Assembly (NCBI GenBank): GCA_050246755.1
Contig: JBFWVL010000004.1
Location: 128,001-192,000, forward strand
DNA length: 64,000 nucleotides
Direction: 5' to 3'
Origin: Bacteriovoracia bacterium
GTDB taxonomy: Bacteria > Bdellovibrionota > UBA1018 > CAIPTA01
Position 1 is the stretch's first letter, and every line of letters begins with the position of its first letter. Of this stretch, positions 1 through 64,000 are shown in pieces. Below the pieces are notes generated by a model. The model saw only the letters and a program-made list of their open reading frames with translations, was not told the DNA's origin and ran no database searches. The position numbers and the translations under genes are program-made.

Positions 1-1080
1 TTGAAGCGCACCATCGATCTCGTGGAAGAAGTGGCGCGCATTTGGGGCTTTGACCACTTGGAATCGAAGCTTCCACTCGGGGGAGTGGGAGAGGCCGAAG
101 GCACGAATTCCCGCCGAAATTCTTATTTTCAGGTGCGTCGGGTGCGCCGTCACTTGGCTTCTCTTGGATTTTTCGAAGCGCTGAACTATGCGTTCACTTC
201 GGAAGAAATTCTCCGCAAGGCCCATAGCGAAGAGGAGCTCAAGGCCACGGTGGAGATTGCCAATCCTGTGACCAGCGATTTCTCCGTGCTGAAGCCGAGC
301 CTCGTGACCGGCCTTTTGCAAAACGTGGTGCATAACTTCGCCCACGGTTCCCGCGATCTGCGTTTGTTTGAAGTGCGCCGCTCCTTCGCTAGGGCGGAAA
401 AGCCTAACAGCCCCGATCCCCGCCTCGATACGGGCGTAAAGGAGGATACGCAAATCGCCCTTCTTCTTACCGGCAGTGAAGTAGACGAATTTTGGCAAGG
501 GAAGGCGAGCTCGGTGGACTACTATTCCATCAAGGGCGCACTTGAGTCGATTTTCGAAATGCTGAGCCTCGGCGGAGTTCAGTTTCAGCCGGGAACGGAC
601 CGTGGATTTCTACATCCTGGCCAGAGTGCCACGGTGATCGTGGCGGGCAAGCCCGCGGGCTACGTGGGTCGCTTGCACCCGCGCGTAGAAAAAAACTTCG
701 AGTTCGGGCAGGATGTTTTCTTCGCCGAGATCCGTCTCGATGCGCTGATTAGCGATGAAAAACGAACGCTTCTCTTTAAGGAGTTCTCGAATTTCCCTCT
801 CGTGGAGCGGGATTTTTCTGTGCTTGTGAAAGATTCGGTGAACGCCCAAATGATCCGGGGGCTCGTGACGAAATTAGCGAAGCCCCTGCTGCGTAATTTT
901 CATTTCTTCGATGTCTATAAGGGATCCCGCGTGCCGGAAGGGCATACTAGTTATGCCTTTCGCATCGAGCTCGGCGCGAACGATCACACGCTAGCGGATG
1001 CGGAAATCACTGCCGTACAGGAAAAAATCATGAAAGAGCTCGAGAAAGAGCTCCAGGCGAAGTTCGCCGGCCTAAACTAA
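1..1080 (+). CDS. pheT: Phenylalanine-tRNA ligase beta subunit (5'-truncated by window edge)
   Basis: DLVEEVARIWG motif, IANP..SVLKPSL catalytic-like domain, C-terminal FDX-ACB domain (FPLVERDFS, FFDVYKG); followed by ihfA. Confidence 0.97.
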   Translation: MKRTIDLVEEVARIWGFDHLESKLPLGGVGEAEGTNSRRNSYFQVRRVRRHLASLGFFEALNYAFTSEEILRKAHSEEELKATVEIANPVTSDFSVLKPSLVTGLLQNVVHNFAHGSRDLRLFEVRRSFARAEKPNSPDPRLDTGVKEDTQIALLLTGSEVDEFWQGKASSVDYYSIKGALESIFEMLSLGGVQFQPGTDRGFLHPGQSATVIVAGKPAGYVGRLHPRVEKNFEFGQDVFFAEIRLDALISDEKRTLLFKEFSNFPLVERDFSVLVKDSVNAQMIRGLVTKLAKPLLRNFHFFDVYKGSRVPEGHTSYAFRIELGANDHTLADAEITAVQEKIMKELEKELQAKFAGLN

Positions 1081-1175
1081 CGATATTTCTCGAGAAATTT
1101 GCTTATTAAGTATTGCCTTTTGATTCAAATAGCTTAGCCTAGATCTATCAGCTCATTACGGAAAATGGGGGGCCA

Positions 1176-1496
1176 ATGACCAAGGCTGAACTGATCGAGG
1201 CTGTGTATAGTAAAGTAGGGATTTCAAAGAAGGAATCCGCCGATCTTGTGGAAATGATCTTCGACACCATGAAGGACACTTTGTCTAACGGTGAGAAGAT
1301 TAAGATTTCTGGATTCGGTAATTTCGTGGTGCGTGAAAAACGTTCGCGAATGGGGCGTAACCCGCAAACGGGTGAGTCCATGGAGATCTCCGCGCGTCGC
1401 GTGTTGACCTTCCGTCCTTCTCAAGTACTCAAGAACGACCTAAATGGCGGCGAAGGCCCCGTGGGCGACGATGAGGATGACGATGATGCAGAATGA
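1176..1496 (+). CDS. ihfA: Integration host factor alpha subunit
   Basis: MTKAEL, KISGFGNF, GRNPQTGE, RRVLTFRPS motifs; conserved position after pheT. Confidence 0.95.
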   Translation: MTKAELIEAVYSKVGISKKESADLVEMIFDTMKDTLSNGEKIKISGFGNFVVREKRSRMGRNPQTGESMEISARRVLTFRPSQVLKNDLNGGEGPVGDDEDDDDAE

Positions 1497-1917
1497 GCAT
1501 TTGCCGTCTCTTTCTGAGCTCACGAACTCGTCTTTGCCCTTATCGGCCGACGAAAAAATTCCTTCCATCCCAGATCGTATGTATTTTCGCATCGGAGACG
1601 TAGCCGAAATCGCGGGCGTGCAGCCGTACGTGCTGCGATTCTGGGAGAAAGAATTCGATTTCTTGGCTCCCATTAAGAACGCGTCTGGGCAGCGCTTATA
1701 CCGCAAGGGCGACGTGGAATCCGTGCTTCTGATTAAGCGCCTGCTTTACCTAGAGCGCTATTCGATCGAAGGCGCGAAAAAGCGCATCAAAGAATTACGC
1801 AAAGAAGGCGGTCTGAAGAACGCTAAGCGCGAACGCTCGGCCCTCGACGATCATAAGATCGAGTGCATCCGCACCGTGAAGGAAGAGCTCAGAAGCCTCA
1901 TCGATCTCGTATCGTAA
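1486..1917 (+). CDS. MerR-family HTH regulator (ihfA-associated)
   Basis: IPDRMYFRIGDVAEIAGVQPYVLRFWEKEF; typical pheT-ihfA-merR synteny; start chosen at the ATG after GAGGA. Confidence 0.9.
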   Translation: MQNEHLPSLSELTNSSLPLSADEKIPSIPDRMYFRIGDVAEIAGVQPYVLRFWEKEFDFLAPIKNASGQRLYRKGDVESVLLIKRLLYLERYSIEGAKKRIKELRKEGGLKNAKRERSALDDHKIECIRTVKEELRSLIDLVS

Positions 1918-1932
1918 GAGTTTCTCGGCGAG

Positions 1933-1969
1933 AATCCCGATTTGGCCTGCGCGCCGGATCGGGATTTTT
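1933..1969 (+). terminator. Intrinsic terminator of pheT-ihfA-merR
   Basis: AATCCCGATTTGGC-loop-GCCGGATCGGGATT followed by a T run. Confidence 0.75.
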
Positions 1970-2020
1970 CATTTGTGGCGACACATGAATTTGTAACTAG
2001 TGAGAACTTCTAGGTAACGC

Positions 2021-2873
2021 ATGGCTTCTACCACGTCGCAAGTAAAAGAGATCTGCGCTACGGTAGCGCGCTGGGAGAAGCCACCTTCCGGGGATTCGGG
2101 CCGTAAACGTGCGCAATGGATTCGCGCTACCGAAGAACACATTGAGGCGGCCTGGAAAAAAGCAAACGTGAAGGAAGTGCTAGAGGAGCGAGGGCGCGTG
2201 ATCGCTTTGTTCCTGCACTATTCACGGACTAAACCGATGGTGCGTGGCCAGAAGTCTCTGCTTTTCCGCTTTCATCCGCGCCACCGCAAGCAAGCGCTCC
2301 GCTGGGTTTGCGGCAAGATCGCCCAAAATCGCAACGCGTATACCTCTTTCACGGAAGCCGGGGGTTGCGCTGCGCGGACTGCTCCAAGCAAAAAATCCTC
2401 CCCTGAATTTAGACCACCTCGGCCTGACTATCCGGAAGTTAAGCCCGAAAGACATTTCCTCGGTGATGCGTCTGCAGCGAAAGGTTTTCACGAAAATTCC
2501 CGAGCGCGGGTACTACTCCCATATGCCGAGTCGTATGGCCTCCGATCGCCGTGAATATTTGGCGGTGATGCGGGATCCGAAGAGGGGATTTCTCTTTGGC
2601 GTTTTCCGAGGGCAAAAGCTTTTAGGTTACTTCGCCTTATTTATCTATCGCAGCTCCCTGGCCGACGCGAGAGCCGGGACGAGCCTTACCTTTGATTTTT
2701 CCATTCAGGGGAGGGGCATAGCCCAAACCGCCTACCGCATCATGCTGGAAGAGATGAAGCGCCGAAGGGTTCGCAGCTTTCACGGAGGAACTTCGCAACC
2801 CGCAGTGCTGGGGCTAGCGAAAATCATGAGGCGCAAAACCGTTTCCTACTTGTTGCGTTACAAAAAGAGTTAA
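2021..2873 (+). pseudogene. GNAT-family acetyltransferase split by an apparent frameshift near 2360
   Basis: Overlapping ORFs 2021..2554 and 2244..2873; protein-like reading switches frame at the G5 run 2360-2364; C-terminal part has the GNAT acetyl-CoA motif QGRGIA. Confidence 0.55.
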
Positions 2874-2991
2874 GTGCTGGTAAACGCAGGGTAACGCAAA
2901 GCTTCTATAACGTTCGCTCTAAAATACGGCACACGAAAGCCATACACGGCATCGTGACGACTTTTCACCCGAAAATGCCGAAAAGAATCAC

Positions 2992-4263
2992 GTGAAGTAC
3001 TTCCTACTCCTCAGTTTATTTCTAACTTTGTCCTCCGCCTTCGCGCTCACTCCCGAAGTGAAGCAGCTCGTGCGCCACGAGACGAAGTCTAATGGCGTGT
3101 CTGTGCGTGCCGAAGTCAAGATCGCGCTCCGCCATTTTGAGATTCCCGTCGATGAGGTGGCCTTGGACATTTCGGAGCGGCTTCCACCCGAAGTCCGCGA
3201 ATCGCTGCTTTTTACCAAAAACGGCCGCCAGTATTTGCGCTGGCTGATCAATCCTGAAGACAGGAAATGGTACCGAGAGGTGAAGGCGTACTTAAAAAAG
3301 AAGAACCTCGATAATAAGGAATACAAATATTTCGACGGTTACCAGACGGCTTCGCGGAGCTATATCGTGGAGGATCCCAAATCCCACGCGGAGTTTTCGC
3401 TCAAAGTTTCTACCGATACCACGGGCGGGCACTGGAAAGACAAAAAGCAAACCGCCCAGGACGCGATCGACGTGCGGCGCTCCACTGACTTCGTGGTGGA
3501 TTTAGGCAGAAAAGAGCCTTTTAGGAATTTCGTTCTGCTCGATGAACCTGCGGCCTTTACCTTGCCTTCCATCGATCAGGGCGTGATCGTGCGCACCCTG
3601 TATGACCTTCCCGACTCGCAAAAATACTATTTACCCGGGTTTTCCGCCGTGCATACCCAGGCCGGCGAAGAAATCGCGAAACTGAACGGAGCCACGAACG
3701 TGGCGGCCTTTTGGGAAGAGCATTACGTGAAGCCGCTGGCGCGTTCGCTCGCGGAACTGGCCGCCCGGGCGGGGATTGCCTACGATTCTCCGCATTCCCA
3801 GAATTTTTTGGTGGAGCTTGACGCTGATTTTCGTCCCACGGGAAAAATCGTATTGCGGGATCTAGGTGATATTTTTCTCACGCCGGAGCTGACGGTCGCG
3901 GCCGGGGGCGAGAGAGTGGTGAAGCGCTGGCCGGAAAAAAATATCACGAGGCGGAGAATCAGCGCCGGAGTGGGAATTCTGCACGGAAATGTGTTCCCCA
4001 GTTGGCTCGATGAGGCCGGTTACGATAAGTGGGGCAAGACTTTCTTTCAGGAATACGAGAAAGAGCTTACCCGGATAACCGGCGTTTCCAGTTTTTTTGG
4101 CGAATATAAAAAAAATCTTCGCTACTTTTCGAAGGCTTACTACGTGGACGGCAGCGAATGGCAAAAATACATTACCCGGGTGAAGGCCGCCCGCGTAAAC
4201 GAACGCTGGCTTATTCCGACCGGCGTCGATTGTGCCAATGCGTTTTCCCTGATGAAAGACTAA
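2992..4263 (+). CDS. Secreted hypothetical protein with IucA/IucC-like (kinase-like) motifs
   Basis: N-terminal signal peptide; TASRS, LKVS, PHSQNFLV and LRDLG motifs. Confidence 0.6.
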   Translation: MKYFLLLSLFLTLSSAFALTPEVKQLVRHETKSNGVSVRAEVKIALRHFEIPVDEVALDISERLPPEVRESLLFTKNGRQYLRWLINPEDRKWYREVKAYLKKKNLDNKEYKYFDGYQTASRSYIVEDPKSHAEFSLKVSTDTTGGHWKDKKQTAQDAIDVRRSTDFVVDLGRKEPFRNFVLLDEPAAFTLPSIDQGVIVRTLYDLPDSQKYYLPGFSAVHTQAGEEIAKLNGATNVAAFWEEHYVKPLARSLAELAARAGIAYDSPHSQNFLVELDADFRPTGKIVLRDLGDIFLTPELTVAAGGERVVKRWPEKNITRRRISAGVGILHGNVFPSWLDEAGYDKWGKTFFQEYEKELTRITGVSSFFGEYKKNLRYFSKAYYVDGSEWQKYITRVKAARVNERWLIPTGVDCANAFSLMKD

Positions 4264-5255
4264 TTCGGGTCCGGCTGGGGCAATCCTACGGCGGCGATGG
4301 AGCCGGCGAGTTTCATGCCATAGAATCCGTCACTGCGCTTGGCGGCGAGACTATCAAGCATGGACTGCAGCGTAGGCAGCGCGCGCAGCAGCCTGTCGGA
4401 GGGCTTGAGGCGTAAACGCAGATCGAGTCGGGAATAATTCACGGGTTCCGCCAGCTGAATATTTCCTTCCACGCGGAGCTCGAGGTCTTTGGTGGGGCCG
4501 CCGAGCTGCACTTTTTCGAGCAATAATTTTCCGCGCAGGAGCTTGGCTTGGATCTCCAGGGGTCCAAGGTCTAAGATTGGCAGCGCCACGGGCAGCTGGA
4601 GCGAAGCGGGATCGAGCACGATGTTTTTGCCGGCTGCGCGGATGGTACCGTCGCCCTTCGACAGGCGCTGGCCTTCGAGAGAGAGGTCGGTGATGAGCGA
4701 AGTGAGAACGCCCTTGAGATCGATACCGGCCTGGGAAAGTGGGGTAAAGGAGGCAAGATCGAGATTTTCCACCTGCAGGCTCACGTCGGTATTGCTGCCG
4801 AGAGAAAAACTGCCGCTGAAATTTCCCTTATAGGCCTCGGCCGAAAACGATCCGCGGAAATTGGGGGTGGGGCCGGATGGGATCAAGCTCAGTAAGCTTG
4901 GGTAGATCTGCATTTTGGTGATGCTGGCACCACTACCTATCTGAAATTTAGGCTCCAGCTCGAGCTTCTCGAATACGAGGTGAGGAAGAAAAAAAAGACG
5001 GAAGCCCACTTTATCGGCACGCCAATTATAGGGAGTATTCAGATTCAATTGCGTGAGGGTGAGGTTAGTTACCGCGGAGTCGGGCACCTTCATAATCATG
5101 AAAAAGAGGAGCGCCACGAGAAAAATCAGGACGTAGGCGGCGATCTTCATCGCTTTTTTGCCGCGTGATACCGGCGCGGCTGGTTCGGTGGGAGTGGCTT
5201 CCGATTTTTTCCCTCGAGAGGAAAGAAGATTGGTGTCGAGAGTGTCTACCGCCAC
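4260..5255 (-). CDS. gspN: Type II secretion system protein N
   Basis: Last gene of the gsp cluster; one N-terminal TM helix followed by a beta-rich periplasmic domain. Confidence 0.75.
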   Translation of the reverse strand: MAVDTLDTNLLSSRGKKSEATPTEPAAPVSRGKKAMKIAAYVLIFLVALLFFMIMKVPDSAVTNLTLTQLNLNTPYNWRADKVGFRLFFLPHLVFEKLELEPKFQIGSGASITKMQIYPSLLSLIPSGPTPNFRGSFSAEAYKGNFSGSFSLGSNTDVSLQVENLDLASFTPLSQAGIDLKGVLTSLITDLSLEGQRLSKGDGTIRAAGKNIVLDPASLQLPVALPILDLGPLEIQAKLLRGKLLLEKVQLGGPTKDLELRVEGNIQLAEPVNYSRLDLRLRLKPSDRLLRALPTLQSMLDSLAAKRSDGFYGMKLAGSIAAVGLPQPDPN

Positions 5256-5842
5256 TAGAGGCCTCCCACTTTCGGGATCTTCCGCACGAGCAGCTCGGCC
5301 CAGAGGTAACCTTCAGGATCGTCTTTATTGTCGATCGAAAGCTTTTCCACCGCGGCGCCCGCGTTCGACTGCTCCACGAGGTAGAGCATACGCACGAGCT
5401 GGCGGAGCGAAATTTTGGTCAGCTTCACCGTGACGCCATTATTTTTTTCGTCCCCGATTTCCACGTTGGATTTGGAAATCAAGGATTTTTGGGTGGCGCG
5501 CTCGGCGAAGGCGGTCACGGGCAGGTTCACGTCGAAGTCGCGCAGCAGGGAATCGGAATTTTGATTGCGGGCTTCGGCCTTGAGCTCCTCGATGCGAGCG
5601 GCGGCGTTCTGGGCGTAGCGGATATCTTCTTCCATCGCGGCGAGCTCGCTTTTGAGCACCATCGTGCGGCCCCATAGCGTGAAGAAGGTGACGAGGAGCA
5701 CGAGCACGAAGGCGGCGAAGGAGCCGATGATGATGTAACTCTGGGTTTGGCCGTCGAGCTCGGCGAATTTCTGGCGAATTTTTAAAATCTGTTCGTTATC
5801 CCAGACTTGTTCGCGAAGCTCCAGTTTCAGTTTTTGCCACAT
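5255..5842 (-). CDS. gspM: Type II secretion system protein M
   Basis: TM helix, coiled coil and ferredoxin-like C-terminus (ISLRQLVRMLYLVE); lies between gspL and gspN. Confidence 0.7.
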   Translation of the reverse strand: MWQKLKLELREQVWDNEQILKIRQKFAELDGQTQSYIIIGSFAAFVLVLLVTFFTLWGRTMVLKSELAAMEEDIRYAQNAAARIEELKAEARNQNSDSLLRDFDVNLPVTAFAERATQKSLISKSNVEIGDEKNNGVTVKLTKISLRQLVRMLYLVEQSNAGAAVEKLSIDNKDDPEGYLWAELLVRKIPKVGGL

Positions 5843-5845
5843 ACC

Positions 5846-7468
5846 TTACATTCCCTTCTTCACGAGGTTCGTGGTGAGGCTGAACTTCCGGCGGGTGCCT
5901 TTAGTCTCGAGGGCGCTGGCCTTGGGACTCTGGAAATGAGGAAAGGCGGTGAGGGCGGCGATCGCTTTTTCGGCGTCTTGCTGCGTGGGCGAATCCACGT
6001 TCAGGGTGAGCTTGCTGGTGAGGAGATCAAACTGGTCGATTTCCATCGTGGTGGATTTCGGGATCACCTTGCTCAGTTCCTGAATGAGCTCGAGACTGGA
6101 AGAAGCGGAGCCTCCGCCTTTGCCCTGGGCCTGGAATTCCTCGATTTTTTTCGTGATGGTCTGGTGCATCTTGGTGGGGCTGGCCCGCAGGGTGGAGACG
6201 TAGCTGGCGGATACGCGGCCGAGCACCGATTGCAGGGCGCGCGAAAGGATTGCGTCCTTTTTTTCGATTTCCTGATTCAGAAAAAACATCTGCCCGATCA
6301 CGCTGAGCATCGCCACCACGTAAAGGGTAAGGGCAAGCTTGGCGGGATACACGAATTGGCTGATATTGAGATTCAGTGCGCGCCCGGCGATATGCAGCTT
6401 GCCGCTGCGGAAATTCACGGTGCTTTTTCCCTCGCCCCCGGCCTGGGAAAGGCCGATCGCGCAGGCCATCGGCAGCAGCCACTCGAGGCCGCGCTGCGGC
6501 TGGATCGAAAGGCTAGGAAAAAGCTGGCGCACCTGCAGGGGAGCTACGCGCTTTTGCCAGCGCGCCGCGAGAAATTCCATCATGCCCGGAATAAGGGCCG
6601 TGCCGCCGCAAATATAGATGGAGTCGATCGGCTCCTGGTAGCGGGAACTGAAAGCCATCAGGCTTTGCTGGAAATCGGAAAATACCGGTTCGAGGGCGAG
6701 GCGAATCGTGCTGGAGAAAACTTCCTGATCGTTCGTGAGCTTCATGCCGGGCACGGCGAGAAACCCACGCTCGATCTTGGCGAGCTCGGCTTCGGCGATG
6801 CCGATCGAATATTTTTGGGCGATCGCTTCAGTCACTTGGTAGCCGCCCACCATGGTATTGCGGTGGAGCACCGGCAGCCCGTCGCGGAGAAAAAACATCG
6901 CGCTTTTGCGGTGCCCGAGGTTGAGCACGGCCACATTTTTTTGTTTCTCGGCTTTGGCGCGCTGGAAGAGCGAAGCGAGCGCCGCGTCTTCCATCATCAG
7001 CGTTTGCGGCGAGAGGTGAATGCCGCTGAGCGTGTCCACGAACCGGGCGAGCGAAGCGATCGGCGCAAAACCCGTGAGCACATGGGTTTCTTTTCCTTTA
7101 CCGGGATAGAACTGGCTCGAAACGATGCATTGCTCGAGGTCGAATGGAATTTCGTCTTCGATGGCGAGCTTCACCGCGCTCTGCACTTTACGCTTATCTT
7201 TGATGGGAAACGTGATGAAGCGGGAGCTATAAAGCGAAAAAGGAAGGTTGGTAACCACGCGCTCCACGCCGCCGGCATAGCGGTTCGCCGTTTCGGCGAG
7301 GGTGGCGATTTGGCCGGGGCTCAGGGACTGTTCGCCGGGGAGGATGGGGTCCCAGGCATCGGGCACCGAAGTGATATCGTGAAGCACAACATCGAACCGT
7401 TTAAATTTGGCTTCGACGATGACCGTCTTGATATTGGCTGTGCCGATGTCGATTGCGAGGATTTTCAT
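5846..7468 (-). CDS. gspL: Type II secretion system protein L (PilM-like actin fold fused to a PilN-like domain)
   Basis: ILAIDIGT actin-fold start, ICGGTALIPG, TM helix and PilN-like C-terminus. Confidence 0.85.
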   Translation of the reverse strand: MKILAIDIGTANIKTVIVEAKFKRFDVVLHDITSVPDAWDPILPGEQSLSPGQIATLAETANRYAGGVERVVTNLPFSLYSSRFITFPIKDKRKVQSAVKLAIEDEIPFDLEQCIVSSQFYPGKGKETHVLTGFAPIASLARFVDTLSGIHLSPQTLMMEDAALASLFQRAKAEKQKNVAVLNLGHRKSAMFFLRDGLPVLHRNTMVGGYQVTEAIAQKYSIGIAEAELAKIERGFLAVPGMKLTNDQEVFSSTIRLALEPVFSDFQQSLMAFSSRYQEPIDSIYICGGTALIPGMMEFLAARWQKRVAPLQVRQLFPSLSIQPQRGLEWLLPMACAIGLSQAGGEGKSTVNFRSGKLHIAGRALNLNISQFVYPAKLALTLYVVAMLSVIGQMFFLNQEIEKKDAILSRALQSVLGRVSASYVSTLRASPTKMHQTITKKIEEFQAQGKGGGSASSSLELIQELSKVIPKSTTMEIDQFDLLTSKLTLNVDSPTQQDAEKAIAALTAFPHFQSPKASALETKGTRRKFSLTTNLVKKGM

Positions 7469-7469
7469 C

Positions 7470-8816
7470 TTAATCTGCCTTCAAGTATATAATGCGCAGG
7501 GAATCACTGCTATTTTTTGCTTCGGGCTTTTCTCCTTCGGCCGCAGTTTTTTGGGCGGGATCCGGCGCCTGCGTGAACGTGGCTTGTTGATTCTGTTGCT
7601 GGGCCTCTAGCTTGTCGGCCGCGGAAAGGGGAGCCATCACGCCCACGCTCGCCAGCCAAGTTTTGTGGGAAACGCCGCTTTCCCCCGTGACAACTACACG
7701 GTAGGAGGTTTCCTTGCCGAGGATTTGGATTCCGCTCTCGGCGATGCGTTTCTTAGCGTCGTCGAAGTTATTGAAGGTGTTTAGGTAGGTCCAGAACTCG
7801 TCGGCGCTCTTAAAATTCCCGCCCTCGGTGGTATCGTCGCGGCGTTTGAGTAAGCGCTCGAGATTATCGTTGGTGAGCTCGGGAATGAGGGCCTGAATTA
7901 CGGTGCCGGAGGCTTTGTTCACGTTGAGGGTACTGGTGGGCTGCGTGGTGAACACCTGCCCCACGATATTGGCGAGGATATCGTCGAAGCCCTTCACCAT
8001 GCTGAGCTCGGATTCCGAAATGAGCGGGGCGTCTTTTAGCGAGTAAGGAGTGGGGCTGGCCTCGGAATAGTAGTCGGACTTATTGCGGTTATCGGCATCG
8101 GTTTTGGTGGCGGGATCCATGAAGGCCACGAGGTTGAGCAATAGATTGTCCGCTTTGATATTCGGGTATTTATTCCGGAAGTTCTCGTCGTCTTGGCGCT
8201 TTTTCTCGAAAACCTGATCCAAAACTTCAGCGTAGTTTTTGCGGATTTTATCGCGGGCCGCCTTTACGGCTTCGGGATCTTCGGGCTGATTTTGGCCGGG
8301 TTGAGTCTTTGCTAAAACGCCTCCGTATTTTGAGTCCGCCTGCCCGCCCTGAGGATTCGTGGGGCTCGCCGCGGTGCGGATCAGCTGGTTCAAATCCAAG
8401 CGATCGCCCTCTCCCTGAATACTCACGGTAAGGGTGCCCTCGAGCGCGAGCGATTTATTGAATGCAGCGAGGGATTGGGTATCGACGGGAGTTAAGCCGG
8501 GCAGGGCGGGCGGGGGCAAGATCAGCGGTGTTTGCCAAATTTGGTCGGCGAGGCTTTCGTCGCCGAGGCCGAGATTCTTGATCTGGCCCCTGGCCTTTTC
8601 GGTGGCGCGCAGCTGGAGGAGGCCGAGCCGGAGGGCCGAACGTACGAGCAGGCGCGCGCGCAGCTGATCGCGGGCGCGAAACACAATGCCCGTGTAGACC
8701 TGATTTTGGTACACGAGCTCGGCGGCGAGAATGCTGAGGATCAGCATCGTCACGAGCGTCATCATCATCGCGATGCCGCCTTCCCCCAATTTTTTACTAG
8801 GCTTCTTCATGCTCAT
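7470..8816 (-). CDS. gspK: Type II secretion minor pseudopilin K
   Basis: GIAMMMTLV prepilin-like leader; LDLNQL, ELSMVKG and LNVNKAS motifs; ATGA overlap with the gspJ stop. Confidence 0.88.
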   Translation of the reverse strand: MSMKKPSKKLGEGGIAMMMTLVTMLILSILAAELVYQNQVYTGIVFRARDQLRARLLVRSALRLGLLQLRATEKARGQIKNLGLGDESLADQIWQTPLILPPPALPGLTPVDTQSLAAFNKSLALEGTLTVSIQGEGDRLDLNQLIRTAASPTNPQGGQADSKYGGVLAKTQPGQNQPEDPEAVKAARDKIRKNYAEVLDQVFEKKRQDDENFRNKYPNIKADNLLLNLVAFMDPATKTDADNRNKSDYYSEASPTPYSLKDAPLISESELSMVKGFDDILANIVGQVFTTQPTSTLNVNKASGTVIQALIPELTNDNLERLLKRRDDTTEGGNFKSADEFWTYLNTFNNFDDAKKRIAESGIQILGKETSYRVVVTGESGVSHKTWLASVGVMAPLSAADKLEAQQQNQQATFTQAPDPAQKTAAEGEKPEAKNSSDSLRIIYLKAD

Positions 8817-9583
8817 TTTAGGAATTGCTGCTTCAGCTTTTCTTTGTCCTCCGCGCTGAGAATATTGAGGGTCTGGTTGGGCCGGATGATCGCTTCCCAC
8901 GGCAGCTGCTTGGCGGGATTTAGCGGATCGGGAACTTCGATCTTCAGCGAGATCAGTTCCGGAAAACGATTGTTCGGTTTGGCGAACTGGCCTTCGGAGT
9001 CCCAGGTTTCGTCCCAGGTTTTATTTTCTTTCCGGAAATAGGTGAACTTGGCGCTCGCGAGATTATCGAGCAGGGCCACGCGATTGGGTTTTCGGGCGGT
9101 GCCATCTTCGTAGTGGTAAACGTCCCAGTCGGTGGAACGGTAGAGACTATAGGTTCCGCCCGGGTTACTCTCGATCTCCCAGGTTACTTTCATGAAATCT
9201 GATTCCGGCGCGTCGGCTTCCACGCGGCGATGGCTGTTGGTGACGAACGTAACCTTTTCTTTATCGCCTTTAAACCGCGCGCGACGAAGCCCATCGGAAC
9301 GGACGGGAGCGGTCCAGAAATTTATGGGTGGAGCATCGGCCTTTCCGGGCAGGGTTTCGGCCATCGGAGTAAATATCTGGCTGAAGTCGCTTTCCACGGC
9401 CTGCAGGCTGAGGGCGAGCGAGGAATAGTCGTTGGCCTCGGAGCCGAGGCGGAAGTTCAGGTCGAAGCTGCGCGTGGTGGCCTGGTAGATGGCAATGCTA
9501 ATGAAGGACAGCAGCGCCATCGCGATCAATACTTCCAGCAATGTGAGACCGGCTTCAGAGCCCGGTCGAGAATTCGGCGTCAT
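8813..9583 (-). CDS. gspJ: Type II secretion minor pseudopilin J
   Basis: G|LTLLEVLIAM prepilin motif; WDETWDS..FPELI C-terminus. Confidence 0.85.
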   Translation of the reverse strand: MTPNSRPGSEAGLTLLEVLIAMALLSFISIAIYQATTRSFDLNFRLGSEANDYSSLALSLQAVESDFSQIFTPMAETLPGKADAPPINFWTAPVRSDGLRRARFKGDKEKVTFVTNSHRRVEADAPESDFMKVTWEIESNPGGTYSLYRSTDWDVYHYEDGTARKPNRVALLDNLASAKFTYFRKENKTWDETWDSEGQFAKPNNRFPELISLKIEVPDPLNPAKQLPWEAIIRPNQTLNILSAEDKEKLKQQFLK

Positions 9584-10061
9584 AATTTACCAAGAGCTCC
9601 GAAAAGGTTTGGGAACTGGTTCCGTTTCCGTCGGGCCATTCCACGGTGAGGGTCACGCGGCGCACGCTTTTTTTCAGGTAATCGAGGAAGAGCTTTACCA
9701 CCTGCGCGGTGGTGGCGTCGGCGGTGCCATCTTTTTCATTTTTCTTGGCCATCATCTCTGCCAGGGTATCGAATTCCACCTCTTCGTATTTGGCCGTCCA
9801 TTTGAATTGCTGGTTGGGCTCCGGGAAGGTGCCGCTTTCCTCTTTGGGCAGCTGCTCGAAGGAAACCCCCTCGTACTTCACCTCGTTCTCGTTGATGATA
9901 TTCCGCGCGAGGTTGGTGGCGATCAAAATATTTTTCGAGCGTACGCTGGAGGAAAGGCTGGTGCCCTGGGTGATGAATACGGCCGAGAGGATCACCGTGA
10001 GCAGCGCGAACGCGATCATGAACTCGAGCAGGGTGAAACCGCTTTGCTGGTTGCGCATCAC
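9555..10061 (-). CDS. gspI: Type II secretion minor pseudopilin I
   Basis: G|FTLLEFMIA prepilin motif; RRVTLTVEW; cluster position. Confidence 0.82.
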   Translation of the reverse strand: MMRNQQSGFTLLEFMIAFALLTVILSAVFITQGTSLSSSVRSKNILIATNLARNIINENEVKYEGVSFEQLPKEESGTFPEPNQQFKWTAKYEEVEFDTLAEMMAKKNEKDGTADATTAQVVKLFLDYLKKSVRRVTLTVEWPDGNGTSSQTFSELLVNYDAEFSTGL

Positions 10062-10639
10062 TGGCTTACTCCTTCCGTGGCGATCTTGCTCTGTCCGGTA
10101 ACCGGATGCAACGTGATCACTTGGCCGGTTTTCTCCTCGCTCACAAAATGGATGCTAACCCCATCGGCGCTGCCGTTGCTGAAGAAATAAACGTCCGTGA
10201 GGCCTTCCTTGATCGGGTCCTTCTGGCGAGGAGAGACGATCTCGGTGATCCGGATGCCTTTGGGGACCTGGCGTTTTTCTTTGGTGAGCTCTTTTATCAA
10301 ACGAAAAGTATCTCCCTCGGCCTTCGCCTTCTCTTCGTCGGATTTACGGTCAGAGAGGCGCTCCGAAACCTTTGGCAGCATATAATTGGCGTTCGCTTCT
10401 TCCAGCCAGAGCTCCTGCTTGTCGAGGTCCACACGCAAACGAATCAGCTTATTGGTGAGCAAAGCCCGGTCGCGGGCCTCGCGCAGGAGCAAAGCCGTTT
10501 GCCGGGCAAAGCCGTCGGCCGAAGTGCGGAAAACGTTATTGAGGGTGGGAATAAACACGGACGTAACCAGGGCCACAAGGCCCATCACGATGAGAATCTC
10601 GATTAGGGTAAAACCCGCACTGCGATTTTTCGCCTTCAT
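10058..10639 (-). CDS. gspH: Type II secretion minor pseudopilin H
   Basis: G|FTLIEILIV prepilin motif; FFSNGS and HPVTG motifs. Confidence 0.82.
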   Translation of the reverse strand: MKAKNRSAGFTLIEILIVMGLVALVTSVFIPTLNNVFRTSADGFARQTALLLREARDRALLTNKLIRLRVDLDKQELWLEEANANYMLPKVSERLSDRKSDEEKAKAEGDTFRLIKELTKEKRQVPKGIRITEIVSPRQKDPIKEGLTDVYFFSNGSADGVSIHFVSEEKTGQVITLHPVTGQSKIATEGVSQ

Positions 10640-10704
10640 AGAAAAGCTCTCGTGGCGCCGGGCCAAAAAGCTAGGTGCACCACGGGGCACACCTAGCTGG
10701 ACCA

Positions 10705-11151
10705 TTAAATCTCGTTGCTCTTAATGTCTTTGTCGAAGCCTTCGCCGTTTTCTTTGCCGTCGTTTCCGTAGCTGGTGATCGTGAAGTTTTTACCGTCAGA
10801 CTCATAGATATAGGGATGGTTCCAGGGATCGTTCGGGATTTTGGAGCCCGAGCCGAGGAAACCGGAAGCGGGGTAGTTAGGGCAGTCGGGAGCGGTGGTA
10901 GGTTTCGCCACCAGGGCCTCGAGGCCTTGCTCGGTGGTGGGATACTGCGAGCAATAACGGCGGTAGTCTTCGAGCAATTGCTTGAAGCCGCTGATCTGGA
11001 TCGTGGTGGCCTTGATATTTCCTTCGGTCATACGATCGAAGAGTTTATTCATCACGAAGGTACCCGCGATGGCGATCAAGCTCATTACGATCAAAATCTC
11101 GATAAGCGAAAATCCGCGCTGGTTCTGTAGTAGTACTCTTTCTTTCTGCAT
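10705..11151 (-). CDS. gspG: Type II secretion major pseudopilin G
   Basis: G|FSLIEIL, YPTTEQGLEALV, DPWNHPYIY and SYGNDG..G.G.D.DI motifs. Confidence 0.95.
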   Translation of the reverse strand: MQKERVLLQNQRGFSLIEILIVMSLIAIAGTFVMNKLFDRMTEGNIKATTIQISGFKQLLEDYRRYCSQYPTTEQGLEALVAKPTTAPDCPNYPASGFLGSGSKIPNDPWNHPYIYESDGKNFTITSYGNDGKENGEGFDKDIKSNEI

Positions 11152-11161
11152 CTCTGTCTCC

Positions 11162-12388
11162 TTAATGATTGATTTCCTGTAACTGCAATAGGGGTACGAA
11201 AACGGCCATCACGATCACGCCCACGCTCAGGCCCATTGCCACGATCATGAGCGGCTCGATCAGGGTGGTCATCGTCTCCACCTTGGTATTTACCTGCTCT
11301 TCGTATTGGCCGGCTACCATCTCGAGCATCGGGGGTAACTCCCCCGTGCGCTCGCCGATCGCGATCATGTGGATGAGGAGCGGCGGAAACTCTCCGCTGC
11401 GCTTGAGCGGTTCCGAAAATCCCTGGCCCTCGGTGATATTTTCTTTGGCGGTCTGGATGGCTCGGGCCAGGATTTCGTTGTCCACCACGGACTTCACGAT
11501 GCCGAGCGCGGTTACCAGTGGCACGCCCCCGTTGAGCAGGGTGGCCATCGTGGACGCGAAGCGGCTCACCGCGATCATGCGCACCACTTCTCCGATGAGC
11601 GGGAGGCTGAGGAGCATGCGGTCTTTTTTTACTTTTCCGGAAGGGGTGGAATAATATTTCCTTACCAGGAACACGAGCACGAATATCCCGATTCCGATGG
11701 CCCACCAGTAGTTTTTCAGGAAAAAAGAAAAGTCCATTAGCGCCTGGGTATACCAGGGCATCTTTTTATTCATCGACGTGAAGATATTGGCGATCTTCGG
11801 GATCACGAAGGTAAAGATCACCAGCATGAGTGCCCCGCCGATGCCGGCCATGAGCAGCGGGTAGGTCATGGCGGAGGTGATGGTTTGGCGGAGCCGCACC
11901 TGGGCTTCCATGAAATCGGCGAGACGACGCAGCACGAGGGGCAGGGTACCGGAAGCTTCTCCGGATTCCACCATGTTGATGAAAATCGGGGTGAATACCT
12001 TCGGGTGCCGGGAGAGTGCTTCCCGGAGCGAGATACCCTCGTTCACTTGCTGGCGCACGTCGGCGAGCGTGCTCTTCAGCTTAATATTCTCGGTTTGGTC
12101 CATCAGCGCGCCGAGGGCTTCCACGAGGGGAATATTCGCTTTGATCAGCGAGGCGAATTGGCGCGTGGTGAGCGCAAGGGTGCGCAGGCTTACCGACTGC
12201 GATCCCGAAAGGGTGGGGAAGAGGGCCGCGAACCCGCCCTTTTTGATATTGGATTTTTCCTCTACCGAAAGCAGAACCACGCCGGACTTTTTGATTTTCT
12301 GCTTGGCCGTTTTCATGGAATCCGCTTCCACCGACGAGCGGAGGGCGGTTCCATATTTATCGGTGCCAGTGTATTCAAAAATCGGCAT
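11162..12388 (-). CDS. gspF: Type II secretion inner membrane platform protein F
   Basis: Two T2SSF domains (GEASGTL, GERTGEL), AMTYP and LIEP motifs. Confidence 0.95.
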   Translation of the reverse strand: MPIFEYTGTDKYGTALRSSVEADSMKTAKQKIKKSGVVLLSVEEKSNIKKGGFAALFPTLSGSQSVSLRTLALTTRQFASLIKANIPLVEALGALMDQTENIKLKSTLADVRQQVNEGISLREALSRHPKVFTPIFINMVESGEASGTLPLVLRRLADFMEAQVRLRQTITSAMTYPLLMAGIGGALMLVIFTFVIPKIANIFTSMNKKMPWYTQALMDFSFFLKNYWWAIGIGIFVLVFLVRKYYSTPSGKVKKDRMLLSLPLIGEVVRMIAVSRFASTMATLLNGGVPLVTALGIVKSVVDNEILARAIQTAKENITEGQGFSEPLKRSGEFPPLLIHMIAIGERTGELPPMLEMVAGQYEEQVNTKVETMTTLIEPLMIVAMGLSVGVIVMAVFVPLLQLQEINH

Positions 12389-12395
12389 CTATTCC

Positions 12396-14105
12396 TTAAT
12401 CGTTCGAATGCAGAGTGCGGGTAAGTTCCTGCACCGTGGTTATTCCCGACAATACTTTCCGCGCGCCGTCTTCACGCATCGTGAGCATGCCCTTGTCGAT
12501 AGCCGCCTTGCGGATCGTGGCCGAATCGGCGTTCTTCATCACCAGGGTGCGGATCGTATCGTCCATCAGCAATAATTCGTGCACGTTGATCCGGCCGGTA
12601 TAACCGGTTTGGGAGCAGGAAACGCAACCCACCGCTTTGTAGAGCGTGATCGGGCCTTGCACGTTACGCACGCCCAATTCTTGTAACTCAAGTTGCGTGG
12701 CTTCGTAGCTTTCGCGGCATTTTGTGCAAACGCGGCGCATGAGCCTCTGGGCCATCACGGCATTCACCGAGCTCGCCACGAGGAAGGGCTCCACGCCCAT
12801 ATCGATCAAGCGGGGGAAAGCGCCGGCGGCTTCATTGGTGTGCAGAGAGGAGAGAACCAAGTGACCCGTGAGGGCCGCGGTTACGGCGAGATCGGCCGTT
12901 TCCGTATCGCGGATCTCCCCCACCATGATCACGTCGGGATCTTGACGCAGGAAAGAACGAAGCGCCCGCGCGAACGTGAGATCGATCTTCGCGTTTACCT
13001 GCACCTGGCCCACGCCGTTGAGCTGGTACTCGATCGGATCTTCCACGGTAAGAATATTGATGTCGGCGGTATTGATCCGCGATAAACAAGCCGCCATCGT
13101 GGTGGACTTACCGCTACCCGTGGGTCCGGTAATAAGAATAATTCCGTTTTCGCGCGACACGAGCTTATTCACCGCTTCGAGCGTTTCCCCTTCGAAGCCG
13201 AGACGCTCGAGCGTGAGCAGTTCCCCGCCTTTTTCGAGGATACGCATCACGATGCGCTCGCCGAACTGCGTGGGAATAGTGGAAAGACGGATATCGATTT
13301 CTTTTCCGGCCACTTTCCGGAAGATACGACCATCCTGCGGGATCCGTTTTTCGGCGATATCGAGGTTGCCCATTACTTTCACGCGGGAAGAAACTGCGGC
13401 GTGCACTTTCTTGGGCTGGTGCAAAATATCGTGCATGATCCCGTCCACGCGGAAGCGAATCACGGTTTCTTTGTCGTAAGGCTCCACGTGAATATCGGAA
13501 GCCTTCTCTTTCACCGCGCGGAAGATCACGGAGTTCACGAACCGGATCACGGGCGCCTCGTCTTCGGTGGCATCGAGAATATCGATCGGGCCCTCGAGGT
13601 CGTAGTCTTCCTCGTCTTCCTTGTTGATGTCCTGGATCATGTTCGAGGTATTGCGCTCGTACACGCGGTTGATCGCATCCTGGAGGCGGGAAGAAGTGCT
13701 CACCACGGTACGAATATTCGGGCAGTCGAAGAGCACGCGCAGGTCTTCGAGGCTTTCGAGGTTGAATGGATCGCTCATCACCACGGTGAGCACGCCATCC
13801 TTCAGCTCGATCGGCAGCACCTCCCGCGAGCGCGCGTAGTTGATCGGCAAGCGGTCCACGAGCCGGGGATCGATATCGTTGGGCTTGATATCTTCGAGGT
13901 AGGGGAGATCGATCTGCGCGCAGAGGGCGCGCATGATCTCGTGGTTCATCACGTATTTTTTTCGCAGCAGGATATCGCCGAGGCGCCCGCCTTCCTCTTC
14001 CTGAATTTGCACGCACTCGTCCAGCTGTCCCTTGGTGAGGGACGTGTACTTCAGCAATAAATCGCCGAGGCGCTTGGGCGTGCCGTCGAGGAGAGTGGGC
14101 GACAT
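12396..14105 (-). CDS. gspE: Type II secretion ATPase E with N-terminal MshEN-like domain
   Basis: ASDIHVEP, Walker A GPTGSGKST, LRQDPDVIMVGEIRD, tetracysteine motif; RLGDLL/RLGDIL N-terminal repeats. Confidence 0.96.
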   Translation of the reverse strand: MSPTLLDGTPKRLGDLLLKYTSLTKGQLDECVQIQEEEGGRLGDILLRKKYVMNHEIMRALCAQIDLPYLEDIKPNDIDPRLVDRLPINYARSREVLPIELKDGVLTVVMSDPFNLESLEDLRVLFDCPNIRTVVSTSSRLQDAINRVYERNTSNMIQDINKEDEEDYDLEGPIDILDATEDEAPVIRFVNSVIFRAVKEKASDIHVEPYDKETVIRFRVDGIMHDILHQPKKVHAAVSSRVKVMGNLDIAEKRIPQDGRIFRKVAGKEIDIRLSTIPTQFGERIVMRILEKGGELLTLERLGFEGETLEAVNKLVSRENGIILITGPTGSGKSTTMAACLSRINTADINILTVEDPIEYQLNGVGQVQVNAKIDLTFARALRSFLRQDPDVIMVGEIRDTETADLAVTAALTGHLVLSSLHTNEAAGAFPRLIDMGVEPFLVASSVNAVMAQRLMRRVCTKCRESYEATQLELQELGVRNVQGPITLYKAVGCVSCSQTGYTGRINVHELLLMDDTIRTLVMKNADSATIRKAAIDKGMLTMREDGARKVLSGITTVQELTRTLHSND

Positions 14106-16618
14106 TATAGCTGTCCACCTTCCTGGGGAATAACCGCGGGAGCAGCGCCGCCGTTATCATACTGCGGAGGCTCACCGATATTGGGCTGGGGAGCTTCCAT
14201 CGGGGGCAGCGGGATCTGACCGCCGTCCGGTGGGTAATAGAACGCGTTCGGATCGTAGTTCTGGTCGTCGTCGTCGCGGTCCGGGCCGGAAGGCGTATTG
14301 ATGGAGGTGCTTTCCACGGCTCTAGCTTGGGGCAGGGGCTCGATCACGGTGAGCTCGGGCAAGCCTTGCTTCATTTTGTCGAAGCGCTTGAAGAACGGAT
14401 CTCTAGAGCCCATATTTTCGCGCACGAAATCGTCATGATCGTCGATACGGCGGTTCAGTACTTTGCGGATCTGATCGTACTGCTTAATGATCCGCGGGGT
14501 GATGAATACCATGAGATTCGTTTTTAAAACCTCAGCCTTCGAATTCTTGAAAAGCCATCCGAGAACCGGAATATCGCCGAGGAGCGGAATCTTGCTAATA
14601 ACTTCGGTGGACTTATCGCGAATCATCCCGGAGAGAACCACTGTATCTTCACTCTGCACGAAAACCTTCGTATTGGTGGCACGAGTATTTTTTCCCACGC
14701 TTTTCCCTTGAATTGCGGTGGGAACGTTGGTGGGGTCGAAGTTTTCCATCTTTTGGTTAATATCGAGCTTCACGAAGTTCGATCCTTTATTAATCTGCGG
14801 GGTAACCTCTAAAAGCAGCTCTGCATTTACGTTTTCAAAGGATGTCGTGGTCACATTGTTGATGGTGGTAGCCTTTTCTTGTGGAGACTGCTCCGAAACT
14901 TGGAAGACGGCCTTTTCATTATCCATGGCAATGATCTGCGGGGTGGCCACTACGTTTGCATCGCCATTAGCCTGGAAAAGCTCAATCAAGCCATTGAGGC
15001 TATTGAATTTCGTGTCTACTCGGTTAGCCCCCGTTCCGATCGAAGGCCCTGGTTTTTCTGGGCCGTGCTTAAATCCAAGAACAAAACCACTAGTGATCGG
15101 GTTGCCCGCAAGCAATGAGGTAAGCGCGCCGCTCGCCGAGGGAAGGGCGATCCCGTTCGAGCCGGAAATAAAGGAGGTACCGTAGTTATGTCCGCGATTG
15201 AGCGTCATCTCCATAATGAGAGCTTCGATGAAGACCTGATCGCGGGGAACATCAAGAACCTCGATCACTTTCTTGAAGGCCGCGAAATCGGCGGGCGAGG
15301 CCTGCACGATCAAGGACTGCGTGGTTTTATCGGCGCTTACTTTCAGCTCGCCCGAAAATGCGCTCGAGTTCTGCTCGCCGAATACCGGGAAGGCCCGGTT
15401 TTGGTTCCGCTGGCCGGAGCCGGTGGTCACGGTGGAAAGGGTTTTCGCCAAAGTTTCCGCGTCGGCGAACTGCAGGCGGATCACATGGATGCGGCCCTGA
15501 TTCGTGGTAGCGGCGGCGCGTTGGTCGAGGCGGCGCACGAGGGCGCGGATTTCCTGGATGCCGGCGGCATTGGCCTTCACGATGAGCGCGTTGGTGCGGT
15601 CGTCGGCGATGATCTTGCTGATCGAAGATCCACCGGAGCGGCCACGGCTACTCGTGCGGGCGGCAGCCCCGTAGGTGGGTTGAGGACGGCCGGGGGCGCC
15701 GAACTGCGAGCCGGTGCCGCGGCCTTCATTGAGGATTTGCTCGATTAACTTGGCAATTTCTTTGGCCACGGCGTTCTTGATCGGCACCACCACGAGGGAT
15801 TCCTGGTAGCCGGCCACATCGAGTAGGTTCACGAGCTCCACCATGCGGTTAATGTGGCTGGAGGTATCGGTGATGATGATCGTATTGGTTTGGGCGTAGG
15901 CCTGCATCCGGGATTCGCGCGGGATCCAAAGGCGGAAGGCTTGCTCGAACTCGGTGGCGTCGATGTAGCGGAGGGGAACTACGCGGGTGATGAACTCGTC
16001 GTTGTTGGGCGCTTTTTTGTCGGTATAGATCGGAGTCTGTTTTTCCTTGGCGCTCGCGAGGCGTTCGATCCGCAGGTATTTGCCGGAAGGAACGAGGGCG
16101 AAGCTGCGCATGTTGAGGGCGGTGAGGAAGGCGTTCCAAGCATCACCCACGGTGATCGGAGTTTGTGAGACCACCGAGATACGGCCCTTGATGTCCTGGG
16201 GATTATAGATGAAGTTTCGGCCGGTGAGCTTCGAGATGGCTTTCGCTACGTCGAGGATCTCGGCATCGGGGTAATCGAAATTCTCCACGATCTCTTTGGA
16301 AGTGGCGGGAGGAAGGCGGTTATTGGCGGTATTGGCCGCTACGGTTCCGCCGCCGGAGGGTGCGCTGCCGCCGCCTACCGAGGAACGGGGAGGAAACGCA
16401 CTGGTGGAAGGACGGCTGGTGGGAGCATTGGTATGCGCGGGCGCGAAATCGTCGCCATCGCCATCCTCGAAATCGTCGCTATCGTCGAAGGGGTTGCTGA
16501 GGCCTTCGGAATTTCCGGGCAGGTTCGAAAAAGGATTCGGTGGCAAGGGTGGCGGATCTTCGGCGCGCGCGGTGCTCGCTAGAATCGTGAGGAGCAATAT
16601 TTTGCTAATGGTCTTCAT
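14105..16618 (-). CDS. gspD: Type II secretion secretin D
   Basis: N0-N3 domains, QVFIEALIME and KIPLLGDIPVLGWLFK secretin signatures. Confidence 0.95.
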   Translation of the reverse strand: MKTISKILLLTILASTARAEDPPPLPPNPFSNLPGNSEGLSNPFDDSDDFEDGDGDDFAPAHTNAPTSRPSTSAFPPRSSVGGGSAPSGGGTVAANTANNRLPPATSKEIVENFDYPDAEILDVAKAISKLTGRNFIYNPQDIKGRISVVSQTPITVGDAWNAFLTALNMRSFALVPSGKYLRIERLASAKEKQTPIYTDKKAPNNDEFITRVVPLRYIDATEFEQAFRLWIPRESRMQAYAQTNTIIITDTSSHINRMVELVNLLDVAGYQESLVVVPIKNAVAKEIAKLIEQILNEGRGTGSQFGAPGRPQPTYGAAARTSSRGRSGGSSISKIIADDRTNALIVKANAAGIQEIRALVRRLDQRAAATTNQGRIHVIRLQFADAETLAKTLSTVTTGSGQRNQNRAFPVFGEQNSSAFSGELKVSADKTTQSLIVQASPADFAAFKKVIEVLDVPRDQVFIEALIMEMTLNRGHNYGTSFISGSNGIALPSASGALTSLLAGNPITSGFVLGFKHGPEKPGPSIGTGANRVDTKFNSLNGLIELFQANGDANVVATPQIIAMDNEKAVFQVSEQSPQEKATTINNVTTTSFENVNAELLLEVTPQINKGSNFVKLDINQKMENFDPTNVPTAIQGKSVGKNTRATNTKVFVQSEDTVVLSGMIRDKSTEVISKIPLLGDIPVLGWLFKNSKAEVLKTNLMVFITPRIIKQYDQIRKVLNRRIDDHDDFVRENMGSRDPFFKRFDKMKQGLPELTVIEPLPQARAVESTSINTPSGPDRDDDDQNYDPNAFYYPPDGGQIPLPPMEAPQPNIGEPPQYDNGGAAPAVIPQEGGQL

Positions 16619-16626
16619 TCCGTCTC

Positions 16627-17625
16627 CTACTGAATGTCGTATTCCAAAGTGGTGTCGCGGCCGCCGCGTTTAAGGTCGATCCGGATATTTTTCGCCCCTT
16701 TGAGGCCGTTTAAAAAAGCGAAGATCTTGGAGGGATCGTCGAGGGGCTGGCCGTTGATCGAGGTGATCACGTCGTTGTCTTTCATGCCAAGCTTATCGTA
16801 GATGGAGCCGGGCACGATCTGGAAGCACTGGTAGCCGCCCGGACGCCCACCTTCTTGATGGGGAACGCAGCGGGCTTCGGTGAGAGTTTGCCCCATTTTT
16901 TCCGGGCTGATGGCTTCGTCGACGATCTTGCGGTCGATATTGAAACGGTTTCCGCTTTGCTGGATTCCCGAGGTGGGTTTCGCGGGGGCCGCGCGGCGGG
17001 TGGCGAGGATTTGATCTTGCGGCAATTCCACGAATTCTCGGCGCTGGCTATTGTTGTTCATAAAGATCACACGGGTGGTTTCGATTTTTTGGATGGTGGC
17101 ACTAGCGCCGAGGGGCTCGCCTTCGCGCACGGCCAGCACGGAGTTGCTTCCCTTATCTTCGATGCTCGCCACGCTTTTCGTGGGATCGCTCGTTACGATC
17201 ACGCCGAGCAGGGTGAGGGGAAGAGTGGTGCGTACGGGCGGGCCATTATCCATGCCCACGTCGGCATCGGGAATCAGGCCTTTCTCGTTGAAGAGATTAC
17301 GCACGAAAATCTGGTCGTAGCGTGTGATGTCTTTATGATCGCGATTCATCGTGACGCGGGGGCGGGGGGGCTCCGCCGCGGGGATGAAGGGGCTAACGGC
17401 GAGCACCAAAAAATCCGCCAGAAAATACGCGCAAACTACGATTACGATGGAGTTATAGAGAAAGGATTTGCGGTAGATTTTTTCCCAGTCGATGAGGGGG
17501 AGGCTGAACTTGCCGCCACGCACGGAAACGACTTGGTTCGGCAAAGCAGCAATTCCTTGCGGACGCTTCCTTGCGAACGAACTTAGCCATGAACGAAGCT
17601 TTTCGCTCCACTGCTTAATATTCAA
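16627..17625 (-). CDS. gspC: Type II secretion system protein C (HR and PDZ domains); start approximate
   Basis: TM helix, RNLFN, LTLLGVI, PDZ (GSIYDKLGMKDNDVITSING); start placed downstream of the sigma54 promoter. Confidence 0.9.
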   Translation of the reverse strand: MNIKQWSEKLRSWLSSFARKRPQGIAALPNQVVSVRGGKFSLPLIDWEKIYRKSFLYNSIVIVVCAYFLADFLVLAVSPFIPAAEPPRPRVTMNRDHKDITRYDQIFVRNLFNEKGLIPDADVGMDNGPPVRTTLPLTLLGVIVTSDPTKSVASIEDKGSNSVLAVREGEPLGASATIQKIETTRVIFMNNNSQRREFVELPQDQILATRRAAPAKPTSGIQQSGNRFNIDRKIVDEAISPEKMGQTLTEARCVPHQEGGRPGGYQCFQIVPGSIYDKLGMKDNDVITSINGQPLDDPSKIFAFLNGLKGAKNIRIDLKRGGRDTTLEYDIQ

Positions 17626-17651
17626 CTGTAACCCCACGATGAGCTTCCTGC

Positions 17652-17667
17652 TGCAATCGGCTTGCCA
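17652..17667 (-). promoter_or_regulatory. Sigma54 -24/-12 promoter of the gsp operon
   Basis: TGGCAAGCCGATTGCA (GG-N10-GC) just upstream of gspC. Confidence 0.7.
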
Positions 17668-17852
17668 TTGGAGAAATTCTAGCCCACCGTGTGTGCCGCG
17701 CAAAGCTAAAGTAATGTTTGAAGTATTTCTTCTTACACGGACGCGTGTGAGTTGACTGGCTGTCACAAAATACGGAAAATACGCCGGAATTACGGACAAG
17801 ATGTCAAAAACCGCAATTGGCTCAAAGATCCAAATTTATAAATTAAAAATAG

Positions 17853-18239
17853 TTATTTGCTGGAGATCGCCACGAGATCGCCCACCATCACGTTGGTGTA
17901 GCTGCCGATGGGAGTGGATTCGGGAGGAAGCATTTTTTCTACCCGGGCCACCGCTACGTCGCCCTCGGCGTGGATCACTTTCAGGCGGGCGATTTTATAG
18001 GAAATATTTTTGCCCACGCGCTGATTGATTTCGTCCACGGTGGTGGTAACGCGGAAAGCATCGAGGGAAGAGCCGGCCTTAATGCCCTGGTTGGTGCCGA
18101 GGTTCACGTACACGTCGCGGTAGAGGGACTGGCCATCGGTCATCGGGAAGTCGCTCTTCACCCCGAATACTTGGTGGTCCTCCGCGCGGGCGCTGAGGGT
18201 GGTGAGGGCGAGTATGGCGATAAGTAAAAAGTTCTTCAT
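17853..18239 (-). CDS. Secreted hypothetical protein (FlgT C-terminal-like beta domain)
   Basis: Signal peptide; VYVNLGTNQGIKAG..IARLKVI..VGDLV pattern. Confidence 0.6.
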   Translation of the reverse strand: MKNFLLIAILALTTLSARAEDHQVFGVKSDFPMTDGQSLYRDVYVNLGTNQGIKAGSSLDAFRVTTTVDEINQRVGKNISYKIARLKVIHAEGDVAVARVEKMLPPESTPIGSYTNVMVGDLVAISSK

Positions 18240-18249
18240 CCTATGTCTC

Positions 18250-18277
18250 TCTTCGGAGCCAGTGGAGAAGAACTTTA
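18250..18277 (-). promoter_or_regulatory. Putative sigma28 (FliA) promoter
   Basis: TAAA-N16-TCCGAAGA ending 10 nt before the ATG at 18239. Confidence 0.5.
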
Positions 18278-18305
18278 TGAGAATGCACCTGACTAAAGCG
18301 CGAGG

Positions 18306-19139
18306 TTAATCGGCGCTTCTCGAACAAAGAGGGTTGCCGGCAATACAAGGCGCGGGAACGGGTTTAGAGGGGCTGCTATCTTCGTCGTCGTCCCGTACCA
18401 CCTTACGCTTGGGTTTGGCCGGCTTCTCGTCCTCGTCTGCCGTGTATTCTTTTTTCACCGAGGTGCGGGATCCATTCACGAATCGATCGAGCTCGGCGTT
18501 GCCTTCGAGGGTTTTCTTCACGAACTCAGTGGAAATCGGAGTCACTTTGGTTACGGCGTTGAGATTGTTCACGGGGAAAGCCATCACGGCGCAGCCCTTG
18601 CGGAGCAGGCCGTAGACGCGGCCAGCGTTGGAGCGGGTGCGGTAGGCGGCGTCGCTGAACATGTTCTTGATCGTGGCTTCCGACGCGCAGCCCGACGGAA
18701 CGAATTCGATTTTCATTCGGTATTCGGCTACGTGGGTGATTTTTTTGTCGGTACCGGCGAAGCAGTTAGCCCGGTATTCCGTTTCGTTCACGCGCTCGAA
18801 GCCGAACGCGTCCTTCGTGTCGAGGCAGCGAACTCCCAAAGTGGGGATCACGGGAATCTGCCTGGCCTTCATGCGAATCGCTTCGGTTTTCTGGGTTTCG
18901 AGCATGCCGTTGAAGAATTTTTCGTACTCGGCCTGGGATGCGCCCTCCAGGTGCTTGGGCATATTGCCGGAATAGTCTTCACCGCTATTATTCCAGAGCT
19001 GGCCGAGCGGCGTTACGCGGGAATTAGTATAGGGGGTTGGGGAGGGAGCGGGTTTTACCGCCGAGTCTGGAACCTGAATTAGGCCGGCCGCAAAGGCCGC
19101 GCCGCTTATGAGACTGAGACAAAAGGTGAGTTTCCACAT
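18306..19139 (-). CDS. Secreted hypothetical protein
   Basis: Signal peptide, GGAG RBS, several cysteines; no family recognised. Confidence 0.7.
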   Translation of the reverse strand: MWKLTFCLSLISGAAFAAGLIQVPDSAVKPAPSPTPYTNSRVTPLGQLWNNSGEDYSGNMPKHLEGASQAEYEKFFNGMLETQKTEAIRMKARQIPVIPTLGVRCLDTKDAFGFERVNETEYRANCFAGTDKKITHVAEYRMKIEFVPSGCASEATIKNMFSDAAYRTRSNAGRVYGLLRKGCAVMAFPVNNLNAVTKVTPISTEFVKKTLEGNAELDRFVNGSRTSVKKEYTADEDEKPAKPKRKVVRDDDEDSSPSKPVPAPCIAGNPLCSRSAD

Positions 19140-19151
19140 GGGGGCGATCTC

Positions 19152-20195
19152 CTACTCGAGTTTGCCGCCGTAGATCATTACGAGCTCGGCGAAAAGTTGT
19201 CGGTCTACCTTATGCATCATCGCGCTCTGAATCAGCTTGAAGGCTTCAAAGGGCGTCTTAGCTTTAGAGTAAGTCCGATCGGTGGTGAGGGCATTAAAAA
19301 TATCGGCGATGGTGATGATCTTGGCGAAAACCGAGATTTGGTTCTCCGTGAGCCCATGAGGATATCCGCCACCCGCGTGCTCTTCATGATGGTGCAAAAT
19401 ACCGAGCTTGGCTCTCTGAGAAAGGTCGCGATTGTCTTTGATGATCTCGTAGCCCCAGCTGGCGTGCTGGCGCATTTCTTCCCACTCCGCTTTATCCAGG
19501 GGGCCTGGCTTATTGATGATGGCGGGTTTCACCTTGGTTTTTCCGATATCGTGGAGGAGGCCGGAAATGCCGAGGTCGGCTAAATCGCCGTCGGCCGAAA
19601 GTTTCATGCGCTTGCCGATTGCGATCGCGCAGAGGCCCACGCCCACCGAGTGCTGGTAGGTATAGGGATCGTGAGAGGAAAGACGGATCAAGTGGTAAAA
19701 AGCTTTGGGGTCGCGCACGAGCAGATTCACGAATCCCGAAACGGCTTTCATCCCTTTGCGGATATTCTCGGGGCTGGGATCCTGAAACAGCTCTTCGGTC
19801 ATGCGCACGGCGGCCGAGCGCATGAGGCCCACCTGGGCTTCCACCGGGATGGTGGTTTGCGAGTTGGAAGCGCTGAGAAAGGTTTCGAGGTACTGGCGGA
19901 CGATGGGCGAATCCTGGCGGCTGAGGAAGATGCGGTCGATACCGGCATCGAGCAGGGCCTGGATTTCGAAGGCGGAAAAATTCTCCCGCTGCTCGCGGAA
20001 AATGCGGTAGCGCTTGCCGCGCTTCACGAAGAAGGTAACGGAAGGAATGGAATCGGGGCGGATCAAATGGATACGCAGGCCCACGAAGGGTTCCTTATTT
20101 TCCGGAGAAAGTTCCTGGAAAAATTCGTTCAAAGACCGGCTAACCGGATCGTCGCCGGGAATCGAAGTCTGATTTAAAGATTCAGCTGCGCCCAT
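19152..20195 (-). CDS. HD-GYP domain protein (cyclic di-nucleotide phosphodiesterase family)
   Basis: HDPYTYQHS, LLHDIGK, HHEE..GGGYP and ADIFNALT motifs. Confidence 0.93.
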   Translation of the reverse strand: MGAAESLNQTSIPGDDPVSRSLNEFFQELSPENKEPFVGLRIHLIRPDSIPSVTFFVKRGKRYRIFREQRENFSAFEIQALLDAGIDRIFLSRQDSPIVRQYLETFLSASNSQTTIPVEAQVGLMRSAAVRMTEELFQDPSPENIRKGMKAVSGFVNLLVRDPKAFYHLIRLSSHDPYTYQHSVGVGLCAIAIGKRMKLSADGDLADLGISGLLHDIGKTKVKPAIINKPGPLDKAEWEEMRQHASWGYEIIKDNRDLSQRAKLGILHHHEEHAGGGYPHGLTENQISVFAKIITIADIFNALTTDRTYSKAKTPFEAFKLIQSAMMHKVDRQLFAELVMIYGGKLE

Positions 20196-20226
20196 AAATT
20201 AGTTATCTCTCTATTATGACATAGAT

Positions 20227-20254
20227 TTATCGGCCCAAACCCCGTTTCCATTGA
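20227..20254 (-). promoter_or_regulatory. Putative sigma28 promoter of the HD-GYP gene
   Basis: TCAA-N16-GCCGATAA. Confidence 0.6.
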
Positions 20255-20303
20255 GCCCTGTCTCGTAGTTTGTCAGGTGTATACGGATTGAGACATTCGG
20301 GGC

Positions 20304-20320
20304 TGTCTAAAGTTTAGACA
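20304..20320. promoter_or_regulatory. Palindromic enhancer-like box (putative sigma54 activator site)
   Basis: Perfect palindrome TGTCTAAA-G-TTTAGACA; degenerate copies at 20259-20275 and 20279-20295. Confidence 0.6.
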
Positions 20321-20392
20321 CTCGCTCCCGAACGCGGGATTTTCCCTCAGGAAATCGGGCTTCTTTCTGTTTCTGGGAACCTGCCCAGTTTC

Positions 20393-20408
20393 TGGCCGCT
20401 GTTTTGCA
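20393..20408 (+). promoter_or_regulatory. Sigma54 -24/-12 promoter
   Basis: TGGCCGCTGTTTTGCA (GG-N10-GC). Confidence 0.65.
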
Positions 20409-20499
20409 ATTACCTCTACGTGCTCATCGAGTGCGGTTAAGGCGGGTCCTAACAGAGGGACCGAGCCCAGTTGTTGAACTTTTGCGGAGGTTGTTGCTG

Positions 20500-20856
20500 A
20501 TGTCTGCTTACCTAGATAAGTCCCAGGGTGTTACTTTCGTTTTCTCGAATATCCACCAAATGTACAAACGCGCCAAGGAAGCCAAGATCGACGCTCCTTT
20601 CGTGGCCGAGCGCGCTTCCGCCCGCGTGCTCAAAAAAGAAGAAGCCAAAGTAGAAGAATTCAAGCCCGCGGAATTGAAGACGACCGAACGTACCTTCGCC
20701 GTGCCCATGGGCGTGAAGGAAGCGGAAGAAAAAGCCATGCGTGCCAATATGCGCCCCATCGCTAACCTCCAGAAGAACCTCTCGGAACTTACTGAGGCCC
20801 ACGAGCGCCTGAAATTTTTGATCCAAGAGATCGATTCGCTCACGAAGAAGAAGTAA
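20500..20856 (+). CDS. Hypothetical protein with C-terminal coiled coil
   Basis: GGAGG RBS before ATG 20500; charged helical sequence. Confidence 0.7.
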   Translation: MSAYLDKSQGVTFVFSNIHQMYKRAKEAKIDAPFVAERASARVLKKEEAKVEEFKPAELKTTERTFAVPMGVKEAEEKAMRANMRPIANLQKNLSELTEAHERLKFLIQEIDSLTKKK

Positions 20857-21275
20857 TGAAGCTGATCGCCCTGGCCATCCTCGCTTTCCTCCCGCTCTCC
20901 GCCAGGGCGCAAGATATCTCCGCGCAAAACCGCGGCCTCCCCGGAATCCATATGCGCACCGAATCCCGCCGCGCCTTCACTTGCGTGGTGCTGGAAATCA
21001 CCCATGCCGATCACCGGGTCGAGCCTTTTATTGGTCGGGAATTTTCTCCCGCCGATCTCGGCCGCTATACCGTGCTGAACGAAGTGCACGTAATGGGCGA
21101 GACCGGTTCCGACGTGACCCCGCCTCGCCTCCTGCAAAAAGAATCCCAGACCCTCGCGCAAGCCACCGCCGAGCTTTCCCGAAATCCCGATTGCGGGGCG
21201 GGGGAGCGTGAGCTCAGCGATGCGGAATGGAAAGAGGAATTCGAGCGGTATCTCGCCGAGCTCGATGCGGATTAG
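20856..21275 (+). CDS. Secreted hypothetical protein
   Basis: TAATG coupling with the upstream gene; signal peptide ending ARA. Confidence 0.65.
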   Translation: MKLIALAILAFLPLSARAQDISAQNRGLPGIHMRTESRRAFTCVVLEITHADHRVEPFIGREFSPADLGRYTVLNEVHVMGETGSDVTPPRLLQKESQTLAQATAELSRNPDCGAGERELSDAEWKEEFERYLAELDAD

Positions 21276-21276
21276 G

Positions 21277-22056
21277 TTAAGCTTTGGTTTCTGTTTTTTC
21301 GCCTGGCGCCACGTAGTTCTCGACCGCGGGATTCTTGGCCGCGGTTTTAGGTAATCCCGCTTTCGGCACATTGATCGTAACCACGCCGTTCTCGTACTGG
21401 CGCTTGATCCCCTTGGCGTCGAAGGCTCCCGGGATATTCAGCTGTTCCACGATGCTTTGGTAGCTATTGGTGCGGGTCACGCGATCGGCTTCCGCATCCT
21501 TGGCGTTTTCCTGAAAGCGGCGGGCCAGCGACATCTTTAGCGATTGCCCATCGGCCGAAACAAACAGATTTTTCGCTTCGTGCTCGGGCAATGCCACCTT
21601 CACCATGAAATCGGTGGCGCTTTCGGTGAGCACCGGGTTCAGGGATTTGAGGCGGTAGAAAGGATCTTCGGTTTGCTTGGTCACGAAGGTAAGCTTTTCC
21701 ATCGTGCTCGCGCGGCGGTCGTTGATGTCTTTCAGCGATTGCGCGTCCAGGCCTTTGATTTGCTCGGCGGTAGTGGCCGCGAGTGCCTCGAAATTCTTCT
21801 GGGTGTTCTCGTTGAGGGCGTGGATACGGTCGGTATTGAGTTTCTTGGTATTGTCCATCTGGATAGATGCGGCCTTGGAAATCTCTACGATGTCTTTTTC
21901 CGTTTTTTCACGCTCTTCCTGGAGAACTTTGTTGCGGTTGCGCTGCGCGCGGGCCTGCTCCATCTGGAGATTGGCTTCTTCCTGCTCGATGGCGCGTTTT
22001 TTATCGGCCAGTACGCGTGCCGCCCCGGTATCGGATCCAACGTTGTCTACGCTCAT
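21277..22056 (-). CDS. Hsp20/alpha-crystallin domain protein with N-terminal coiled coil
   Basis: C-terminal VKVALP...YENGVVTINVPK signature; AGGAGG RBS. Confidence 0.75.
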   Translation of the reverse strand: MSVDNVGSDTGAARVLADKKRAIEQEEANLQMEQARAQRNRNKVLQEEREKTEKDIVEISKAASIQMDNTKKLNTDRIHALNENTQKNFEALAATTAEQIKGLDAQSLKDINDRRASTMEKLTFVTKQTEDPFYRLKSLNPVLTESATDFMVKVALPEHEAKNLFVSADGQSLKMSLARRFQENAKDAEADRVTRTNSYQSIVEQLNIPGAFDAKGIKRQYENGVVTINVPKAGLPKTAAKNPAVENYVAPGEKTETKA

Positions 22057-22065
22057 CGATCCTCC

Positions 22066-22377
22066 TTAATGACTGAAACCCTGCTTTTCCTGAGCCGAGT
22101 TCTGCACGATATTGAAGTAGACGCGGGCCACGTCGTCGTAGGTTTCGGGGTCGAGACCGTCGAGAAAAGCTTTTTTGCCGGAGATGGTGGGCCGGAGGAT
22201 CATCTGCTCGAGCAGATGTTCGGCTTTTTCCAGCCGCTCGTTGCGGGCTTCATTCTGACCGATGCGGTCGGCAATACGGCGGATCGTTCCGCCATCAAAC
22301 AAAAGATGATTACCCTGGGCCGACTGGTCGAGCAGGTATTTTACCTGGTCCAGTTGTTCTTGGTTTACGTAAATCAT
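22066..22377 (-). CDS. Hypothetical protein
   Basis: GGAGG RBS before ATG 22377; operonic with the Hsp20-like gene. Confidence 0.7.
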   Translation of the reverse strand: MIYVNQEQLDQVKYLLDQSAQGNHLLFDGGTIRRIADRIGQNEARNERLEKAEHLLEQMILRPTISGKKAFLDGLDPETYDDVARVYFNIVQNSAQEKQGFSH

Positions 22378-22509
22378 GGAAAACCGCCTCCATTGCAGTT
22401 TCCGGAGTTCCAGTCCTTGGAACCCTTCCCCTTCTTTAAGTGTATAGAATAAAGGCGACAAACCGCAAGCGCTCCATGCTAGACTTTTAGATAGGAGGCT
22501 CATAGGGAC

Positions 22510-23382
22510 ATGAGCAAAAAGCGCTTAAAATACAGCGACTTCTGTCAGAGCTGCCGACGTGCGCTTGGGGCTGACGAAAAGGTCGTTTACGTAGAAGAGG
22601 GAACAAATCGCTTTTTCTGTTCGGAAAAGTGCATTCGTACTTACTACGATCCGATGGCGGAATTCTATCGCGAGCGGATGATGGAGATCCGCGACCCCCA
22701 CGATATTTCCGAGTCTGATTTCGACGAATACGAAAGCTACGCTCCGCTTTGCCTCTCCAATCCCGACGAGATTTGGGTGGACTCCACCGAGAATGGCGAA
22801 ACCATGACGATCTTCATGGCGAACTTCACGAACGAGGGCGGGAAATTTACCTTCATCGTGATGTGCTTCTGCCTCGAGGCCGAGCCTACCTATATCCTTC
22901 TTTCGTTTCCTACCCGCGATAAAAAAATGGTGGAAGAATTCCGCCGCGGGCAAAAAACCGAAATTCGAAACGAGCCCGAGGAAGGCGCCGAGCCCGAAGT
23001 GAGCAGCGCGCTCACCGATGATTTTCTTTCCCGCCAGGGGAATGCGATCGAAGAGGAGATGCTCCGGCACCGCCGCAAGACGGATATTCCCGTCGAAGAA
23101 TTCGAAGAGCACGCTCATTTGCTGGAGCAGGTGATCGAGAATCCCGACGAGGTTTGGGAGCTGCAGGACGATAACGACCACACGATCCTCACGCTGATCG
23201 CGCAACAGGATGAAAAGCTAGCCTACGTGGTGATCTGCACGGCGGAACAATCGCCCGAGGGCGGGCAGGAGAGCTGGCGGGTGATTTATAGCTTTCCGAC
23301 GAATGATCCAGCGCTAGTGCAGCACTACCGGCGTGGGCAGCTGCGCGAAGGCGGCGACGGCCGCGCGAATTTTCTGCATTAA
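22510..23382 (+). CDS. Zn-finger (TRASH-like) protein with two tandem PBECR2-like domains
   Basis: CQSC..FCSEKC; duplicated NPDE[I/V]W...SFPT.D..[M/L]V..[F/Y]RRGQ units. Confidence 0.65.
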   Translation: MSKKRLKYSDFCQSCRRALGADEKVVYVEEGTNRFFCSEKCIRTYYDPMAEFYRERMMEIRDPHDISESDFDEYESYAPLCLSNPDEIWVDSTENGETMTIFMANFTNEGGKFTFIVMCFCLEAEPTYILLSFPTRDKKMVEEFRRGQKTEIRNEPEEGAEPEVSSALTDDFLSRQGNAIEEEMLRHRRKTDIPVEEFEEHAHLLEQVIENPDEVWELQDDNDHTILTLIAQQDEKLAYVVICTAEQSPEGGQESWRVIYSFPTNDPALVQHYRRGQLREGGDGRANFLH

Positions 23383-23450
23383 AATCAGTTGGCAGAGGGC
23401 GGTTTGCGGTTATCCGCTCAGGCGGGGCCAAGCGACGCCGCAAAAACTAC

Positions 23451-23684
23451 TTAAACTTTTTCAGCTTGGGTTTCTTTTACCGGCGCGGGCGCGGAAGCTT
23501 CGTTTTTGCGCTCGATTTGGGCGGAAGAGGCGCTGGTAATGGGATTTTGGTCTCCCGACATCGCATCCTTAAAGTTCTTCATGGTCCGGCCAATGCTATG
23601 GCCCAGGTCCGGCAAGCGTTTAGGGCCGAAGATCAGCAGGATCACAAGTAATACGAGAAGATGTTCCCCGGAAATTCCGAACAT
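23451..23684 (-). CDS. tatA: Twin-arginine translocase TatA/E subunit
   Basis: MFGIS..LLIFGPKRLPDLG.SIG...FK. Confidence 0.92.
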   Translation of the reverse strand: MFGISGEHLLVLLVILLIFGPKRLPDLGHSIGRTMKNFKDAMSGDQNPITSASSAQIERKNEASAPAPVKETQAEKV

Positions 23685-23743
23685 AGCGATTTACCTCTTG
23701 CTGCCTTTATAGATCAAATGCGGCGCGTAGGCAATGCTGGGTC

Positions 23744-24247
23744 TTAGGGGGTGAGTACGGAAACGGCGAGGGGCGGGGCGGAGGTTGTTTGACCGTTCAA
23801 GTACATTTTGTAGGCGGCAAGGTAGACATCCTGCACGAGCACGAGGGCCGTATAATCGGCCGACTGCAGGCTCACGGAAGTATTGTAGGTATTGGTCACG
23901 AAGCAGGTTTCGGTCTGCGGAATCTCGCCGCGAATGGGGACTAGGCAATAACGGCTGCCCGCCGAGAATGAGGTCACTTTCACGGTGGTGAGGGCGGGGT
24001 TAGCGGCCGCGTAACAAACGCTGGAGCCGGAGAAAAGCTGGCCGAAGTAGGTATCGCCAGCGGCGGCCACCGAGAAGGTTTTGCAGGTGAGTTGCTGGAG
24101 GGCGGCCTGGGCGGCGAGGGCGATGCTCTGCGCGCTGGAGCTGGAGCCCGCGGCTTTGGCTTTTAGCTTCGCTTGGGCGCCCATATCGGCATTGCCGCAG
24201 GCCATGCAGAAAAGAGCGGTGCTTAGAATGAATAGCTTCAGCCACAT
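23744..24247 (-). CDS. Putative lipoprotein
   Basis: Signal peptide with lipobox-like CMAC; cysteine-containing mature domain. Confidence 0.7.
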   Translation of the reverse strand: MWLKLFILSTALFCMACGNADMGAQAKLKAKAAGSSSSAQSIALAAQAALQQLTCKTFSVAAAGDTYFGQLFSGSSVCYAAANPALTTVKVTSFSAGSRYCLVPIRGEIPQTETCFVTNTYNTSVSLQSADYTALVLVQDVYLAAYKMYLNGQTTSAPPLAVSVLTP

Positions 24248-24343
24248 GGCAAGACCTCGTTGGAAAAAAGAGACGGCCGCGGAAAGCGAGGAGCGTGAGC
24301 TGAGGAGGCAAAGAGGGGAGCTCGCGGCTGTCGGAGAAGCAGT

Positions 24344-24359
24344 TACAAGTTTGGTGCCA
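24344..24359 (-). promoter_or_regulatory. Near-consensus sigma54 promoter (GT instead of GC at -12)
   Basis: TGGCACCAAACTTGTA; TGTC-N9-GACA-type boxes upstream at 24431-24447 and 24457-24473. Confidence 0.5.
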
Positions 24360-24522
24360 CCGTTCCCGCTTTCCCATAAAGCGCCGTGATTTCGGCGGCG
24401 TGGGGAAGAAGCGCGAATCTAAATCTAGAGTGTTTAAATTATAGATGGTGGACAGCTGTCTAGTCGGTTGACAGGCTCCCTTTTTGCCCGATTTCTTGCG
24501 ATAATATAGAGGGAGCAAATGG

Positions 24523-25302
24523 GTGCGGAGACACGATTCACAAAAAATGATTGAGGTGGTTCCTCGCGGCCTAGGCGGGCTTGGCCTATGGGCCGGATCG
24601 GATCACTATGGACTCGTGGCGGCTTTCCAGCGCGCCCCCTTTTCTTTTCCCGCCTCGGGAGTACAGAAGATTTTCCGGATCGCCTTCACCGAGATCCCCG
24701 GCTTTCAGGAAGACCGCTTCCTCGTGGAATATTCCTCGGGCCGTAAGGATTGCATGGTGATTCTCGACACGCTCCCCTCCGCGCTCAAAGACGAGAAGCT
24801 CGAAAAAGTTTCTCCCTTCGGGGTCTGCCTGCGCTACCTCGAGCTCTTCCGGCGTGAGCCTTCTTCGCTATTGCTGCCGCTCGCGCTTCCTCTGGGAATC
24901 ACCATGGTGATGATGTTGTTCGGCTTCTGGAGCGATCTCGTGCTGCGTAATCCCGAAGTGCTGGGCTTCTTCGCCCGGCCCGGCTGCGATGTGAATTGCG
25001 TGGAAAAAGTGCTGCGCTTGCATTCCCTCGTGGGAATGCTTTTCCTGATTCAGTTCTTTCTATTGCTGATGCCTTTTTCGTTTTTATTTTTTCACGCGCC
25101 CCGCTTCCGCTACGCTTTTAACGTGCGCATTACCCAGTTGTATTCGATCACCACGGCGGTGATCGGCGTATTCGTGTTCGCGCAGCTGATGGTATTCTTC
25201 CCGTTCAAGCAATATAGCCGCTTCCTGGCGCTGGGACTCAATCCCAAGGTGGAGCGGATGCTCTCCCACCTCAACGATCCCAAAGAAAAAAATCACCCGT
25301 AA
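24523..25302 (+). CDS. Hypothetical membrane protein
   Basis: Three hydrophobic segments in the C-terminal half; CDVNC motif. Confidence 0.65.
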   Translation: MRRHDSQKMIEVVPRGLGGLGLWAGSDHYGLVAAFQRAPFSFPASGVQKIFRIAFTEIPGFQEDRFLVEYSSGRKDCMVILDTLPSALKDEKLEKVSPFGVCLRYLELFRREPSSLLLPLALPLGITMVMMLFGFWSDLVLRNPEVLGFFARPGCDVNCVEKVLRLHSLVGMLFLIQFFLLLMPFSFLFFHAPRFRYAFNVRITQLYSITTAVIGVFVFAQLMVFFPFKQYSRFLALGLNPKVERMLSHLNDPKEKNHP

Positions 25303-25311
25303 TAACTAGAA

Positions 25312-25848
25312 TTAGGCCGCGGCCCGGTCGGTTTGCGCCGAATCGCCCGTGAGTGGCTTGGCCGCGTCCACCACTTCGGTAGCGGCTAAGAGATCATGCA
25401 GGGTGAGGCCGTCTTTTCGCAGCAGCGGCAGGAGAAAACCGATACCAAGGGCGAGCTGGCCGCTCACTACGTAGAGCAGGCTACGGCCTAGCGCGCGGGC
25501 AAAGGTGAGGTCCTGGCCATCGCGGGAACGCAGGGTAAGGCCCATCGCCCACTTGCCTAGTGATCGCCCAAAGTACCAGTGGGCGATCGTGAAATAAGAG
25601 AAATAGTAAAGGATATGGGCCGCTTTAGTGAAATGGCCGGCCTTAGCGCTCGCGGCTACCCGGGCGAGCGTGGCGGCGTCTCCGGGGCTCTGCAAATGGC
25701 TGTAAGCGAACACGCAGAGGGCGGAGGTGCCCACGGTGAGCGCGAAGAGAAAAGCGAGATCTAGGAGGTAGGCGAGCGCGCGGCGCCCGAAGTTCACGGG
25801 AACCGGGCTCCGTTCGGGGTTTAGCGCCTGCATGGTTTCGATGGGCAT
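25312..25848 (-). CDS. RDD family membrane protein
   Basis: RRALAYLLD, GRSLGKWAMG and LHDLLAAT motifs. Confidence 0.88.
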   Translation of the reverse strand: MPIETMQALNPERSPVPVNFGRRALAYLLDLAFLFALTVGTSALCVFAYSHLQSPGDAATLARVAASAKAGHFTKAAHILYYFSYFTIAHWYFGRSLGKWAMGLTLRSRDGQDLTFARALGRSLLYVVSGQLALGIGFLLPLLRKDGLTLHDLLAATEVVDAAKPLTGDSAQTDRAAA

Positions 25849-25871
25849 CAAGGGCGTATCGGAGCGGAGAC

Positions 25872-27437
25872 CTATTTCCTATAGGCGCGCAGGCCGAGGG
25901 CGAACGAAAAAATAAGACAAAGCAGCGCGAACCACTCACCTAAACGCGTGTAAAGGGTGGGGACGACGTTGGTGGGGACGGGCACTTCAATGACTTTCAC
26001 CGCTTCCTGGTAGGGCTCGCTCAGGAGCTGCACTTCGCCGGTGGCCGTCACCAGGCCGGAAAGGCCCGTATTCGTGGAGCGGATCATCGGGATATGGTGC
26101 TCGACCGAACGCAGGATCGAAAGCTGGAAATGCTGCCAGGGCTCGAAGGTATTGCCGAACCAGGAATCCTTGGTGAGGTTCACGAAGAGGCGGGCTCCTC
26201 GCTGCGCGTAGGGGCGCATGTAGGTGGGTAGGATGGCTTCGTAGCAAATATTTATTCCGATGGGGAGCACGCCCGCTTTCCAGGGAAAATCCGTGGGAAC
26301 GGCTCCCGGGCCGCGGCCGAAATCTCCCATCTGGGGATTTAGCTCCTTGATGCTCGGGAAATAATCGGTGAGGGGGATATACTCGCCAAATATCAATAAA
26401 ACTTGTTTTCGGTAGCCGGCGATCACGCCGCCGTCCGGGCCAAGGATGAGGGCGGAGTTGAAGTCGCGGGCGCCGTCGTTTTCGTAGGTGCCGAACAGCA
26501 AGGGGATTTTCAGCTCGGCGGTGGTATCTTTTACTAGGTTCGCATATCCATAAGCGCCACGGCTCTGGGCGGGAGAAGAAGGCGTGGGGAAGGCCATGGG
26601 GTAGGAAGTTTCCGGCCAGATAATGAGATCGGGTTTCTGGGGCGCAAGCGCCCGGTTATGCTCCAGCATTCTGCCGATCGTGAACGTGATGGCCTCTTTG
26701 GCGGTAGTACGCTCCGCCATCTTTTCCACTTCCTCGAGGTTCTGCTGCACGAGGCCCACGCGCAAAATTTCCGTGGGGCGCGCGTCGATTCTAGCTTTCT
26801 CATATTTTCCCCAAATGGAGAGGGCCGCGATGAGTGCGGCCGCGCAGGCCACCGAAGGTAGGGCACCGCGGCCGCACTTACGCCAGTAAGCGAGCGAAGC
26901 GCCGAGCCAGAGAGGCAGGAAGCTTAGGAGGCTCACTCCGCCGAGGCTGGCGGCCTGGGCGAGGGGAAGAAAGCGAATGAGCGTATTGCCGAGGCTTTCA
27001 GGAAAAATCTTCAGGAAACAGGCCAGAAATTCCAGGCCGGTATAGAGGGCTGCCCAAAATAAAGGGCGTAAAAATAGCGGCTGGCGCTCGATCCGGAAAC
27101 GCAGCAAATGGCCGAAGAAAAAAAATGCCACCAGCTGCGGAGCCGCCACCAAACAGAAAAGGCAGAGCAGGCCGAGGGCCAGCGGAAAAGAAAGGCCGCC
27201 GAAATACTGGGCCACATAAATGATCCAGTGAAAGCCGCCCCAGGCGATCATGGCGGATAATAGAAAGCCAAGGCGGATGGCTTGCTTTCGGCTTTCTAGC
27301 GCGTGCAGGGAAAAAATCAGTCCGGGCATGAACAATAAGGAGAGAGCCGGTACATCGTAGCGGGGGAAGCATAATACGTAGGCGATGCCTGCAAGTATTG
27401 CCCATAAGGTAGATCGGTGTGGTACGCTTATTTTCAT
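25872..27437 (-). CDS. lnt: Apolipoprotein N-acyltransferase
   Basis: Multi-TM N-terminus; nitrilase triad motifs WPET, YRK..L.IFGEY and ICYE; STNTG. Confidence 0.95.
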   Translation of the reverse strand: MKISVPHRSTLWAILAGIAYVLCFPRYDVPALSLLFMPGLIFSLHALESRKQAIRLGFLLSAMIAWGGFHWIIYVAQYFGGLSFPLALGLLCLFCLVAAPQLVAFFFFGHLLRFRIERQPLFLRPLFWAALYTGLEFLACFLKIFPESLGNTLIRFLPLAQAASLGGVSLLSFLPLWLGASLAYWRKCGRGALPSVACAAALIAALSIWGKYEKARIDARPTEILRVGLVQQNLEEVEKMAERTTAKEAITFTIGRMLEHNRALAPQKPDLIIWPETSYPMAFPTPSSPAQSRGAYGYANLVKDTTAELKIPLLFGTYENDGARDFNSALILGPDGGVIAGYRKQVLLIFGEYIPLTDYFPSIKELNPQMGDFGRGPGAVPTDFPWKAGVLPIGINICYEAILPTYMRPYAQRGARLFVNLTKDSWFGNTFEPWQHFQLSILRSVEHHIPMIRSTNTGLSGLVTATGEVQLLSEPYQEAVKVIEVPVPTNVVPTLYTRLGEWFALLCLIFSFALGLRAYRK

Positions 27438-28071
27438 GGAACTCCATGGTAGCCGTCTAGAAGGCCGTCGCCAAGAAATTCGCTGCTCCGATTGCGGGCA
27501 TACCTACCTTATCGCGGAGGGTCAGCTTAGTTCCCGCTGCACCCATTGCGGGAATATCTCCGCGCACGCAGTAAGCCCCGCGCCGGAAGCGGCCCTAGTT
27601 TTCCGCGAGACTATCGTTCCGGGCCAGAAAAGTCCTCTCGATGCTTTTCAAAAACTTCCCGACGGCCTCAAGGTGCAGGAGGTGCTCTCCCGTTATCAGA
27701 TCGAATGGCAGCTCTGGTCGGTACTGGTGAGAAATTTTTCCGATCCGGTCTACCATGCCGCTTATCTTTCGCAGGCGATAGCCGCGAGCGCGATTTCCGA
27801 AGCTTCCGAGCGTTACCGCATGCATCGCTCGGCCATGGTGCTGCTGCGGGACGATCATTGGCAGGCAGAAGTGGCGGATTTAATGCTCACGCGCCTGGAG
27901 CGTTTGTCCTTACTGAGAATGCAGCAGACCGAGCGCGTGAATTATCTGTATTTGCGATGGGCGGAATTGATGGCCGACCAGCCGCTTCGGGCCAAGCTGA
28001 TTCGCTTCGGCTGGTTCGTAGCCGGTATGTCTCTATTTTTGCGGCTGGTCCTACCGCTCTTTAACCGATAA
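27436..28071 (+). CDS. Hypothetical zinc-ribbon protein with C-terminal TM anchor
   Basis: CSDC..CTHC motif; hydrophobic C-terminus. Confidence 0.6.
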   Translation: MELHGSRLEGRRQEIRCSDCGHTYLIAEGQLSSRCTHCGNISAHAVSPAPEAALVFRETIVPGQKSPLDAFQKLPDGLKVQEVLSRYQIEWQLWSVLVRNFSDPVYHAAYLSQAIAASAISEASERYRMHRSAMVLLRDDHWQAEVADLMLTRLERLSLLRMQQTERVNYLYLRWAELMADQPLRAKLIRFGWFVAGMSLFLRLVLPLFNR

Positions 28072-28159
28072 TTTTTTAAGGTAGGCGATCCGGTTAAGTC
28101 GGCCGTCCGGGCCGCTTCCCCAACGATTGGAAGGTCCCAACCGGATCGCTTTAGGAGAA

Positions 28160-29338
28160 CTAGTGGAAAGCCACGTCGCGGTGGATGGTGGTGCTTTCTT
28201 TCGTCTGGGGAGCGGCGGCCAGCTCTTGAGCTTTGTCTTCTTTATCCAAAGCCGCTAACACTTTGCTGTCTTTGCCGTCGCGCTTGGCGAGGGTCATGCG
28301 CAGGGCCGCGTAGGCGTTGATCCGGCCACCGGAAGCTACTTTCGCTTCGAGGTTCGCCAATTTATCGGTGGAGCTCATGATGATCTCACGCACTTCCGCG
28401 GGTTTCAGCGAAGGATTTTCGCTGAGAATTAAGGCGGCGAGACCGGATACGTAGGCAGTGGCTTGGCTGGTGCCGGTGAGGTAACCGTAGCGTCCTTTGG
28501 GCAACGTGGAATAAACGTTCTCGCCGGGCGCAGCCACGTGCACGTGTTTCTTACCCCAGTTCGAGCTGGGCAAGAGCTGGTTGCGGATATTGGTAGCCGC
28601 TACTGCGATGATATTCGTAAGGCCGTAAGCGGCAGGGTAGTAGGAATTTTTTGCGTCGTCGGTGTTCTGGTATTCGTTTCCGGCCGCGGCTACGAAAAGA
28701 ATTCCCTTCGCTTCGGCGCGTTGGATGGCTCTCATCTCGGCCGCGCTGAACTCAGCTCCGCCACCGGAGTAGTTGATAATGTTCGCGCCATTGTCCACGG
28801 CGTAGTTGATAGCTTTCACGGTATTGGCAAGGTTCTGGGCGCCGCTGGCGGTATCGGAATAGTAGCGAACGGCCATGATGCAGATATTAGGGGCCACACC
28901 GGAAGCGCCGGTATTGCCGCGTCCGGTGGCGCCGATGATGCCGGCCACGTGCGAGCCGTGGCCGTGCTTATCTTCGGGATTTTTCTTGTTGGTTACGAAG
29001 TCGAAACCGTATTCGTCGGTGCCGGGTTTGCGGCAGATATTGTCTTTGAGGTCGGGGTGGGTGGCGTCGATACCCGTGTCGATCACGGCCACGATAATCT
29101 TCTTATCGCCGCGGGAGATTTTCCAGGCTTTGCGGGCGTTGATATGGGAGGCCTGCTCTTTATTGTCGAGCCCCCAATTGCGGAGCAGGATCTCCGAAGG
29201 GTTCGTTTTTTCCAGCTTCAGGGCCGATGATACATTCTGAACCAAAGCAAATGCTTGGTCAGAGGTAACGCCAAACCCGAGGGTTAGGGCGAGACCGGTG
29301 GCTACGGAAAACTTTGCTACGGCGCGAAACTTCAACAT
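28160..29338 (-). CDS. Secreted S8 subtilisin-like serine protease
   Basis: VAVIDTG, HGHGSHVAGII, AAAGN and GTSQA catalytic motifs; signal peptide; GGAG RBS. Confidence 0.95.
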   Translation of the reverse strand: MLKFRAVAKFSVATGLALTLGFGVTSDQAFALVQNVSSALKLEKTNPSEILLRNWGLDNKEQASHINARKAWKISRGDKKIIVAVIDTGIDATHPDLKDNICRKPGTDEYGFDFVTNKKNPEDKHGHGSHVAGIIGATGRGNTGASGVAPNICIMAVRYYSDTASGAQNLANTVKAINYAVDNGANIINYSGGGAEFSAAEMRAIQRAEAKGILFVAAAGNEYQNTDDAKNSYYPAAYGLTNIIAVAATNIRNQLLPSSNWGKKHVHVAAPGENVYSTLPKGRYGYLTGTSQATAYVSGLAALILSENPSLKPAEVREIIMSSTDKLANLEAKVASGGRINAYAALRMTLAKRDGKDSKVLAALDKEDKAQELAAAPQTKESTTIHRDVAFH

Positions 29339-29391
29339 CAACAACTCCAACAAATTTCGGTCCCAAGAGCGGGATGGGACGCGGGCTAAAG

Positions 29392-29407
29392 AGCAAGTGA
29401 TGTGCCA
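29392..29407 (-). promoter_or_regulatory. Sigma54 -24/-12 promoter of the subtilase
   Basis: TGGCACATCACTTGCT, a full consensus match. Confidence 0.8.
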
Positions 29408-29525
29408 CCTCGGAGGGGGTGCGTTATAATTGCCTGGATTAAATCAAGTATATGATTTTATTGATTATTTTTTAATTGCCGGAATTGGTGCGGGGGTGCA
29501 AGTAAGGAAAGGGCTGACGATCTTT

Positions 29526-29553
29526 TAAACATCCGACCACTGTCTACCGATAA
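29526..29553 (+). promoter_or_regulatory. Putative sigma28 promoter
   Basis: TAAA-N16-ACCGATAA, 6 nt before ATG 29560. Confidence 0.6.
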
Positions 29554-29559
29554 GTCACC

Positions 29560-30423
29560 ATGCTTATCTGCGCGTTCTTTTTACTCCTTTCGCCATTCGC
29601 CCAAGCCGGCGAACCGGCCTGGACCAGCTCGTGGCGGGGAATTCCGGAACTGCTCTCGGTGCTCGGATCGATTCCGGAAGGAAAGAAAATTTTAGCGCAG
29701 GCGAAAAAGAAAAATCCGGCCTTCCTTGAGCAGATGCATGCCGGCGAGGCTTCGTTTACCGAAAGCACTTTCGTGAGAACCTACTCGCTGCTCGACGGCA
29801 AAGAGAGAATCGAGCTGCGCCACGAAGTTACGCTGAGTAAAAAGCTGAATTTGGCGGAAGCCGTAGTGGACCTTGCGCACGAACTTATTCACTACACCGA
29901 CAAAGGAATGCTCGATCCCTACCGCCCGGGGTTTGCCCTCAAAGAATTCGTAAAAAATGGAATCGAAGGGCCGGGCGGGGAATTGGCGGCGTTGAAGGAA
30001 GAATGCAAAGTGGCTTGGGCGCTCGAGCGAGCCTACGCCACCTACCCAACGCATTTGCTGTGCTCCTCCTACCATAAAGGTGAATTTGGATTCGATATGG
30101 CGAAGGCCAAGAGGGACTACTACTCCCTGGGAGGCTGGTACCACAAAGTGGATCCGGAAATGCGTAAGGCGATGCCCGAGCTGACGCGGGCGAAGGTGCA
30201 ATTCAACTCGAGCTATGCGGGAAAGCCGTACCCGGTAGCGCTAGCGGAAGAATTTCAAGAAACAAGGAAAGCCGCCTGCGTGAACAACCGCCGGAAGTAT
30301 AGCTTGATCGCGGCCCAAGCCGATAGCGGTAGAAGCCCCGCGTCAGAAGACCTCGAGAATGAGCGAAGCCGGCTGAAGTGGTACGACCAAAACTTCTGCC
30401 GAGGCGAAGGCCCGAAAAAGTAG
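29560..30423 (+). CDS. Secreted hypothetical protein with HExxH zincin-like motif
   Basis: Signal peptide; LAHELIH followed by a downstream Glu (GELAA). Confidence 0.65.
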   Translation: MLICAFFLLLSPFAQAGEPAWTSSWRGIPELLSVLGSIPEGKKILAQAKKKNPAFLEQMHAGEASFTESTFVRTYSLLDGKERIELRHEVTLSKKLNLAEAVVDLAHELIHYTDKGMLDPYRPGFALKEFVKNGIEGPGGELAALKEECKVAWALERAYATYPTHLLCSSYHKGEFGFDMAKAKRDYYSLGGWYHKVDPEMRKAMPELTRAKVQFNSSYAGKPYPVALAEEFQETRKAACVNNRRKYSLIAAQADSGRSPASEDLENERSRLKWYDQNFCRGEGPKK

Positions 30424-30505
30424 GTAGCGGTAACGGCTAACGCGACGCTTCTCCGTAATCGTGTATTGGCTGGGGGTGCTTGCTTCAAATTGAAATCAGT
30501 GGTTC

Positions 30506-30539
30506 TATAAATATGATAATTATAGTTATCATATTTATA
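30506..30539. repeat. 34-bp palindrome, candidate tyrosine recombinase target or operator site
   Basis: TATAAATATGATAA-TTATAG-TTATCATATTTATA: perfect 14-bp arms, asymmetric 6-bp core, separated from the recombinase ATG by one base. Confidence 0.8.
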
Positions 30540-30540
30540 T

Positions 30541-31632
30541 ATGCAGTTTTGGCATCAAATTCAGTCCTGGCTAGGGTCCCTTATCTCCAGATGGCGAGCC
30601 TCTAAGCAATCACCAAGAAGGGTAGTGCCCACCCTTCATCCCTTTGTTTCAGAAGAAGCATTTGATTCCGGGCTTCCCCAAGTTTTGGAACCAACACTTC
30701 AAGAGCCTTGGCTAAAGGGTGAGATTATCCAGGAAATGCAGCGATTCCTGCAGGGGCAACGTTCTCCCCATACCAAAAGGGCCTACGAAAACGATTTGAA
30801 GCAGTTCATCGGCTACTTGCGTGCAGCTAGTCAATCCGGGGAATCTTTCGATGCGTTATTGGCCTACCGAGACTGGTTGGTACTGGAAAAAAGCGTGGGC
30901 GGGCCGGAGCTCTCGCGTACTTCCGCGAATCGAAAGTTCGCCACGGTCCGGAGTTTTCTTACCTGGCTGCAGGCAAGGGGAAAGGTAAGCCAGAATCCTT
31001 CGCTTTGGATCAAAAACTACCGGGCCCAAACTGAATCTCCCACCCAAGCCTTTAGCGATGCCGAAGTAGCGCAGATGCTCGCGCTACCGAATCAGAAATC
31101 TTCCTCCGGCCTCATGCACGCCGTAATCCTGCATTTTCTTTTTTTCTTAGGATTACGCCGGGGGGAGATCGTGGCGCTGAAAGCCAGCCATTTGGGGTGG
31201 AGCCGAGCGGGAGAGCATACCGTGCTCACCGTGAGGGTTCCCGGAAAAGGCGATAAGGAAAGAATCCTGCCTTTGCCGCTTAAGATGCAGCCCATCCTCC
31301 TGCGTTACCTCGAGCGCAGGCAGTTGGCGGTTGGCGATGAGCAGTATCTGTTTTCCCCGGTGCGAAATAATATTACCGGCGTAAAGAGCAAATCCATCGA
31401 TGCACAGTCGATTTACTATATTGTGAAAAAATACGCCGAAGCGGCGGGGATCATGAGGCGGGTAAGCCCTCATTCTTGCCGGGCCACCGCGATCTCCAAT
31501 GCCCTCGACCACGCCGCTTCTCATCGATCGGTGCAGCAGATGGCCGGCTGGAGTTCGCCGCTTATGATTGCCCGCTACGACAAACGCCGTACCGACCTAC
31601 AGCACTCCGCGGTGCATCTGGTGGACTACTAG
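30541..31632 (+). CDS. Tyrosine recombinase/integrase
   Basis: SAM-like core-binding domain (SPHTKRAYENDLKQF); catalytic residues R (GLRRGE), K (GKGDK), H-x-x-R (PHSCR), W (AGWSS), Y (ARYD). Confidence 0.93.
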   Translation: MQFWHQIQSWLGSLISRWRASKQSPRRVVPTLHPFVSEEAFDSGLPQVLEPTLQEPWLKGEIIQEMQRFLQGQRSPHTKRAYENDLKQFIGYLRAASQSGESFDALLAYRDWLVLEKSVGGPELSRTSANRKFATVRSFLTWLQARGKVSQNPSLWIKNYRAQTESPTQAFSDAEVAQMLALPNQKSSSGLMHAVILHFLFFLGLRRGEIVALKASHLGWSRAGEHTVLTVRVPGKGDKERILPLPLKMQPILLRYLERRQLAVGDEQYLFSPVRNNITGVKSKSIDAQSIYYIVKKYAEAAGIMRRVSPHSCRATAISNALDHAASHRSVQQMAGWSSPLMIARYDKRRTDLQHSAVHLVDY

Positions 31633-31770
31633 GCCCGGTTCTAGGCGAGCTAGGAGCCTTGTAAAGGCGTGCTAAAACCCGGGATAAGGCCCATTGGGGC
31701 ATTGGGGGCGGAGAGGGACTTCGGCGCTCTTTGCCCGAATCAAGGGGTTGCGAGCCCCATTTATATTCGA

Positions 31771-31790
31771 CTTAAAAAGGCCTTTTTAAG
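31771..31790. repeat. Perfect 20-bp palindrome
   Basis: CTTAAAAAGG|CCTTTTTAAG. Confidence 0.7.
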
Positions 31791-31894
31791 GGATTTGGGC
31801 CGGGAAATAAGCCAAAAACAGTCGAAGTTTTAGGCAGTTGTCAGTTTATGGGCGCGTTGTGCCTGGGGGCCGAGCATAGGATAATAGAACTAGG

Positions 31895-32557
31895 ATGAAT
31901 CTTATATTTTATAGCGGCGGCAATACTCGGGAAAATCGACCCCTCGCACGAGAGGTGGCCGCATCCCTTAGGGATAAACGTAATCCCGTGATTACTTTTG
32001 TGCCTGCAGATTCCGAAAGTGCGAACGAAGATTTCCGGGCTTTTAAGCGTTCTTTTTCCCGCTCCGGAATTCGGCGTTTTCGCTGCATTCCCGTGGACGT
32101 GGCTCTCTCGGCGAAAAACGAAAAATTACTCCTGAGTTCCGACGCTATCTTTCTCGGCGGCGGAAATACCTTCTATTTTTTGGATAGCCTGCGCAAACGG
32201 AAGCTGCTCCCTAAGCTGCGCCGCTTCGCTAAAAATGGTGGCCTGCTGATGGGGCTTTCTGCCGGCAGTATTCTCATGACTCCCTCGATCATGACCGCCG
32301 CGGTGCCCGCGATCGACAGTGATGATAACGAAATCGGACTGCGTAATTTTAAGGCGCTGAAATTAGTGCCCTTCGAATTTTCTCCCCATTATTATCGTTC
32401 TCGCGAAGCCGACGAAGAGCTGAAAAATTATTCCAAACAGCTGCCTCATCCCATCTACGCCTGTAAAGACGGCGAGGGAATCGTGGTGAAAAATGGATCG
32501 ATTCATTTCATTGGGCGCGTGGCGGTATTTCGCAACGGCGCCAAGTTCCGGATGTAG
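31895..32557 (+). CDS. Peptidase S51 / dipeptidase E-like (GATase1 fold)
   Basis: FLGGGNT, GLSAGS nucleophile elbow, FSPHY. Confidence 0.88.
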   Translation: MNLIFYSGGNTRENRPLAREVAASLRDKRNPVITFVPADSESANEDFRAFKRSFSRSGIRRFRCIPVDVALSAKNEKLLLSSDAIFLGGGNTFYFLDSLRKRKLLPKLRRFAKNGGLLMGLSAGSILMTPSIMTAAVPAIDSDDNEIGLRNFKALKLVPFEFSPHYYRSREADEELKNYSKQLPHPIYACKDGEGIVVKNGSIHFIGRVAVFRNGAKFRM

Positions 32558-32620
32558 ATTTTTTTCCGAGCTCCCCGGAAAATAGGGTAGAGTGGTTGGT
32601 CTCACGAGAAAGAGGCCAAC

Positions 32621-35227
32621 ATGAAAGAATCCAGCCCGCAAACCATCCAGCTCAAAGAATACGAAGTTCCCGCCTTTCTCATCAATACGATCGATCTCAA
32701 TTTCGATCTCCAGGAAGAGCATACCGACGTAACCACGCGGATCGTTTTTCGCGCGAACCCTAAAGGCAAGGCGGGGCCGCTCGTGCTCGAAGGCGAGAAG
32801 CTGGAGCTGCGTTTCGTGCGCATCAACGGTAAAGAGATTGCCGCGGCCGATTATACCGTGACGGATACCTTGCTCACCGTTCCCGGGGTTCCCAAAGGCG
32901 AATTCACTTTCGAATGCGGAACCCGCATTAAGCCCCAGGAAAACCTCACGCTCGAGGGGCTCTATAAATCCAAGGGTATGTTCTGCACGCAGTGCGAAGC
33001 CCAGGGGTTCCGCAAGATCACGTATTATCCCGACCGCCCCGACGTGATGGCCATTTTCACCACTTCGATCGAAGCCGACAAAAAAATGTACCCGATCCTG
33101 CTCGCGAACGGGAATTTGGTAGAGAAGGGGGACGTGGCGAACGGCCGCCACCGCGCTAAATGGCACGACCCCTTTCGTAAGCCCGCTTACCTTTTCGCGC
33201 TCGTGGCCGGCGACCTCGGAAAAACCGAGGACCATTTCGTGACAAGCTCGGGCCGCAAAGTGAAGCTCGAGATCTACGTGGACAAAGGCAACGAGGATAG
33301 AACCGCGCACGCCATGGATTCGCTGAAAAAATCCATGAAGTGGGACGAAGAAACCTTCGGCCTCGAATACGATCTGGATATTTTCATGATTGTGGCCGTG
33401 GATGATTTTAATTTCGGCGCCATGGAAAATAAGGGTCTGAATATTTTCAACTCGAGCTACGTGCTCGCCAAGCCTTCCACCGCTACCGATACCGATTATG
33501 AAGGCATTGAGGGGGTGGTGGCCCATGAGTATTTCCATAACTGGACCGGGAACCGCATCACCTGCCGTGATTGGTTCCAGCTTTCGCTCAAAGAGGGGCT
33601 TACCGTTTATCGCGATCAGGAGTTCAGCTCGGATATGACCTCGCGGGCCGTGTGCCGGATCGATAACGTGAGCCGTTTGCGGATGTACCAGTTCGCGGAA
33701 GACGCCGGCCCAATGGCGCATCCGATTCGTCCTTCGAGCTATATCGAGATCAATAATTTCTATACCGCCACGGTTTATGAAAAGGGCTCGGAAGTGATCC
33801 GCATGATCGCGACCATTCTCGGCCGCGAGGGCTTCCGCAAAGGAATGGATAAATACTTCGAGCTCTTCGATGGCCAGGCCGTGACCACCGAGGATTTCGT
33901 GCACGCCATGGAGCTCGCCAACGGCGCCGACCTGAAACAATTCCGGGAAACCTGGTACGAGCAGGCCGGTACTCCGGAATTGAATATCGCCGCCTTCTAC
34001 GACGAAAAATCCCAGGTTTATACGCTGGACATTCAGCAGCATTGCCCGCCCACGCCGGGGCAGGAATCGAAACGCCCGTTTCATATTCCCTTCAAGCTCG
34101 CCTTGCTTGATTCGTCGGGGAGCGCGATGGTGGAGCAGACCCTACACCTGAAGAAAGCGCAGGAAAAATTTGAGTTCAAGCTGGCGCGTAAGCCCGTGCC
34201 TTCTTTTCTCCGCGAATTTTCGGCCCCGGTGAAGCTGAAATTCGACTACGCCAAGGAAGAACTCCTGTTCCTGCTCGCGAAAGATAAAGATTCTTTTGCC
34301 CGCTGGGAGGCCGGCCAAACTCTTACCCTGCGTTTGCTCCAGGATCTGATCAGCGGCCACGCCGCGGGCAAGACCCTTAGCGCGGACGCTGATTATCTCG
34401 ATACGCTCGGAAAAATTGCGGCGGACGCTTCGATCGATCCCGCATTTCGCGCCCAGCTCCTCGAGCTTCCGGACGAGGGCTATATCGGCCAGCAACAAGC
34501 CACCATTCTGGTGGATTCCGTCCACGCGGCGAGGGATTTTCTTTCGGCCTCGATCGGCAAAAAAAACGAGGCATATTTTGCCAAGCTGTATGAATCGCTT
34601 TCGGGCACCCGCGCCTACCGCTACGATCCCCTTGAAGTAGGCATGCGCTCGCTCAAGGCTACGGCTTTGGGTTTTCTGACCGAAACCGGGAAGTCCGAAT
34701 ACCGTGCCGAAGCGCTGCGGCTCCTCAAGGAAGCCAATAATATGAGCGATGAAGTATTCGCCCTGCGCGCCCTCATTCACCATGAGTGCGCCGAGCGCGA
34801 AGAAGCGCTTCACCATTTCTACCAAAAATGGCAGAAGGAAACGCTCGTGATGAATAAATGGCTGGCCATGCAGGCCGTTTCGAGCTTGCCGGGCGGGCTC
34901 GAGCGCGTGAAGCGGATCATGAAGGATCCTATTTTCAACATCAATAATCCCAATAAAGTAAGCTCGCTGCTGGTTGCGTTCGGCCGCCTCAACCTTACGC
35001 AGTTCCATAGCATCGACGGCTCCAGTTACCGATTCTTTGCTGATCAGGTGATGGACTGCGACTCGCGCAATCCCAGCTTAGGCGCGCGCCTAGTTTCGCT
35101 CTTCAATCAGTGGAAGCGTTTTGATCCTACTCGCCAGCAGCTCATGCGTGCGGAGCTGGAGCGTATCGTGGCTAAGCCGGGCCTTTCGGCGGGCGTTTAC
35201 GAAATCGCCTCGAAGGCCCTGAAGTAG
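32621..35227 (+). CDS. pepN: Aminopeptidase N (M1 family)
   Basis: TQCEAQGFR, GAMENKGLNIFN, HEYFHNWTGNR and YEKG motifs. Confidence 0.97.
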   Translation: MKESSPQTIQLKEYEVPAFLINTIDLNFDLQEEHTDVTTRIVFRANPKGKAGPLVLEGEKLELRFVRINGKEIAAADYTVTDTLLTVPGVPKGEFTFECGTRIKPQENLTLEGLYKSKGMFCTQCEAQGFRKITYYPDRPDVMAIFTTSIEADKKMYPILLANGNLVEKGDVANGRHRAKWHDPFRKPAYLFALVAGDLGKTEDHFVTSSGRKVKLEIYVDKGNEDRTAHAMDSLKKSMKWDEETFGLEYDLDIFMIVAVDDFNFGAMENKGLNIFNSSYVLAKPSTATDTDYEGIEGVVAHEYFHNWTGNRITCRDWFQLSLKEGLTVYRDQEFSSDMTSRAVCRIDNVSRLRMYQFAEDAGPMAHPIRPSSYIEINNFYTATVYEKGSEVIRMIATILGREGFRKGMDKYFELFDGQAVTTEDFVHAMELANGADLKQFRETWYEQAGTPELNIAAFYDEKSQVYTLDIQQHCPPTPGQESKRPFHIPFKLALLDSSGSAMVEQTLHLKKAQEKFEFKLARKPVPSFLREFSAPVKLKFDYAKEELLFLLAKDKDSFARWEAGQTLTLRLLQDLISGHAAGKTLSADADYLDTLGKIAADASIDPAFRAQLLELPDEGYIGQQQATILVDSVHAARDFLSASIGKKNEAYFAKLYESLSGTRAYRYDPLEVGMRSLKATALGFLTETGKSEYRAEALRLLKEANNMSDEVFALRALIHHECAEREEALHHFYQKWQKETLVMNKWLAMQAVSSLPGGLERVKRIMKDPIFNINNPNKVSSLLVAFGRLNLTQFHSIDGSSYRFFADQVMDCDSRNPSLGARLVSLFNQWKRFDPTRQQLMRAELERIVAKPGLSAGVYEIASKALK

Positions 35228-35267
35228 GGGATTGTTGTTCAAAGGCGAACAAGGTATCTTTTTGGGT

Positions 35268-36272
35268 ATGCGTTTATTGATCTTCGCTGCCACTTTGCTG
35301 CTTGCGAGTTGCGCCTCCGTGGAATCGGATATTTCTTCCAACGATAGGCTTTCGCTGGTTCGCACCCGCGTGGATTTCAATCCGATCACCCGCCCCGAAA
35401 GAGAAAAGCTGATTCAGTTCGAAGCGAGGGCGCTCGAAGCCGCTACCGCGCCGATCAAGGCCGAATTGGCCGAGGTAGCAAGGGCCCGCAAAGAGCGTTA
35501 CGAACAGATCAAAGGGCAATTTCCCGATTGTGAAAAGCAAAAGCACTGCGTTTCCACCTTGGCTCGCGGAAACGTAAAAGATTTCGAGCGCTATAACGAG
35601 CTTACGAAAACGCTGCGAGGTTTTGATCTAAAAGCGATCGAGCTCGAGGCCAGCATCCGGGCCTGGCAGAATCGTTACGAGCTGCGCACGCGCTCGATCA
35701 ATAACCGCTTTCTCGTGCACGAGATCCTGCAGCTGCCGAAAGTAGAGCCGCGCTTGTCTAGCGTGATGGTGCACTCGCTGCAGGCCTTCGATTCCCGCCG
35801 ACCTCTTTCCGAGCGCCTCCTGAGGCTCGCGGACAATGACGCGGTGGCCACCACCTGGGGCGATCTTAATTTTACCATGCTTGGCCGCCCCGTGGATGAA
35901 GCTGCCGTGATTGCCACCTTCGATGTTTTCCTCAGCAAAAATCCTGAGATCAAAGATCAAAAAGTGGGGGAGCGTTTCGTGGTGAGTTTTTTGGTGAATT
36001 CCCAAAACGCGGATTCTCTTTCCTACGATGCGGGCTTCCTGCGCTTTTGGGCTGGGCTCTTCGCGGAGCGCGAGCAGAGAAATCTCCGGGAAAAGGCGCT
36101 CTGCGCGCTCTATTCCATCGCGGGCGACACTCTCGTCCCTAAGCTTTCCGATGCCCGGGCTAGCTCCTGCGCCATGGAGCGCGCGCGTATGCAGTCGCCG
36201 CAGAAAACGAAGCAGTTTGGGGCGGAAGAATGGCTATTGCCGATAGGGTATTTTCACGTGCAGGCCGAGTAG
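35268..36272 (+). CDS. Putative lipoprotein
   Basis: Lipobox LLASC; coiled-coil N-terminal region. Confidence 0.7.
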   Translation: MRLLIFAATLLLASCASVESDISSNDRLSLVRTRVDFNPITRPEREKLIQFEARALEAATAPIKAELAEVARARKERYEQIKGQFPDCEKQKHCVSTLARGNVKDFERYNELTKTLRGFDLKAIELEASIRAWQNRYELRTRSINNRFLVHEILQLPKVEPRLSSVMVHSLQAFDSRRPLSERLLRLADNDAVATTWGDLNFTMLGRPVDEAAVIATFDVFLSKNPEIKDQKVGERFVVSFLVNSQNADSLSYDAGFLRFWAGLFAEREQRNLREKALCALYSIAGDTLVPKLSDARASSCAMERARMQSPQKTKQFGAEEWLLPIGYFHVQAE

Positions 36273-36274
36273 GA

Positions 36275-36736
36275 TCAGTCGCCGGCTACCATTTTACGGG
36301 CGGAGTCTTCACAGAGAACTTTTCCGTTTAGGGTCAAGCGGACCACGAACGTGCCGTCTTCGTATTTTTCGCCGAATACGTCTCTGCCCTTATCGAAGTT
36401 CTCTACTAGGCGATAGTTTTTATTGTCTTTCCAGCTTTGCGCGGCGGTGGCCCAGTCTTTTTTCTTCGTAGACTGCGCTTTTTTGCCCTTGGTGGCCGAG
36501 ATTTCCAATTTTACTTTTGGGTCTTCGCCGGCTTTTACCAGGAGGCCTTCAAATCCCGCATCGGGTGACCATTCTCCCATATCGAAGATCGAAACCTTTG
36601 TTACGAGTTTTCCCTCAACGAGCTCTTCGTATTCATTGAACGCTTGCACGCGCTTACCGCAAGTTTCGGTCTTCGCCATCGCGGGCACGGAAAGAATCAA
36701 CAATGCCAAAACGGCGACTAAGGTAATTCTGGGCAT
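36275..36736 (-). CDS. Secreted hypothetical protein
   Basis: Signal peptide (AMA); overlaps the 3' end of the upstream endopeptidase gene. Confidence 0.7.
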   Translation of the reverse strand: MPRITLVAVLALLILSVPAMAKTETCGKRVQAFNEYEELVEGKLVTKVSIFDMGEWSPDAGFEGLLVKAGEDPKVKLEISATKGKKAQSTKKKDWATAAQSWKDNKNYRLVENFDKGRDVFGEKYEDGTFVVRLTLNGKVLCEDSARKMVAGD

Positions 36737-38037
36737 ACTTTAGGATCCACCTTTAGATTGGCGCACACGTTCCGCGTTACCGCGGAGGGCGGGAAACAGG
36801 CATGAATATGGTTGCTGTGGTTCGCGAGAGGCCGGGTGCCTAAGCTAGTATCGTTGAAAAAGAGCTGCCCAGTATTTACGCCTTTGGATTTTAGGAGATT
36901 AATCAATTTGCGGGCCATCGCTTTGTCGTAGCCCGAGTCCGTATAGTTCACTGGTGAATCCGCAAATCCGCCTTTGCGCGGAGGCCGGATATCTATGCAG
37001 TAACCCTGTGTGTGCGAGCGATGGGAGTTGAAAAGAGGGCGGGAACGGTCGGAGATGTCGCCGAACTGCAATGTGCAGCCCGCACGGTCCGGGCAAATTT
37101 TTCTCCAGTCCTGAAGTACCGAAATGAGCACGCAGGCGGTAACCGGATTAGCATAAACGTCGTTGCCCACTGGTTGATCGGGCTGGTAGTGGTTCGATCC
37201 ACAGGGAGCTACGTTACCGCGTCCCAGGAGAGGAATTTGCACGAGGCCACGATTCGTCTTCAGCCCGGCTCTGGAGGCACGGGGATTTTTAATCAAAGCC
37301 TGCAGCGAAGCTACGAAAGTGCTGGGCTTCGGAACCGTGGGGGCCGGAGGAATAACCGGAGCCGGCGTGGGATCCATGTCGCTGATGCGAGTGCCGATCG
37401 CATTGCTCACGCTGGTCATGGCGTTCACGGCGGAATCGCTGCGTGCTCGATTGCAACCGGCGCCGTTGCAGTCCGGCACGTTATCCGGTGGCGTGGTGGA
37501 AGGGCGCACAATCTGCGGTAAGGAAACTAAATCGGCCGCCGCCGCGGCTCGCGCCTTAAGATAATTTTTCGACACCCAGCCTTGGTTCGGGCATCCACGG
37601 ATAGCGTTGGGGAGCTTTACCTTGATGAAAGTATTTACTCCGTGTACTACCGCGCGATCTGCGGTGGGAATGAGTTTCGTGCCTTTCGGCAAAGCGCATT
37701 CGTAACTTTCTTCGGAAAGATTCGGTGCCGAGCGGAAGCTGAGGCCCTCGGTGTCGACTTCCGTGGTGGCCGCGGAAGCTTTGGCTTTTATGTAGGCCGA
37801 ATGAACGAAACCTTCGGCTGGGCATCCCCGGGCATTTACTTTAACCTTGATCCAGTCGGAATCGGCGCGCCCGGTGGCGATCAACTCGGATCCTCGGCTT
37901 ACTTCGCAGAGAATCGCGCCACCGGCCGTTCTTACGTTTAGTCCGCTGGACGTGACGGTGACGGTTTGGTCCGCCAGAGCGGTGAAGCTCATACCGAAAA
38001 TTCCAAGGGCGATAAAAAGGTTCGCGGGAAATGCCAT
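36718..38037 (-). CDS. Secreted SH3b-repeat protein with MepA-like (penicillin-insensitive) murein endopeptidase domain
   Basis: Two SH3b-like units (GLNVR..GFVHSAYI; GLSFR..GWVSKNYL), Pro-rich linker, GDIS..HRSHTQGYCIDIR..HSNHIH LAS-type metal ligands. Confidence 0.8.
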   Translation of the reverse strand: MAFPANLFIALGIFGMSFTALADQTVTVTSSGLNVRTAGGAILCEVSRGSELIATGRADSDWIKVKVNARGCPAEGFVHSAYIKAKASAATTEVDTEGLSFRSAPNLSEESYECALPKGTKLIPTADRAVVHGVNTFIKVKLPNAIRGCPNQGWVSKNYLKARAAAAADLVSLPQIVRPSTTPPDNVPDCNGAGCNRARSDSAVNAMTSVSNAIGTRISDMDPTPAPVIPPAPTVPKPSTFVASLQALIKNPRASRAGLKTNRGLVQIPLLGRGNVAPCGSNHYQPDQPVGNDVYANPVTACVLISVLQDWRKICPDRAGCTLQFGDISDRSRPLFNSHRSHTQGYCIDIRPPRKGGFADSPVNYTDSGYDKAMARKLINLLKSKGVNTGQLFFNDTSLGTRPLANHSNHIHACFPPSAVTRNVCANLKVDPKVCPELP

Positions 38038-38110
38038 GGCTATAAATCGGAATAGGCTGGGCTTAACTTGAGAGCAATGGGCCGGCAAGCCTGCTTATCG
38101 AATACCCATG

Positions 38111-38138
38111 ATGTCGGATAAGATATATTATGTTTGGT
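38111..38138 (+). other. dif-like Xer recombination site (candidate replication terminus)
   Basis: ATGTCGGATAA-GATATA-TTATGTTTGGT, an 11-6-11 layout matching the dif core ATAA-N6-TTATGTT. Confidence 0.6.
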
Positions 38139-38143
38139 AAAAC

Positions 38144-38171
38144 TAAAGGTTTCCGTGTGTTGGGCCGATAA
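38144..38171 (+). promoter_or_regulatory. Putative sigma28 promoter
   Basis: TAAA-N16-GCCGATAA, 6 nt before ATG 38178. Confidence 0.65.
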
Positions 38172-38177
38172 GACTAC

Positions 38178-38885
38178 ATGAAACCCCTAAGCTTACTAGC
38201 TATTGCGGCCTGCTTACTCTCCGCCGTTTCCGCTTTCGCCGAACCGGATAACTTGGTGAGCGTGATTAACCGCGATCTGCACGACGATACCGATCTCCTG
38301 CCGCGCCAGTTTCTCAAGCGTAATCACGGCACCAACGTGGTTCTCAATGAACACGAAATGGCCTGCTTCGAGCGGCAAAAAAAGGAAATGGACGATGCTT
38401 CCAAAGATGCGGAAGTGAAACAAAAGCTGAAAGAACTCAAAGTTCCGCGGATGACGTTCCACCTGATATCTGGTGCGAAAGACCGCGGCGTGAATTTCAA
38501 CTGGAATACCCCCCGCCGCTATAATTCCCCGGGTGGAAATTACCTTATCGTGAAGTTCGGCATGAATGGCGGCCGCTGCTATTTCAGCTCGGCTACCGAT
38601 ATCAAACGCCGCGTGATCGACGGAAAAAGCCGGAAATTGGGCCGAATGATCGTGATGGAAGACGGCACGATGATGACGGCTCAAGAAGCCGCGGCGGCCA
38701 AAGTTAAAGCGGTTGAGGCGGCCAAGGAAAAACAAGCCGTAGCGGCTGGCTCCTTATTTCGCGCGCCCGCCAATGCAGTGCAAGTTACTCCGCCTAAACC
38801 CAGGGCGGCCCCGGTGGTGAATGAAGAAGATAGTTCCGAGGATAGCGAAGAAGTACCCGTTACTTTATCGGAGGATCCACAGTAG
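38178..38885 (+). CDS. Secreted hypothetical protein
   Basis: Signal peptide (AFA); Ala/Pro-rich acidic tail. Confidence 0.7.
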   Translation: MKPLSLLAIAACLLSAVSAFAEPDNLVSVINRDLHDDTDLLPRQFLKRNHGTNVVLNEHEMACFERQKKEMDDASKDAEVKQKLKELKVPRMTFHLISGAKDRGVNFNWNTPRRYNSPGGNYLIVKFGMNGGRCYFSSATDIKRRVIDGKSRKLGRMIVMEDGTMMTAQEAAAAKVKAVEAAKEKQAVAAGSLFRAPANAVQVTPPKPRAAPVVNEEDSSEDSEEVPVTLSEDPQ

Positions 38886-38905
38886 TAGGGCGGGGTCACT
38901 CTCCC

Positions 38906-39478
38906 CTACTTTTCCACTTTACCCGGTGGTGGAACCAAATCTATCTCTTTCAGTTCCCTCTCCACGTTCAAGAATTTACCCAGGAATCCCGGTGCGTGGG
39001 TGCTGAGCCAGCCGAATAATAAATACTTGATGCCGCGGCCAGCGAATACGAGGGCGCAAATTTTCCAGATCGGCATTCCCGCGAAGGCGGCTAAGGCGAT
39101 AGCGGGATGTTGCATTAGTGGGCCAAGGGCCATCAAAAATACGGCGCTAGCGCCCCACCGTTCCATCAGCTCCACGGTCCATATCCAAGAATGGGTTTCC
39201 GGAAGGTTCGGAACCAGGTAGAGGAGCAATGGCCAGCCGTGTTCTCGTAATACGATCGAAAGCAGGCAAACCCCTACCGTAGAACCAAAGCTTACGGCGG
39301 CGGCGAAATAAAGCCATTTTTTCGGGCGCAGCATCGCGGCGCTCACCAGCAAGGCATCGGTGGGGATCACCACCACGAAAAGATCCACGGCGGCCATCAG
39401 CGCGAGCGCGGGGCCGTACCACCAATTGTCCATATGCGACTGCAGGGCGGTAAGCGTGCGTTTGAGGGTCTTGACCAT
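38906..39478 (-). CDS. YqaA/DedA (VTT domain) membrane protein
   Basis: FVVVIPTDALL, GSTVG and FAGRGIKY pattern. Confidence 0.75.
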   Translation of the reverse strand: MVKTLKRTLTALQSHMDNWWYGPALALMAAVDLFVVVIPTDALLVSAAMLRPKKWLYFAAAVSFGSTVGVCLLSIVLREHGWPLLLYLVPNLPETHSWIWTVELMERWGASAVFLMALGPLMQHPAIALAAFAGMPIWKICALVFAGRGIKYLLFGWLSTHAPGFLGKFLNVERELKEIDLVPPPGKVEK

Positions 39479-39498
39479 GAGTTAGTTATTCTATGGCA

Positions 39499-39544
39499 GA
39501 AAAAGAAAAACCCAAGAAGCATTGCTGCCACTTGGGTTTTTCTT
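39499..39544 (-). terminator. Intrinsic terminator of rpsR-rpmG-rplX
   Basis: AAGAAAAACCCAAG / CTTGGGTTTTTCTT arms with a T-rich tail on the minus strand. Confidence 0.8.
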
Positions 39545-39562
39545 CGGTTAGGAACCTGGGTC

Positions 39563-39883
39563 TTACGACTTCAGTTCGGTTCCACTTTTCTTGAAGGTAC
39601 GAACGCGTTCGCCTTTTTTACCGTGGGAGATCTTGATGCGACCGCCCTTATTGGTTTTCGGGTCTACGAGCATTACGTTCGAAGAGTGGATGGCCGCTTC
39701 TTTCTCCAGAATGCCGCCTTGGGGATTGCTTTGGCTCGGTTTGGTGTGACGTTTTACACGGTTCACGCCTTCGACCAAAACACGCATGCGGGCAGTCATG
39801 AGGCCGATCACTTTGCCTTGTTTGCCTTTGTCTTTACCGGCGATCACTTCTACGAGATCACCCTTTTTGATTTTCCATTTCAT
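39563..39883 (-). CDS. rplX: 50S ribosomal protein L24
   Basis: [21 protein letters not shown] motif; VEGVN..KRH; EAAIHSSNV. Confidence 0.96.
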
Positions 39884-39906
39884 AATTGAAACCTTTCAGC
39901 GAAAAA

Positions 39907-40056
39907 TTAACGCTTCTCTTTGTGAACTTTATGTCCACGGCAAGCACGGCAGAATTTCTTCTTTTCGAGCTTATCCGGAGTGCGGGTTTTGTTTTTGGTG
40001 GTGCCGTAGTTGAAGCGGCCGCAAGCATCGCAAACGAGTTGAATGATCGTACGCAT
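39907..40056 (-). CDS. rpmG: 50S ribosomal protein L33 (Zn-ribbon form; absent from the ORF track)
   Basis: Manual translation [49 protein letters not shown]; TAATG overlap with the rpsR stop. Confidence 0.93.
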   Translation of the reverse strand: MRTIIQLVCDACGRFNYGTTKNKTRTPDKLEKKKFCRACRGHKVHKEKR

Positions 40057-40313
40057 TAGAACGCTCCGTTAGGCAGAAGAGCCAACTGACGAGCGCGTTT
40101 AACGGCTCGAGCCAATTGACGTTGTTGTTTAGCATTTAGGCGGGAAACGCGTGCTGCCACAATCTTTCCGCCCGGGGTGGTGAATTGGGAGAGCATTTCT
40201 ACGTCTTTATAGTCGAAGATCATGTCCTTCGCCGGACGTGGGCGTCGTTTGAAAAAACTCTGCTCTTTGTCGCCTCTATCGCCTCTGTCGCCGCGAGATT
40301 CTCTTTCAGCCAT
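40056..40313 (-). CDS. rpsR: 30S ribosomal protein S18 (cysteine-free form)
   Basis: FDYKD..L..F....GKI..R....[19 protein letters not shown]; AGGAG RBS. Confidence 0.93.
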
Positions 40314-40422
40314 TTTCTATTCTCCTGCCATGCTCCCGGCAGCCATCCATATGGTGCCATGGTTAATAAAGAGAGCGTGGAAGGTGAAGGTATGCCGTAC
40401 TTTCGTTTTAAAATCAACGACT

Positions 40423-40574
40423 AAAGGCGGACCAAAGGCAAAGGGGCAGATCGGCAAAAGGGCAAAGAGCGCCGAGGGAAAGCGAGAGAGAATTGCTGAG
40501 CTGCGCTACTTTTTCTGGGTCTGCTTCCCATCTTCGCCATCTTGCTCATCTGTCCTATGCCATTCTGCCTTTTT
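40423..40574. repeat. About 150-nt imperfect inverted repeat built from GGCARA-like units
   Basis: Purine-rich left half is complementary to the pyrimidine-rich right half (AAAGGCGGA/TCTGCCTTT; GGCAAAGGGGCAGAT/ATCTGTCCTATGCC). Confidence 0.6.
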
Positions 40575-40690
40575 ACATTGACCCCCATTGTCAAAACCCG
40601 CGTTTTTCCTCAAGAATTTTCTCAATCTCCGATCCCAAATATGAGATAAATAGAGCGATCATTTCTATCTTTTGGGAAAGGACTACCCGC

Positions 40691-43420
40691 TTGGAGAAGT
40701 TTACTTATTTAGGCGCCCAGAACGTCGGCTATATCGAAGAGCTCTTCGAGAGCTTTTTGCAAAACCCTCAGGCAGTGGATCCAGAATGGCGGATGTTTTT
40801 CGAAGGAATCGAATTCGCCAAAAAGGTGAGCGGCTCCGCGCAGGGATTTTCCGCCAAAGAAGTAAAAGTCTACGATCTCATCCGGGCCTACCGAAAATTC
40901 GGGCACATGAAGGCGAAGCTCGATCCTTTGGAGCTGCGGAACCGCAGCTTTCCCGAGCTTGAGCTTAGCATGTTCGGCTTAGACCAAAAAGATCTAGAGA
41001 GCTCCTTCGAGATCGGTTCCGTGATCGGCCTGAAGGGCGCAAAATTAAAAGATATCGTGGCTCAGCTAGAGCATATTTACTGCGGATCGATGGCGGTGGA
41101 GTTTACCGACTGCTATCCCGATGTGCAGCGCTGGATATTGAAGGAATACGAGCAAAGCGTTTTCCGGGCTTCGCCGGAAACGCAAAAAGAAACGCTCAAG
41201 ACGCTCACCAAAACCGAAGCGCTCGAAAAATTCATTCAGACCCGTTTCGTGGGCGCGAAGCGCTTTTCCGTGGAAGGGGGCGACGCCCTACTTCCCATGA
41301 TGGAGCACCTCTTGCGCGTGGGCGTGCCGGAAGGCCTGGAAGAAGTGGTGATCGGAATGGCTCACCGCGGGCGTGTGAACATGCTCGCCACCTATTGCGG
41401 TAAACCACTCGATCTCATTTTTTCCGAATTCGAAGGAAATTATAATTCCAATCAGGGCTACGTGGCCGATGGCGACGTGAAGTACCATATGGGATTCTCT
41501 TCGGATCGTGACGTGAGCGGAAAAAAAGTGCATCTTTCGATGGCCTTCAATCCCAGTCACCTCGAGTGCGTAGATCCGGTGGTCGCCGGCATGACCCGGG
41601 CCAAGCAGCGCTTGCGCAAGGACAATAAAGAGCGGAAAAAGGTTTTGCCCGTGCTCATTCACGGCGACGCGGCCTTCATCGGCCAAGGAGTGGTGCCGGA
41701 AACCCTCCAGCTTTCCCAGCTCGAAGGCTATACCGTGGGCGGTACGCTCCATATCGTGGTGAATAACCAGATTGGCTTTACTACCAATCCGGAATACTCG
41801 CGCTCTTCCACCTATTGCACCGATGTCATTAAGCCGCTCCGTGTGCCTGTGTTTCACGTAAATGGCGACAATGTGGATTCCTGCTTGCTCGCGCTGGAGC
41901 TGGCCTACAAATTCCGTCAGACCTTTAAGCAGGATATCGTGATCGATATCGTTTGCTACCGCCGCTTCGGGCATAACGAAGGCGATGAGCCTGCGTATAC
42001 CCAGCCGGTGATGTACCAGGCGATCAAGAGCCACCCCACTCTCCGCGAGATCTACGCCAAAAAGCTGGCGGCCGAGGGCGTAGCTACGGAGGAGGAGTCC
42101 AAGGCCATGCTAGAGGCCGAGATGGAACGTATGCAAGGCTTACTCGAAAAGTCGCGCAAGGAATCGATTACGCCGAAGTTCTTTACCCTCGAAGGCGTGT
42201 GGAAGGGCCTGAGACGCGCCAATGCCCAGGATTTCTGGCAAACGGTGGATACCCGCGCTTCCGCCGAGACGATCGAGTCCGTGGGCAAAGTGCTCACCAC
42301 TTGGCCCCAAGGCTTCACGCCGCACCCGAAATTACAGAAGCTCCTCGAGAGCCGCAAAAAAATGATGGAGCTCAAGGAAGTGGACTGGGGCATGGGTGAG
42401 CTGCTCGCCTACGGCGCCCTGGTGACCGAAGGAATTCCGGTTCGTTTGTCAGGCCAGGATGCTGGCCGCGGGACTTTCACGCACCGTCATGCCATCTTCC
42501 ACGATGCCAACGACGGTACCCGCTATTCCCCGCTGAACACCATTCAGCCCGACGTGGCCGACTTCGCCGTGCACGATTCCTCGCTATCCGAAATGGGCGT
42601 GCTGGGCTTCGAGTACGGAAATTCGATCACCGATCCCCGCTTGCTCGCGATCTGGGAAGCGCAGTTCGGCGATTTCGCCAACGGCGCGCAGATCATCATT
42701 GACCAGTTCATTGCTTCGGCCGAATCGAAGTGGCAGCGCATGACCGGCTTGGTAATGCTCTTGCCTCACGGCTACGAAGGCCAGGGCCCCGAGCATTCGA
42801 GCGCCCGGCTCGAGCGTTTCCTCCAGCTTTGCGCGCAGGAAAATATGCAGGTGGCTTACCCCACCACGCCTTCCCAGCTATTTCATCTCCTGCGCCGCCA
42901 AGTGAAGCGCGATTTCCGCAAGCCGCTCGTGATCATGAGCCCGAAATCTTTGTTGCGCCATCCCCAGGTGGTTTCTCCGCTAGAGGAATTCACCAAGGGC
43001 ACCTTCCGCGAAGTGATCGTGGATGCTCAGGCCGCGAAGGATCCGGCCAAGATCAAGAAAGTGGTTCTTTGCAGCGGCAAGATTTACTACGAGCTCAACG
43101 ATGAGCGCGTAAAAACCGGCGATGATTCCACCGCCATTCTTCGCGTGGAGCAGATTTATCCTTTCCCGGGCGAGCAAATCGCGCAGGCCTGCAAGGCCTT
43201 TACGAACCTGAAGCAGGTGATCTGGGCCCAGGAAGAACCCCGCAATATGGGCGCCTATTCTTTCGTGGCTCCTCGCCTGCAGGAATTTTTCCCGGATGCG
43301 GGAACTCGCGGAATCGCGTTCCGTTACGTGGGCCGCACCGAGCGCGCCAGCCCAGCAATCGGTTCGCCTAAAGTGCACCAACAAGAACAGATGGAAATCA
43401 TCAAAGGGTGTTTTCGATGA
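40691..43420 (+). CDS. sucA: 2-oxoglutarate dehydrogenase E1
   Basis: [28 protein letters not shown] and [16 protein letters not shown]; TTG start after AAAGGA. Confidence 0.97.
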
Positions 43421-44655
43421 AAGTAGATATTAAAGTTCCCGCAGTCGGCGAATCAATCACCGAGGCCACCATCGGCCAATGGCTGAAAAAAGATGGCGAG
43501 CAGGTGAATAAAAACGATGTGTTGATCAGCCTCGAAACCGATAAAGCCACCGTGGAAGTGGTGGCGGAAAACGCCGGCAAGCTATCAATCTCCGCGAAGA
43601 ACGGATCAGTGGTTAAAATCGGTGCTACCGTGGGAAGCATCGATACGGATGCCACTGGCTCTGCCTCGGCCGATGCTCCACCGAAAGCCCCGGCTGCTTC
43701 GGCACCGAGCTCCCCTCCTCCCCGCGCCCCAGCTCCCGCGGCCAGCGCCGCGCCTTCTTTTGCGCAGGAAGTATTGAGCCCCGCCGTGCGCCGCGTGGTG
43801 GACGAGCGCGGCCTGGATCCCGCCACCATCAGCGGCACCGGCAAAGATGGACGCATCACCAAATACGACGCGGAATCCGCGCCGGCCTCGGCCCCGCGTT
43901 CGGCTCCTGCCGCCGCCGTGCCTACGTCGAGTATCAATCGTAGCTCGGTGAGCGACGCCGGCATCCGCCGCGTGCCGATGACCACGATCCGTAAACGTAT
44001 CGCCCAGCGCTTAGTGGAAGCGCAGCATACGGCCGCCATTCTCACCACTTTCAATGAAGTGGATATGAGCGCCGTGATGGCCCTGCGCGAGAAGTATAAA
44101 GATAAGTTCAAAGAGAAATACGGAGTATCGTTAGGCTTCATGGGCTTTTTCGTGAAGGCTTGCATCTTCGCGCTCAAAGAAATCCCCGAAGTGAACGCCA
44201 GCATCGAAGGCGAAGACACGGTTTACCACGACTATCATAATATCGGCGTGGCCGTGGGCACCGAGAAGGGTCTGATCGTGCCCGTGATCAAAGATGCCGA
44301 GCATCTTTCGCTTTCCGGCATCGAACTCGCCATCCGCGGTTTTGCCGGCAAGGCCAAGGAAGGAAAAATTTCGCCCAATGATCTTTCGGGCGGGACTTTC
44401 ACCATCTCCAACGGCGGCACCTATGGTTCCCTCATGAGTACGCCGATCCTCAACCCGCCCCAGAGCGGAATTCTCGGCATGCACAAGATCGAAGACCGCG
44501 CCGTGGTGGTCAATAAAGAGATCGTGATCCGCCCGATGATGTACCTCGCCCTTTCCTACGACCACCGGATCATCGATGGTAAAGGCGCCGTTACCTTCCT
44601 CGTGAAAGTAAAAGAAGCGATCGAGGATCCGCAGCGTTTACTCTTGGAGATTTGA
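43417..44655 (+). CDS. sucB: Dihydrolipoamide succinyltransferase E2
   Basis: Lipoyl motif ETDKA, E3-binding [17 protein letters not shown]. Confidence 0.97.
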
Positions 44656-46064
44656 TGAGCGAGCAATTCGATTTAGTGATCATTGGCTCCGGCCCCGGCG
44701 GCTACGTGGGTGCCGTAAAGGCCGCCCAGCTTGGGCTAAAAACCGCGATCGTGGAAAAAGATCCCACGATGGGAGGAACTTGCCTGAACGTGGGTTGCAT
44801 TCCTTCGAAGGCCTTGCTGGATTCTTCCGAGAACTTCGATATGGCCCGCCACCATTTTAGTGAGCACGGCGTGCAAGTGGGCGACGTAAAGCTCGATCTT
44901 CCGCAGATGATGCTGCGCAAAGATAAGATCGTAAAAGACCTCACCAAGGGCGTGGCCTACCTCATGCGTAAGCATAAAGTTTCCGTATTCGAGGGCTATG
45001 GTTCGATCTCCAGTCCCAATACCGTGGAAGTTTCCGGCAACGACGGCAAAAAAACTCAGATCAATACCAAGAATATCGTGATCGCCACGGGCTCGGTGCC
45101 GAACGCCCTGCCTGCCCTGCAGTTCGATGGGAAAAAGATCATTTCCTCCACCGAGGCCCTTACCCTCTCTTCCGTGCCTAAGCACTTGATCGTGGTGGGC
45201 GGCGGCGTGATTGGCCTCGAGCTCGGTTCCGTATGGCTGCGCCTCGGCGCCAAGGTTACAGTGATTGAATATGGCGAGCGCCTTTGCGGCGGCATGGACA
45301 AGCAGACCAGCGAAGCCCTCAAGCGCATCCTCGAGAAACAAGGCTTCTCTTTCATGATGAATACCAAGGTAATGGGCGCGCGCATCCAGGATTCCGGCGT
45401 CTCGGTATCCGTAGAAGGCAAAGCCGGCGAGAAGATGGACAACGTGGAAGGCGATATCGTGCTGGTAGCGGCCGGCCGCAAAGCCTTCACCACCGGCCTC
45501 GGCTTGGAAAATCTCGGCATCGAAAAAGACCAAGCAGGCCGCATCGTGGTGGATAGCCACCTACGCACCAAAAAGTTCGCGAATATCTATGCCATCGGCG
45601 ATGTGATCGCCGGCCCTATGCTCGCGCATAAAGCCGAAGAAGAAGGCGTGGCCGTGGCCGAAATGGTGGCGGGAAAGCCCGGCCACGTGAACTATTTTAC
45701 GGTTCCGAGCATTGTGTATACTTGGCCGGAAGTGGCCTCGGTGGGCTTCACGGAAGAGCAGCTCAAGGAAAAAGGCACCGAGTATAAGGCGGGTAAATTT
45801 CCTTTCACCCCGAACGGCCGCGCCAAAGCCATGGGCATGACGGATGGCTTCGTGAAAATCCTCGCCGACAAGAAAACCGATCGCGTGCTCGGCGTGCATA
45901 TCATCGGCCCCCGCGCTTCGGATATGCTGGCGGAAGCCACGATGGCGATGGAGTTTGGCGGCAGCGCCGAAGACATCGCCCGCGCCTTCCACGCCCACCC
46001 CACGCTTTCCGAAGTGATGCGGGAAGCGGCGCTCGCGGTGGATAATCTTTCCCGGCAGATGTAG
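44655..46064 (+). CDS. lpdA: Dihydrolipoamide dehydrogenase E3
   Basis: GSGPGGY, GGTCLNVGCIPSK and HAHPTLSE. Confidence 0.97.
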   Translation: MSEQFDLVIIGSGPGGYVGAVKAAQLGLKTAIVEKDPTMGGTCLNVGCIPSKALLDSSENFDMARHHFSEHGVQVGDVKLDLPQMMLRKDKIVKDLTKGVAYLMRKHKVSVFEGYGSISSPNTVEVSGNDGKKTQINTKNIVIATGSVPNALPALQFDGKKIISSTEALTLSSVPKHLIVVGGGVIGLELGSVWLRLGAKVTVIEYGERLCGGMDKQTSEALKRILEKQGFSFMMNTKVMGARIQDSGVSVSVEGKAGEKMDNVEGDIVLVAAGRKAFTTGLGLENLGIEKDQAGRIVVDSHLRTKKFANIYAIGDVIAGPMLAHKAEEEGVAVAEMVAGKPGHVNYFTVPSIVYTWPEVASVGFTEEQLKEKGTEYKAGKFPFTPNGRAKAMGMTDGFVKILADKKTDRVLGVHIIGPRASDMLAEATMAMEFGGSAEDIARAFHAHPTLSEVMREAALAVDNLSRQM

Positions 46065-46070
46065 TTCTTC

Positions 46071-47225
46071 TTAGCGAAACCGCAACGCCGCGGTTTCACT
46101 GCGGTCGGGTATGGCACGGAGAATTTCCAGCTCCGCCCTATTCTCCCGCGGAAATTCTTTCCAGTAGTCCATCACGCTCTTGCCATTTTTATCCTGCGCC
46201 TTGAGGCTGACTCCACGCTGGATCATCAGCTTCAGTACTTCGGTTTTTACGTTCCGCCCTGCCGAATAAAAATAATATCGGGAGAGCAGCATCACGGCCG
46301 TTCGGCCCTCTTCGTCGGTTTGCTCGAGATCGATCAAAGCAGAATTCCTCAGACCATGCACTAGCGCCAGCAAAGACGTAGGTGAAAGTTGCCCGGCCCA
46401 GCAAAGCAGTGCTCCCACCCGCGCACAGGGCCAGCTAGTGCCTAAGGTAAAAGGAATGCGTAAATCTGCGCCCATATCGATCGCCGCGATCACCGGATCG
46501 ATGAGGAAAACGTCGGGTTTGGAGTAAATTGCCAGCGGGATCGCGCCGCCATAGCCGAATTGCCGAAAATTGATATCAGCGCCGGCTTTTACTAAAAGAC
46601 GAACCGCTTCGGCAGATCGCGTGCGGAAAAGCGGGGCTTCCTGGGCGATGCGCGGATCGGCGCCAAGCTCGAGAAGCCGGGCCGTGATCTTGGCAATATT
46701 CGGGGCGCTCGAGAATAATTCATCGCCCGCGATGCGTGCTTTGCGGTCGGCCAGGTAATTTACGGAATCCACGTCTCCCTTCTCGGCGGCTTGGCCGAGG
46801 GGAAATTTTTCGAACGAGCAAATGGCTTCGGCGCACTTCCCTTCTTTATCTTGCGGGCAACTCTGCAGGTCGGCGCCGGCATCCACGAGGGTTTTCACGA
46901 AAGGAAAGGCATCTTCTTTGCGGATCATTTGGATCACATGGAGGATCTCGTAGCGGCAGAAGCCGTCCGAAATGGTGCGTAGCTTGAGATCTGCACCGAG
47001 GTCCACCAGGCGCTCGAATGCTTCAAAATCGGAGCTCTTCGCCGCAATTTCTAGGAGACTCTCCCGCTGAGAAGAGCGCAGGCAGTTCGTGGCGCGCGCG
47101 AGCCTTTCGATCGCGGGGAGATCCTTGGCTCTAATCGCCGCGGAAAATTTCTGGTGCCGGGCCTCCGTGCAATCCAGCGCGAATGCGTTTGGCGCTAGGA
47201 ATAGGAGGGCAAAAAGAAATCTCAT
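46071..47225 (-). CDS. Secreted ankyrin-repeat protein
   Basis: Signal peptide MRFLFALLFLAPNAFA; repeated L...GAD motifs; DEEGRTAVM and DKNGKSVMD. Confidence 0.8.
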   Translation of the reverse strand: MRFLFALLFLAPNAFALDCTEARHQKFSAAIRAKDLPAIERLARATNCLRSSQRESLLEIAAKSSDFEAFERLVDLGADLKLRTISDGFCRYEILHVIQMIRKEDAFPFVKTLVDAGADLQSCPQDKEGKCAEAICSFEKFPLGQAAEKGDVDSVNYLADRKARIAGDELFSSAPNIAKITARLLELGADPRIAQEAPLFRTRSAEAVRLLVKAGADINFRQFGYGGAIPLAIYSKPDVFLIDPVIAAIDMGADLRIPFTLGTSWPCARVGALLCWAGQLSPTSLLALVHGLRNSALIDLEQTDEEGRTAVMLLSRYYFYSAGRNVKTEVLKLMIQRGVSLKAQDKNGKSVMDYWKEFPRENRAELEILRAIPDRSETAALRFR

Positions 47226-47815
47226 TTCGAGAATCCGGCGAGCCCCAAATAACGTCGGTATACGTTGCGCGACTCGGTGGCCGAAATCACCAAGGAATAG
47301 CTGATTGCGCCCGCTTCGCTCAGCACGAAAGATTCCTCGCTGGGCTCGCCGAGCCAAATACGTTGGGCGCCCGAGGTGGGATCCAGCAGAAAGCGGAAAC
47401 TGTCGAAGTGCTTGCCGCGAAAATCCACCGACTGGGGCATATTCCATTCCACATTGCTCTGGCTTTTGCGCACGAACTCCGCGGGTCCGCGCACGGGGCC
47501 GAACGCTAGCGTGACTTCCCCGAGCTGGTTTTGGAGGCGCTCATTTAATCCGGGATTTTCTCCGTCCAAGCTCTGAAACGCGGAACAAAGAAAGGTATCG
47601 CGGGTGGCGCCGTTGCAGATATAGCCCTGCTTGCGCAGTTCGCCCATCCGGGCCAAACCTTCGTCGCTGTAGGAATAAACTATTTCGTAGCGCTTTTTCT
47701 GCAGGAGATCGAAGCGCTGGTTGAAGCGGTAGATTCCCGGTTCCAGGAAGACGGGTTCGCCGCCGGCCGCCAGGGAAGTAAATGGAATGAGGCACAGTAA
47801 AAGAAAGAAACGCAT
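47222..47815 (-). CDS. Secreted hypothetical protein
   Basis: GGAGG RBS, signal peptide, ATGA overlap with the ankyrin gene. Confidence 0.7.
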   Translation of the reverse strand: MRFFLLLCLIPFTSLAAGGEPVFLEPGIYRFNQRFDLLQKKRYEIVYSYSDEGLARMGELRKQGYICNGATRDTFLCSAFQSLDGENPGLNERLQNQLGEVTLAFGPVRGPAEFVRKSQSNVEWNMPQSVDFRGKHFDSFRFLLDPTSGAQRIWLGEPSEESFVLSEAGAISYSLVISATESRNVYRRYLGLAGFSK

Positions 47816-47823
47816 ATACCCTC

Positions 47824-48255
47824 CTATTTTGACTCTCGTGCAACTACGGCCAATGTGCAGCGCGAGCTGCATACTAGTTTCCCGTCGCTGGTTTTTAATT
47901 CAATTTGCCAAACTTGGGTGCGGCGGCCCACGTGCACCGGCCAGCCTTCGCCCACTACCTTGCCGCCATCGGGCACGCCGCGGATATGGTTGGCATTGAT
48001 CTCGAGGCCTACCACGGTTTCTTTTTGCTGGTCGATATGCACTCCGGCGCCGAAGGAAGCTAAAGTTTCGGCAAACGCAACGGAAGCTCCTCCGTGGAGC
48101 AAGCCGTAGGGCTGAATGGTGCGATGATCCACGGGCATGGTGCCGCGGATGGATTTTTCATCGAGGTGCGTGATTTCTATTCCTAGAGTATTCACCAGGG
48201 ACTGGGTTTTGGGGTCACGGATTTTTTTCCAGATGGTTTCGATGTTTGAACTCAT
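47824..48255 (-). CDS. PaaI/MenI-like hotdog-fold thioesterase
   Basis: QPYGLLHGGASVAFAET and GLEINANH. Confidence 0.92.
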   Translation of the reverse strand: MSSNIETIWKKIRDPKTQSLVNTLGIEITHLDEKSIRGTMPVDHRTIQPYGLLHGGASVAFAETLASFGAGVHIDQQKETVVGLEINANHIRGVPDGGKVVGEGWPVHVGRRTQVWQIELKTSDGKLVCSSRCTLAVVARESK

Positions 48256-49118
48256 GGAACCCTTCCTGGCGGCAGGCCGGAGTTAGTGGAAGTGGGAGCG
48301 GTTAAATCCGAGGCCGGCGAGGGCGGAGGAGCCACAGGAATCGCGGCCTTCTTGGCCTTCTCTTGCTCGGCTAACTTATTGGCGGCCTGAGCGAGAGGCC
48401 CCGCGAGGGCGGCTCTAATATCTTCCATACGCCTAGCGCTCAGCCCGAGATCCCCAAAGGGAAACCGGTTGCGGATGCGATAGTCCACCACGATCTGCGC
48501 AGGATTGTTTTTGGATTCCCGGCCTTCCACCACGATATCGTCGATCGAGTGCAGGAAAGGGTTTTCCAATTCCGCTTCCACGTGAGGATAGGTTTTTTCG
48601 GAGTGAACGATGCGCCAGCCGGGAAAATTATCCCTCAGGGTTTTCTCGATCAAAGGAGTGGCCTCCGCGAGAGGAATTTTTACGCTGATGGATTCGAGGC
48701 CGGAATAATGCATGTTCTGCAAGCCGGCGAGCTCGGAGCGATAGTCGCGATTCAGCTCGAAGGATTTGTCTAAAAACTCCGCGCCGGCCTGCGGCTGGAA
48801 CAGGTAGACCGGCCGCAAGAAAGCCGGCGGCTTCAGCACGTTGGTGGTGAGATCGTTTAGCGGATGAATATAATATAGGTAGCCTGCGCCGCCTAAAGCC
48901 GCGAGCGAGAGCAGTCCGACCAGAAGGGAAAAAGTGGGCATGCCCCGCTTCCCCCACTTCAGGGTTTGGAAGAGCGCCGGGAGAAGGAGAAGCGCCGCCC
49001 ATGCGAGCCCGCCGAGCACTAGGCAGATTCCTAAATTGGGGGAAGTGAATTTCGTGGCGGCACCCGCGAAACCTAAGGCCGCGAGGAGCAGTCCAAGGAT
49101 GGAAAAAAATGCCAGCAT
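48252..49118 (-). CDS. DUF1499-like membrane protein
   Basis: Three N-terminal TMs; NDLTTN..PP.F, DDIVV and GDLG..ARR. Confidence 0.7.
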   Translation of the reverse strand: MLAFFSILGLLLAALGFAGAATKFTSPNLGICLVLGGLAWAALLLLPALFQTLKWGKRGMPTFSLLVGLLSLAALGGAGYLYYIHPLNDLTTNVLKPPAFLRPVYLFQPQAGAEFLDKSFELNRDYRSELAGLQNMHYSGLESISVKIPLAEATPLIEKTLRDNFPGWRIVHSEKTYPHVEAELENPFLHSIDDIVVEGRESKNNPAQIVVDYRIRNRFPFGDLGLSARRMEDIRAALAGPLAQAANKLAEQEKAKKAAIPVAPPPSPASDLTAPTSTNSGLPPGRVP

Positions 49119-50222
49119 CTAGGTTTGCCAGCTCTTCCAGTAATTAGGCAGCTCGAGGGCTTCAGCACTGGCGTCGCGTTGCAAAGGCTTCCGCGAATCG
49201 ATCATCACCGCGTACTCGTTCGTGAATTTCAGGTCTTTGATCTTCTTAAAGGCCTGAGGATGCGGGCCATGCGGAAACCCGGCGGGGTGAAAGCTCATCA
49301 TGCCCGCGTGCAGGTTGGCCCGGCTGAAGAAGTCGCCGTTGTGGTAAAAAAGCACTTCATCGTAGTCGATGTTCTGGTGATAGAAGGGAACCTTGAGCGC
49401 ATCCTCGTCGCTCTCGATCGGTCGCGGCACGAAAGAGCAAACCACGAATCCCGGGGCCACGAAAGTGGTATGCGCGGAAGGCGGCAGATGCGCACGATGG
49501 CTCACGAGGGGCATTAGCTGATCCATATTGAGCGTGAAAGGAAAGAGGTCCCCTTTCCAGCCCAGCACGTCGAACACGCATTCTTCGTATTCAAAACGCG
49601 TGATCTCATTGGAATGTTTCACGTCCACTTCCACGCATTTCATCGTTTGATTTTTTAGCAGCGCCTGCATGGCTTCTAGGTCGGGCAAATTCAGCTGCGC
49701 GGTATCATATACCGCGTTCTTGCCCACCATCCCGCGATCGGGCTCACGGTAGTCCCCAGAAAGGTTTTCGATCAGTAGAAACTGCGTGGGCTCGTGGGCG
49801 AGGAATACGTGGGCGAAGCATTTGGGGATCATGATGTAGTCGCCGGGCCGGTAATTCAGCAGGCCGTACTCGGTGAGCACTTTTCCCGTGCCGAGGTGGC
49901 AGAAATACATGGAGTCGCCGTCGGCATTGCGGAAGGCGTTCAGGTTTTTCGCGTCGTCGGGCTGTACCCACTGCGAATAGATCACGAGGTCGGAGTTGAA
50001 GAGAATACGGTGGCGTTTCCCGCTGCGATCGGCCTTCACTAAATCCAGCATTCGGGGCTTGAGCGGCCCATCGATGGTGCGCCAGCGCGTGGAGGCTTTC
50101 CGCTTTATGAGATGGGAAACGTGGCCATAAAAGCCTTTACGCCCTTGTTCTTCCTCTACGTAACCCTCCGGAATTCCCTTATGGGCTTGGCGGGTGTGAA
50201 TGCCTCGAGATGAAAAGTACAT
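49119..50222 (-). CDS. hmgA: Homogentisate 1,2-dioxygenase
   Basis: FRNADGD, FDVLGWKG, HLPPSAH, PFYHQNIDYDEV and HP.G.PHGP. Confidence 0.93.
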   Translation of the reverse strand: MYFSSRGIHTRQAHKGIPEGYVEEEQGRKGFYGHVSHLIKRKASTRWRTIDGPLKPRMLDLVKADRSGKRHRILFNSDLVIYSQWVQPDDAKNLNAFRNADGDSMYFCHLGTGKVLTEYGLLNYRPGDYIMIPKCFAHVFLAHEPTQFLLIENLSGDYREPDRGMVGKNAVYDTAQLNLPDLEAMQALLKNQTMKCVEVDVKHSNEITRFEYEECVFDVLGWKGDLFPFTLNMDQLMPLVSHRAHLPPSAHTTFVAPGFVVCSFVPRPIESDEDALKVPFYHQNIDYDEVLFYHNGDFFSRANLHAGMMSFHPAGFPHGPHPQAFKKIKDLKFTNEYAVMIDSRKPLQRDASAEALELPNYWKSWQT

Positions 50223-50333
50223 ATGGATGGCTCCTCGGAAAAAGCATAGCACCGTTAGCGTGATGCGCGGAGCGTTATGTGGCGAGGAAAATTGGGCAAC
50301 CCGGCGAAGTTTTTGTTACTTTACGTTTTGCCC

Positions 50334-51371
50334 ATGAGCACCATTTATGGATTTACCCTGCTGCGCAACGGCCTCAAATACGATTATCCCTTTCGGGAAT
50401 CGCTGGCCGGGCTGCGCGGGCTTTGCGAGAAAACATTTCTAGCCCTCGGGAAATCCGAGGATGGCACCGAAGCCGTGGTGCAAGCCCTGCCCAATCTCGT
50501 GATCGTCCCCACCGTCTGGGACGAAGCCAAGCGCCAGGGCGGAACGATTCTCTCCGAGCAAACCAATATCGCCCTGCAGGAAGCACGCAAGAACGGCGCT
50601 AAGGGCTGGGCATTCTATCTTCAGGGCGACGAATGCATTTCCGAGCGCGACTACGCAAAAATCCGCGAGGATTTAGCGGAGGCCGAAAGAAAAGGTTGCG
50701 ACTGTGTTTCGTTTCGCTATTTGCATTTCTGGCAGAGCTACGAAAAATTCTGCATCGGAAAGCGCTGGTATCCGCAGGAGATCCGCGCGATCCGACTCGA
50801 CTCTAAGATCGAGAGTTATGGGGATGCCCAGAGTTTTCGTGGATGGAAGAAGCGCTTCGAGAGCGAAGCCATTATTTACCACTATGGCCATGTGAGAGAA
50901 GCGAAGGCCTACGATCAGAAGAAAAAGGATTTCCACCGCTGGTGGCATGCCGACTCCGAGATCCCCGAGGTTTTAGCCAAGGGAGAAGAGGGAGATAAAG
51001 CTGAGCCCACCCTCGCCTACTACGGCCCTCACCCAGCGGTGATGCAGGAAAGAATAGCATCCCACGGCGGGCTCGCGAATTTACCGAGGCGCGACGTGTA
51101 CGTGTACGGCCGCAAAACGGACTATTCTGAAGATTTCTTGGCCCGCGTTCAGGCCGATCTCCACTGGACCCAAACCGCGAAAGCGATCGTGGAGAGAAAA
51201 GACGAGAATACGATCCTGCTCCGTGAGCTTCCATTCTGGCCGCGATTGTTTAGCTGGGGTTATTTTAAGTCGAAGGTGCCGAAAAAGATGGGATCTCCCC
51301 AGGCGCGGAGGTGGAAGCCGGAGTTCCGGGCGCTCCTGAAGTTTTCCGAGCGCGGCGTGAGAGTGAGCTAA
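50334..51371 (+). CDS. Glycosyltransferase (GT2-like)
   Basis: GFTLLRNG..YDYPF.ES, YLQGDE and IYHYGHVR. Confidence 0.75.
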   Translation: MSTIYGFTLLRNGLKYDYPFRESLAGLRGLCEKTFLALGKSEDGTEAVVQALPNLVIVPTVWDEAKRQGGTILSEQTNIALQEARKNGAKGWAFYLQGDECISERDYAKIREDLAEAERKGCDCVSFRYLHFWQSYEKFCIGKRWYPQEIRAIRLDSKIESYGDAQSFRGWKKRFESEAIIYHYGHVREAKAYDQKKKDFHRWWHADSEIPEVLAKGEEGDKAEPTLAYYGPHPAVMQERIASHGGLANLPRRDVYVYGRKTDYSEDFLARVQADLHWTQTAKAIVERKDENTILLRELPFWPRLFSWGYFKSKVPKKMGSPQARRWKPEFRALLKFSERGVRVS

Positions 51372-51832
51372 GCCCAGGGTCGGGACTGGATAATTTTGGA
51401 TTCGATTTTTTCCATCAAAAAACTCACCCACTTTTCCACCGCTTTTTGATCCATTTCCGAGAAGCGGTTCAGGCTCGGTGAATCCAGGTCGAATACTCCG
51501 AATGCCGCTCCGTTTTTTATCAGGGGAATCACCATTTCGGAACGCGAAGCCGAATCGCAGGCGATATGCCCCGGAAATTCGTGCACGTCAGAAACGAGCA
51601 AGGTTTTCTTTTTGGTGAAAGCGGTTCCGCAAACTCCCCTGCCAATTTTGATTTCGGTGCAGGCCGGTTTTCCGCAAAATGGGCCGAGGATTAACTTCTG
51701 GCCGTCGAATAAATAAAACCCCGCCCAATTAATATCGGGCAGTCGCTGAAAAACAAAGGCGGAGAAATTCGCTAAATCCGCGAGCCATTGCCCGCAAAAA
51801 AGATGCTCGAGCTCGGTGTTGTCGTGGTTCAC
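51368..51832 (-). CDS. msrC: GAF-domain free methionine-R-sulfoxide reductase
   Basis: NWAGFY, GPF.GKPAC, GRGVCG, HIACD and DLDSP. Confidence 0.88.
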   Translation of the reverse strand: MNHDNTELEHLFCGQWLADLANFSAFVFQRLPDINWAGFYLFDGQKLILGPFCGKPACTEIKIGRGVCGTAFTKKKTLLVSDVHEFPGHIACDSASRSEMVIPLIKNGAAFGVFDLDSPSLNRFSEMDQKAVEKWVSFLMEKIESKIIQSRPWA

Positions 51833-52879
51833 CTATTTCAGGTACCCACGCTTTTCCTGATCTCTTTCAATCGCGTCGAAGAGCGCTTGGAAATTCCCGT
51901 TGCCGAAGCCCCAGTGATTTTCCCGTTGGATCAGCTCGAAGAAAATCGGGCCGATCATGTTTTTAGTAAAAATTTGGATCAGGTAGCCGGCCTCGTCTCC
52001 GTCGGCGAGGAGGTTGAGCGACTGCAGCTTCTTCACGTCTTCCCATAGAAGAGGCAAGCGGCCTTTGAGGGCCTCGTAGTAGGTTCCGGGAGGTGGATCG
52101 AGGAAAGCCACCTCTTCGCGCATCAATTCTTGCACCGAGTGCATGGCGTTCGAAACGAGGAAGGCCACGTGCTGGATGCCCGAGCCTTTATACTCTTCGA
52201 TATACTCCTGGATCTGGGATTTGCCTTCCGAAGGCTCGTTGATCGGAATCAAAACTTTATACCCGGGGCTCACCATCACTTTGGAGATCAGGCCGGTTTT
52301 CGTGCCCTTGATGTCGAAGTAGCGCACGTTCTGGAAGTTGAAGATCTTCGAATAGAAATCGCACCACTTGTCCATCTCGCCTTTAGGCACGTTATTGGTG
52401 AGGTGGTCGATTTGAAGCAAGCCTTTCTGGGGCACCACGGGATCGTTCGTGGGAGAAAACTGGGCGCGCAGATCGAAACGGCTTTCCACGAAGTAAATCA
52501 GAGAGTCACCGATTCCGTAGACGGCGGGAAACGGCATGGAGCCATCTTTGCCTTCGAAAGGGCGCGCTCCCCTTTTCACCGCGGTTTCAAAGGCGCGTTT
52601 GGCGTTCGTGACTTTCCAGCCCATCGAGCAAATCGAAGGGCCATGCGCCTGATGGAAGTTTTCGGCGAAACAGCGGCCTTCTTCGGTGAGCAAGAAAACG
52701 CATTCGTTTTGCTCGTAGTATTCGATTTTTTTGGCGCCGTGCTTTCCGGTGCGGGTGAAGCCGAGGCGGCGGAAGAGATCGCGCAGGGCCTGGGGCTTGG
52801 CGCTAGTATATTCTAAAAACGCCATGCCCTCGATGCCGACGGGGTTTTCAACGGGCGTAGTTTCTGCGGGAAATGACAT
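51833..52879 (-). CDS. hppD: 4-hydroxyphenylpyruvate dioxygenase
   Basis: IDHLTNNV, SQIQEY, GIQHVA and GPIFFELIQR..GFGNGNF. Confidence 0.95.
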   Translation of the reverse strand: MSFPAETTPVENPVGIEGMAFLEYTSAKPQALRDLFRRLGFTRTGKHGAKKIEYYEQNECVFLLTEEGRCFAENFHQAHGPSICSMGWKVTNAKRAFETAVKRGARPFEGKDGSMPFPAVYGIGDSLIYFVESRFDLRAQFSPTNDPVVPQKGLLQIDHLTNNVPKGEMDKWCDFYSKIFNFQNVRYFDIKGTKTGLISKVMVSPGYKVLIPINEPSEGKSQIQEYIEEYKGSGIQHVAFLVSNAMHSVQELMREEVAFLDPPPGTYYEALKGRLPLLWEDVKKLQSLNLLADGDEAGYLIQIFTKNMIGPIFFELIQRENHWGFGNGNFQALFDAIERDQEKRGYLK

Positions 52880-52961
52880 GATGCCTCCTAGAATCGTTTC
52901 CCGGAAAATACCACAGTACGAGGCGCAAAGCCCAACGGATCATGCTAGATTTTTCTGGCAA

Positions 52962-53963
52962 ATGACCACCACCGCCAAGAATTTTTCCGCTTCCCAGCTA
53001 GAGCCTTGGCTCCTTCTCGAGATCACTACGGAATGCAATCTTCGCTGCAAGCATTGCCATCTTTGGCGCACGAAAGAAGGCCCCGCGGCGCTTGCTACCG
53101 AACACAAATTGCAGGTGCTCGAAGAGTTTCGCGACTGGAAAAAAAGCGGGAAGGTGGTTTTCACCGGCGGAGAGGTATTCTTGAAGCCCCGGGAAGTCCT
53201 GAGTCTGGCGCGGCGTAGCCGGGAGCTCGGTCTCCACTCCACCGCCTTGTCGAATGCCACCCTCATCACGGACTCTTTAGAAGAAGTGCTGGAAAGCGGG
53301 CTTTCCCAGCTTAGTATCTCCCTCGATGCCCCCACCGCCGGGGCCTATGATTTCACCCGTGGGGTGGAGGGAACTTTTGCTACAGCCGTGGGCAATATCC
53401 GCAGACTGGTGGAACGGCGCAAAGCCCTGGGCAGCTCCGTGGTGATTACCCTAAACACTATCCTCACCCGTTCGCTACTTCCTTCCCTGCAGAGTCATAT
53501 CGAATTCGCCCGCGGCCTTGGCGTGGATGGAATCTTTTTTTTCCCGCTCGAGGCTACGTTCGCCAATGCGGGCCCTAGTGATCCATTTTACGAAAAAGAA
53601 AAGCTCCTGCCCGATTCTGCCACCGCCGACGCATTTGATTTTTTACTGGCCTACCAGGAAAGTAAGGGCTTCGTGGGAAATCCTCGCGAAGATCTTTTAT
53701 TTGTGCGCGAGAATATCTTTGCGGGCACCGCCGCCAATTGCGTGGCCGGCGAGCGGAACATCATCGTAGATCTCAATGGCCACGTGCGTTTTTGCCATTT
53801 AATGGAACAGCATATTTCCGGTGGTAAAAGCTTAGGCAATATTCGCGACGCTTCGCTCCGCGAGCTGTGTACCTCTTCGGCCTCGACGGGATTCCGGGAA
53901 ATCATGCGCGCCTGCCAAGAGCCTTGCGCTTCGCTCAACTGCAATCGCCCTACCGTGCAATGA
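52962..53963 (+). CDS. Radical SAM protein with SPASM/twitch domain
   Basis: CNLRCKHC, TGGE, SLD; C-terminal CVAG..G.V.FC..GNI..C...C...C. Confidence 0.9.
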   Translation: MTTTAKNFSASQLEPWLLLEITTECNLRCKHCHLWRTKEGPAALATEHKLQVLEEFRDWKKSGKVVFTGGEVFLKPREVLSLARRSRELGLHSTALSNATLITDSLEEVLESGLSQLSISLDAPTAGAYDFTRGVEGTFATAVGNIRRLVERRKALGSSVVITLNTILTRSLLPSLQSHIEFARGLGVDGIFFFPLEATFANAGPSDPFYEKEKLLPDSATADAFDFLLAYQESKGFVGNPREDLLFVRENIFAGTAANCVAGERNIIVDLNGHVRFCHLMEQHISGGKSLGNIRDASLRELCTSSASTGFREIMRACQEPCASLNCNRPTVQ

Positions 53964-54694
53964 ATGGAGTTCCTTTGAGCGAAAAAGAAAATAAAGTGAT
54001 CATTTTCACCGACGGCGCCTGCTCGGGAAATCCTGGGCCTGGCGGCTGGGCGGCCATTCTGGTTTCTCCGCTTGGCAAGGTGATGGAGCTCGGCGGCGCC
54101 GCTCCTCACACCACCAATAATAAAATGGAGCTCACGGCTACGGTGGAGGCCTTGCTGGCGCTCACCCGCGTGACCACCCTTTCCACTAAAGAGGTAAAGC
54201 TCTATACCGATTCCAAGTACGTGATTCAGGGAATCACCGAGTGGATACACGGCTGGAAGCGGAACAACTGGAAAACTTCTGCGGGCACCGACGTTTCCAA
54301 TAAGGAAATTTGGGAACAGCTCGATACGGTGGTGGCCCAGTTTAAGATCGAATGGCTCTATGTGCCCGGCCATAGTGGTTTTGCCGGCAACGAGCGCTGC
54401 GATGAAATCGCGGTGGCCTTTTCGAAGAACTATCCCGTTAGCCTCTTCAAGGGGGCGCAGAGCGATTACCGCCTGAAGCTCGATGATATGCCACCTTCCG
54501 GAGCTCCCTCCTCGCGGGGAAAAGCGAAAAAGGGAAAGCCCCTCTATCTTTCCTACGTGGACGGCAAACTCCACCGCGACGCCGACTGGAAGAGCTGCGA
54601 AGCCCGCGTGAAGGGCAAACACGGCGCGCGTTTCAAGCGTGTAGATTCACCGCAGGAAGAAGATGCGATCCTGCATTCCTGGGGATTAAAGTAA
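53960..54694 (+). CDS. rnhA: Ribonuclease HI with C-terminal viroplasmin-like hybrid-binding domain
   Basis: FTDGACSGNPGPGG, TNNKMEL, TDSKYV, GHSG..GNERCD; C-terminal W..CEARVKG..GARFK. Confidence 0.92.
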   Translation: MNGVPLSEKENKVIIFTDGACSGNPGPGGWAAILVSPLGKVMELGGAAPHTTNNKMELTATVEALLALTRVTTLSTKEVKLYTDSKYVIQGITEWIHGWKRNNWKTSAGTDVSNKEIWEQLDTVVAQFKIEWLYVPGHSGFAGNERCDEIAVAFSKNYPVSLFKGAQSDYRLKLDDMPPSGAPSSRGKAKKGKPLYLSYVDGKLHRDADWKSCEARVKGKHGARFKRVDSPQEEDAILHSWGLK

Positions 54695-54758
54695 TTTTTG
54701 AGGTGTCCATTTGAGCGCACGAACTTGATCTGTTAGATCAGGGGTAAGGAGAAAAGCG

Positions 54759-55370
54759 ATGAAATATTTAGTGATGATTTTATTATTGGTGCCAGCGTTT
54801 GCGCAGGCAGATGATCGCTTCGGCGTGATCGGCGGGCTAACTTTCGCCAACGTGCGCGGAGCCGGCGACGGCTACGATTGGCAGAGCTATTTCTTGCCTG
54901 GTTTCTATGCAGATTTGGGCCTCTCGGAGAACGCTTTTATTACGCCGCAGCTTCGCTATATGCGCAAAGGCGCGAGCCTAGCGGACACGATCACTTCCGG
55001 TTATGCCGACATCACCTTGGCCTTGAAGTATTTGGAGCTACCCATCTATTTTAAATATAAATTTCCCGGCGGTACCAGCGTGCGCCCGAATCTTTTCGTA
55101 GGCCCGGCCTTCGGCGTAAAATTGGGGGAATCCATCTCCGTAACGGATCGTTTCACGGGCAAGGTAACCACCCTTCGTCATTTAGATAGCGGTAGCCTTA
55201 GAAAATACGATGTAGCCCTGGAGGCAGGAGGCGGCGTGGAATTCATGCTTTCGGCGGATATGGTGGGTAGCCTTTCCGTGGCCTACTCTTACGGGCTCAT
55301 CGATCTGGACAAAGAAGCCACCAAGGTAAAAACCCAAGGCATTCAAGTTTACGCGGGCATTGGCTTTTAA
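54759..55370 (+). CDS. Outer-membrane beta-barrel protein (porin family, PorT-like)
   Basis: Signal peptide, alternating beta strands, YLELP, terminal Phe. Confidence 0.8.
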   Translation: MKYLVMILLLVPAFAQADDRFGVIGGLTFANVRGAGDGYDWQSYFLPGFYADLGLSENAFITPQLRYMRKGASLADTITSGYADITLALKYLELPIYFKYKFPGGTSVRPNLFVGPAFGVKLGESISVTDRFTGKVTTLRHLDSGSLRKYDVALEAGGGVEFMLSADMVGSLSVAYSYGLIDLDKEATKVKTQGIQVYAGIGF

Positions 55371-55390
55371 CGTACCGCTTCAAAATAAAG

Positions 55391-55410
55391 CCCACCCAAT
55401 TTTGGGTGGG
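55391..55410 (+). terminator. Hairpin, probable terminator
   Basis: CCCACCCAA-TT-TTGGGTGGG followed by a weak T-rich tail. Confidence 0.5.
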
Positions 55411-55453
55411 TATTCTGGCTATTTACGGTCACTTAACGTAAATTAGCGCCCAT

Positions 55454-56833
55454 ATGACTACCAAAGCAAAATCCAAAGCCAAAGGCACCAAAACGTTCGC
55501 ATTCTCTCCGAAAGACGCTGATTACCGCGTTTGCGAAGAAGCGATGAACGATCCCAAAAAATTCGCCGAACTCGCCCGCTGGGGACGCGAAGAAATCAAT
55601 ATCGCCGAGACTGAAATGCCGGGCTTGATGTCGATCCGCAAAGAGTTCGGCAAGTCTAAGCCGCTCAAAGGCGCTCGCATCGCCGGTTGCTTGCATATGA
55701 CTATCCAAACGGCAGTGCTGATCGAAACCTTGATCGACCTCGGCGCCGAAGTGCGCTGGAGCAGCTGCAATATTTTCTCCACTCAGGATCACGCCGCCGT
55801 GGCCATGGCCGCTGTGGGCGTTCCCGTATTTGCCTGGAAGGGTGAAACCCTCCAGGAAGCCGACTGGTGCATCGAGCAGACCATCGAAGGCTGGGGCCCC
55901 AAGAGCTTCAACATGATTCTCGACGACGGCGGCGACCTTACCGCGATGGTGCATAACAAATACCCTCAGATCGTGAAAAACATCATCGGCATCAGCGAGG
56001 AAACCACCACCGGCGTGCACCACCTCATGATGATGCTAAAAGCCGGCAAGCTGAAGATGCCCGCTATCAACGTGAACGATTCCGTGACGAAATCCAAATT
56101 CGATAATCTCTATGGCTGCCGCGAATCCCTCGCCGATGGCATCAAGCGCGCCACCGACGTGATGATGGCCGGTAAAGTGGCCGTAGTGGCCGGTTACGGC
56201 GATGTGGGAAAAGGTTCTGCTCAATCCCTCCGCATGTACGGCTGCCGCGTGCTCATCACCGAGATCGACCCCATTTGCGCCCTTCAGGCCGCGATGGAAG
56301 GCTACGAAGTGACCACGATGGAAGAAGCCGTGAAAGAAGCGGATATCCTCGTTACCGCCACCGGCTGCACCGATATCATCACGAAGGAGCACTTCGAGAA
56401 GATGAAAGACGGCGCCATCGTTTGCAATATCGGCCATTTCGATATCGAGATCGATATGGCTTGGCTCAATAATAATTCCAAGATTACGGAAGTGAAGCCG
56501 CAGGTAGATATTCACACCATGAAGAGCGGTAAGCGCATCATCGTGCTCGCCAAGGGCCGTCTCGTGAACCTAGGTTGCGGCACGGGCCACCCCAGCTTCG
56601 TGATGTCGAACTCTTTTTCGAACCAAGTTTTGGCGCAGATCGAGCTCTACACAAATACTTCGAAGTACAAGAAAATCGACGTATACCGCTTGCCCAAGCA
56701 TTTGGACGAAAAAGTGGCCGCTCTTCACCTCGAGAAAATCGGCGTGAAGCTCTCGAAACTCACCAAAAAACAGGCCGAATACCTGACCGTTTCCCAGGCT
56801 GGCCCGTTCAAGCCGGACCATTACCGCTATTAG
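55454..56833 (+). CDS. ahcY: S-adenosylhomocysteine hydrolase
   Basis: [35 protein letters not shown] and GHPSFVMS. Confidence 0.98.
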
Positions 56834-56848
56834 GGCGCACTAGAAGCG

Positions 56849-56877
56849 GCCGCTTGGCGCAAGCCAGGCGGCTTTTT
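56849..56877 (+). terminator. Intrinsic terminator of ahcY
   Basis: GCCGCTTGGC-GCAA-GCCAGGCGGC-TTTTT. Confidence 0.85.
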
Positions 56878-56969
56878 CTATTTTGACGCAGCAATTAGCC
56901 GCATCGGACTTTTTGTGGACTGCGTTGAAAACTCGGGATAAAGGTTCTCCATCTCATTTTGGAGCTTTT

Positions 56970-57329
56970 ATGAAAATCCTCGTCCTACTCTTAGCTTTTT
57001 CCGCCCCTGCCTTCGCCACCGAAGATATGCCCACCTACGGCCGCGCTCCCGCGCCGAATAATTCCTACCTCGCCCTCTACGAAAACGGCGTGGAAAAAGC
57101 CTCCTACGACGTGATGAGCTTCTCGCTCCAAGGGGCTCCTGCCCGCATCATGATCTACGGTGCCCGCGAACGCTCCCACGGATCTTGCACGATTTCCAAA
57201 GAACTGGCTTCCAGCCAAGGCATGAGTCTGGGCGAAATCGGCCTAATGCTCCAAAACGGAATCTCCCTCCATTGCGAAATCGGCCAGAATGCTATGGCCT
57301 CTAGCTTTTGGATCTATCACCGGAACTAA
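56970..57329 (+). CDS. Small secreted hypothetical protein
   Basis: GGAG RBS, signal peptide (AFA), cysteine pair. Confidence 0.7.
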   Translation: MKILVLLLAFSAPAFATEDMPTYGRAPAPNNSYLALYENGVEKASYDVMSFSLQGAPARIMIYGARERSHGSCTISKELASSQGMSLGEIGLMLQNGISLHCEIGQNAMASSFWIYHRN

Positions 57330-57347
57330 AAGCTAAGCGGAGTTGCG

Positions 57348-58841
57348 ATGCTGCGTTTGATCCCTGTGCTTTTCTTCCTCGCTCTTTCCGCCCACGCCGC
57401 CGATTCCATTCAAATCCAGCTCACCCGTGAGCCCAGCACGCTCGATCCCATGCAGGTGAACGACGTCTATGGCTTCGGTGTGATCTCGAACGTGGTGGAA
57501 GGCCTGCTCCGCATCGATGGCCGCGGAAAGCTGGAAAACGGGCTAGCCGCCTCTTATAAGCTAGGCAATAAAAATCTCCGCTACGAATTCGTGATCCGCG
57601 ACACGGCGAAATGGTCCGACGGGGTGCCCGTTTCCGCCGACGATTTCGTGTTCGGCCTGCGCCAGGCGCTGAGCGCCAAGGTGGCGGCGCGGGACGCCGA
57701 TCTGCTCTTTGCGATTAAAGGCGCCAAGGATTACTTCGCCGGGAAATCGGAAAGCCTAGGAGTGTTCCGTAAAGGAAAGAATCTCGTGATCGATCTCGAT
57801 CACCCCGACTCCGCTTTTTTGCAGGTTCTATCGATGCCGCTGGCCGCGCCCGTGCGCAAAGATATCTGGGAAAAAAATAAAGGCGTTTGGAATTTCAGCG
57901 ATCCCGTTACCGGACGCTACCGAATTACTTCCTACAAGCTAGACCGCAAAATCGAACTTGAGCCCAACCCTTTCAATAATTCTCCTGGCCAGCTGCCGAT
58001 TACCTATAAGGTAGTTGCGGAAGAGGCCACCGCCCTGAATCTTTTCGAAACCGGCAACCTTGATATTATTTCTTCGATTCCCAAAACCGAGATCAAAAGA
58101 CTACGTGAAAAGAACCTGATCCAATCGAGCCCCGGAGCCGCCACCTATTTCCTCACCTTCGATATCACTCAGACCCCTTTTCGGGATCTGAATTGGCGCA
58201 AGGCATTCGCCGCGGCGATCGATCGCAAGAGCCTCGCCGCCGTGATGGGCGATACCTTCACGCCCACTTCGAGCTATATTCCGCTCGCGATCGATGGCTA
58301 TAAGTTCTTCGGGAATACCGATTTTATGGCGGCCCTCAATAAGGTAAAGCAATCGGGGGTGAAGCCCGCGGTGAAGATTTTGTTCGGTTCTTCGGCGAAT
58401 GGAAATTTGGTGATGCAAAAATTGCAGGCCGATTTTTCAAAGAATCTCGGCCTAAAAGTTTCGCTGGAGCCCATGGAATGGAAGGCTTTCCTCGGCCGCC
58501 TGGCCGCAAATTCTACCCAAGTTTTTCTGATGGGGCTCACGGCGCCCTATAACGATCCGATGAGCCACCTGAAGCGTTTTAAGAGCGATGAGGCCGACAA
58601 CCACTCTCACTACCAAAATCCCGCCTACGACGAATTGGTGCAGAAAATTGTTGAAACGCCGGTGGGCACAGCCCGCACCAAGCTAATCCAGAAAGCGCAT
58701 GAGCTGATCGTGGCTAAGGACGCGGTGGTGGTGCCCCTTCTCGAAGCGCAGCAAATTTTCGGCGTGGGGCCCTCGATCGCGGGCTTTATGGTGAACCCCT
58801 TCACGGTGATTCAGCTCGATCGACTGAGAAAAACAAAGTGA
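57348..58841 (+). CDS. Oligopeptide ABC transporter substrate-binding protein (SBP family 5)
   Basis: EPSTLDP, EGL, KWSDG.PV.ADDF and TGRY motifs; no permease genes adjacent. Confidence 0.88.
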   Translation: MLRLIPVLFFLALSAHAADSIQIQLTREPSTLDPMQVNDVYGFGVISNVVEGLLRIDGRGKLENGLAASYKLGNKNLRYEFVIRDTAKWSDGVPVSADDFVFGLRQALSAKVAARDADLLFAIKGAKDYFAGKSESLGVFRKGKNLVIDLDHPDSAFLQVLSMPLAAPVRKDIWEKNKGVWNFSDPVTGRYRITSYKLDRKIELEPNPFNNSPGQLPITYKVVAEEATALNLFETGNLDIISSIPKTEIKRLREKNLIQSSPGAATYFLTFDITQTPFRDLNWRKAFAAAIDRKSLAAVMGDTFTPTSSYIPLAIDGYKFFGNTDFMAALNKVKQSGVKPAVKILFGSSANGNLVMQKLQADFSKNLGLKVSLEPMEWKAFLGRLAANSTQVFLMGLTAPYNDPMSHLKRFKSDEADNHSHYQNPAYDELVQKIVETPVGTARTKLIQKAHELIVAKDAVVVPLLEAQQIFGVGPSIAGFMVNPFTVIQLDRLRKTK

Positions 58842-58844
58842 GGG

Positions 58845-60005
58845 TTAGTCGCGGTGGGTTCCCGGTTTATCCAGAACAAAAAATAGCACTCCCGCGCCCG
58901 CTAAGGCCGCCACCGAAGAGCCCACAAGGATTCCCGCCTTAGAAACCATTTCCAGTTCCGCCGGCAGCGCGAGGCCCCCGATAAAAAGAGCCATCGTGAA
59001 ACCGATTCCTCCCACCAGCCCCACGCCGGCAATTTGGCTCCAGCGCAGCCCTTTGGGAAGTTCGGCGATTTTCAGGAGCGTACCGAGCCAGCTAAGCAGA
59101 ACGATCCCGATTGGTTTTCCAAAAATCAGGCCAAAGCCGATGCCGAGAGACACGGGGTGCGCGATCAATTCCCCAAAATTGTTTCCTCGCAGATCCACGC
59201 CCGCGTTTGCCAGCGCAAAGATAGGCATAATGAGAAAGTTTACGAAGGGATGAAGCAGCTCCACAAGATCGTTCAAGGGAGATTCGATGCGGCCTTCATC
59301 GTTGCGGATACCCAGCGGGGTGAGAAAGCCCAGGATCACGCCGGCCACCGTGGCATGCACTCCCGAGCGCAGGAAGAAGAACCAGGCCGCAGTGCCGAGA
59401 GCGATATAGGTGGCGTAACAGCGGAAGCGGAAGATGCGCGCTAAGTAAATAAGTAAAAATACTCCCGCGGCCGCGAGAAGGTAAAGAAAGGCAATTTTCT
59501 GGGTATAGAAAAAGGCGATTACCAGCACGGCTCCGAGATCGTCCACGATGGCGAGGGCCAGTAGAAAAACTTTTAGAGAAAAAGGAACACGCTTACCAAA
59601 AACCGACAACAAGCTAACGGCAAAGGCAATATCGGTGGCCATAGGAATTCCCCAGCCATGCGCGGCCGGGCCGCTAAGATTAAAAAAGTGGTAGATGGCG
59701 GCGGGAAAAAGCATTCCGCCGATGGCAGCCAAGATGGGAAGTCCCGCTTTCTTTGGCGTGGAAAGCTCGCCGACCACCAGCTCGTGCTTGATTTCCATGC
59801 CCACGACGAAAAAGAAAATCGCCATGAGCCCATCGTTGATCCAGTGATGGAGTGTGAGGCTAAAAAACGTGAAGTTTAAGGCGTGAGTGTAGGTTTCGTT
59901 GAGGGGGCTATTAGCAATTACCAGCGCTACGAGCGTGCAGGCGGCGAGGAGGATTCCCGAGGCGGCTTCTAAGTGGAGGAATTTTTGTAAAAAGGTCATA
60001 TTCAT
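58845..60005 (-). CDS. nhaA: Na+/H+ antiporter NhaA
   Basis: WINDGLMAIFF, GWGIPMATDIAF, LAIVDD and GIGFTM. Confidence 0.96.
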   Translation of the reverse strand: MNMTFLQKFLHLEAASGILLAACTLVALVIANSPLNETYTHALNFTFFSLTLHHWINDGLMAIFFFVVGMEIKHELVVGELSTPKKAGLPILAAIGGMLFPAAIYHFFNLSGPAAHGWGIPMATDIAFAVSLLSVFGKRVPFSLKVFLLALAIVDDLGAVLVIAFFYTQKIAFLYLLAAAGVFLLIYLARIFRFRCYATYIALGTAAWFFFLRSGVHATVAGVILGFLTPLGIRNDEGRIESPLNDLVELLHPFVNFLIMPIFALANAGVDLRGNNFGELIAHPVSLGIGFGLIFGKPIGIVLLSWLGTLLKIAELPKGLRWSQIAGVGLVGGIGFTMALFIGGLALPAELEMVSKAGILVGSSVAALAGAGVLFFVLDKPGTHRD

Positions 60006-60787
60006 TAGGGGTTCTTTAAATAAATATCATAACGAACCGTTTTCCCCTCCAGGGAAAAATCCGGCTCACGGCCCACCGCGATGGTGGGCGCATCGTCGGG
60101 TCTTTTCACCACCACCCGCTTACGCGCTTTCGCCCAGGCGGCTTTGAATAAATCTAGCACATCGGGATCCTTGCCCACGAGCTCGCGGTAGAGTTGCATT
60201 TCCTTTTTTTGCTTGGCGCTCTTGGTTTCATCGCGGGGATACATGGGATCTAGGAAGATTGCGTCGAATGCCGGGGTTTGAGGATCGGCCATGAAATCTT
60301 TGGAATCGCCGAAGTGGAAATAAAGCGGAAATTCTTCGAAGCGTCCCATTTCCTTCACGCGTAAAAATGCGTTCATCACGAGCTCGGCCGCCACGGGGTG
60401 ACGCTCGCAGGCATAGACTTCCACTTCGGGAAAGGTAGCGAGGAAGAAAGCGTCGTAGCCGAAGCCGCAGGTGGCGTCGAGGATGGTGCGCGTGCCCTTT
60501 TTTAGGCCCAAAGCTTTGGCCAGCATGTCGTTACGAGAGGCGCCCTTCCAGCGGCGGGCGAAATCTCCCGCGAGGAAATCGATGGTGATGGGCTTGAAGT
60601 CCGGATGGCCGGGGCAGAAAAGATAGAGCGCCTCGTCTTCGTAAAATAAAATCCATTCGGCGCCGTCGGGCGGCTCCTCGGAATTCACGAGCTTCACGCC
60701 GAGGCGCTGGGCGAGCTTGAGGCTTTCCGTGTCTTCCTCGTCCACGCCCCACACGATGAGCCCCGCGGGCAAGGCGGAATTAGGCAT
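60005..60787 (-). CDS. rsmJ: 16S rRNA m2G1516 methyltransferase (RsmJ/YhiQ family)
   Basis: ILDATCGFGYD, FLDPMYP, KKEMQ and RVVVKRP. Confidence 0.85.
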   Translation of the reverse strand: MPNSALPAGLIVWGVDEEDTESLKLAQRLGVKLVNSEEPPDGAEWILFYEDEALYLFCPGHPDFKPITIDFLAGDFARRWKGASRNDMLAKALGLKKGTRTILDATCGFGYDAFFLATFPEVEVYACERHPVAAELVMNAFLRVKEMGRFEEFPLYFHFGDSKDFMADPQTPAFDAIFLDPMYPRDETKSAKQKKEMQLYRELVGKDPDVLDLFKAAWAKARKRVVVKRPDDAPTIAVGREPDFSLEGKTVRYDIYLKNP

Positions 60788-63770
60788 TGACCTTGGCGGA
60801 AGCGTGGGATGCACGAATTTTCGCCCACACATCTCCCTTGCTCATTTTGGTGAGCTCAATGGCAGAAGCGCGGTTGGGAAGGATGGGAATTAAGTTTGGC
60901 GTGAGCGTTTCGCTCAGGGTGAGGTTCTTATTGGCGAGCACCTCGTCTACCCGATCGATCGGCGTGAAGTGAGGCACGGTTTGCAGCACTTCCGGCGTTT
61001 CGTGCACGATTTTGTGAATCTCCATCACGGTGGCGAGGAAATCGTCGAGCTCGGCTTTGGTATAGCTCTCGGTAGGTTCCACCATGAGCCCGAGTACTTC
61101 GGGGAAGGCTACCGTGGGGGCGTGGAGGCCGAAATCGAGGAAGAGCTTACCAATACGCGGGATCACCATCGCGCGGGGAATGCCGCCCTTCTCTACCTGG
61201 GCGAAGCTTTCTTTCGAGAGCGTGAGGATGAACTCGTGCATGCGCGGCGTGGGCTCGGAACCCGCGGGCAGCGTGGGGAAATACTTGCGGAGGGTATTGA
61301 ATAGGTAGCGCGCGGAGAGCACGGCCACCGCGCTCATGCGGGGCACGCCTTCTTTGCCGAGGGCGCGTAGATAGGTATAGCAGCGCACTTTATGCCCGAA
61401 GTTTCCGAAGTGCCTTTGCACGGAGCCGATGGAGTGCTTGGTCTTCACTACCTTGTAGCCGGAAGCATCTTTCACGGCTTGATGGCCAGGTAAGAAGTCG
61501 GCGAGCTTTTCGCTCACGGCCACGAAAGCATCGCCCGGGCCACCGCCGCCATGGGGAATGCTCCAGGTTTTATGGGTATTATTATGAACCGCGTCCACGC
61601 CCATTTTGCCAAGGTCGATCCAGCCGGCAATGGCGTTCATGTTCGCGCCGTCCATGTAGACGAGTCCGTCCACGCCGTGGATGAGGTCAGCCACCGCTTT
61701 AAAGTTCGTCTCTAAGATCCCGCTAGTATTAGGGTTCGTGACCATTACCCCGGCGATGCGCTGGCCGAATTCGTCCACCAGGCTTTTTACCTGAGTGAGA
61801 TTCATCTGCCCGCTGGAATCGGCCTCGATGAGCTTAATATTCTCGGTGGCGTAGCCGGCCATGGTGGCAGTGGCGGGATTGGTGCCGTGAGCAGAGCGCG
61901 GGATCAAAAGGATATCGCGTTGCTCGCCTTTTTTGCGGTGGTAGGCCTGGAACATTTTTAGTCCCACGAGCTCCCCCTGGGCGCCGGCCATCGGCTGCGT
62001 GGTCACGGCGGGAAGGCCGGTGATTGCCTTGAAATATTCCTGGGTAAGGTAGAGAAGCTCGAGTGAGCCTTGAGCGTCTTCCGCGGGTGCCTGGGGATGG
62101 AGATCGGCGAATCCAGGGAGCGCGGCGGCCCAATCGTTCACGTACGGATTGTATTTCATCGTGCAGGAGCCGAGCGCGTAGATATTGTCGTCGGGGCTCA
62201 CGTTCTGCTCGCCTAGTTTTGTATAGTATTCCTTGATCTTCGCCACCGGTACGCGTGGAAGACTAATCCGGCCTTGGCGGAGCGCTGAAGCGGGAATCGC
62301 CGCAGCTTTTATCGGGGCGGATTTCCCCGAAAATTCTTTGGCGAAGAAGGCCGCGAGCTGGTCGATATCGGCTTTAGTGTGGCGGTCCGAAAAAGAAAGC
62401 AGGAGCAAATTGCCCTTGCTGGGTGCACGCGCCGAAACGTCCACGCCGATATGCAAATCGGAATTTCGTGCCGATTGGATCAAGTCCGCGGTGGGTTTCG
62501 GCACGGCGAGGCAGAGCTCGTTCCAGAAAGGAGCCTCGGGGTAAGCGGGCTTCACGCCTTCGAAGGCCGTGAGCTTCTCGAGTGCATAGAGCGCATTTTC
62601 GCGCGCTAGCTTCGCGGAAGCGGCCAGGCCCTCATCTCCCCTTTCGAGAAGCGCAGCGCCGGTGAGCGTGGCGAGGTAGCTCTGGTTAGAGCAGATATTC
62701 GAAGTGGCCTTCTCGCGGCGAATATGCTGCTCGCGGGTGGAGAGCACGATCGCGAAACAATCGCGGCCCGCGAGGTCTTTGCCTTTGCCGATGAAGCGGC
62801 CGGCGGTTTGGCGGATATCGTTTTTATTCTCGGCGTTGTAACGGATGCCGAACATCCCGAGGCCCGGGCCGCCGAAATTTGGGGCGATCGAGAGGTGTTG
62901 CCCTTCCGCCACGAAAATGGAGGCGCCTTTTTGGCCGAACGCCGAAGGCGGCTTGAGCGCGCCGGAAGCGATCGCCATGGGGTCGATCACTGCCACGGAG
63001 TGGGTGCCGAGCTCGGCGGCGAGGTCGGTGAGTGCATCTACGTCTTCGAGGAGCCCGAGAAAATTCAATTGAGGGAAAGCCAGGCAGGCGAGCTTATCGC
63101 CCACGCTGGCCGCGGCCGCTTTCATCGCCGCAGGGGAGACGCGTCCCGTGGCGGGATCCGCTTTCACGAATACTAAATTCAAGTCAGTTTCCGCCGCGAG
63201 AGTCCGTAGGGTTTCCACATCACCTGGAAAAAGGGTTTCGGCGATCACCGCCGTATCGGAATCACCGCGCAGGCGCTGCGCGCACTTTAGCGCTTCGAAG
63301 AGGCCGGTGGCCCGTTCGTAGAAGGATGCGTTGATTGCTTCGAAGCCCGTGATGGCGGCGATGGCGCACTGATAAATCCAGATGCTGGTGAGCGTGCCTT
63401 GGCTGCGCTCCGGCTGGTACGGCGTATAGGCTGTGGTGAGGTTCCGGATCCCGAGTACGTGGGGAACTACTTCGGGGGTTTTATAATGCTGCAGGCCATC
63501 GCCGATGAAAGAGAGGCGGGGTTTATTTTTCTGCGAGAGCTCCCGCATATGGTGAAGCAATTCTTCGTAGGGTAATTCCGCGGGCAGATCTAGATTTTGC
63601 AGGCGCACTGATTCGGGCACGTGGGAATAAAGGTCCGCGAGTTTTTTCTGGTCCAGCGACTCCAGCATCGATTCGATGTCTCCCTCGGAGGCGCAGATAT
63701 AGTGACGGGCCAACTCTCGGGGCAGCTGGTTCGGGTCGTAACCGAGGCCAGTGGAATCGATTTTTTTCAT
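60780..63770 (-). CDS. gcvP: Glycine dehydrogenase (decarboxylating), single-chain P protein
   Basis: TAYTPYQPERSQG, TREQHIRREKATSNICSNQ, LGSCTMKYN and PLP lysine motif THKTWSIPHGGGGPG. Confidence 0.94.
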   Translation of the reverse strand: MKKIDSTGLGYDPNQLPRELARHYICASEGDIESMLESLDQKKLADLYSHVPESVRLQNLDLPAELPYEELLHHMRELSQKNKPRLSFIGDGLQHYKTPEVVPHVLGIRNLTTAYTPYQPERSQGTLTSIWIYQCAIAAITGFEAINASFYERATGLFEALKCAQRLRGDSDTAVIAETLFPGDVETLRTLAAETDLNLVFVKADPATGRVSPAAMKAAAASVGDKLACLAFPQLNFLGLLEDVDALTDLAAELGTHSVAVIDPMAIASGALKPPSAFGQKGASIFVAEGQHLSIAPNFGGPGLGMFGIRYNAENKNDIRQTAGRFIGKGKDLAGRDCFAIVLSTREQHIRREKATSNICSNQSYLATLTGAALLERGDEGLAASAKLARENALYALEKLTAFEGVKPAYPEAPFWNELCLAVPKPTADLIQSARNSDLHIGVDVSARAPSKGNLLLLSFSDRHTKADIDQLAAFFAKEFSGKSAPIKAAAIPASALRQGRISLPRVPVAKIKEYYTKLGEQNVSPDDNIYALGSCTMKYNPYVNDWAAALPGFADLHPQAPAEDAQGSLELLYLTQEYFKAITGLPAVTTQPMAGAQGELVGLKMFQAYHRKKGEQRDILLIPRSAHGTNPATATMAGYATENIKLIEADSSGQMNLTQVKSLVDEFGQRIAGVMVTNPNTSGILETNFKAVADLIHGVDGLVYMDGANMNAIAGWIDLGKMGVDAVHNNTHKTWSIPHGGGGPGDAFVAVSEKLADFLPGHQAVKDASGYKVVKTKHSIGSVQRHFGNFGHKVRCYTYLRALGKEGVPRMSAVAVLSARYLFNTLRKYFPTLPAGSEPTPRMHEFILTLSKESFAQVEKGGIPRAMVIPRIGKLFLDFGLHAPTVAFPEVLGLMVEPTESYTKAELDDFLATVMEIHKIVHETPEVLQTVPHFTPIDRVDEVLANKNLTLSETLTPNLIPILPNRASAIELTKMSKGDVWAKIRASHASAKVNA

Positions 63771-63952
63771 GTCTCTCGTCTTATCAAATATCGAGAGGAA
63801 ATTGGGGAATTTCCGAGCCAGCTTTTCGGGAGAAGCCGGCTGGATTCGGTGCCCCAAAATGCCGCAAAGCACCAAACCGATTTAGTCCAACTCCTAGTAT
63901 TTTCTATTTAACCTTGTTAGTGTTTTTTCGATTCTAGCCTTTATTAGGAGAT

Positions 63953-64000
63953 ATGTTCATGAGCCGTTCTTGGTGGATGCGTCTAACGCTCTTAGCTTTT
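63953..64000 (+). CDS. 5' end of a probable secreted protein (truncated by window edge)
   Basis: AGGAG upstream, then MFMSRSWWMRLTLLAF, which resembles a signal peptide. Confidence 0.4.
   Translation, partial: MFMSRSWWMRLTLLAF

What the first reader, a model, noticed from the sequence alone, without database searches (positions are those of the whole stretch)
30506..31632. Cre-like tyrosine recombinase with its own 34-bp lox-like site at the start codon
Seen: an all-but-perfect AT-rich palindrome, TATAAATATGATAA-TTATAG-TTATCATATTTATA (readable as 14-6-14 or 13-8-13, the size of loxP, with an asymmetric core), separated from the ATG of an intact tyrosine recombinase by one base. The enzyme has Trp, not His, at the last pre-tyrosine catalytic position (QQMAGWSSPLMIARY). 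Known: Cre and Flp use Trp there while XerC/D use His, and single-recombinase systems such as streptococcal XerS/difSL carry their site beside the gene. Seen: no phage, plasmid or IS cargo nearby, and no second copy of the site noticed in the window. Inference: a stand-alone recombinase/site pair, domesticated near the terminus, acting in dimer or multimer resolution and autorepression. It may be a new Cre-type tool with its own specificity.
Basis: partly seen in the sequence, partly recalled or inferred. Interest (0 to 1): 0.8.

Follow-up and report, generated by a model that had tools for sequence, protein, structure and literature searches.

The report
Third Xer recombinase with own dif-like site
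A predatory-bacterium relative carries, beside its normal chromosome-untangling system, a second self-contained recombinase and palindromic target site at the point where replication ends, an arrangement kept across the phylum and apparently not described before.

Summary
A perfect 14-6-14 palindrome (window 30506-30539) lies one base before the ATG of an intact 363-aa tyrosine recombinase with Trp at the last pre-tyrosine catalytic position.

The "Cre-like" label does not hold by sequence. The protein is a distinct Xer-family paralogue: XerC model 136 bits against a 335-bit cut-off, 30% identity to the genome's own XerC, 21% to Cre.

The genome is a Bdellovibrionota MAG. It also has bona fide XerC, XerD and FtsK, plus a canonical dif 7.6 kb downstream (window 38111-38138). 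KOPS-like motifs converge on this region.

The palindrome is single-copy in the genome. Its GATAA-N6-TTATC core occurs exactly once in 15 of 61 relatives, always on the recombinase gene's contig, and in 0 of the 20 relatives without the gene. In eight genomes it lies 7-63 kb from the canonical dif. In a 1.9-Mb contig of a relative it lies at the GC-skew switch.

The arms co-vary between lineages. The site survives where it has been separated from the gene.

Best reading (about 0.55): a second, single-recombinase, terminus-specific recombination module acting between sister chromosomes, with autorepression because the site overlaps its own promoter. No recombination has been shown.

This is a new variant of a known kind.

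The parts
30506..30539 (.). 34-bp dif-like recombination site: left arm 30506-30519, asymmetric centre TTATAG 30520-30525, right arm 30526-30539.
   Evidence: Sequence read. Unique in the window and in the genome. The core is conserved and single-copy in 15 of 61 relatives. The arms co-vary between lineages.
30490..30517 (+). Promoter-like site: TTGAAA, 16-nt spacer, TATGAT. The -10 hexamer (30512-30517) lies inside the left arm.
   Evidence: Consensus scan, 10 of 12 positions. 2 sites were found in the region against 1.0 expected, so this is weak evidence. No transcript data are available.
30541..31632 (+). Xer-family tyrosine recombinase, 363 aa, with catalytic R206, K236, H311, R314, W337 (31549-31551) and Y346 (31576-31578).
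   Evidence: Pfam PF02899 plus PF00589. NCBIfam XerC 135.8 bits, below the 335.15 cut-off. All six catalytic residues invariant in 18 homologues. AlphaFold2 model with mean pLDDT 78.1.
30541..30603 (+). N-terminal predicted helix (residues 2-21), followed by a disordered linker (residues 21-53).
   Evidence: AF2 secondary structure and pLDDT. The frame is open from an ATG just after the site, with cationic aromatic N-termini, in orthologues. The top hydrophobic-moment window falls within the first ~10 residues in 12 of 18 homologues; in this protein it does not. Membrane binding is inferred only.
38111..38138 (+). Canonical XerCD-type dif: ATGTCGGATAA-GATATA-TTATGTTTGGT. Intergenic, between divergent ORFs.
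   Evidence: Conserved in relatives. Resembles the dif predicted for Bdellovibrio bacteriovorus HD100 in PMC2731167 (passages read).
29973..50485 (.). Interval in which the polarity of KOPS-like G-rich octamers flips. This marks the replication terminus.
   Evidence: Motifs were learned on contig C1. On C4 they run 54 forward to 6 reverse before 160 kb and 6 to 26 after. The GC skew drops at about 160 kb of C4.

Best explanation
This is a second, self-contained Xer-type site-specific recombination module at the replication terminus. A dedicated Xer-family paralogue (catalytic set R-K-H-R-W-Y) is proposed to bind as a homodimer to the two 14-bp arms of a single-copy 34-bp dif-like site (inner motif GATAA / TTATC, 6-bp asymmetric centre). 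It would then recombine two copies of that site.

Each chromosome has only one copy. The only partners are therefore sister copies in dimers, multimers or catenanes. The expected job is resolution or unlinking of sister chromosomes, alongside the classical XerC/XerD-dif-FtsK system 7.6 kb away.

The site overlaps the gene's promoter and 5' end, so an occupied site should also repress the gene.

Shown here: the anatomy, conservation, single-copy status, terminus position, arm co-variation and catalytic integrity. Inferred: binding, recombination, its direction and control, and autorepression.
For: 1. Xer kinship. Best NCBIfam hits are XerC 135.8 and XerD 121.9 bits. The PDB profile search gives XerD 1.4e-25 and XerA 2.4e-19. 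Identity to the genome's own XerC is 30% and to XerD 29%. In a quick tree the family forms a clade (SH-aLRT 98) grouping with the genome's own XerC and XerD (90), apart from Cre.

2. Catalytic integrity. All six catalytic residues are invariant in 18 homologues. Trp is kept in 30 of 30 class-level orthologues.

3. Housekeeping behaviour. There is one match per genome in 41 of 61 relatives and in 106 of 301 genomes of the phylum. Synteny lnt-S8-orf287-[site]-gene-S51-pepN is conserved in two families.

4. Site-gene linkage. GATAA-N6-TTATC lies upstream in 12 of the 30 loci examined: 12 of the 12 orthologues at 47% identity or more that have upstream DNA, and none of the 17 more distant loci within the 1.0-1.6 kb of upstream DNA held (1.35-1.6 kb in 16, 1.0 kb in L030). 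The pattern GATAAKTWTAVTTATC occurs exactly once in 15 of 61 genomes, always on the gene's contig and in the gene's orientation. It occurs in 0 of the 20 genomes without the gene. The reversed control gave 1 hit. A related site also sits upstream of W-type orthologues from other classes (4 of 4 loci).

5. Arms change together between lineages, as expected for a homodimer: ATGATAA/TTATCAT, ACGATAA/TTATCGT and GTGATAA/TTATCAC.

6. Terminus position.
- KOPS-like motifs converge here.
- A canonical dif lies on the same contig 7.3-63 kb away in 8 genomes.
- In G009 contig 1 (1.875 Mb), all 9 sampled 20-kb windows up to 720 kb have positive GC skew and all 11 from 745 kb on have negative skew.
- In that contig the palindrome is at 733.7 kb and the canonical dif at 721.6 kb.

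7. The site persists where it is separated from the gene: 9.6 kb in G026, 2 kb in G057, 1.6 kb in G028, and 4.5 kb in the opposite orientation in G034. The centre sequence GTTTAA is identical across four families. Both points argue against a mere operator.

8. His-type relatives of the family are the only Xer-like genes detected in three near-complete genomes of another family. This suggests the family can serve alone.
Against: - No experiment and no transcript data exist. Only DNA contigs were found.
- XerC, XerD, FtsK-gamma and a canonical dif are all present, so a second resolution system is not obviously needed.
- The gene was not found in 20 of 61 relatives at E<=1e-40, so it is not universally required.
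- In 17 more distant orthologue loci no site was seen within the 1.0-1.6 kb of upstream DNA held (1.35-1.6 kb in 16, 1.0 kb in L030).
- Neither skew nor KOPS can say whether the palindrome or the canonical dif lies closer to the true terminus.
- To the right of the site, the GC skew of the window's contig falls to about zero rather than turning negative.
- Contig C3 shows a second skew switch that I cannot explain.
- The promoter call is a weak consensus match.
Confidence: 0.55

Rival explanations
1. Operator only. The palindrome is just the autoregulatory operator of the gene. The recombinase does its catalytic work elsewhere, on other sites or on incoming DNA.
For: The site overlaps a promoter-like element and abuts the start codon. 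There is only one copy per genome, so no intramolecular reaction is possible.
Against: The site is kept, with the same centre sequence, where it lies 1.6-9.6 kb from the gene or in the opposite orientation (G026, G028, G034, G057). An operator's spacer sequence would not usually stay identical across four families. The position near the canonical dif is kept while local synteny changes. No other candidate site was found in the genome.
Confidence: 0.1
2. Attachment site. The pair is a domesticated integrase with a chromosomal attB that captures or releases an episome (phage, plasmid or integrative element) carrying a matching site.
For: Tyrosine recombinase genes next to their site are typical of integrative elements. 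About a quarter of dif sites are flanked by phage or IS genes according to PMC2731167 (passage read).
Against: - Neighbours are housekeeping genes in conserved synteny.
- There is one gene copy per genome across the phylum.
- No genome showed a second copy or a clear hybrid site. One half-site-like match in G026 was not followed further.
- The window's 22-mer has 0 matches in viral contigs.
- The 14 viral matches to the 18-mer consensus lack the extended arms and any homologue nearby.
- A related strain's 14-kb contig crosses the site without any insertion.
Confidence: 0.1
3. Primary dif. The palindrome with its dedicated recombinase is the main chromosome dimer resolution system of these bacteria. 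XerC/XerD and the canonical-looking site are secondary, or serve another task.
For: Among relatives, the recombinase is better conserved than XerD: 65-70% against 52-59% identity within the genus, and 57% against 48% in G009. On the window's contig the skew drop at 160 kb is nearer the palindrome (158.5 kb) than the canonical dif (166.1 kb). His-type family members are the only Xer-like genes found in three genomes of another family.
Against: The canonical site is also conserved and single-copy. XerC reaches its equivalog cut-off (337.7 against 335.15 bits). XerD reaches the subfamily cut-off. 20 of 61 relatives lack the third gene at the threshold used, whereas 48 of 61 have XerD.
Confidence: 0.15

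Closest known systems
XerS/difSL of streptococci and lactococci
   Same: A single Xer-like recombinase whose gene lies immediately next to its dif-like site, forming one module at the terminus (PMC5357621 and PMC2731167, passages read).
   Different: - XerS replaces XerC/XerD. Here XerC, XerD and a canonical dif coexist with the module.
- difSL is described there as 31 bp with an 11-bp centre and unequal arms. Here the site has a 6-bp centre and equal 14-bp arms.
- The protein scores 39 bits on the XerS model against a 267-bit cut-off.
XerH/difH of Helicobacter and Campylobacter; XerA/dif of archaea; XerL/dif of Legionellales
   Same: One recombinase acts on a roughly palindromic dif at the terminus. 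According to PMC2731167, difH can lie next to its gene. XerA is the best structural match (Foldseek 1.4e-11) and the second-best family by sequence profile after XerD, counting the two XerD entries as one (2.4e-19).
   Different: In the sources read, those systems are the only Xer system of their hosts. Scores here are XerA model 91 bits against a 220-bit cut-off and XerH profile E-value 3.4e-6. From recall, those enzymes carry His at the position where this family has Trp. I did not check that in a call.
XerC/XerD-dif-FtsK of proteobacteria
   Same: Same protein fold and domain pair. Same site grammar: arms ending in ATAA / TTAT around a 6-bp centre, low G+C, intergenic, at the terminus.
   Different: This is one protein acting on two like arms, instead of two proteins acting on unlike arms. 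It has Trp in place of the second His. It carries an N-terminal extension of about 60 residues. The gene is linked to the site. Scores are far below the equivalog cut-offs. Dependence on FtsK is unknown.
Cre/loxP of phage P1
   Same: A single recombinase, a 34-bp inverted-repeat site with an asymmetric centre, and Trp at the same catalytic position (alignment). Cre structures are among the top structural matches (6e-10).
   Different: Identity is only 21% over 194 residues (E 0.009 in a two-sequence comparison). No Cre hit appeared in the profile search. The setting is chromosomal and terminus-specific, not a phage or plasmid. The inner arm motif is dif-like.

Membership tests
XerC / XerD equivalogs (TIGR02224, TIGR02225) | Score over the curated whole-protein cut-off. 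| tested here: not met
   135.8 against 335.15 bits and 121.9 against 329.6 bits. The genome's own XerC scores 337.7 and its XerD 319.7.
XerC / XerD equivalogs (TIGR02224, TIGR02225) | R-K-H-R-H-Y catalytic set. | tested here: not met
   Trp replaces the second His. It is aligned to the XerD His. It is invariant in 18 homologues and present in 30 of 30 orthologues.
Single-recombinase Xer/dif systems (XerS, XerH, XerA, XerL type) | Two-domain tyrosine recombinase with a complete catalytic set. | tested here: met
   PF02899 plus PF00589. R206, K236, H311, R314, W337 and Y346 are invariant.
Single-recombinase Xer/dif systems (XerS, XerH, XerA, XerL type) | A 28-34 bp low-G+C site with inverted arms around a short centre, one copy per chromosome. 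| tested here: met
Single-recombinase Xer/dif systems (XerS, XerH, XerA, XerL type) | Site at the replication terminus. | tested here: met
   KOPS-like motifs converge on C4. The GC-skew switch in G009 brackets the site. A canonical dif lies 7.3-63 kb away in 8 genomes.
Single-recombinase Xer/dif systems (XerS, XerH, XerA, XerL type) | It is the host's only Xer system. | tested here: not met
   XerC, XerD, FtsK-gamma and a canonical dif are present. XerD orthologues occur in 48 of 61 relatives.
Single-recombinase Xer/dif systems (XerS, XerH, XerA, XerL type) | Resolves chromosome dimers, shown by genetics or biochemistry. | not testable with these tools
No RNA runs were listed.
XerS (NF003462), XerA (NF040815) | Score over the curated cut-off. 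| tested here: not met
   XerS 39.2 against 267 bits. XerA 91 against 220 bits.
Cre/loxP | Recognisable sequence kinship to Cre. | tested here: not met
   21% identity over 194 aa, E 0.009 pairwise. No Cre chain at E<=1 in the profile search of PDB sequences. Fold similarity is shared by all tyrosine recombinases.
Cre/loxP | 13-8-13 site with staggered cuts 6 bp apart inside an 8-bp spacer. | tested here: inconclusive
   The sequence allows 13-8-13 or 14-6-14. The dif-like ATAA/TTAT inner arms favour a 6-bp centre. Cleavage positions need biochemistry.

The most novel reading that the evidence does not exclude
Bdellovibrionota carry a second chromosome-unlinking machine that works independently of FtsK. 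A Trp-type Xer paralogue would be tethered to the membrane or closing septum by its N-terminal cationic amphipathic helix. It would act as a homotetramer on its own palindromic site next to dif. Its role would be to resolve the multimers and catenanes that arise when many chromosome copies are made in one filament before synchronous septation. His-type members of the same family would be the sole Xer of a sister lineage. If the enzyme needs no host factor, it would also be a simple new 34-bp-site recombinase for genome engineering.
Probability: 0.2. Interest if true: 0.85.

Novelty: new variant of a known kind. Interest (0 to 1): 0.65.

Why it matters
In the sources I read, single-recombinase Xer systems stand in for XerC/XerD. 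Here such a module is kept beside an apparently complete XerCD-dif-FtsK system, a few kilobases from dif. It is present in about a third of the sampled genomes of the phylum.

This poses a concrete question: why would a lineage need two recombination sites at the terminus? The lineage's best-studied members replicate many chromosome copies in one filament (PMC11318664, passages read). The question can be tested with a defined gene, a defined 34-bp site and an obvious catalytic mutant.

The finding also offers a natural experiment on the His/Trp position. Within one family there are W-type members with a linked site and H-type members without one.

If the enzyme needs no host factors, it is a compact new recombinase/site pair.

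I found no paper describing it with three full-text searches. Subscription-journal papers and supplementary tables were not visible. Table S1 of PMC2731167, for example, could list extra Xer-like genes.

Tried and rejected
- **Viral partner site.** The 18-mer consensus gave 14 viral contigs. None has the extended arms or a homologue nearby, and all are low-G+C, so I read them as chance matches. The window's 22-mer gave 0 hits.
- **Metagenome scans.** A strict 32-nt pattern gave 0 hits. A 20-mer gave 7 loci. Two have a homologue next to the site. One sits at a contig end. Four have none within the DNA held.
- **Sequencing runs.** No RNA holder was listed. Only DNA contigs were available. Laying three runs showed contigs crossing the site and the canonical dif without joints or insertions there. 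A strain about 94% alike is collinear. This says nothing on expression.
- **Sites in distant orthologues.** I looked for the site near the more distant W-type orthologues (17 loci) and near four H-type loci. None was found within the DNA held. A k-mer search gave only coding-sequence words.
- **dif of H-type genomes.** A generic palindrome pattern gave counts no higher than the reversed control. This was abandoned.
- **Canonical dif in other classes.** The pattern gave no convincing hits in five genomes.
- **Foldseek** does not separate Xer from Cre, lambda Int or IntI. All match at 1e-8 to 1e-11.
- **Phylogeny.** The careful tree search did not finish in 300 s. Only the quick tree is reported, with long-branch warnings. 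XerS, XerH, XerA and E. coli XerC/D sequences were not in the tree, because I had no tool-given copies. Model scores stand in for them.
- **orf287** upstream was considered as an accessory factor and rejected. It has a signal-peptide-like N-terminus and no family match, and it is syntenic in only two families.
Full report
**1. The observation**

TATAAATATGATAA-TTATAG-TTATCATATTTATA occupies window 30506-30539. A single T follows at 30540, and the ATG of a 363-codon open frame begins at 30541 and runs to 31632.

The two 14-nt arms are perfectly complementary and the 6-nt centre is asymmetric. With up to three mismatches the sequence occurs at this one place in the window and in none of 100 shuffles. 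The 22-nt core occurs once in the 3.55-Mb, 10-contig genome that holds the window (G000, contig C4:128001-192000).

The Trp in QQMAGWSSPLMIARY aligns with the conserved second His of E. coli XerD. It aligns with the Trp of P1 Cre in a direct BLASTP comparison.

**2. What the protein is**

Pfam finds the SAM-like N-terminal domain and the catalytic domain of tyrosine recombinases.

NCBIfam ranks the models as follows, all far below their cut-offs:

| Model | Score (bits) | Cut-off (bits) |
|---|---|---|
| XerC | 135.8 | 335.15 |
| XerD | 121.9 | 329.6 |
| Archaeal XerA | 91 | 220 |
| XerS | 39 | 267 |

A profile of 18 homologues searched against all PDB sequences finds XerD (1.4e-25), XerA (2.4e-19), XerH (3.4e-6) and the integron integrase. 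It finds no Cre chain at E<=1.

Pairwise identities are:
- 30% to the genome's own XerC (E 2e-23)
- 29% to its XerD
- 21% over 194 residues to Cre (E 0.009)

An AlphaFold2 model (mean pLDDT 78.1) matches XerA, Cre, XerD, XerH and lambda integrase about equally well. The fold therefore does not discriminate between them.

A quick maximum-likelihood tree puts the family in one clade (SH-aLRT 98). That clade groups with the genome's XerC and XerD (90), apart from Cre and the phage-type integrases. The careful search did not finish and long branches were flagged.

The protein is therefore a distinct Xer-family paralogue. Cre is a functional analogy through the Trp and the 34-bp site, not a relative. 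R206, K236, H311, R314, W337 and Y346 are invariant in the 18 aligned homologues. Trp is present in 30 of 30 orthologues from the same class.

**3. The genome already has the classical system**

The genome, a Bdellovibrionota MAG judging from the names of its closest database relatives, holds eleven matches to the integrase domain. Two of them are real Xer proteins:
- C1:281376-282305 reaches the XerC equivalog cut-off (337.7 bits).
- C1:686905-687777 scores 319.7 bits on XerD. It passes the Xer subfamily cut-off.

An FtsK with a gamma domain is present.

Only 29 ATAA-N6-TTAT sequences exist in the whole genome. One is the palindrome. Another, 7.6 kb downstream, is ATGTCGGATAA-GATATA-TTATGTTTGGT at window 38111-38138. 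It lies between divergent ORFs.

This sequence has the layout of a classical dif. It closely resembles the dif that Carnoy and Roten predicted for Bdellovibrio bacteriovorus HD100, TCTTCTGATAAGTTATATTATGTAACGG (PMC2731167, passages read). The same sequence recurs in relatives.

**4. The site and the gene travel together**

The gene has one match per genome in 41 of 61 relatives at E<=1e-40. It has one match per genome in 106 of 301 genomes sampled across the phylum.

Among the 30 loci fetched:
- GATAA-N6-TTATC lies just upstream in 12. These are all 12 orthologues at 47% identity or more that have upstream DNA.
- One locus is cut at a contig end.
- The 17 more distant loci show no site in the 1.0-1.6 kb of upstream DNA held (1.35-1.6 kb in 16, 1.0 kb in L030).

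The pattern GATAAKTWTAVTTATC, searched in the whole genomes, occurs exactly once in 15 of 61 genomes. It is always on the contig of the gene and in the gene's orientation. It occurs in none of the 20 genomes without the gene. The reversed control pattern gave one hit.

W-type orthologues from other classes of the phylum also have a related site upstream (4 of 4 loci).

The arms differ between lineages but change on both sides together:
- ...ATATGATAA / TTATCATAT...
- ...ATACGATAA / TTATCGTAT...
- ...TTGGTGATAA / TTATCACCAA...

This is what one protein binding both arms predicts. The centre is N-T-W-T-A-N throughout, and it is GTTTAA in four families.

The site is retained where it is no longer at the gene's start:
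- 9.6 kb away in G026, with four ORFs between
- 2 kb in G057
- 1.6 kb in G028
- 4.5 kb away and inverted in G034

**5. It sits at the terminus**

I learned strand-biased octamers on contig C1, which contains the origin-type skew switch at about 1.32 Mb. The top ones include GGGAAGGG (78:12) and GGGCAGGG (61:14), the shape of E. coli KOPS.

A hand-picked set of these runs as follows on C4:

| Region of C4 | Forward | Reverse |
|---|---|---|
| Before 160 kb | 54 | 6 |
| After 160 kb | 6 | 26 |

Density rises toward the site. The palindrome is at 158.5 kb and the canonical dif at 166.1 kb. GC skew on C4 falls from about +0.08 to about zero at 160 kb.

In the relative G009, contig 1 is 1.875 Mb. 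All nine sampled 20-kb windows from 1 to 720 kb have positive skew and all eleven from 745 kb onward have negative skew. The palindrome is at 733.7 kb and the canonical dif at 721.6 kb.

The two sites share a contig in eight genomes, 7.3 to 63 kb apart. In two further relatives the gene lies 3.5 and 14 kb from a canonical dif-like sequence. This holds although local synteny is kept only in the two nearest families.

**6. Start of the gene and regulation**

A consensus scan finds TTGAAA-16-TATGAT (10 of 12). The -10 hexamer lies inside the left arm. This is a weak call.

In most close orthologues an ATG follows the TTAT of the right arm by 11 nt without a Shine-Dalgarno sequence. In others a GGGG-type ribosome site and an ATG follow within 25 nt. 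The mRNA is thus either leaderless or has a very short leader. A bound recombinase would sit on the promoter.

The first roughly 20 residues are poorly conserved in sequence. In most homologues they form a cationic, aromatic-rich segment. It is predicted helical here at residues 2-21, followed by a disordered linker to residue 53. In 12 of 18 homologues the highest hydrophobic-moment window falls within the first ~10 residues; in this protein and three others it falls in the adjacent basic stretch (from residue 15-21), and two score low. I note it as a possible membrane tether. That is inference only.

**7. A relative lineage without XerC/XerD**

In one family of the phylum (f21), the homologues at 36-39% identity keep the family's C-terminal RYDKRR...VDY signature. 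They carry His instead of Trp, and they have no palindrome within 3 kb (4 of 4 loci).

In three such genomes (99-100% complete), they are the best match to the Xer subfamily model, at 137-157 bits. Nothing in those genomes reaches its 279-bit cut-off. Two genomes of another family each have two strong Xer hits (the top one over the 279-bit cut-off, the second at 266-267 bits) plus the W-type gene.

This suggests that the family can be a host's only Xer. It also suggests that the Trp form goes with the linked site and with coexistence alongside XerCD. I could not find the dif of the H-type genomes.

**8. How it most likely works**

One site per chromosome leaves only sister copies as partners. 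Together with the terminus position, the intact catalytic set and the dif-like grammar, this points to recombination between sister chromosomes: resolution of dimers or multimers, or unlinking of catenanes. The same site would autorepress the gene.

I put this at about 0.55. The rivals are:
- operator only (0.1)
- attachment site for an episome (0.1)
- the primary dif, with XerCD secondary (0.15)

The rest is unassigned. No viral or metagenomic partner site was found. A related strain is collinear across both sites.

**9. Comparison and novelty**

The closest described arrangement is XerS/difSL, where the gene abuts the site. XerH, XerA and XerL are further single-recombinase systems. In the papers I read (PMC2731167, PMC5357621, 10.1101/2021.09.12.459815; passages only), these replace XerC/XerD.

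A review of Bdellovibrio chromosome biology mentions only the in-silico dif and xerCD (PMC11318664, passages read).

Three full-text searches found no account of a third Xer with its own site beside dif. Supplements and subscription journals were not visible. I rate this as a new variant of a known kind.

Noticed in passing
window 38111-38138: A canonical XerCD-type dif (ATGTCGGATAA-GATATA-TTATGTTTGGT) lies in the intergenic gap between divergent ORFs 36718-38088(-) and 38178-38885(+). It is conserved in relatives and resembles the published Bdellovibrio dif prediction.
   Followed up: yes
G000 contig C3, about 120-135 kb (outside the window): There is a second plus-to-minus GC-skew switch, with a weaker flip of KOPS-like motifs. 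No dif-like site stands out nearby. It could be an inversion, an assembly join or a second replicon. This is unexplained.
   Followed up: partly
L171, L172, L173, L178 (genomes G217, G193, G097, G208): Homologues of the family carry His instead of Trp and have no adjacent palindrome. In three of these genomes no XerC/XerD-grade protein was detected, so the homologue may be their only Xer. Their dif was not found.
   Followed up: partly
window 30541-30700 and the homologues in alignment A1: There is an N-terminal cationic, aromatic-rich amphipathic helix followed by a disordered linker. It is conserved in character but not in sequence. It may be a membrane tether.
   Followed up: partly
L025 and L026, just downstream of the site: A third copy of the right half-site (AATTATCA) follows the site after 7 nt, in direct repeat. 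It may be an accessory binding arm in that family.
   Followed up: no
G000 C6:51486-52688 and C5:239133-240338 (outside the window): Two closely related phage-type integrases sit on very short tree branches (0.1 and 0.45). They suggest two copies of a related integrative element.
   Followed up: no
G026 contig C48, about 16481-16519 (L146): An isolated sequence has the family's right arm and centre (…TTAATTTAGTTATCACTAAT…) but no proper left arm. It could be a chance match or a hybrid site left by an integration.
   Followed up: no
PDB entry 9i5v chain 14: A 401-residue chain labelled as ribosome-associated inhibitor RaiA matches the recombinase family at 2.6e-13 with the single sequence and 4.1e-21 with the profile. 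The label probably belongs to another chain.
   Followed up: no
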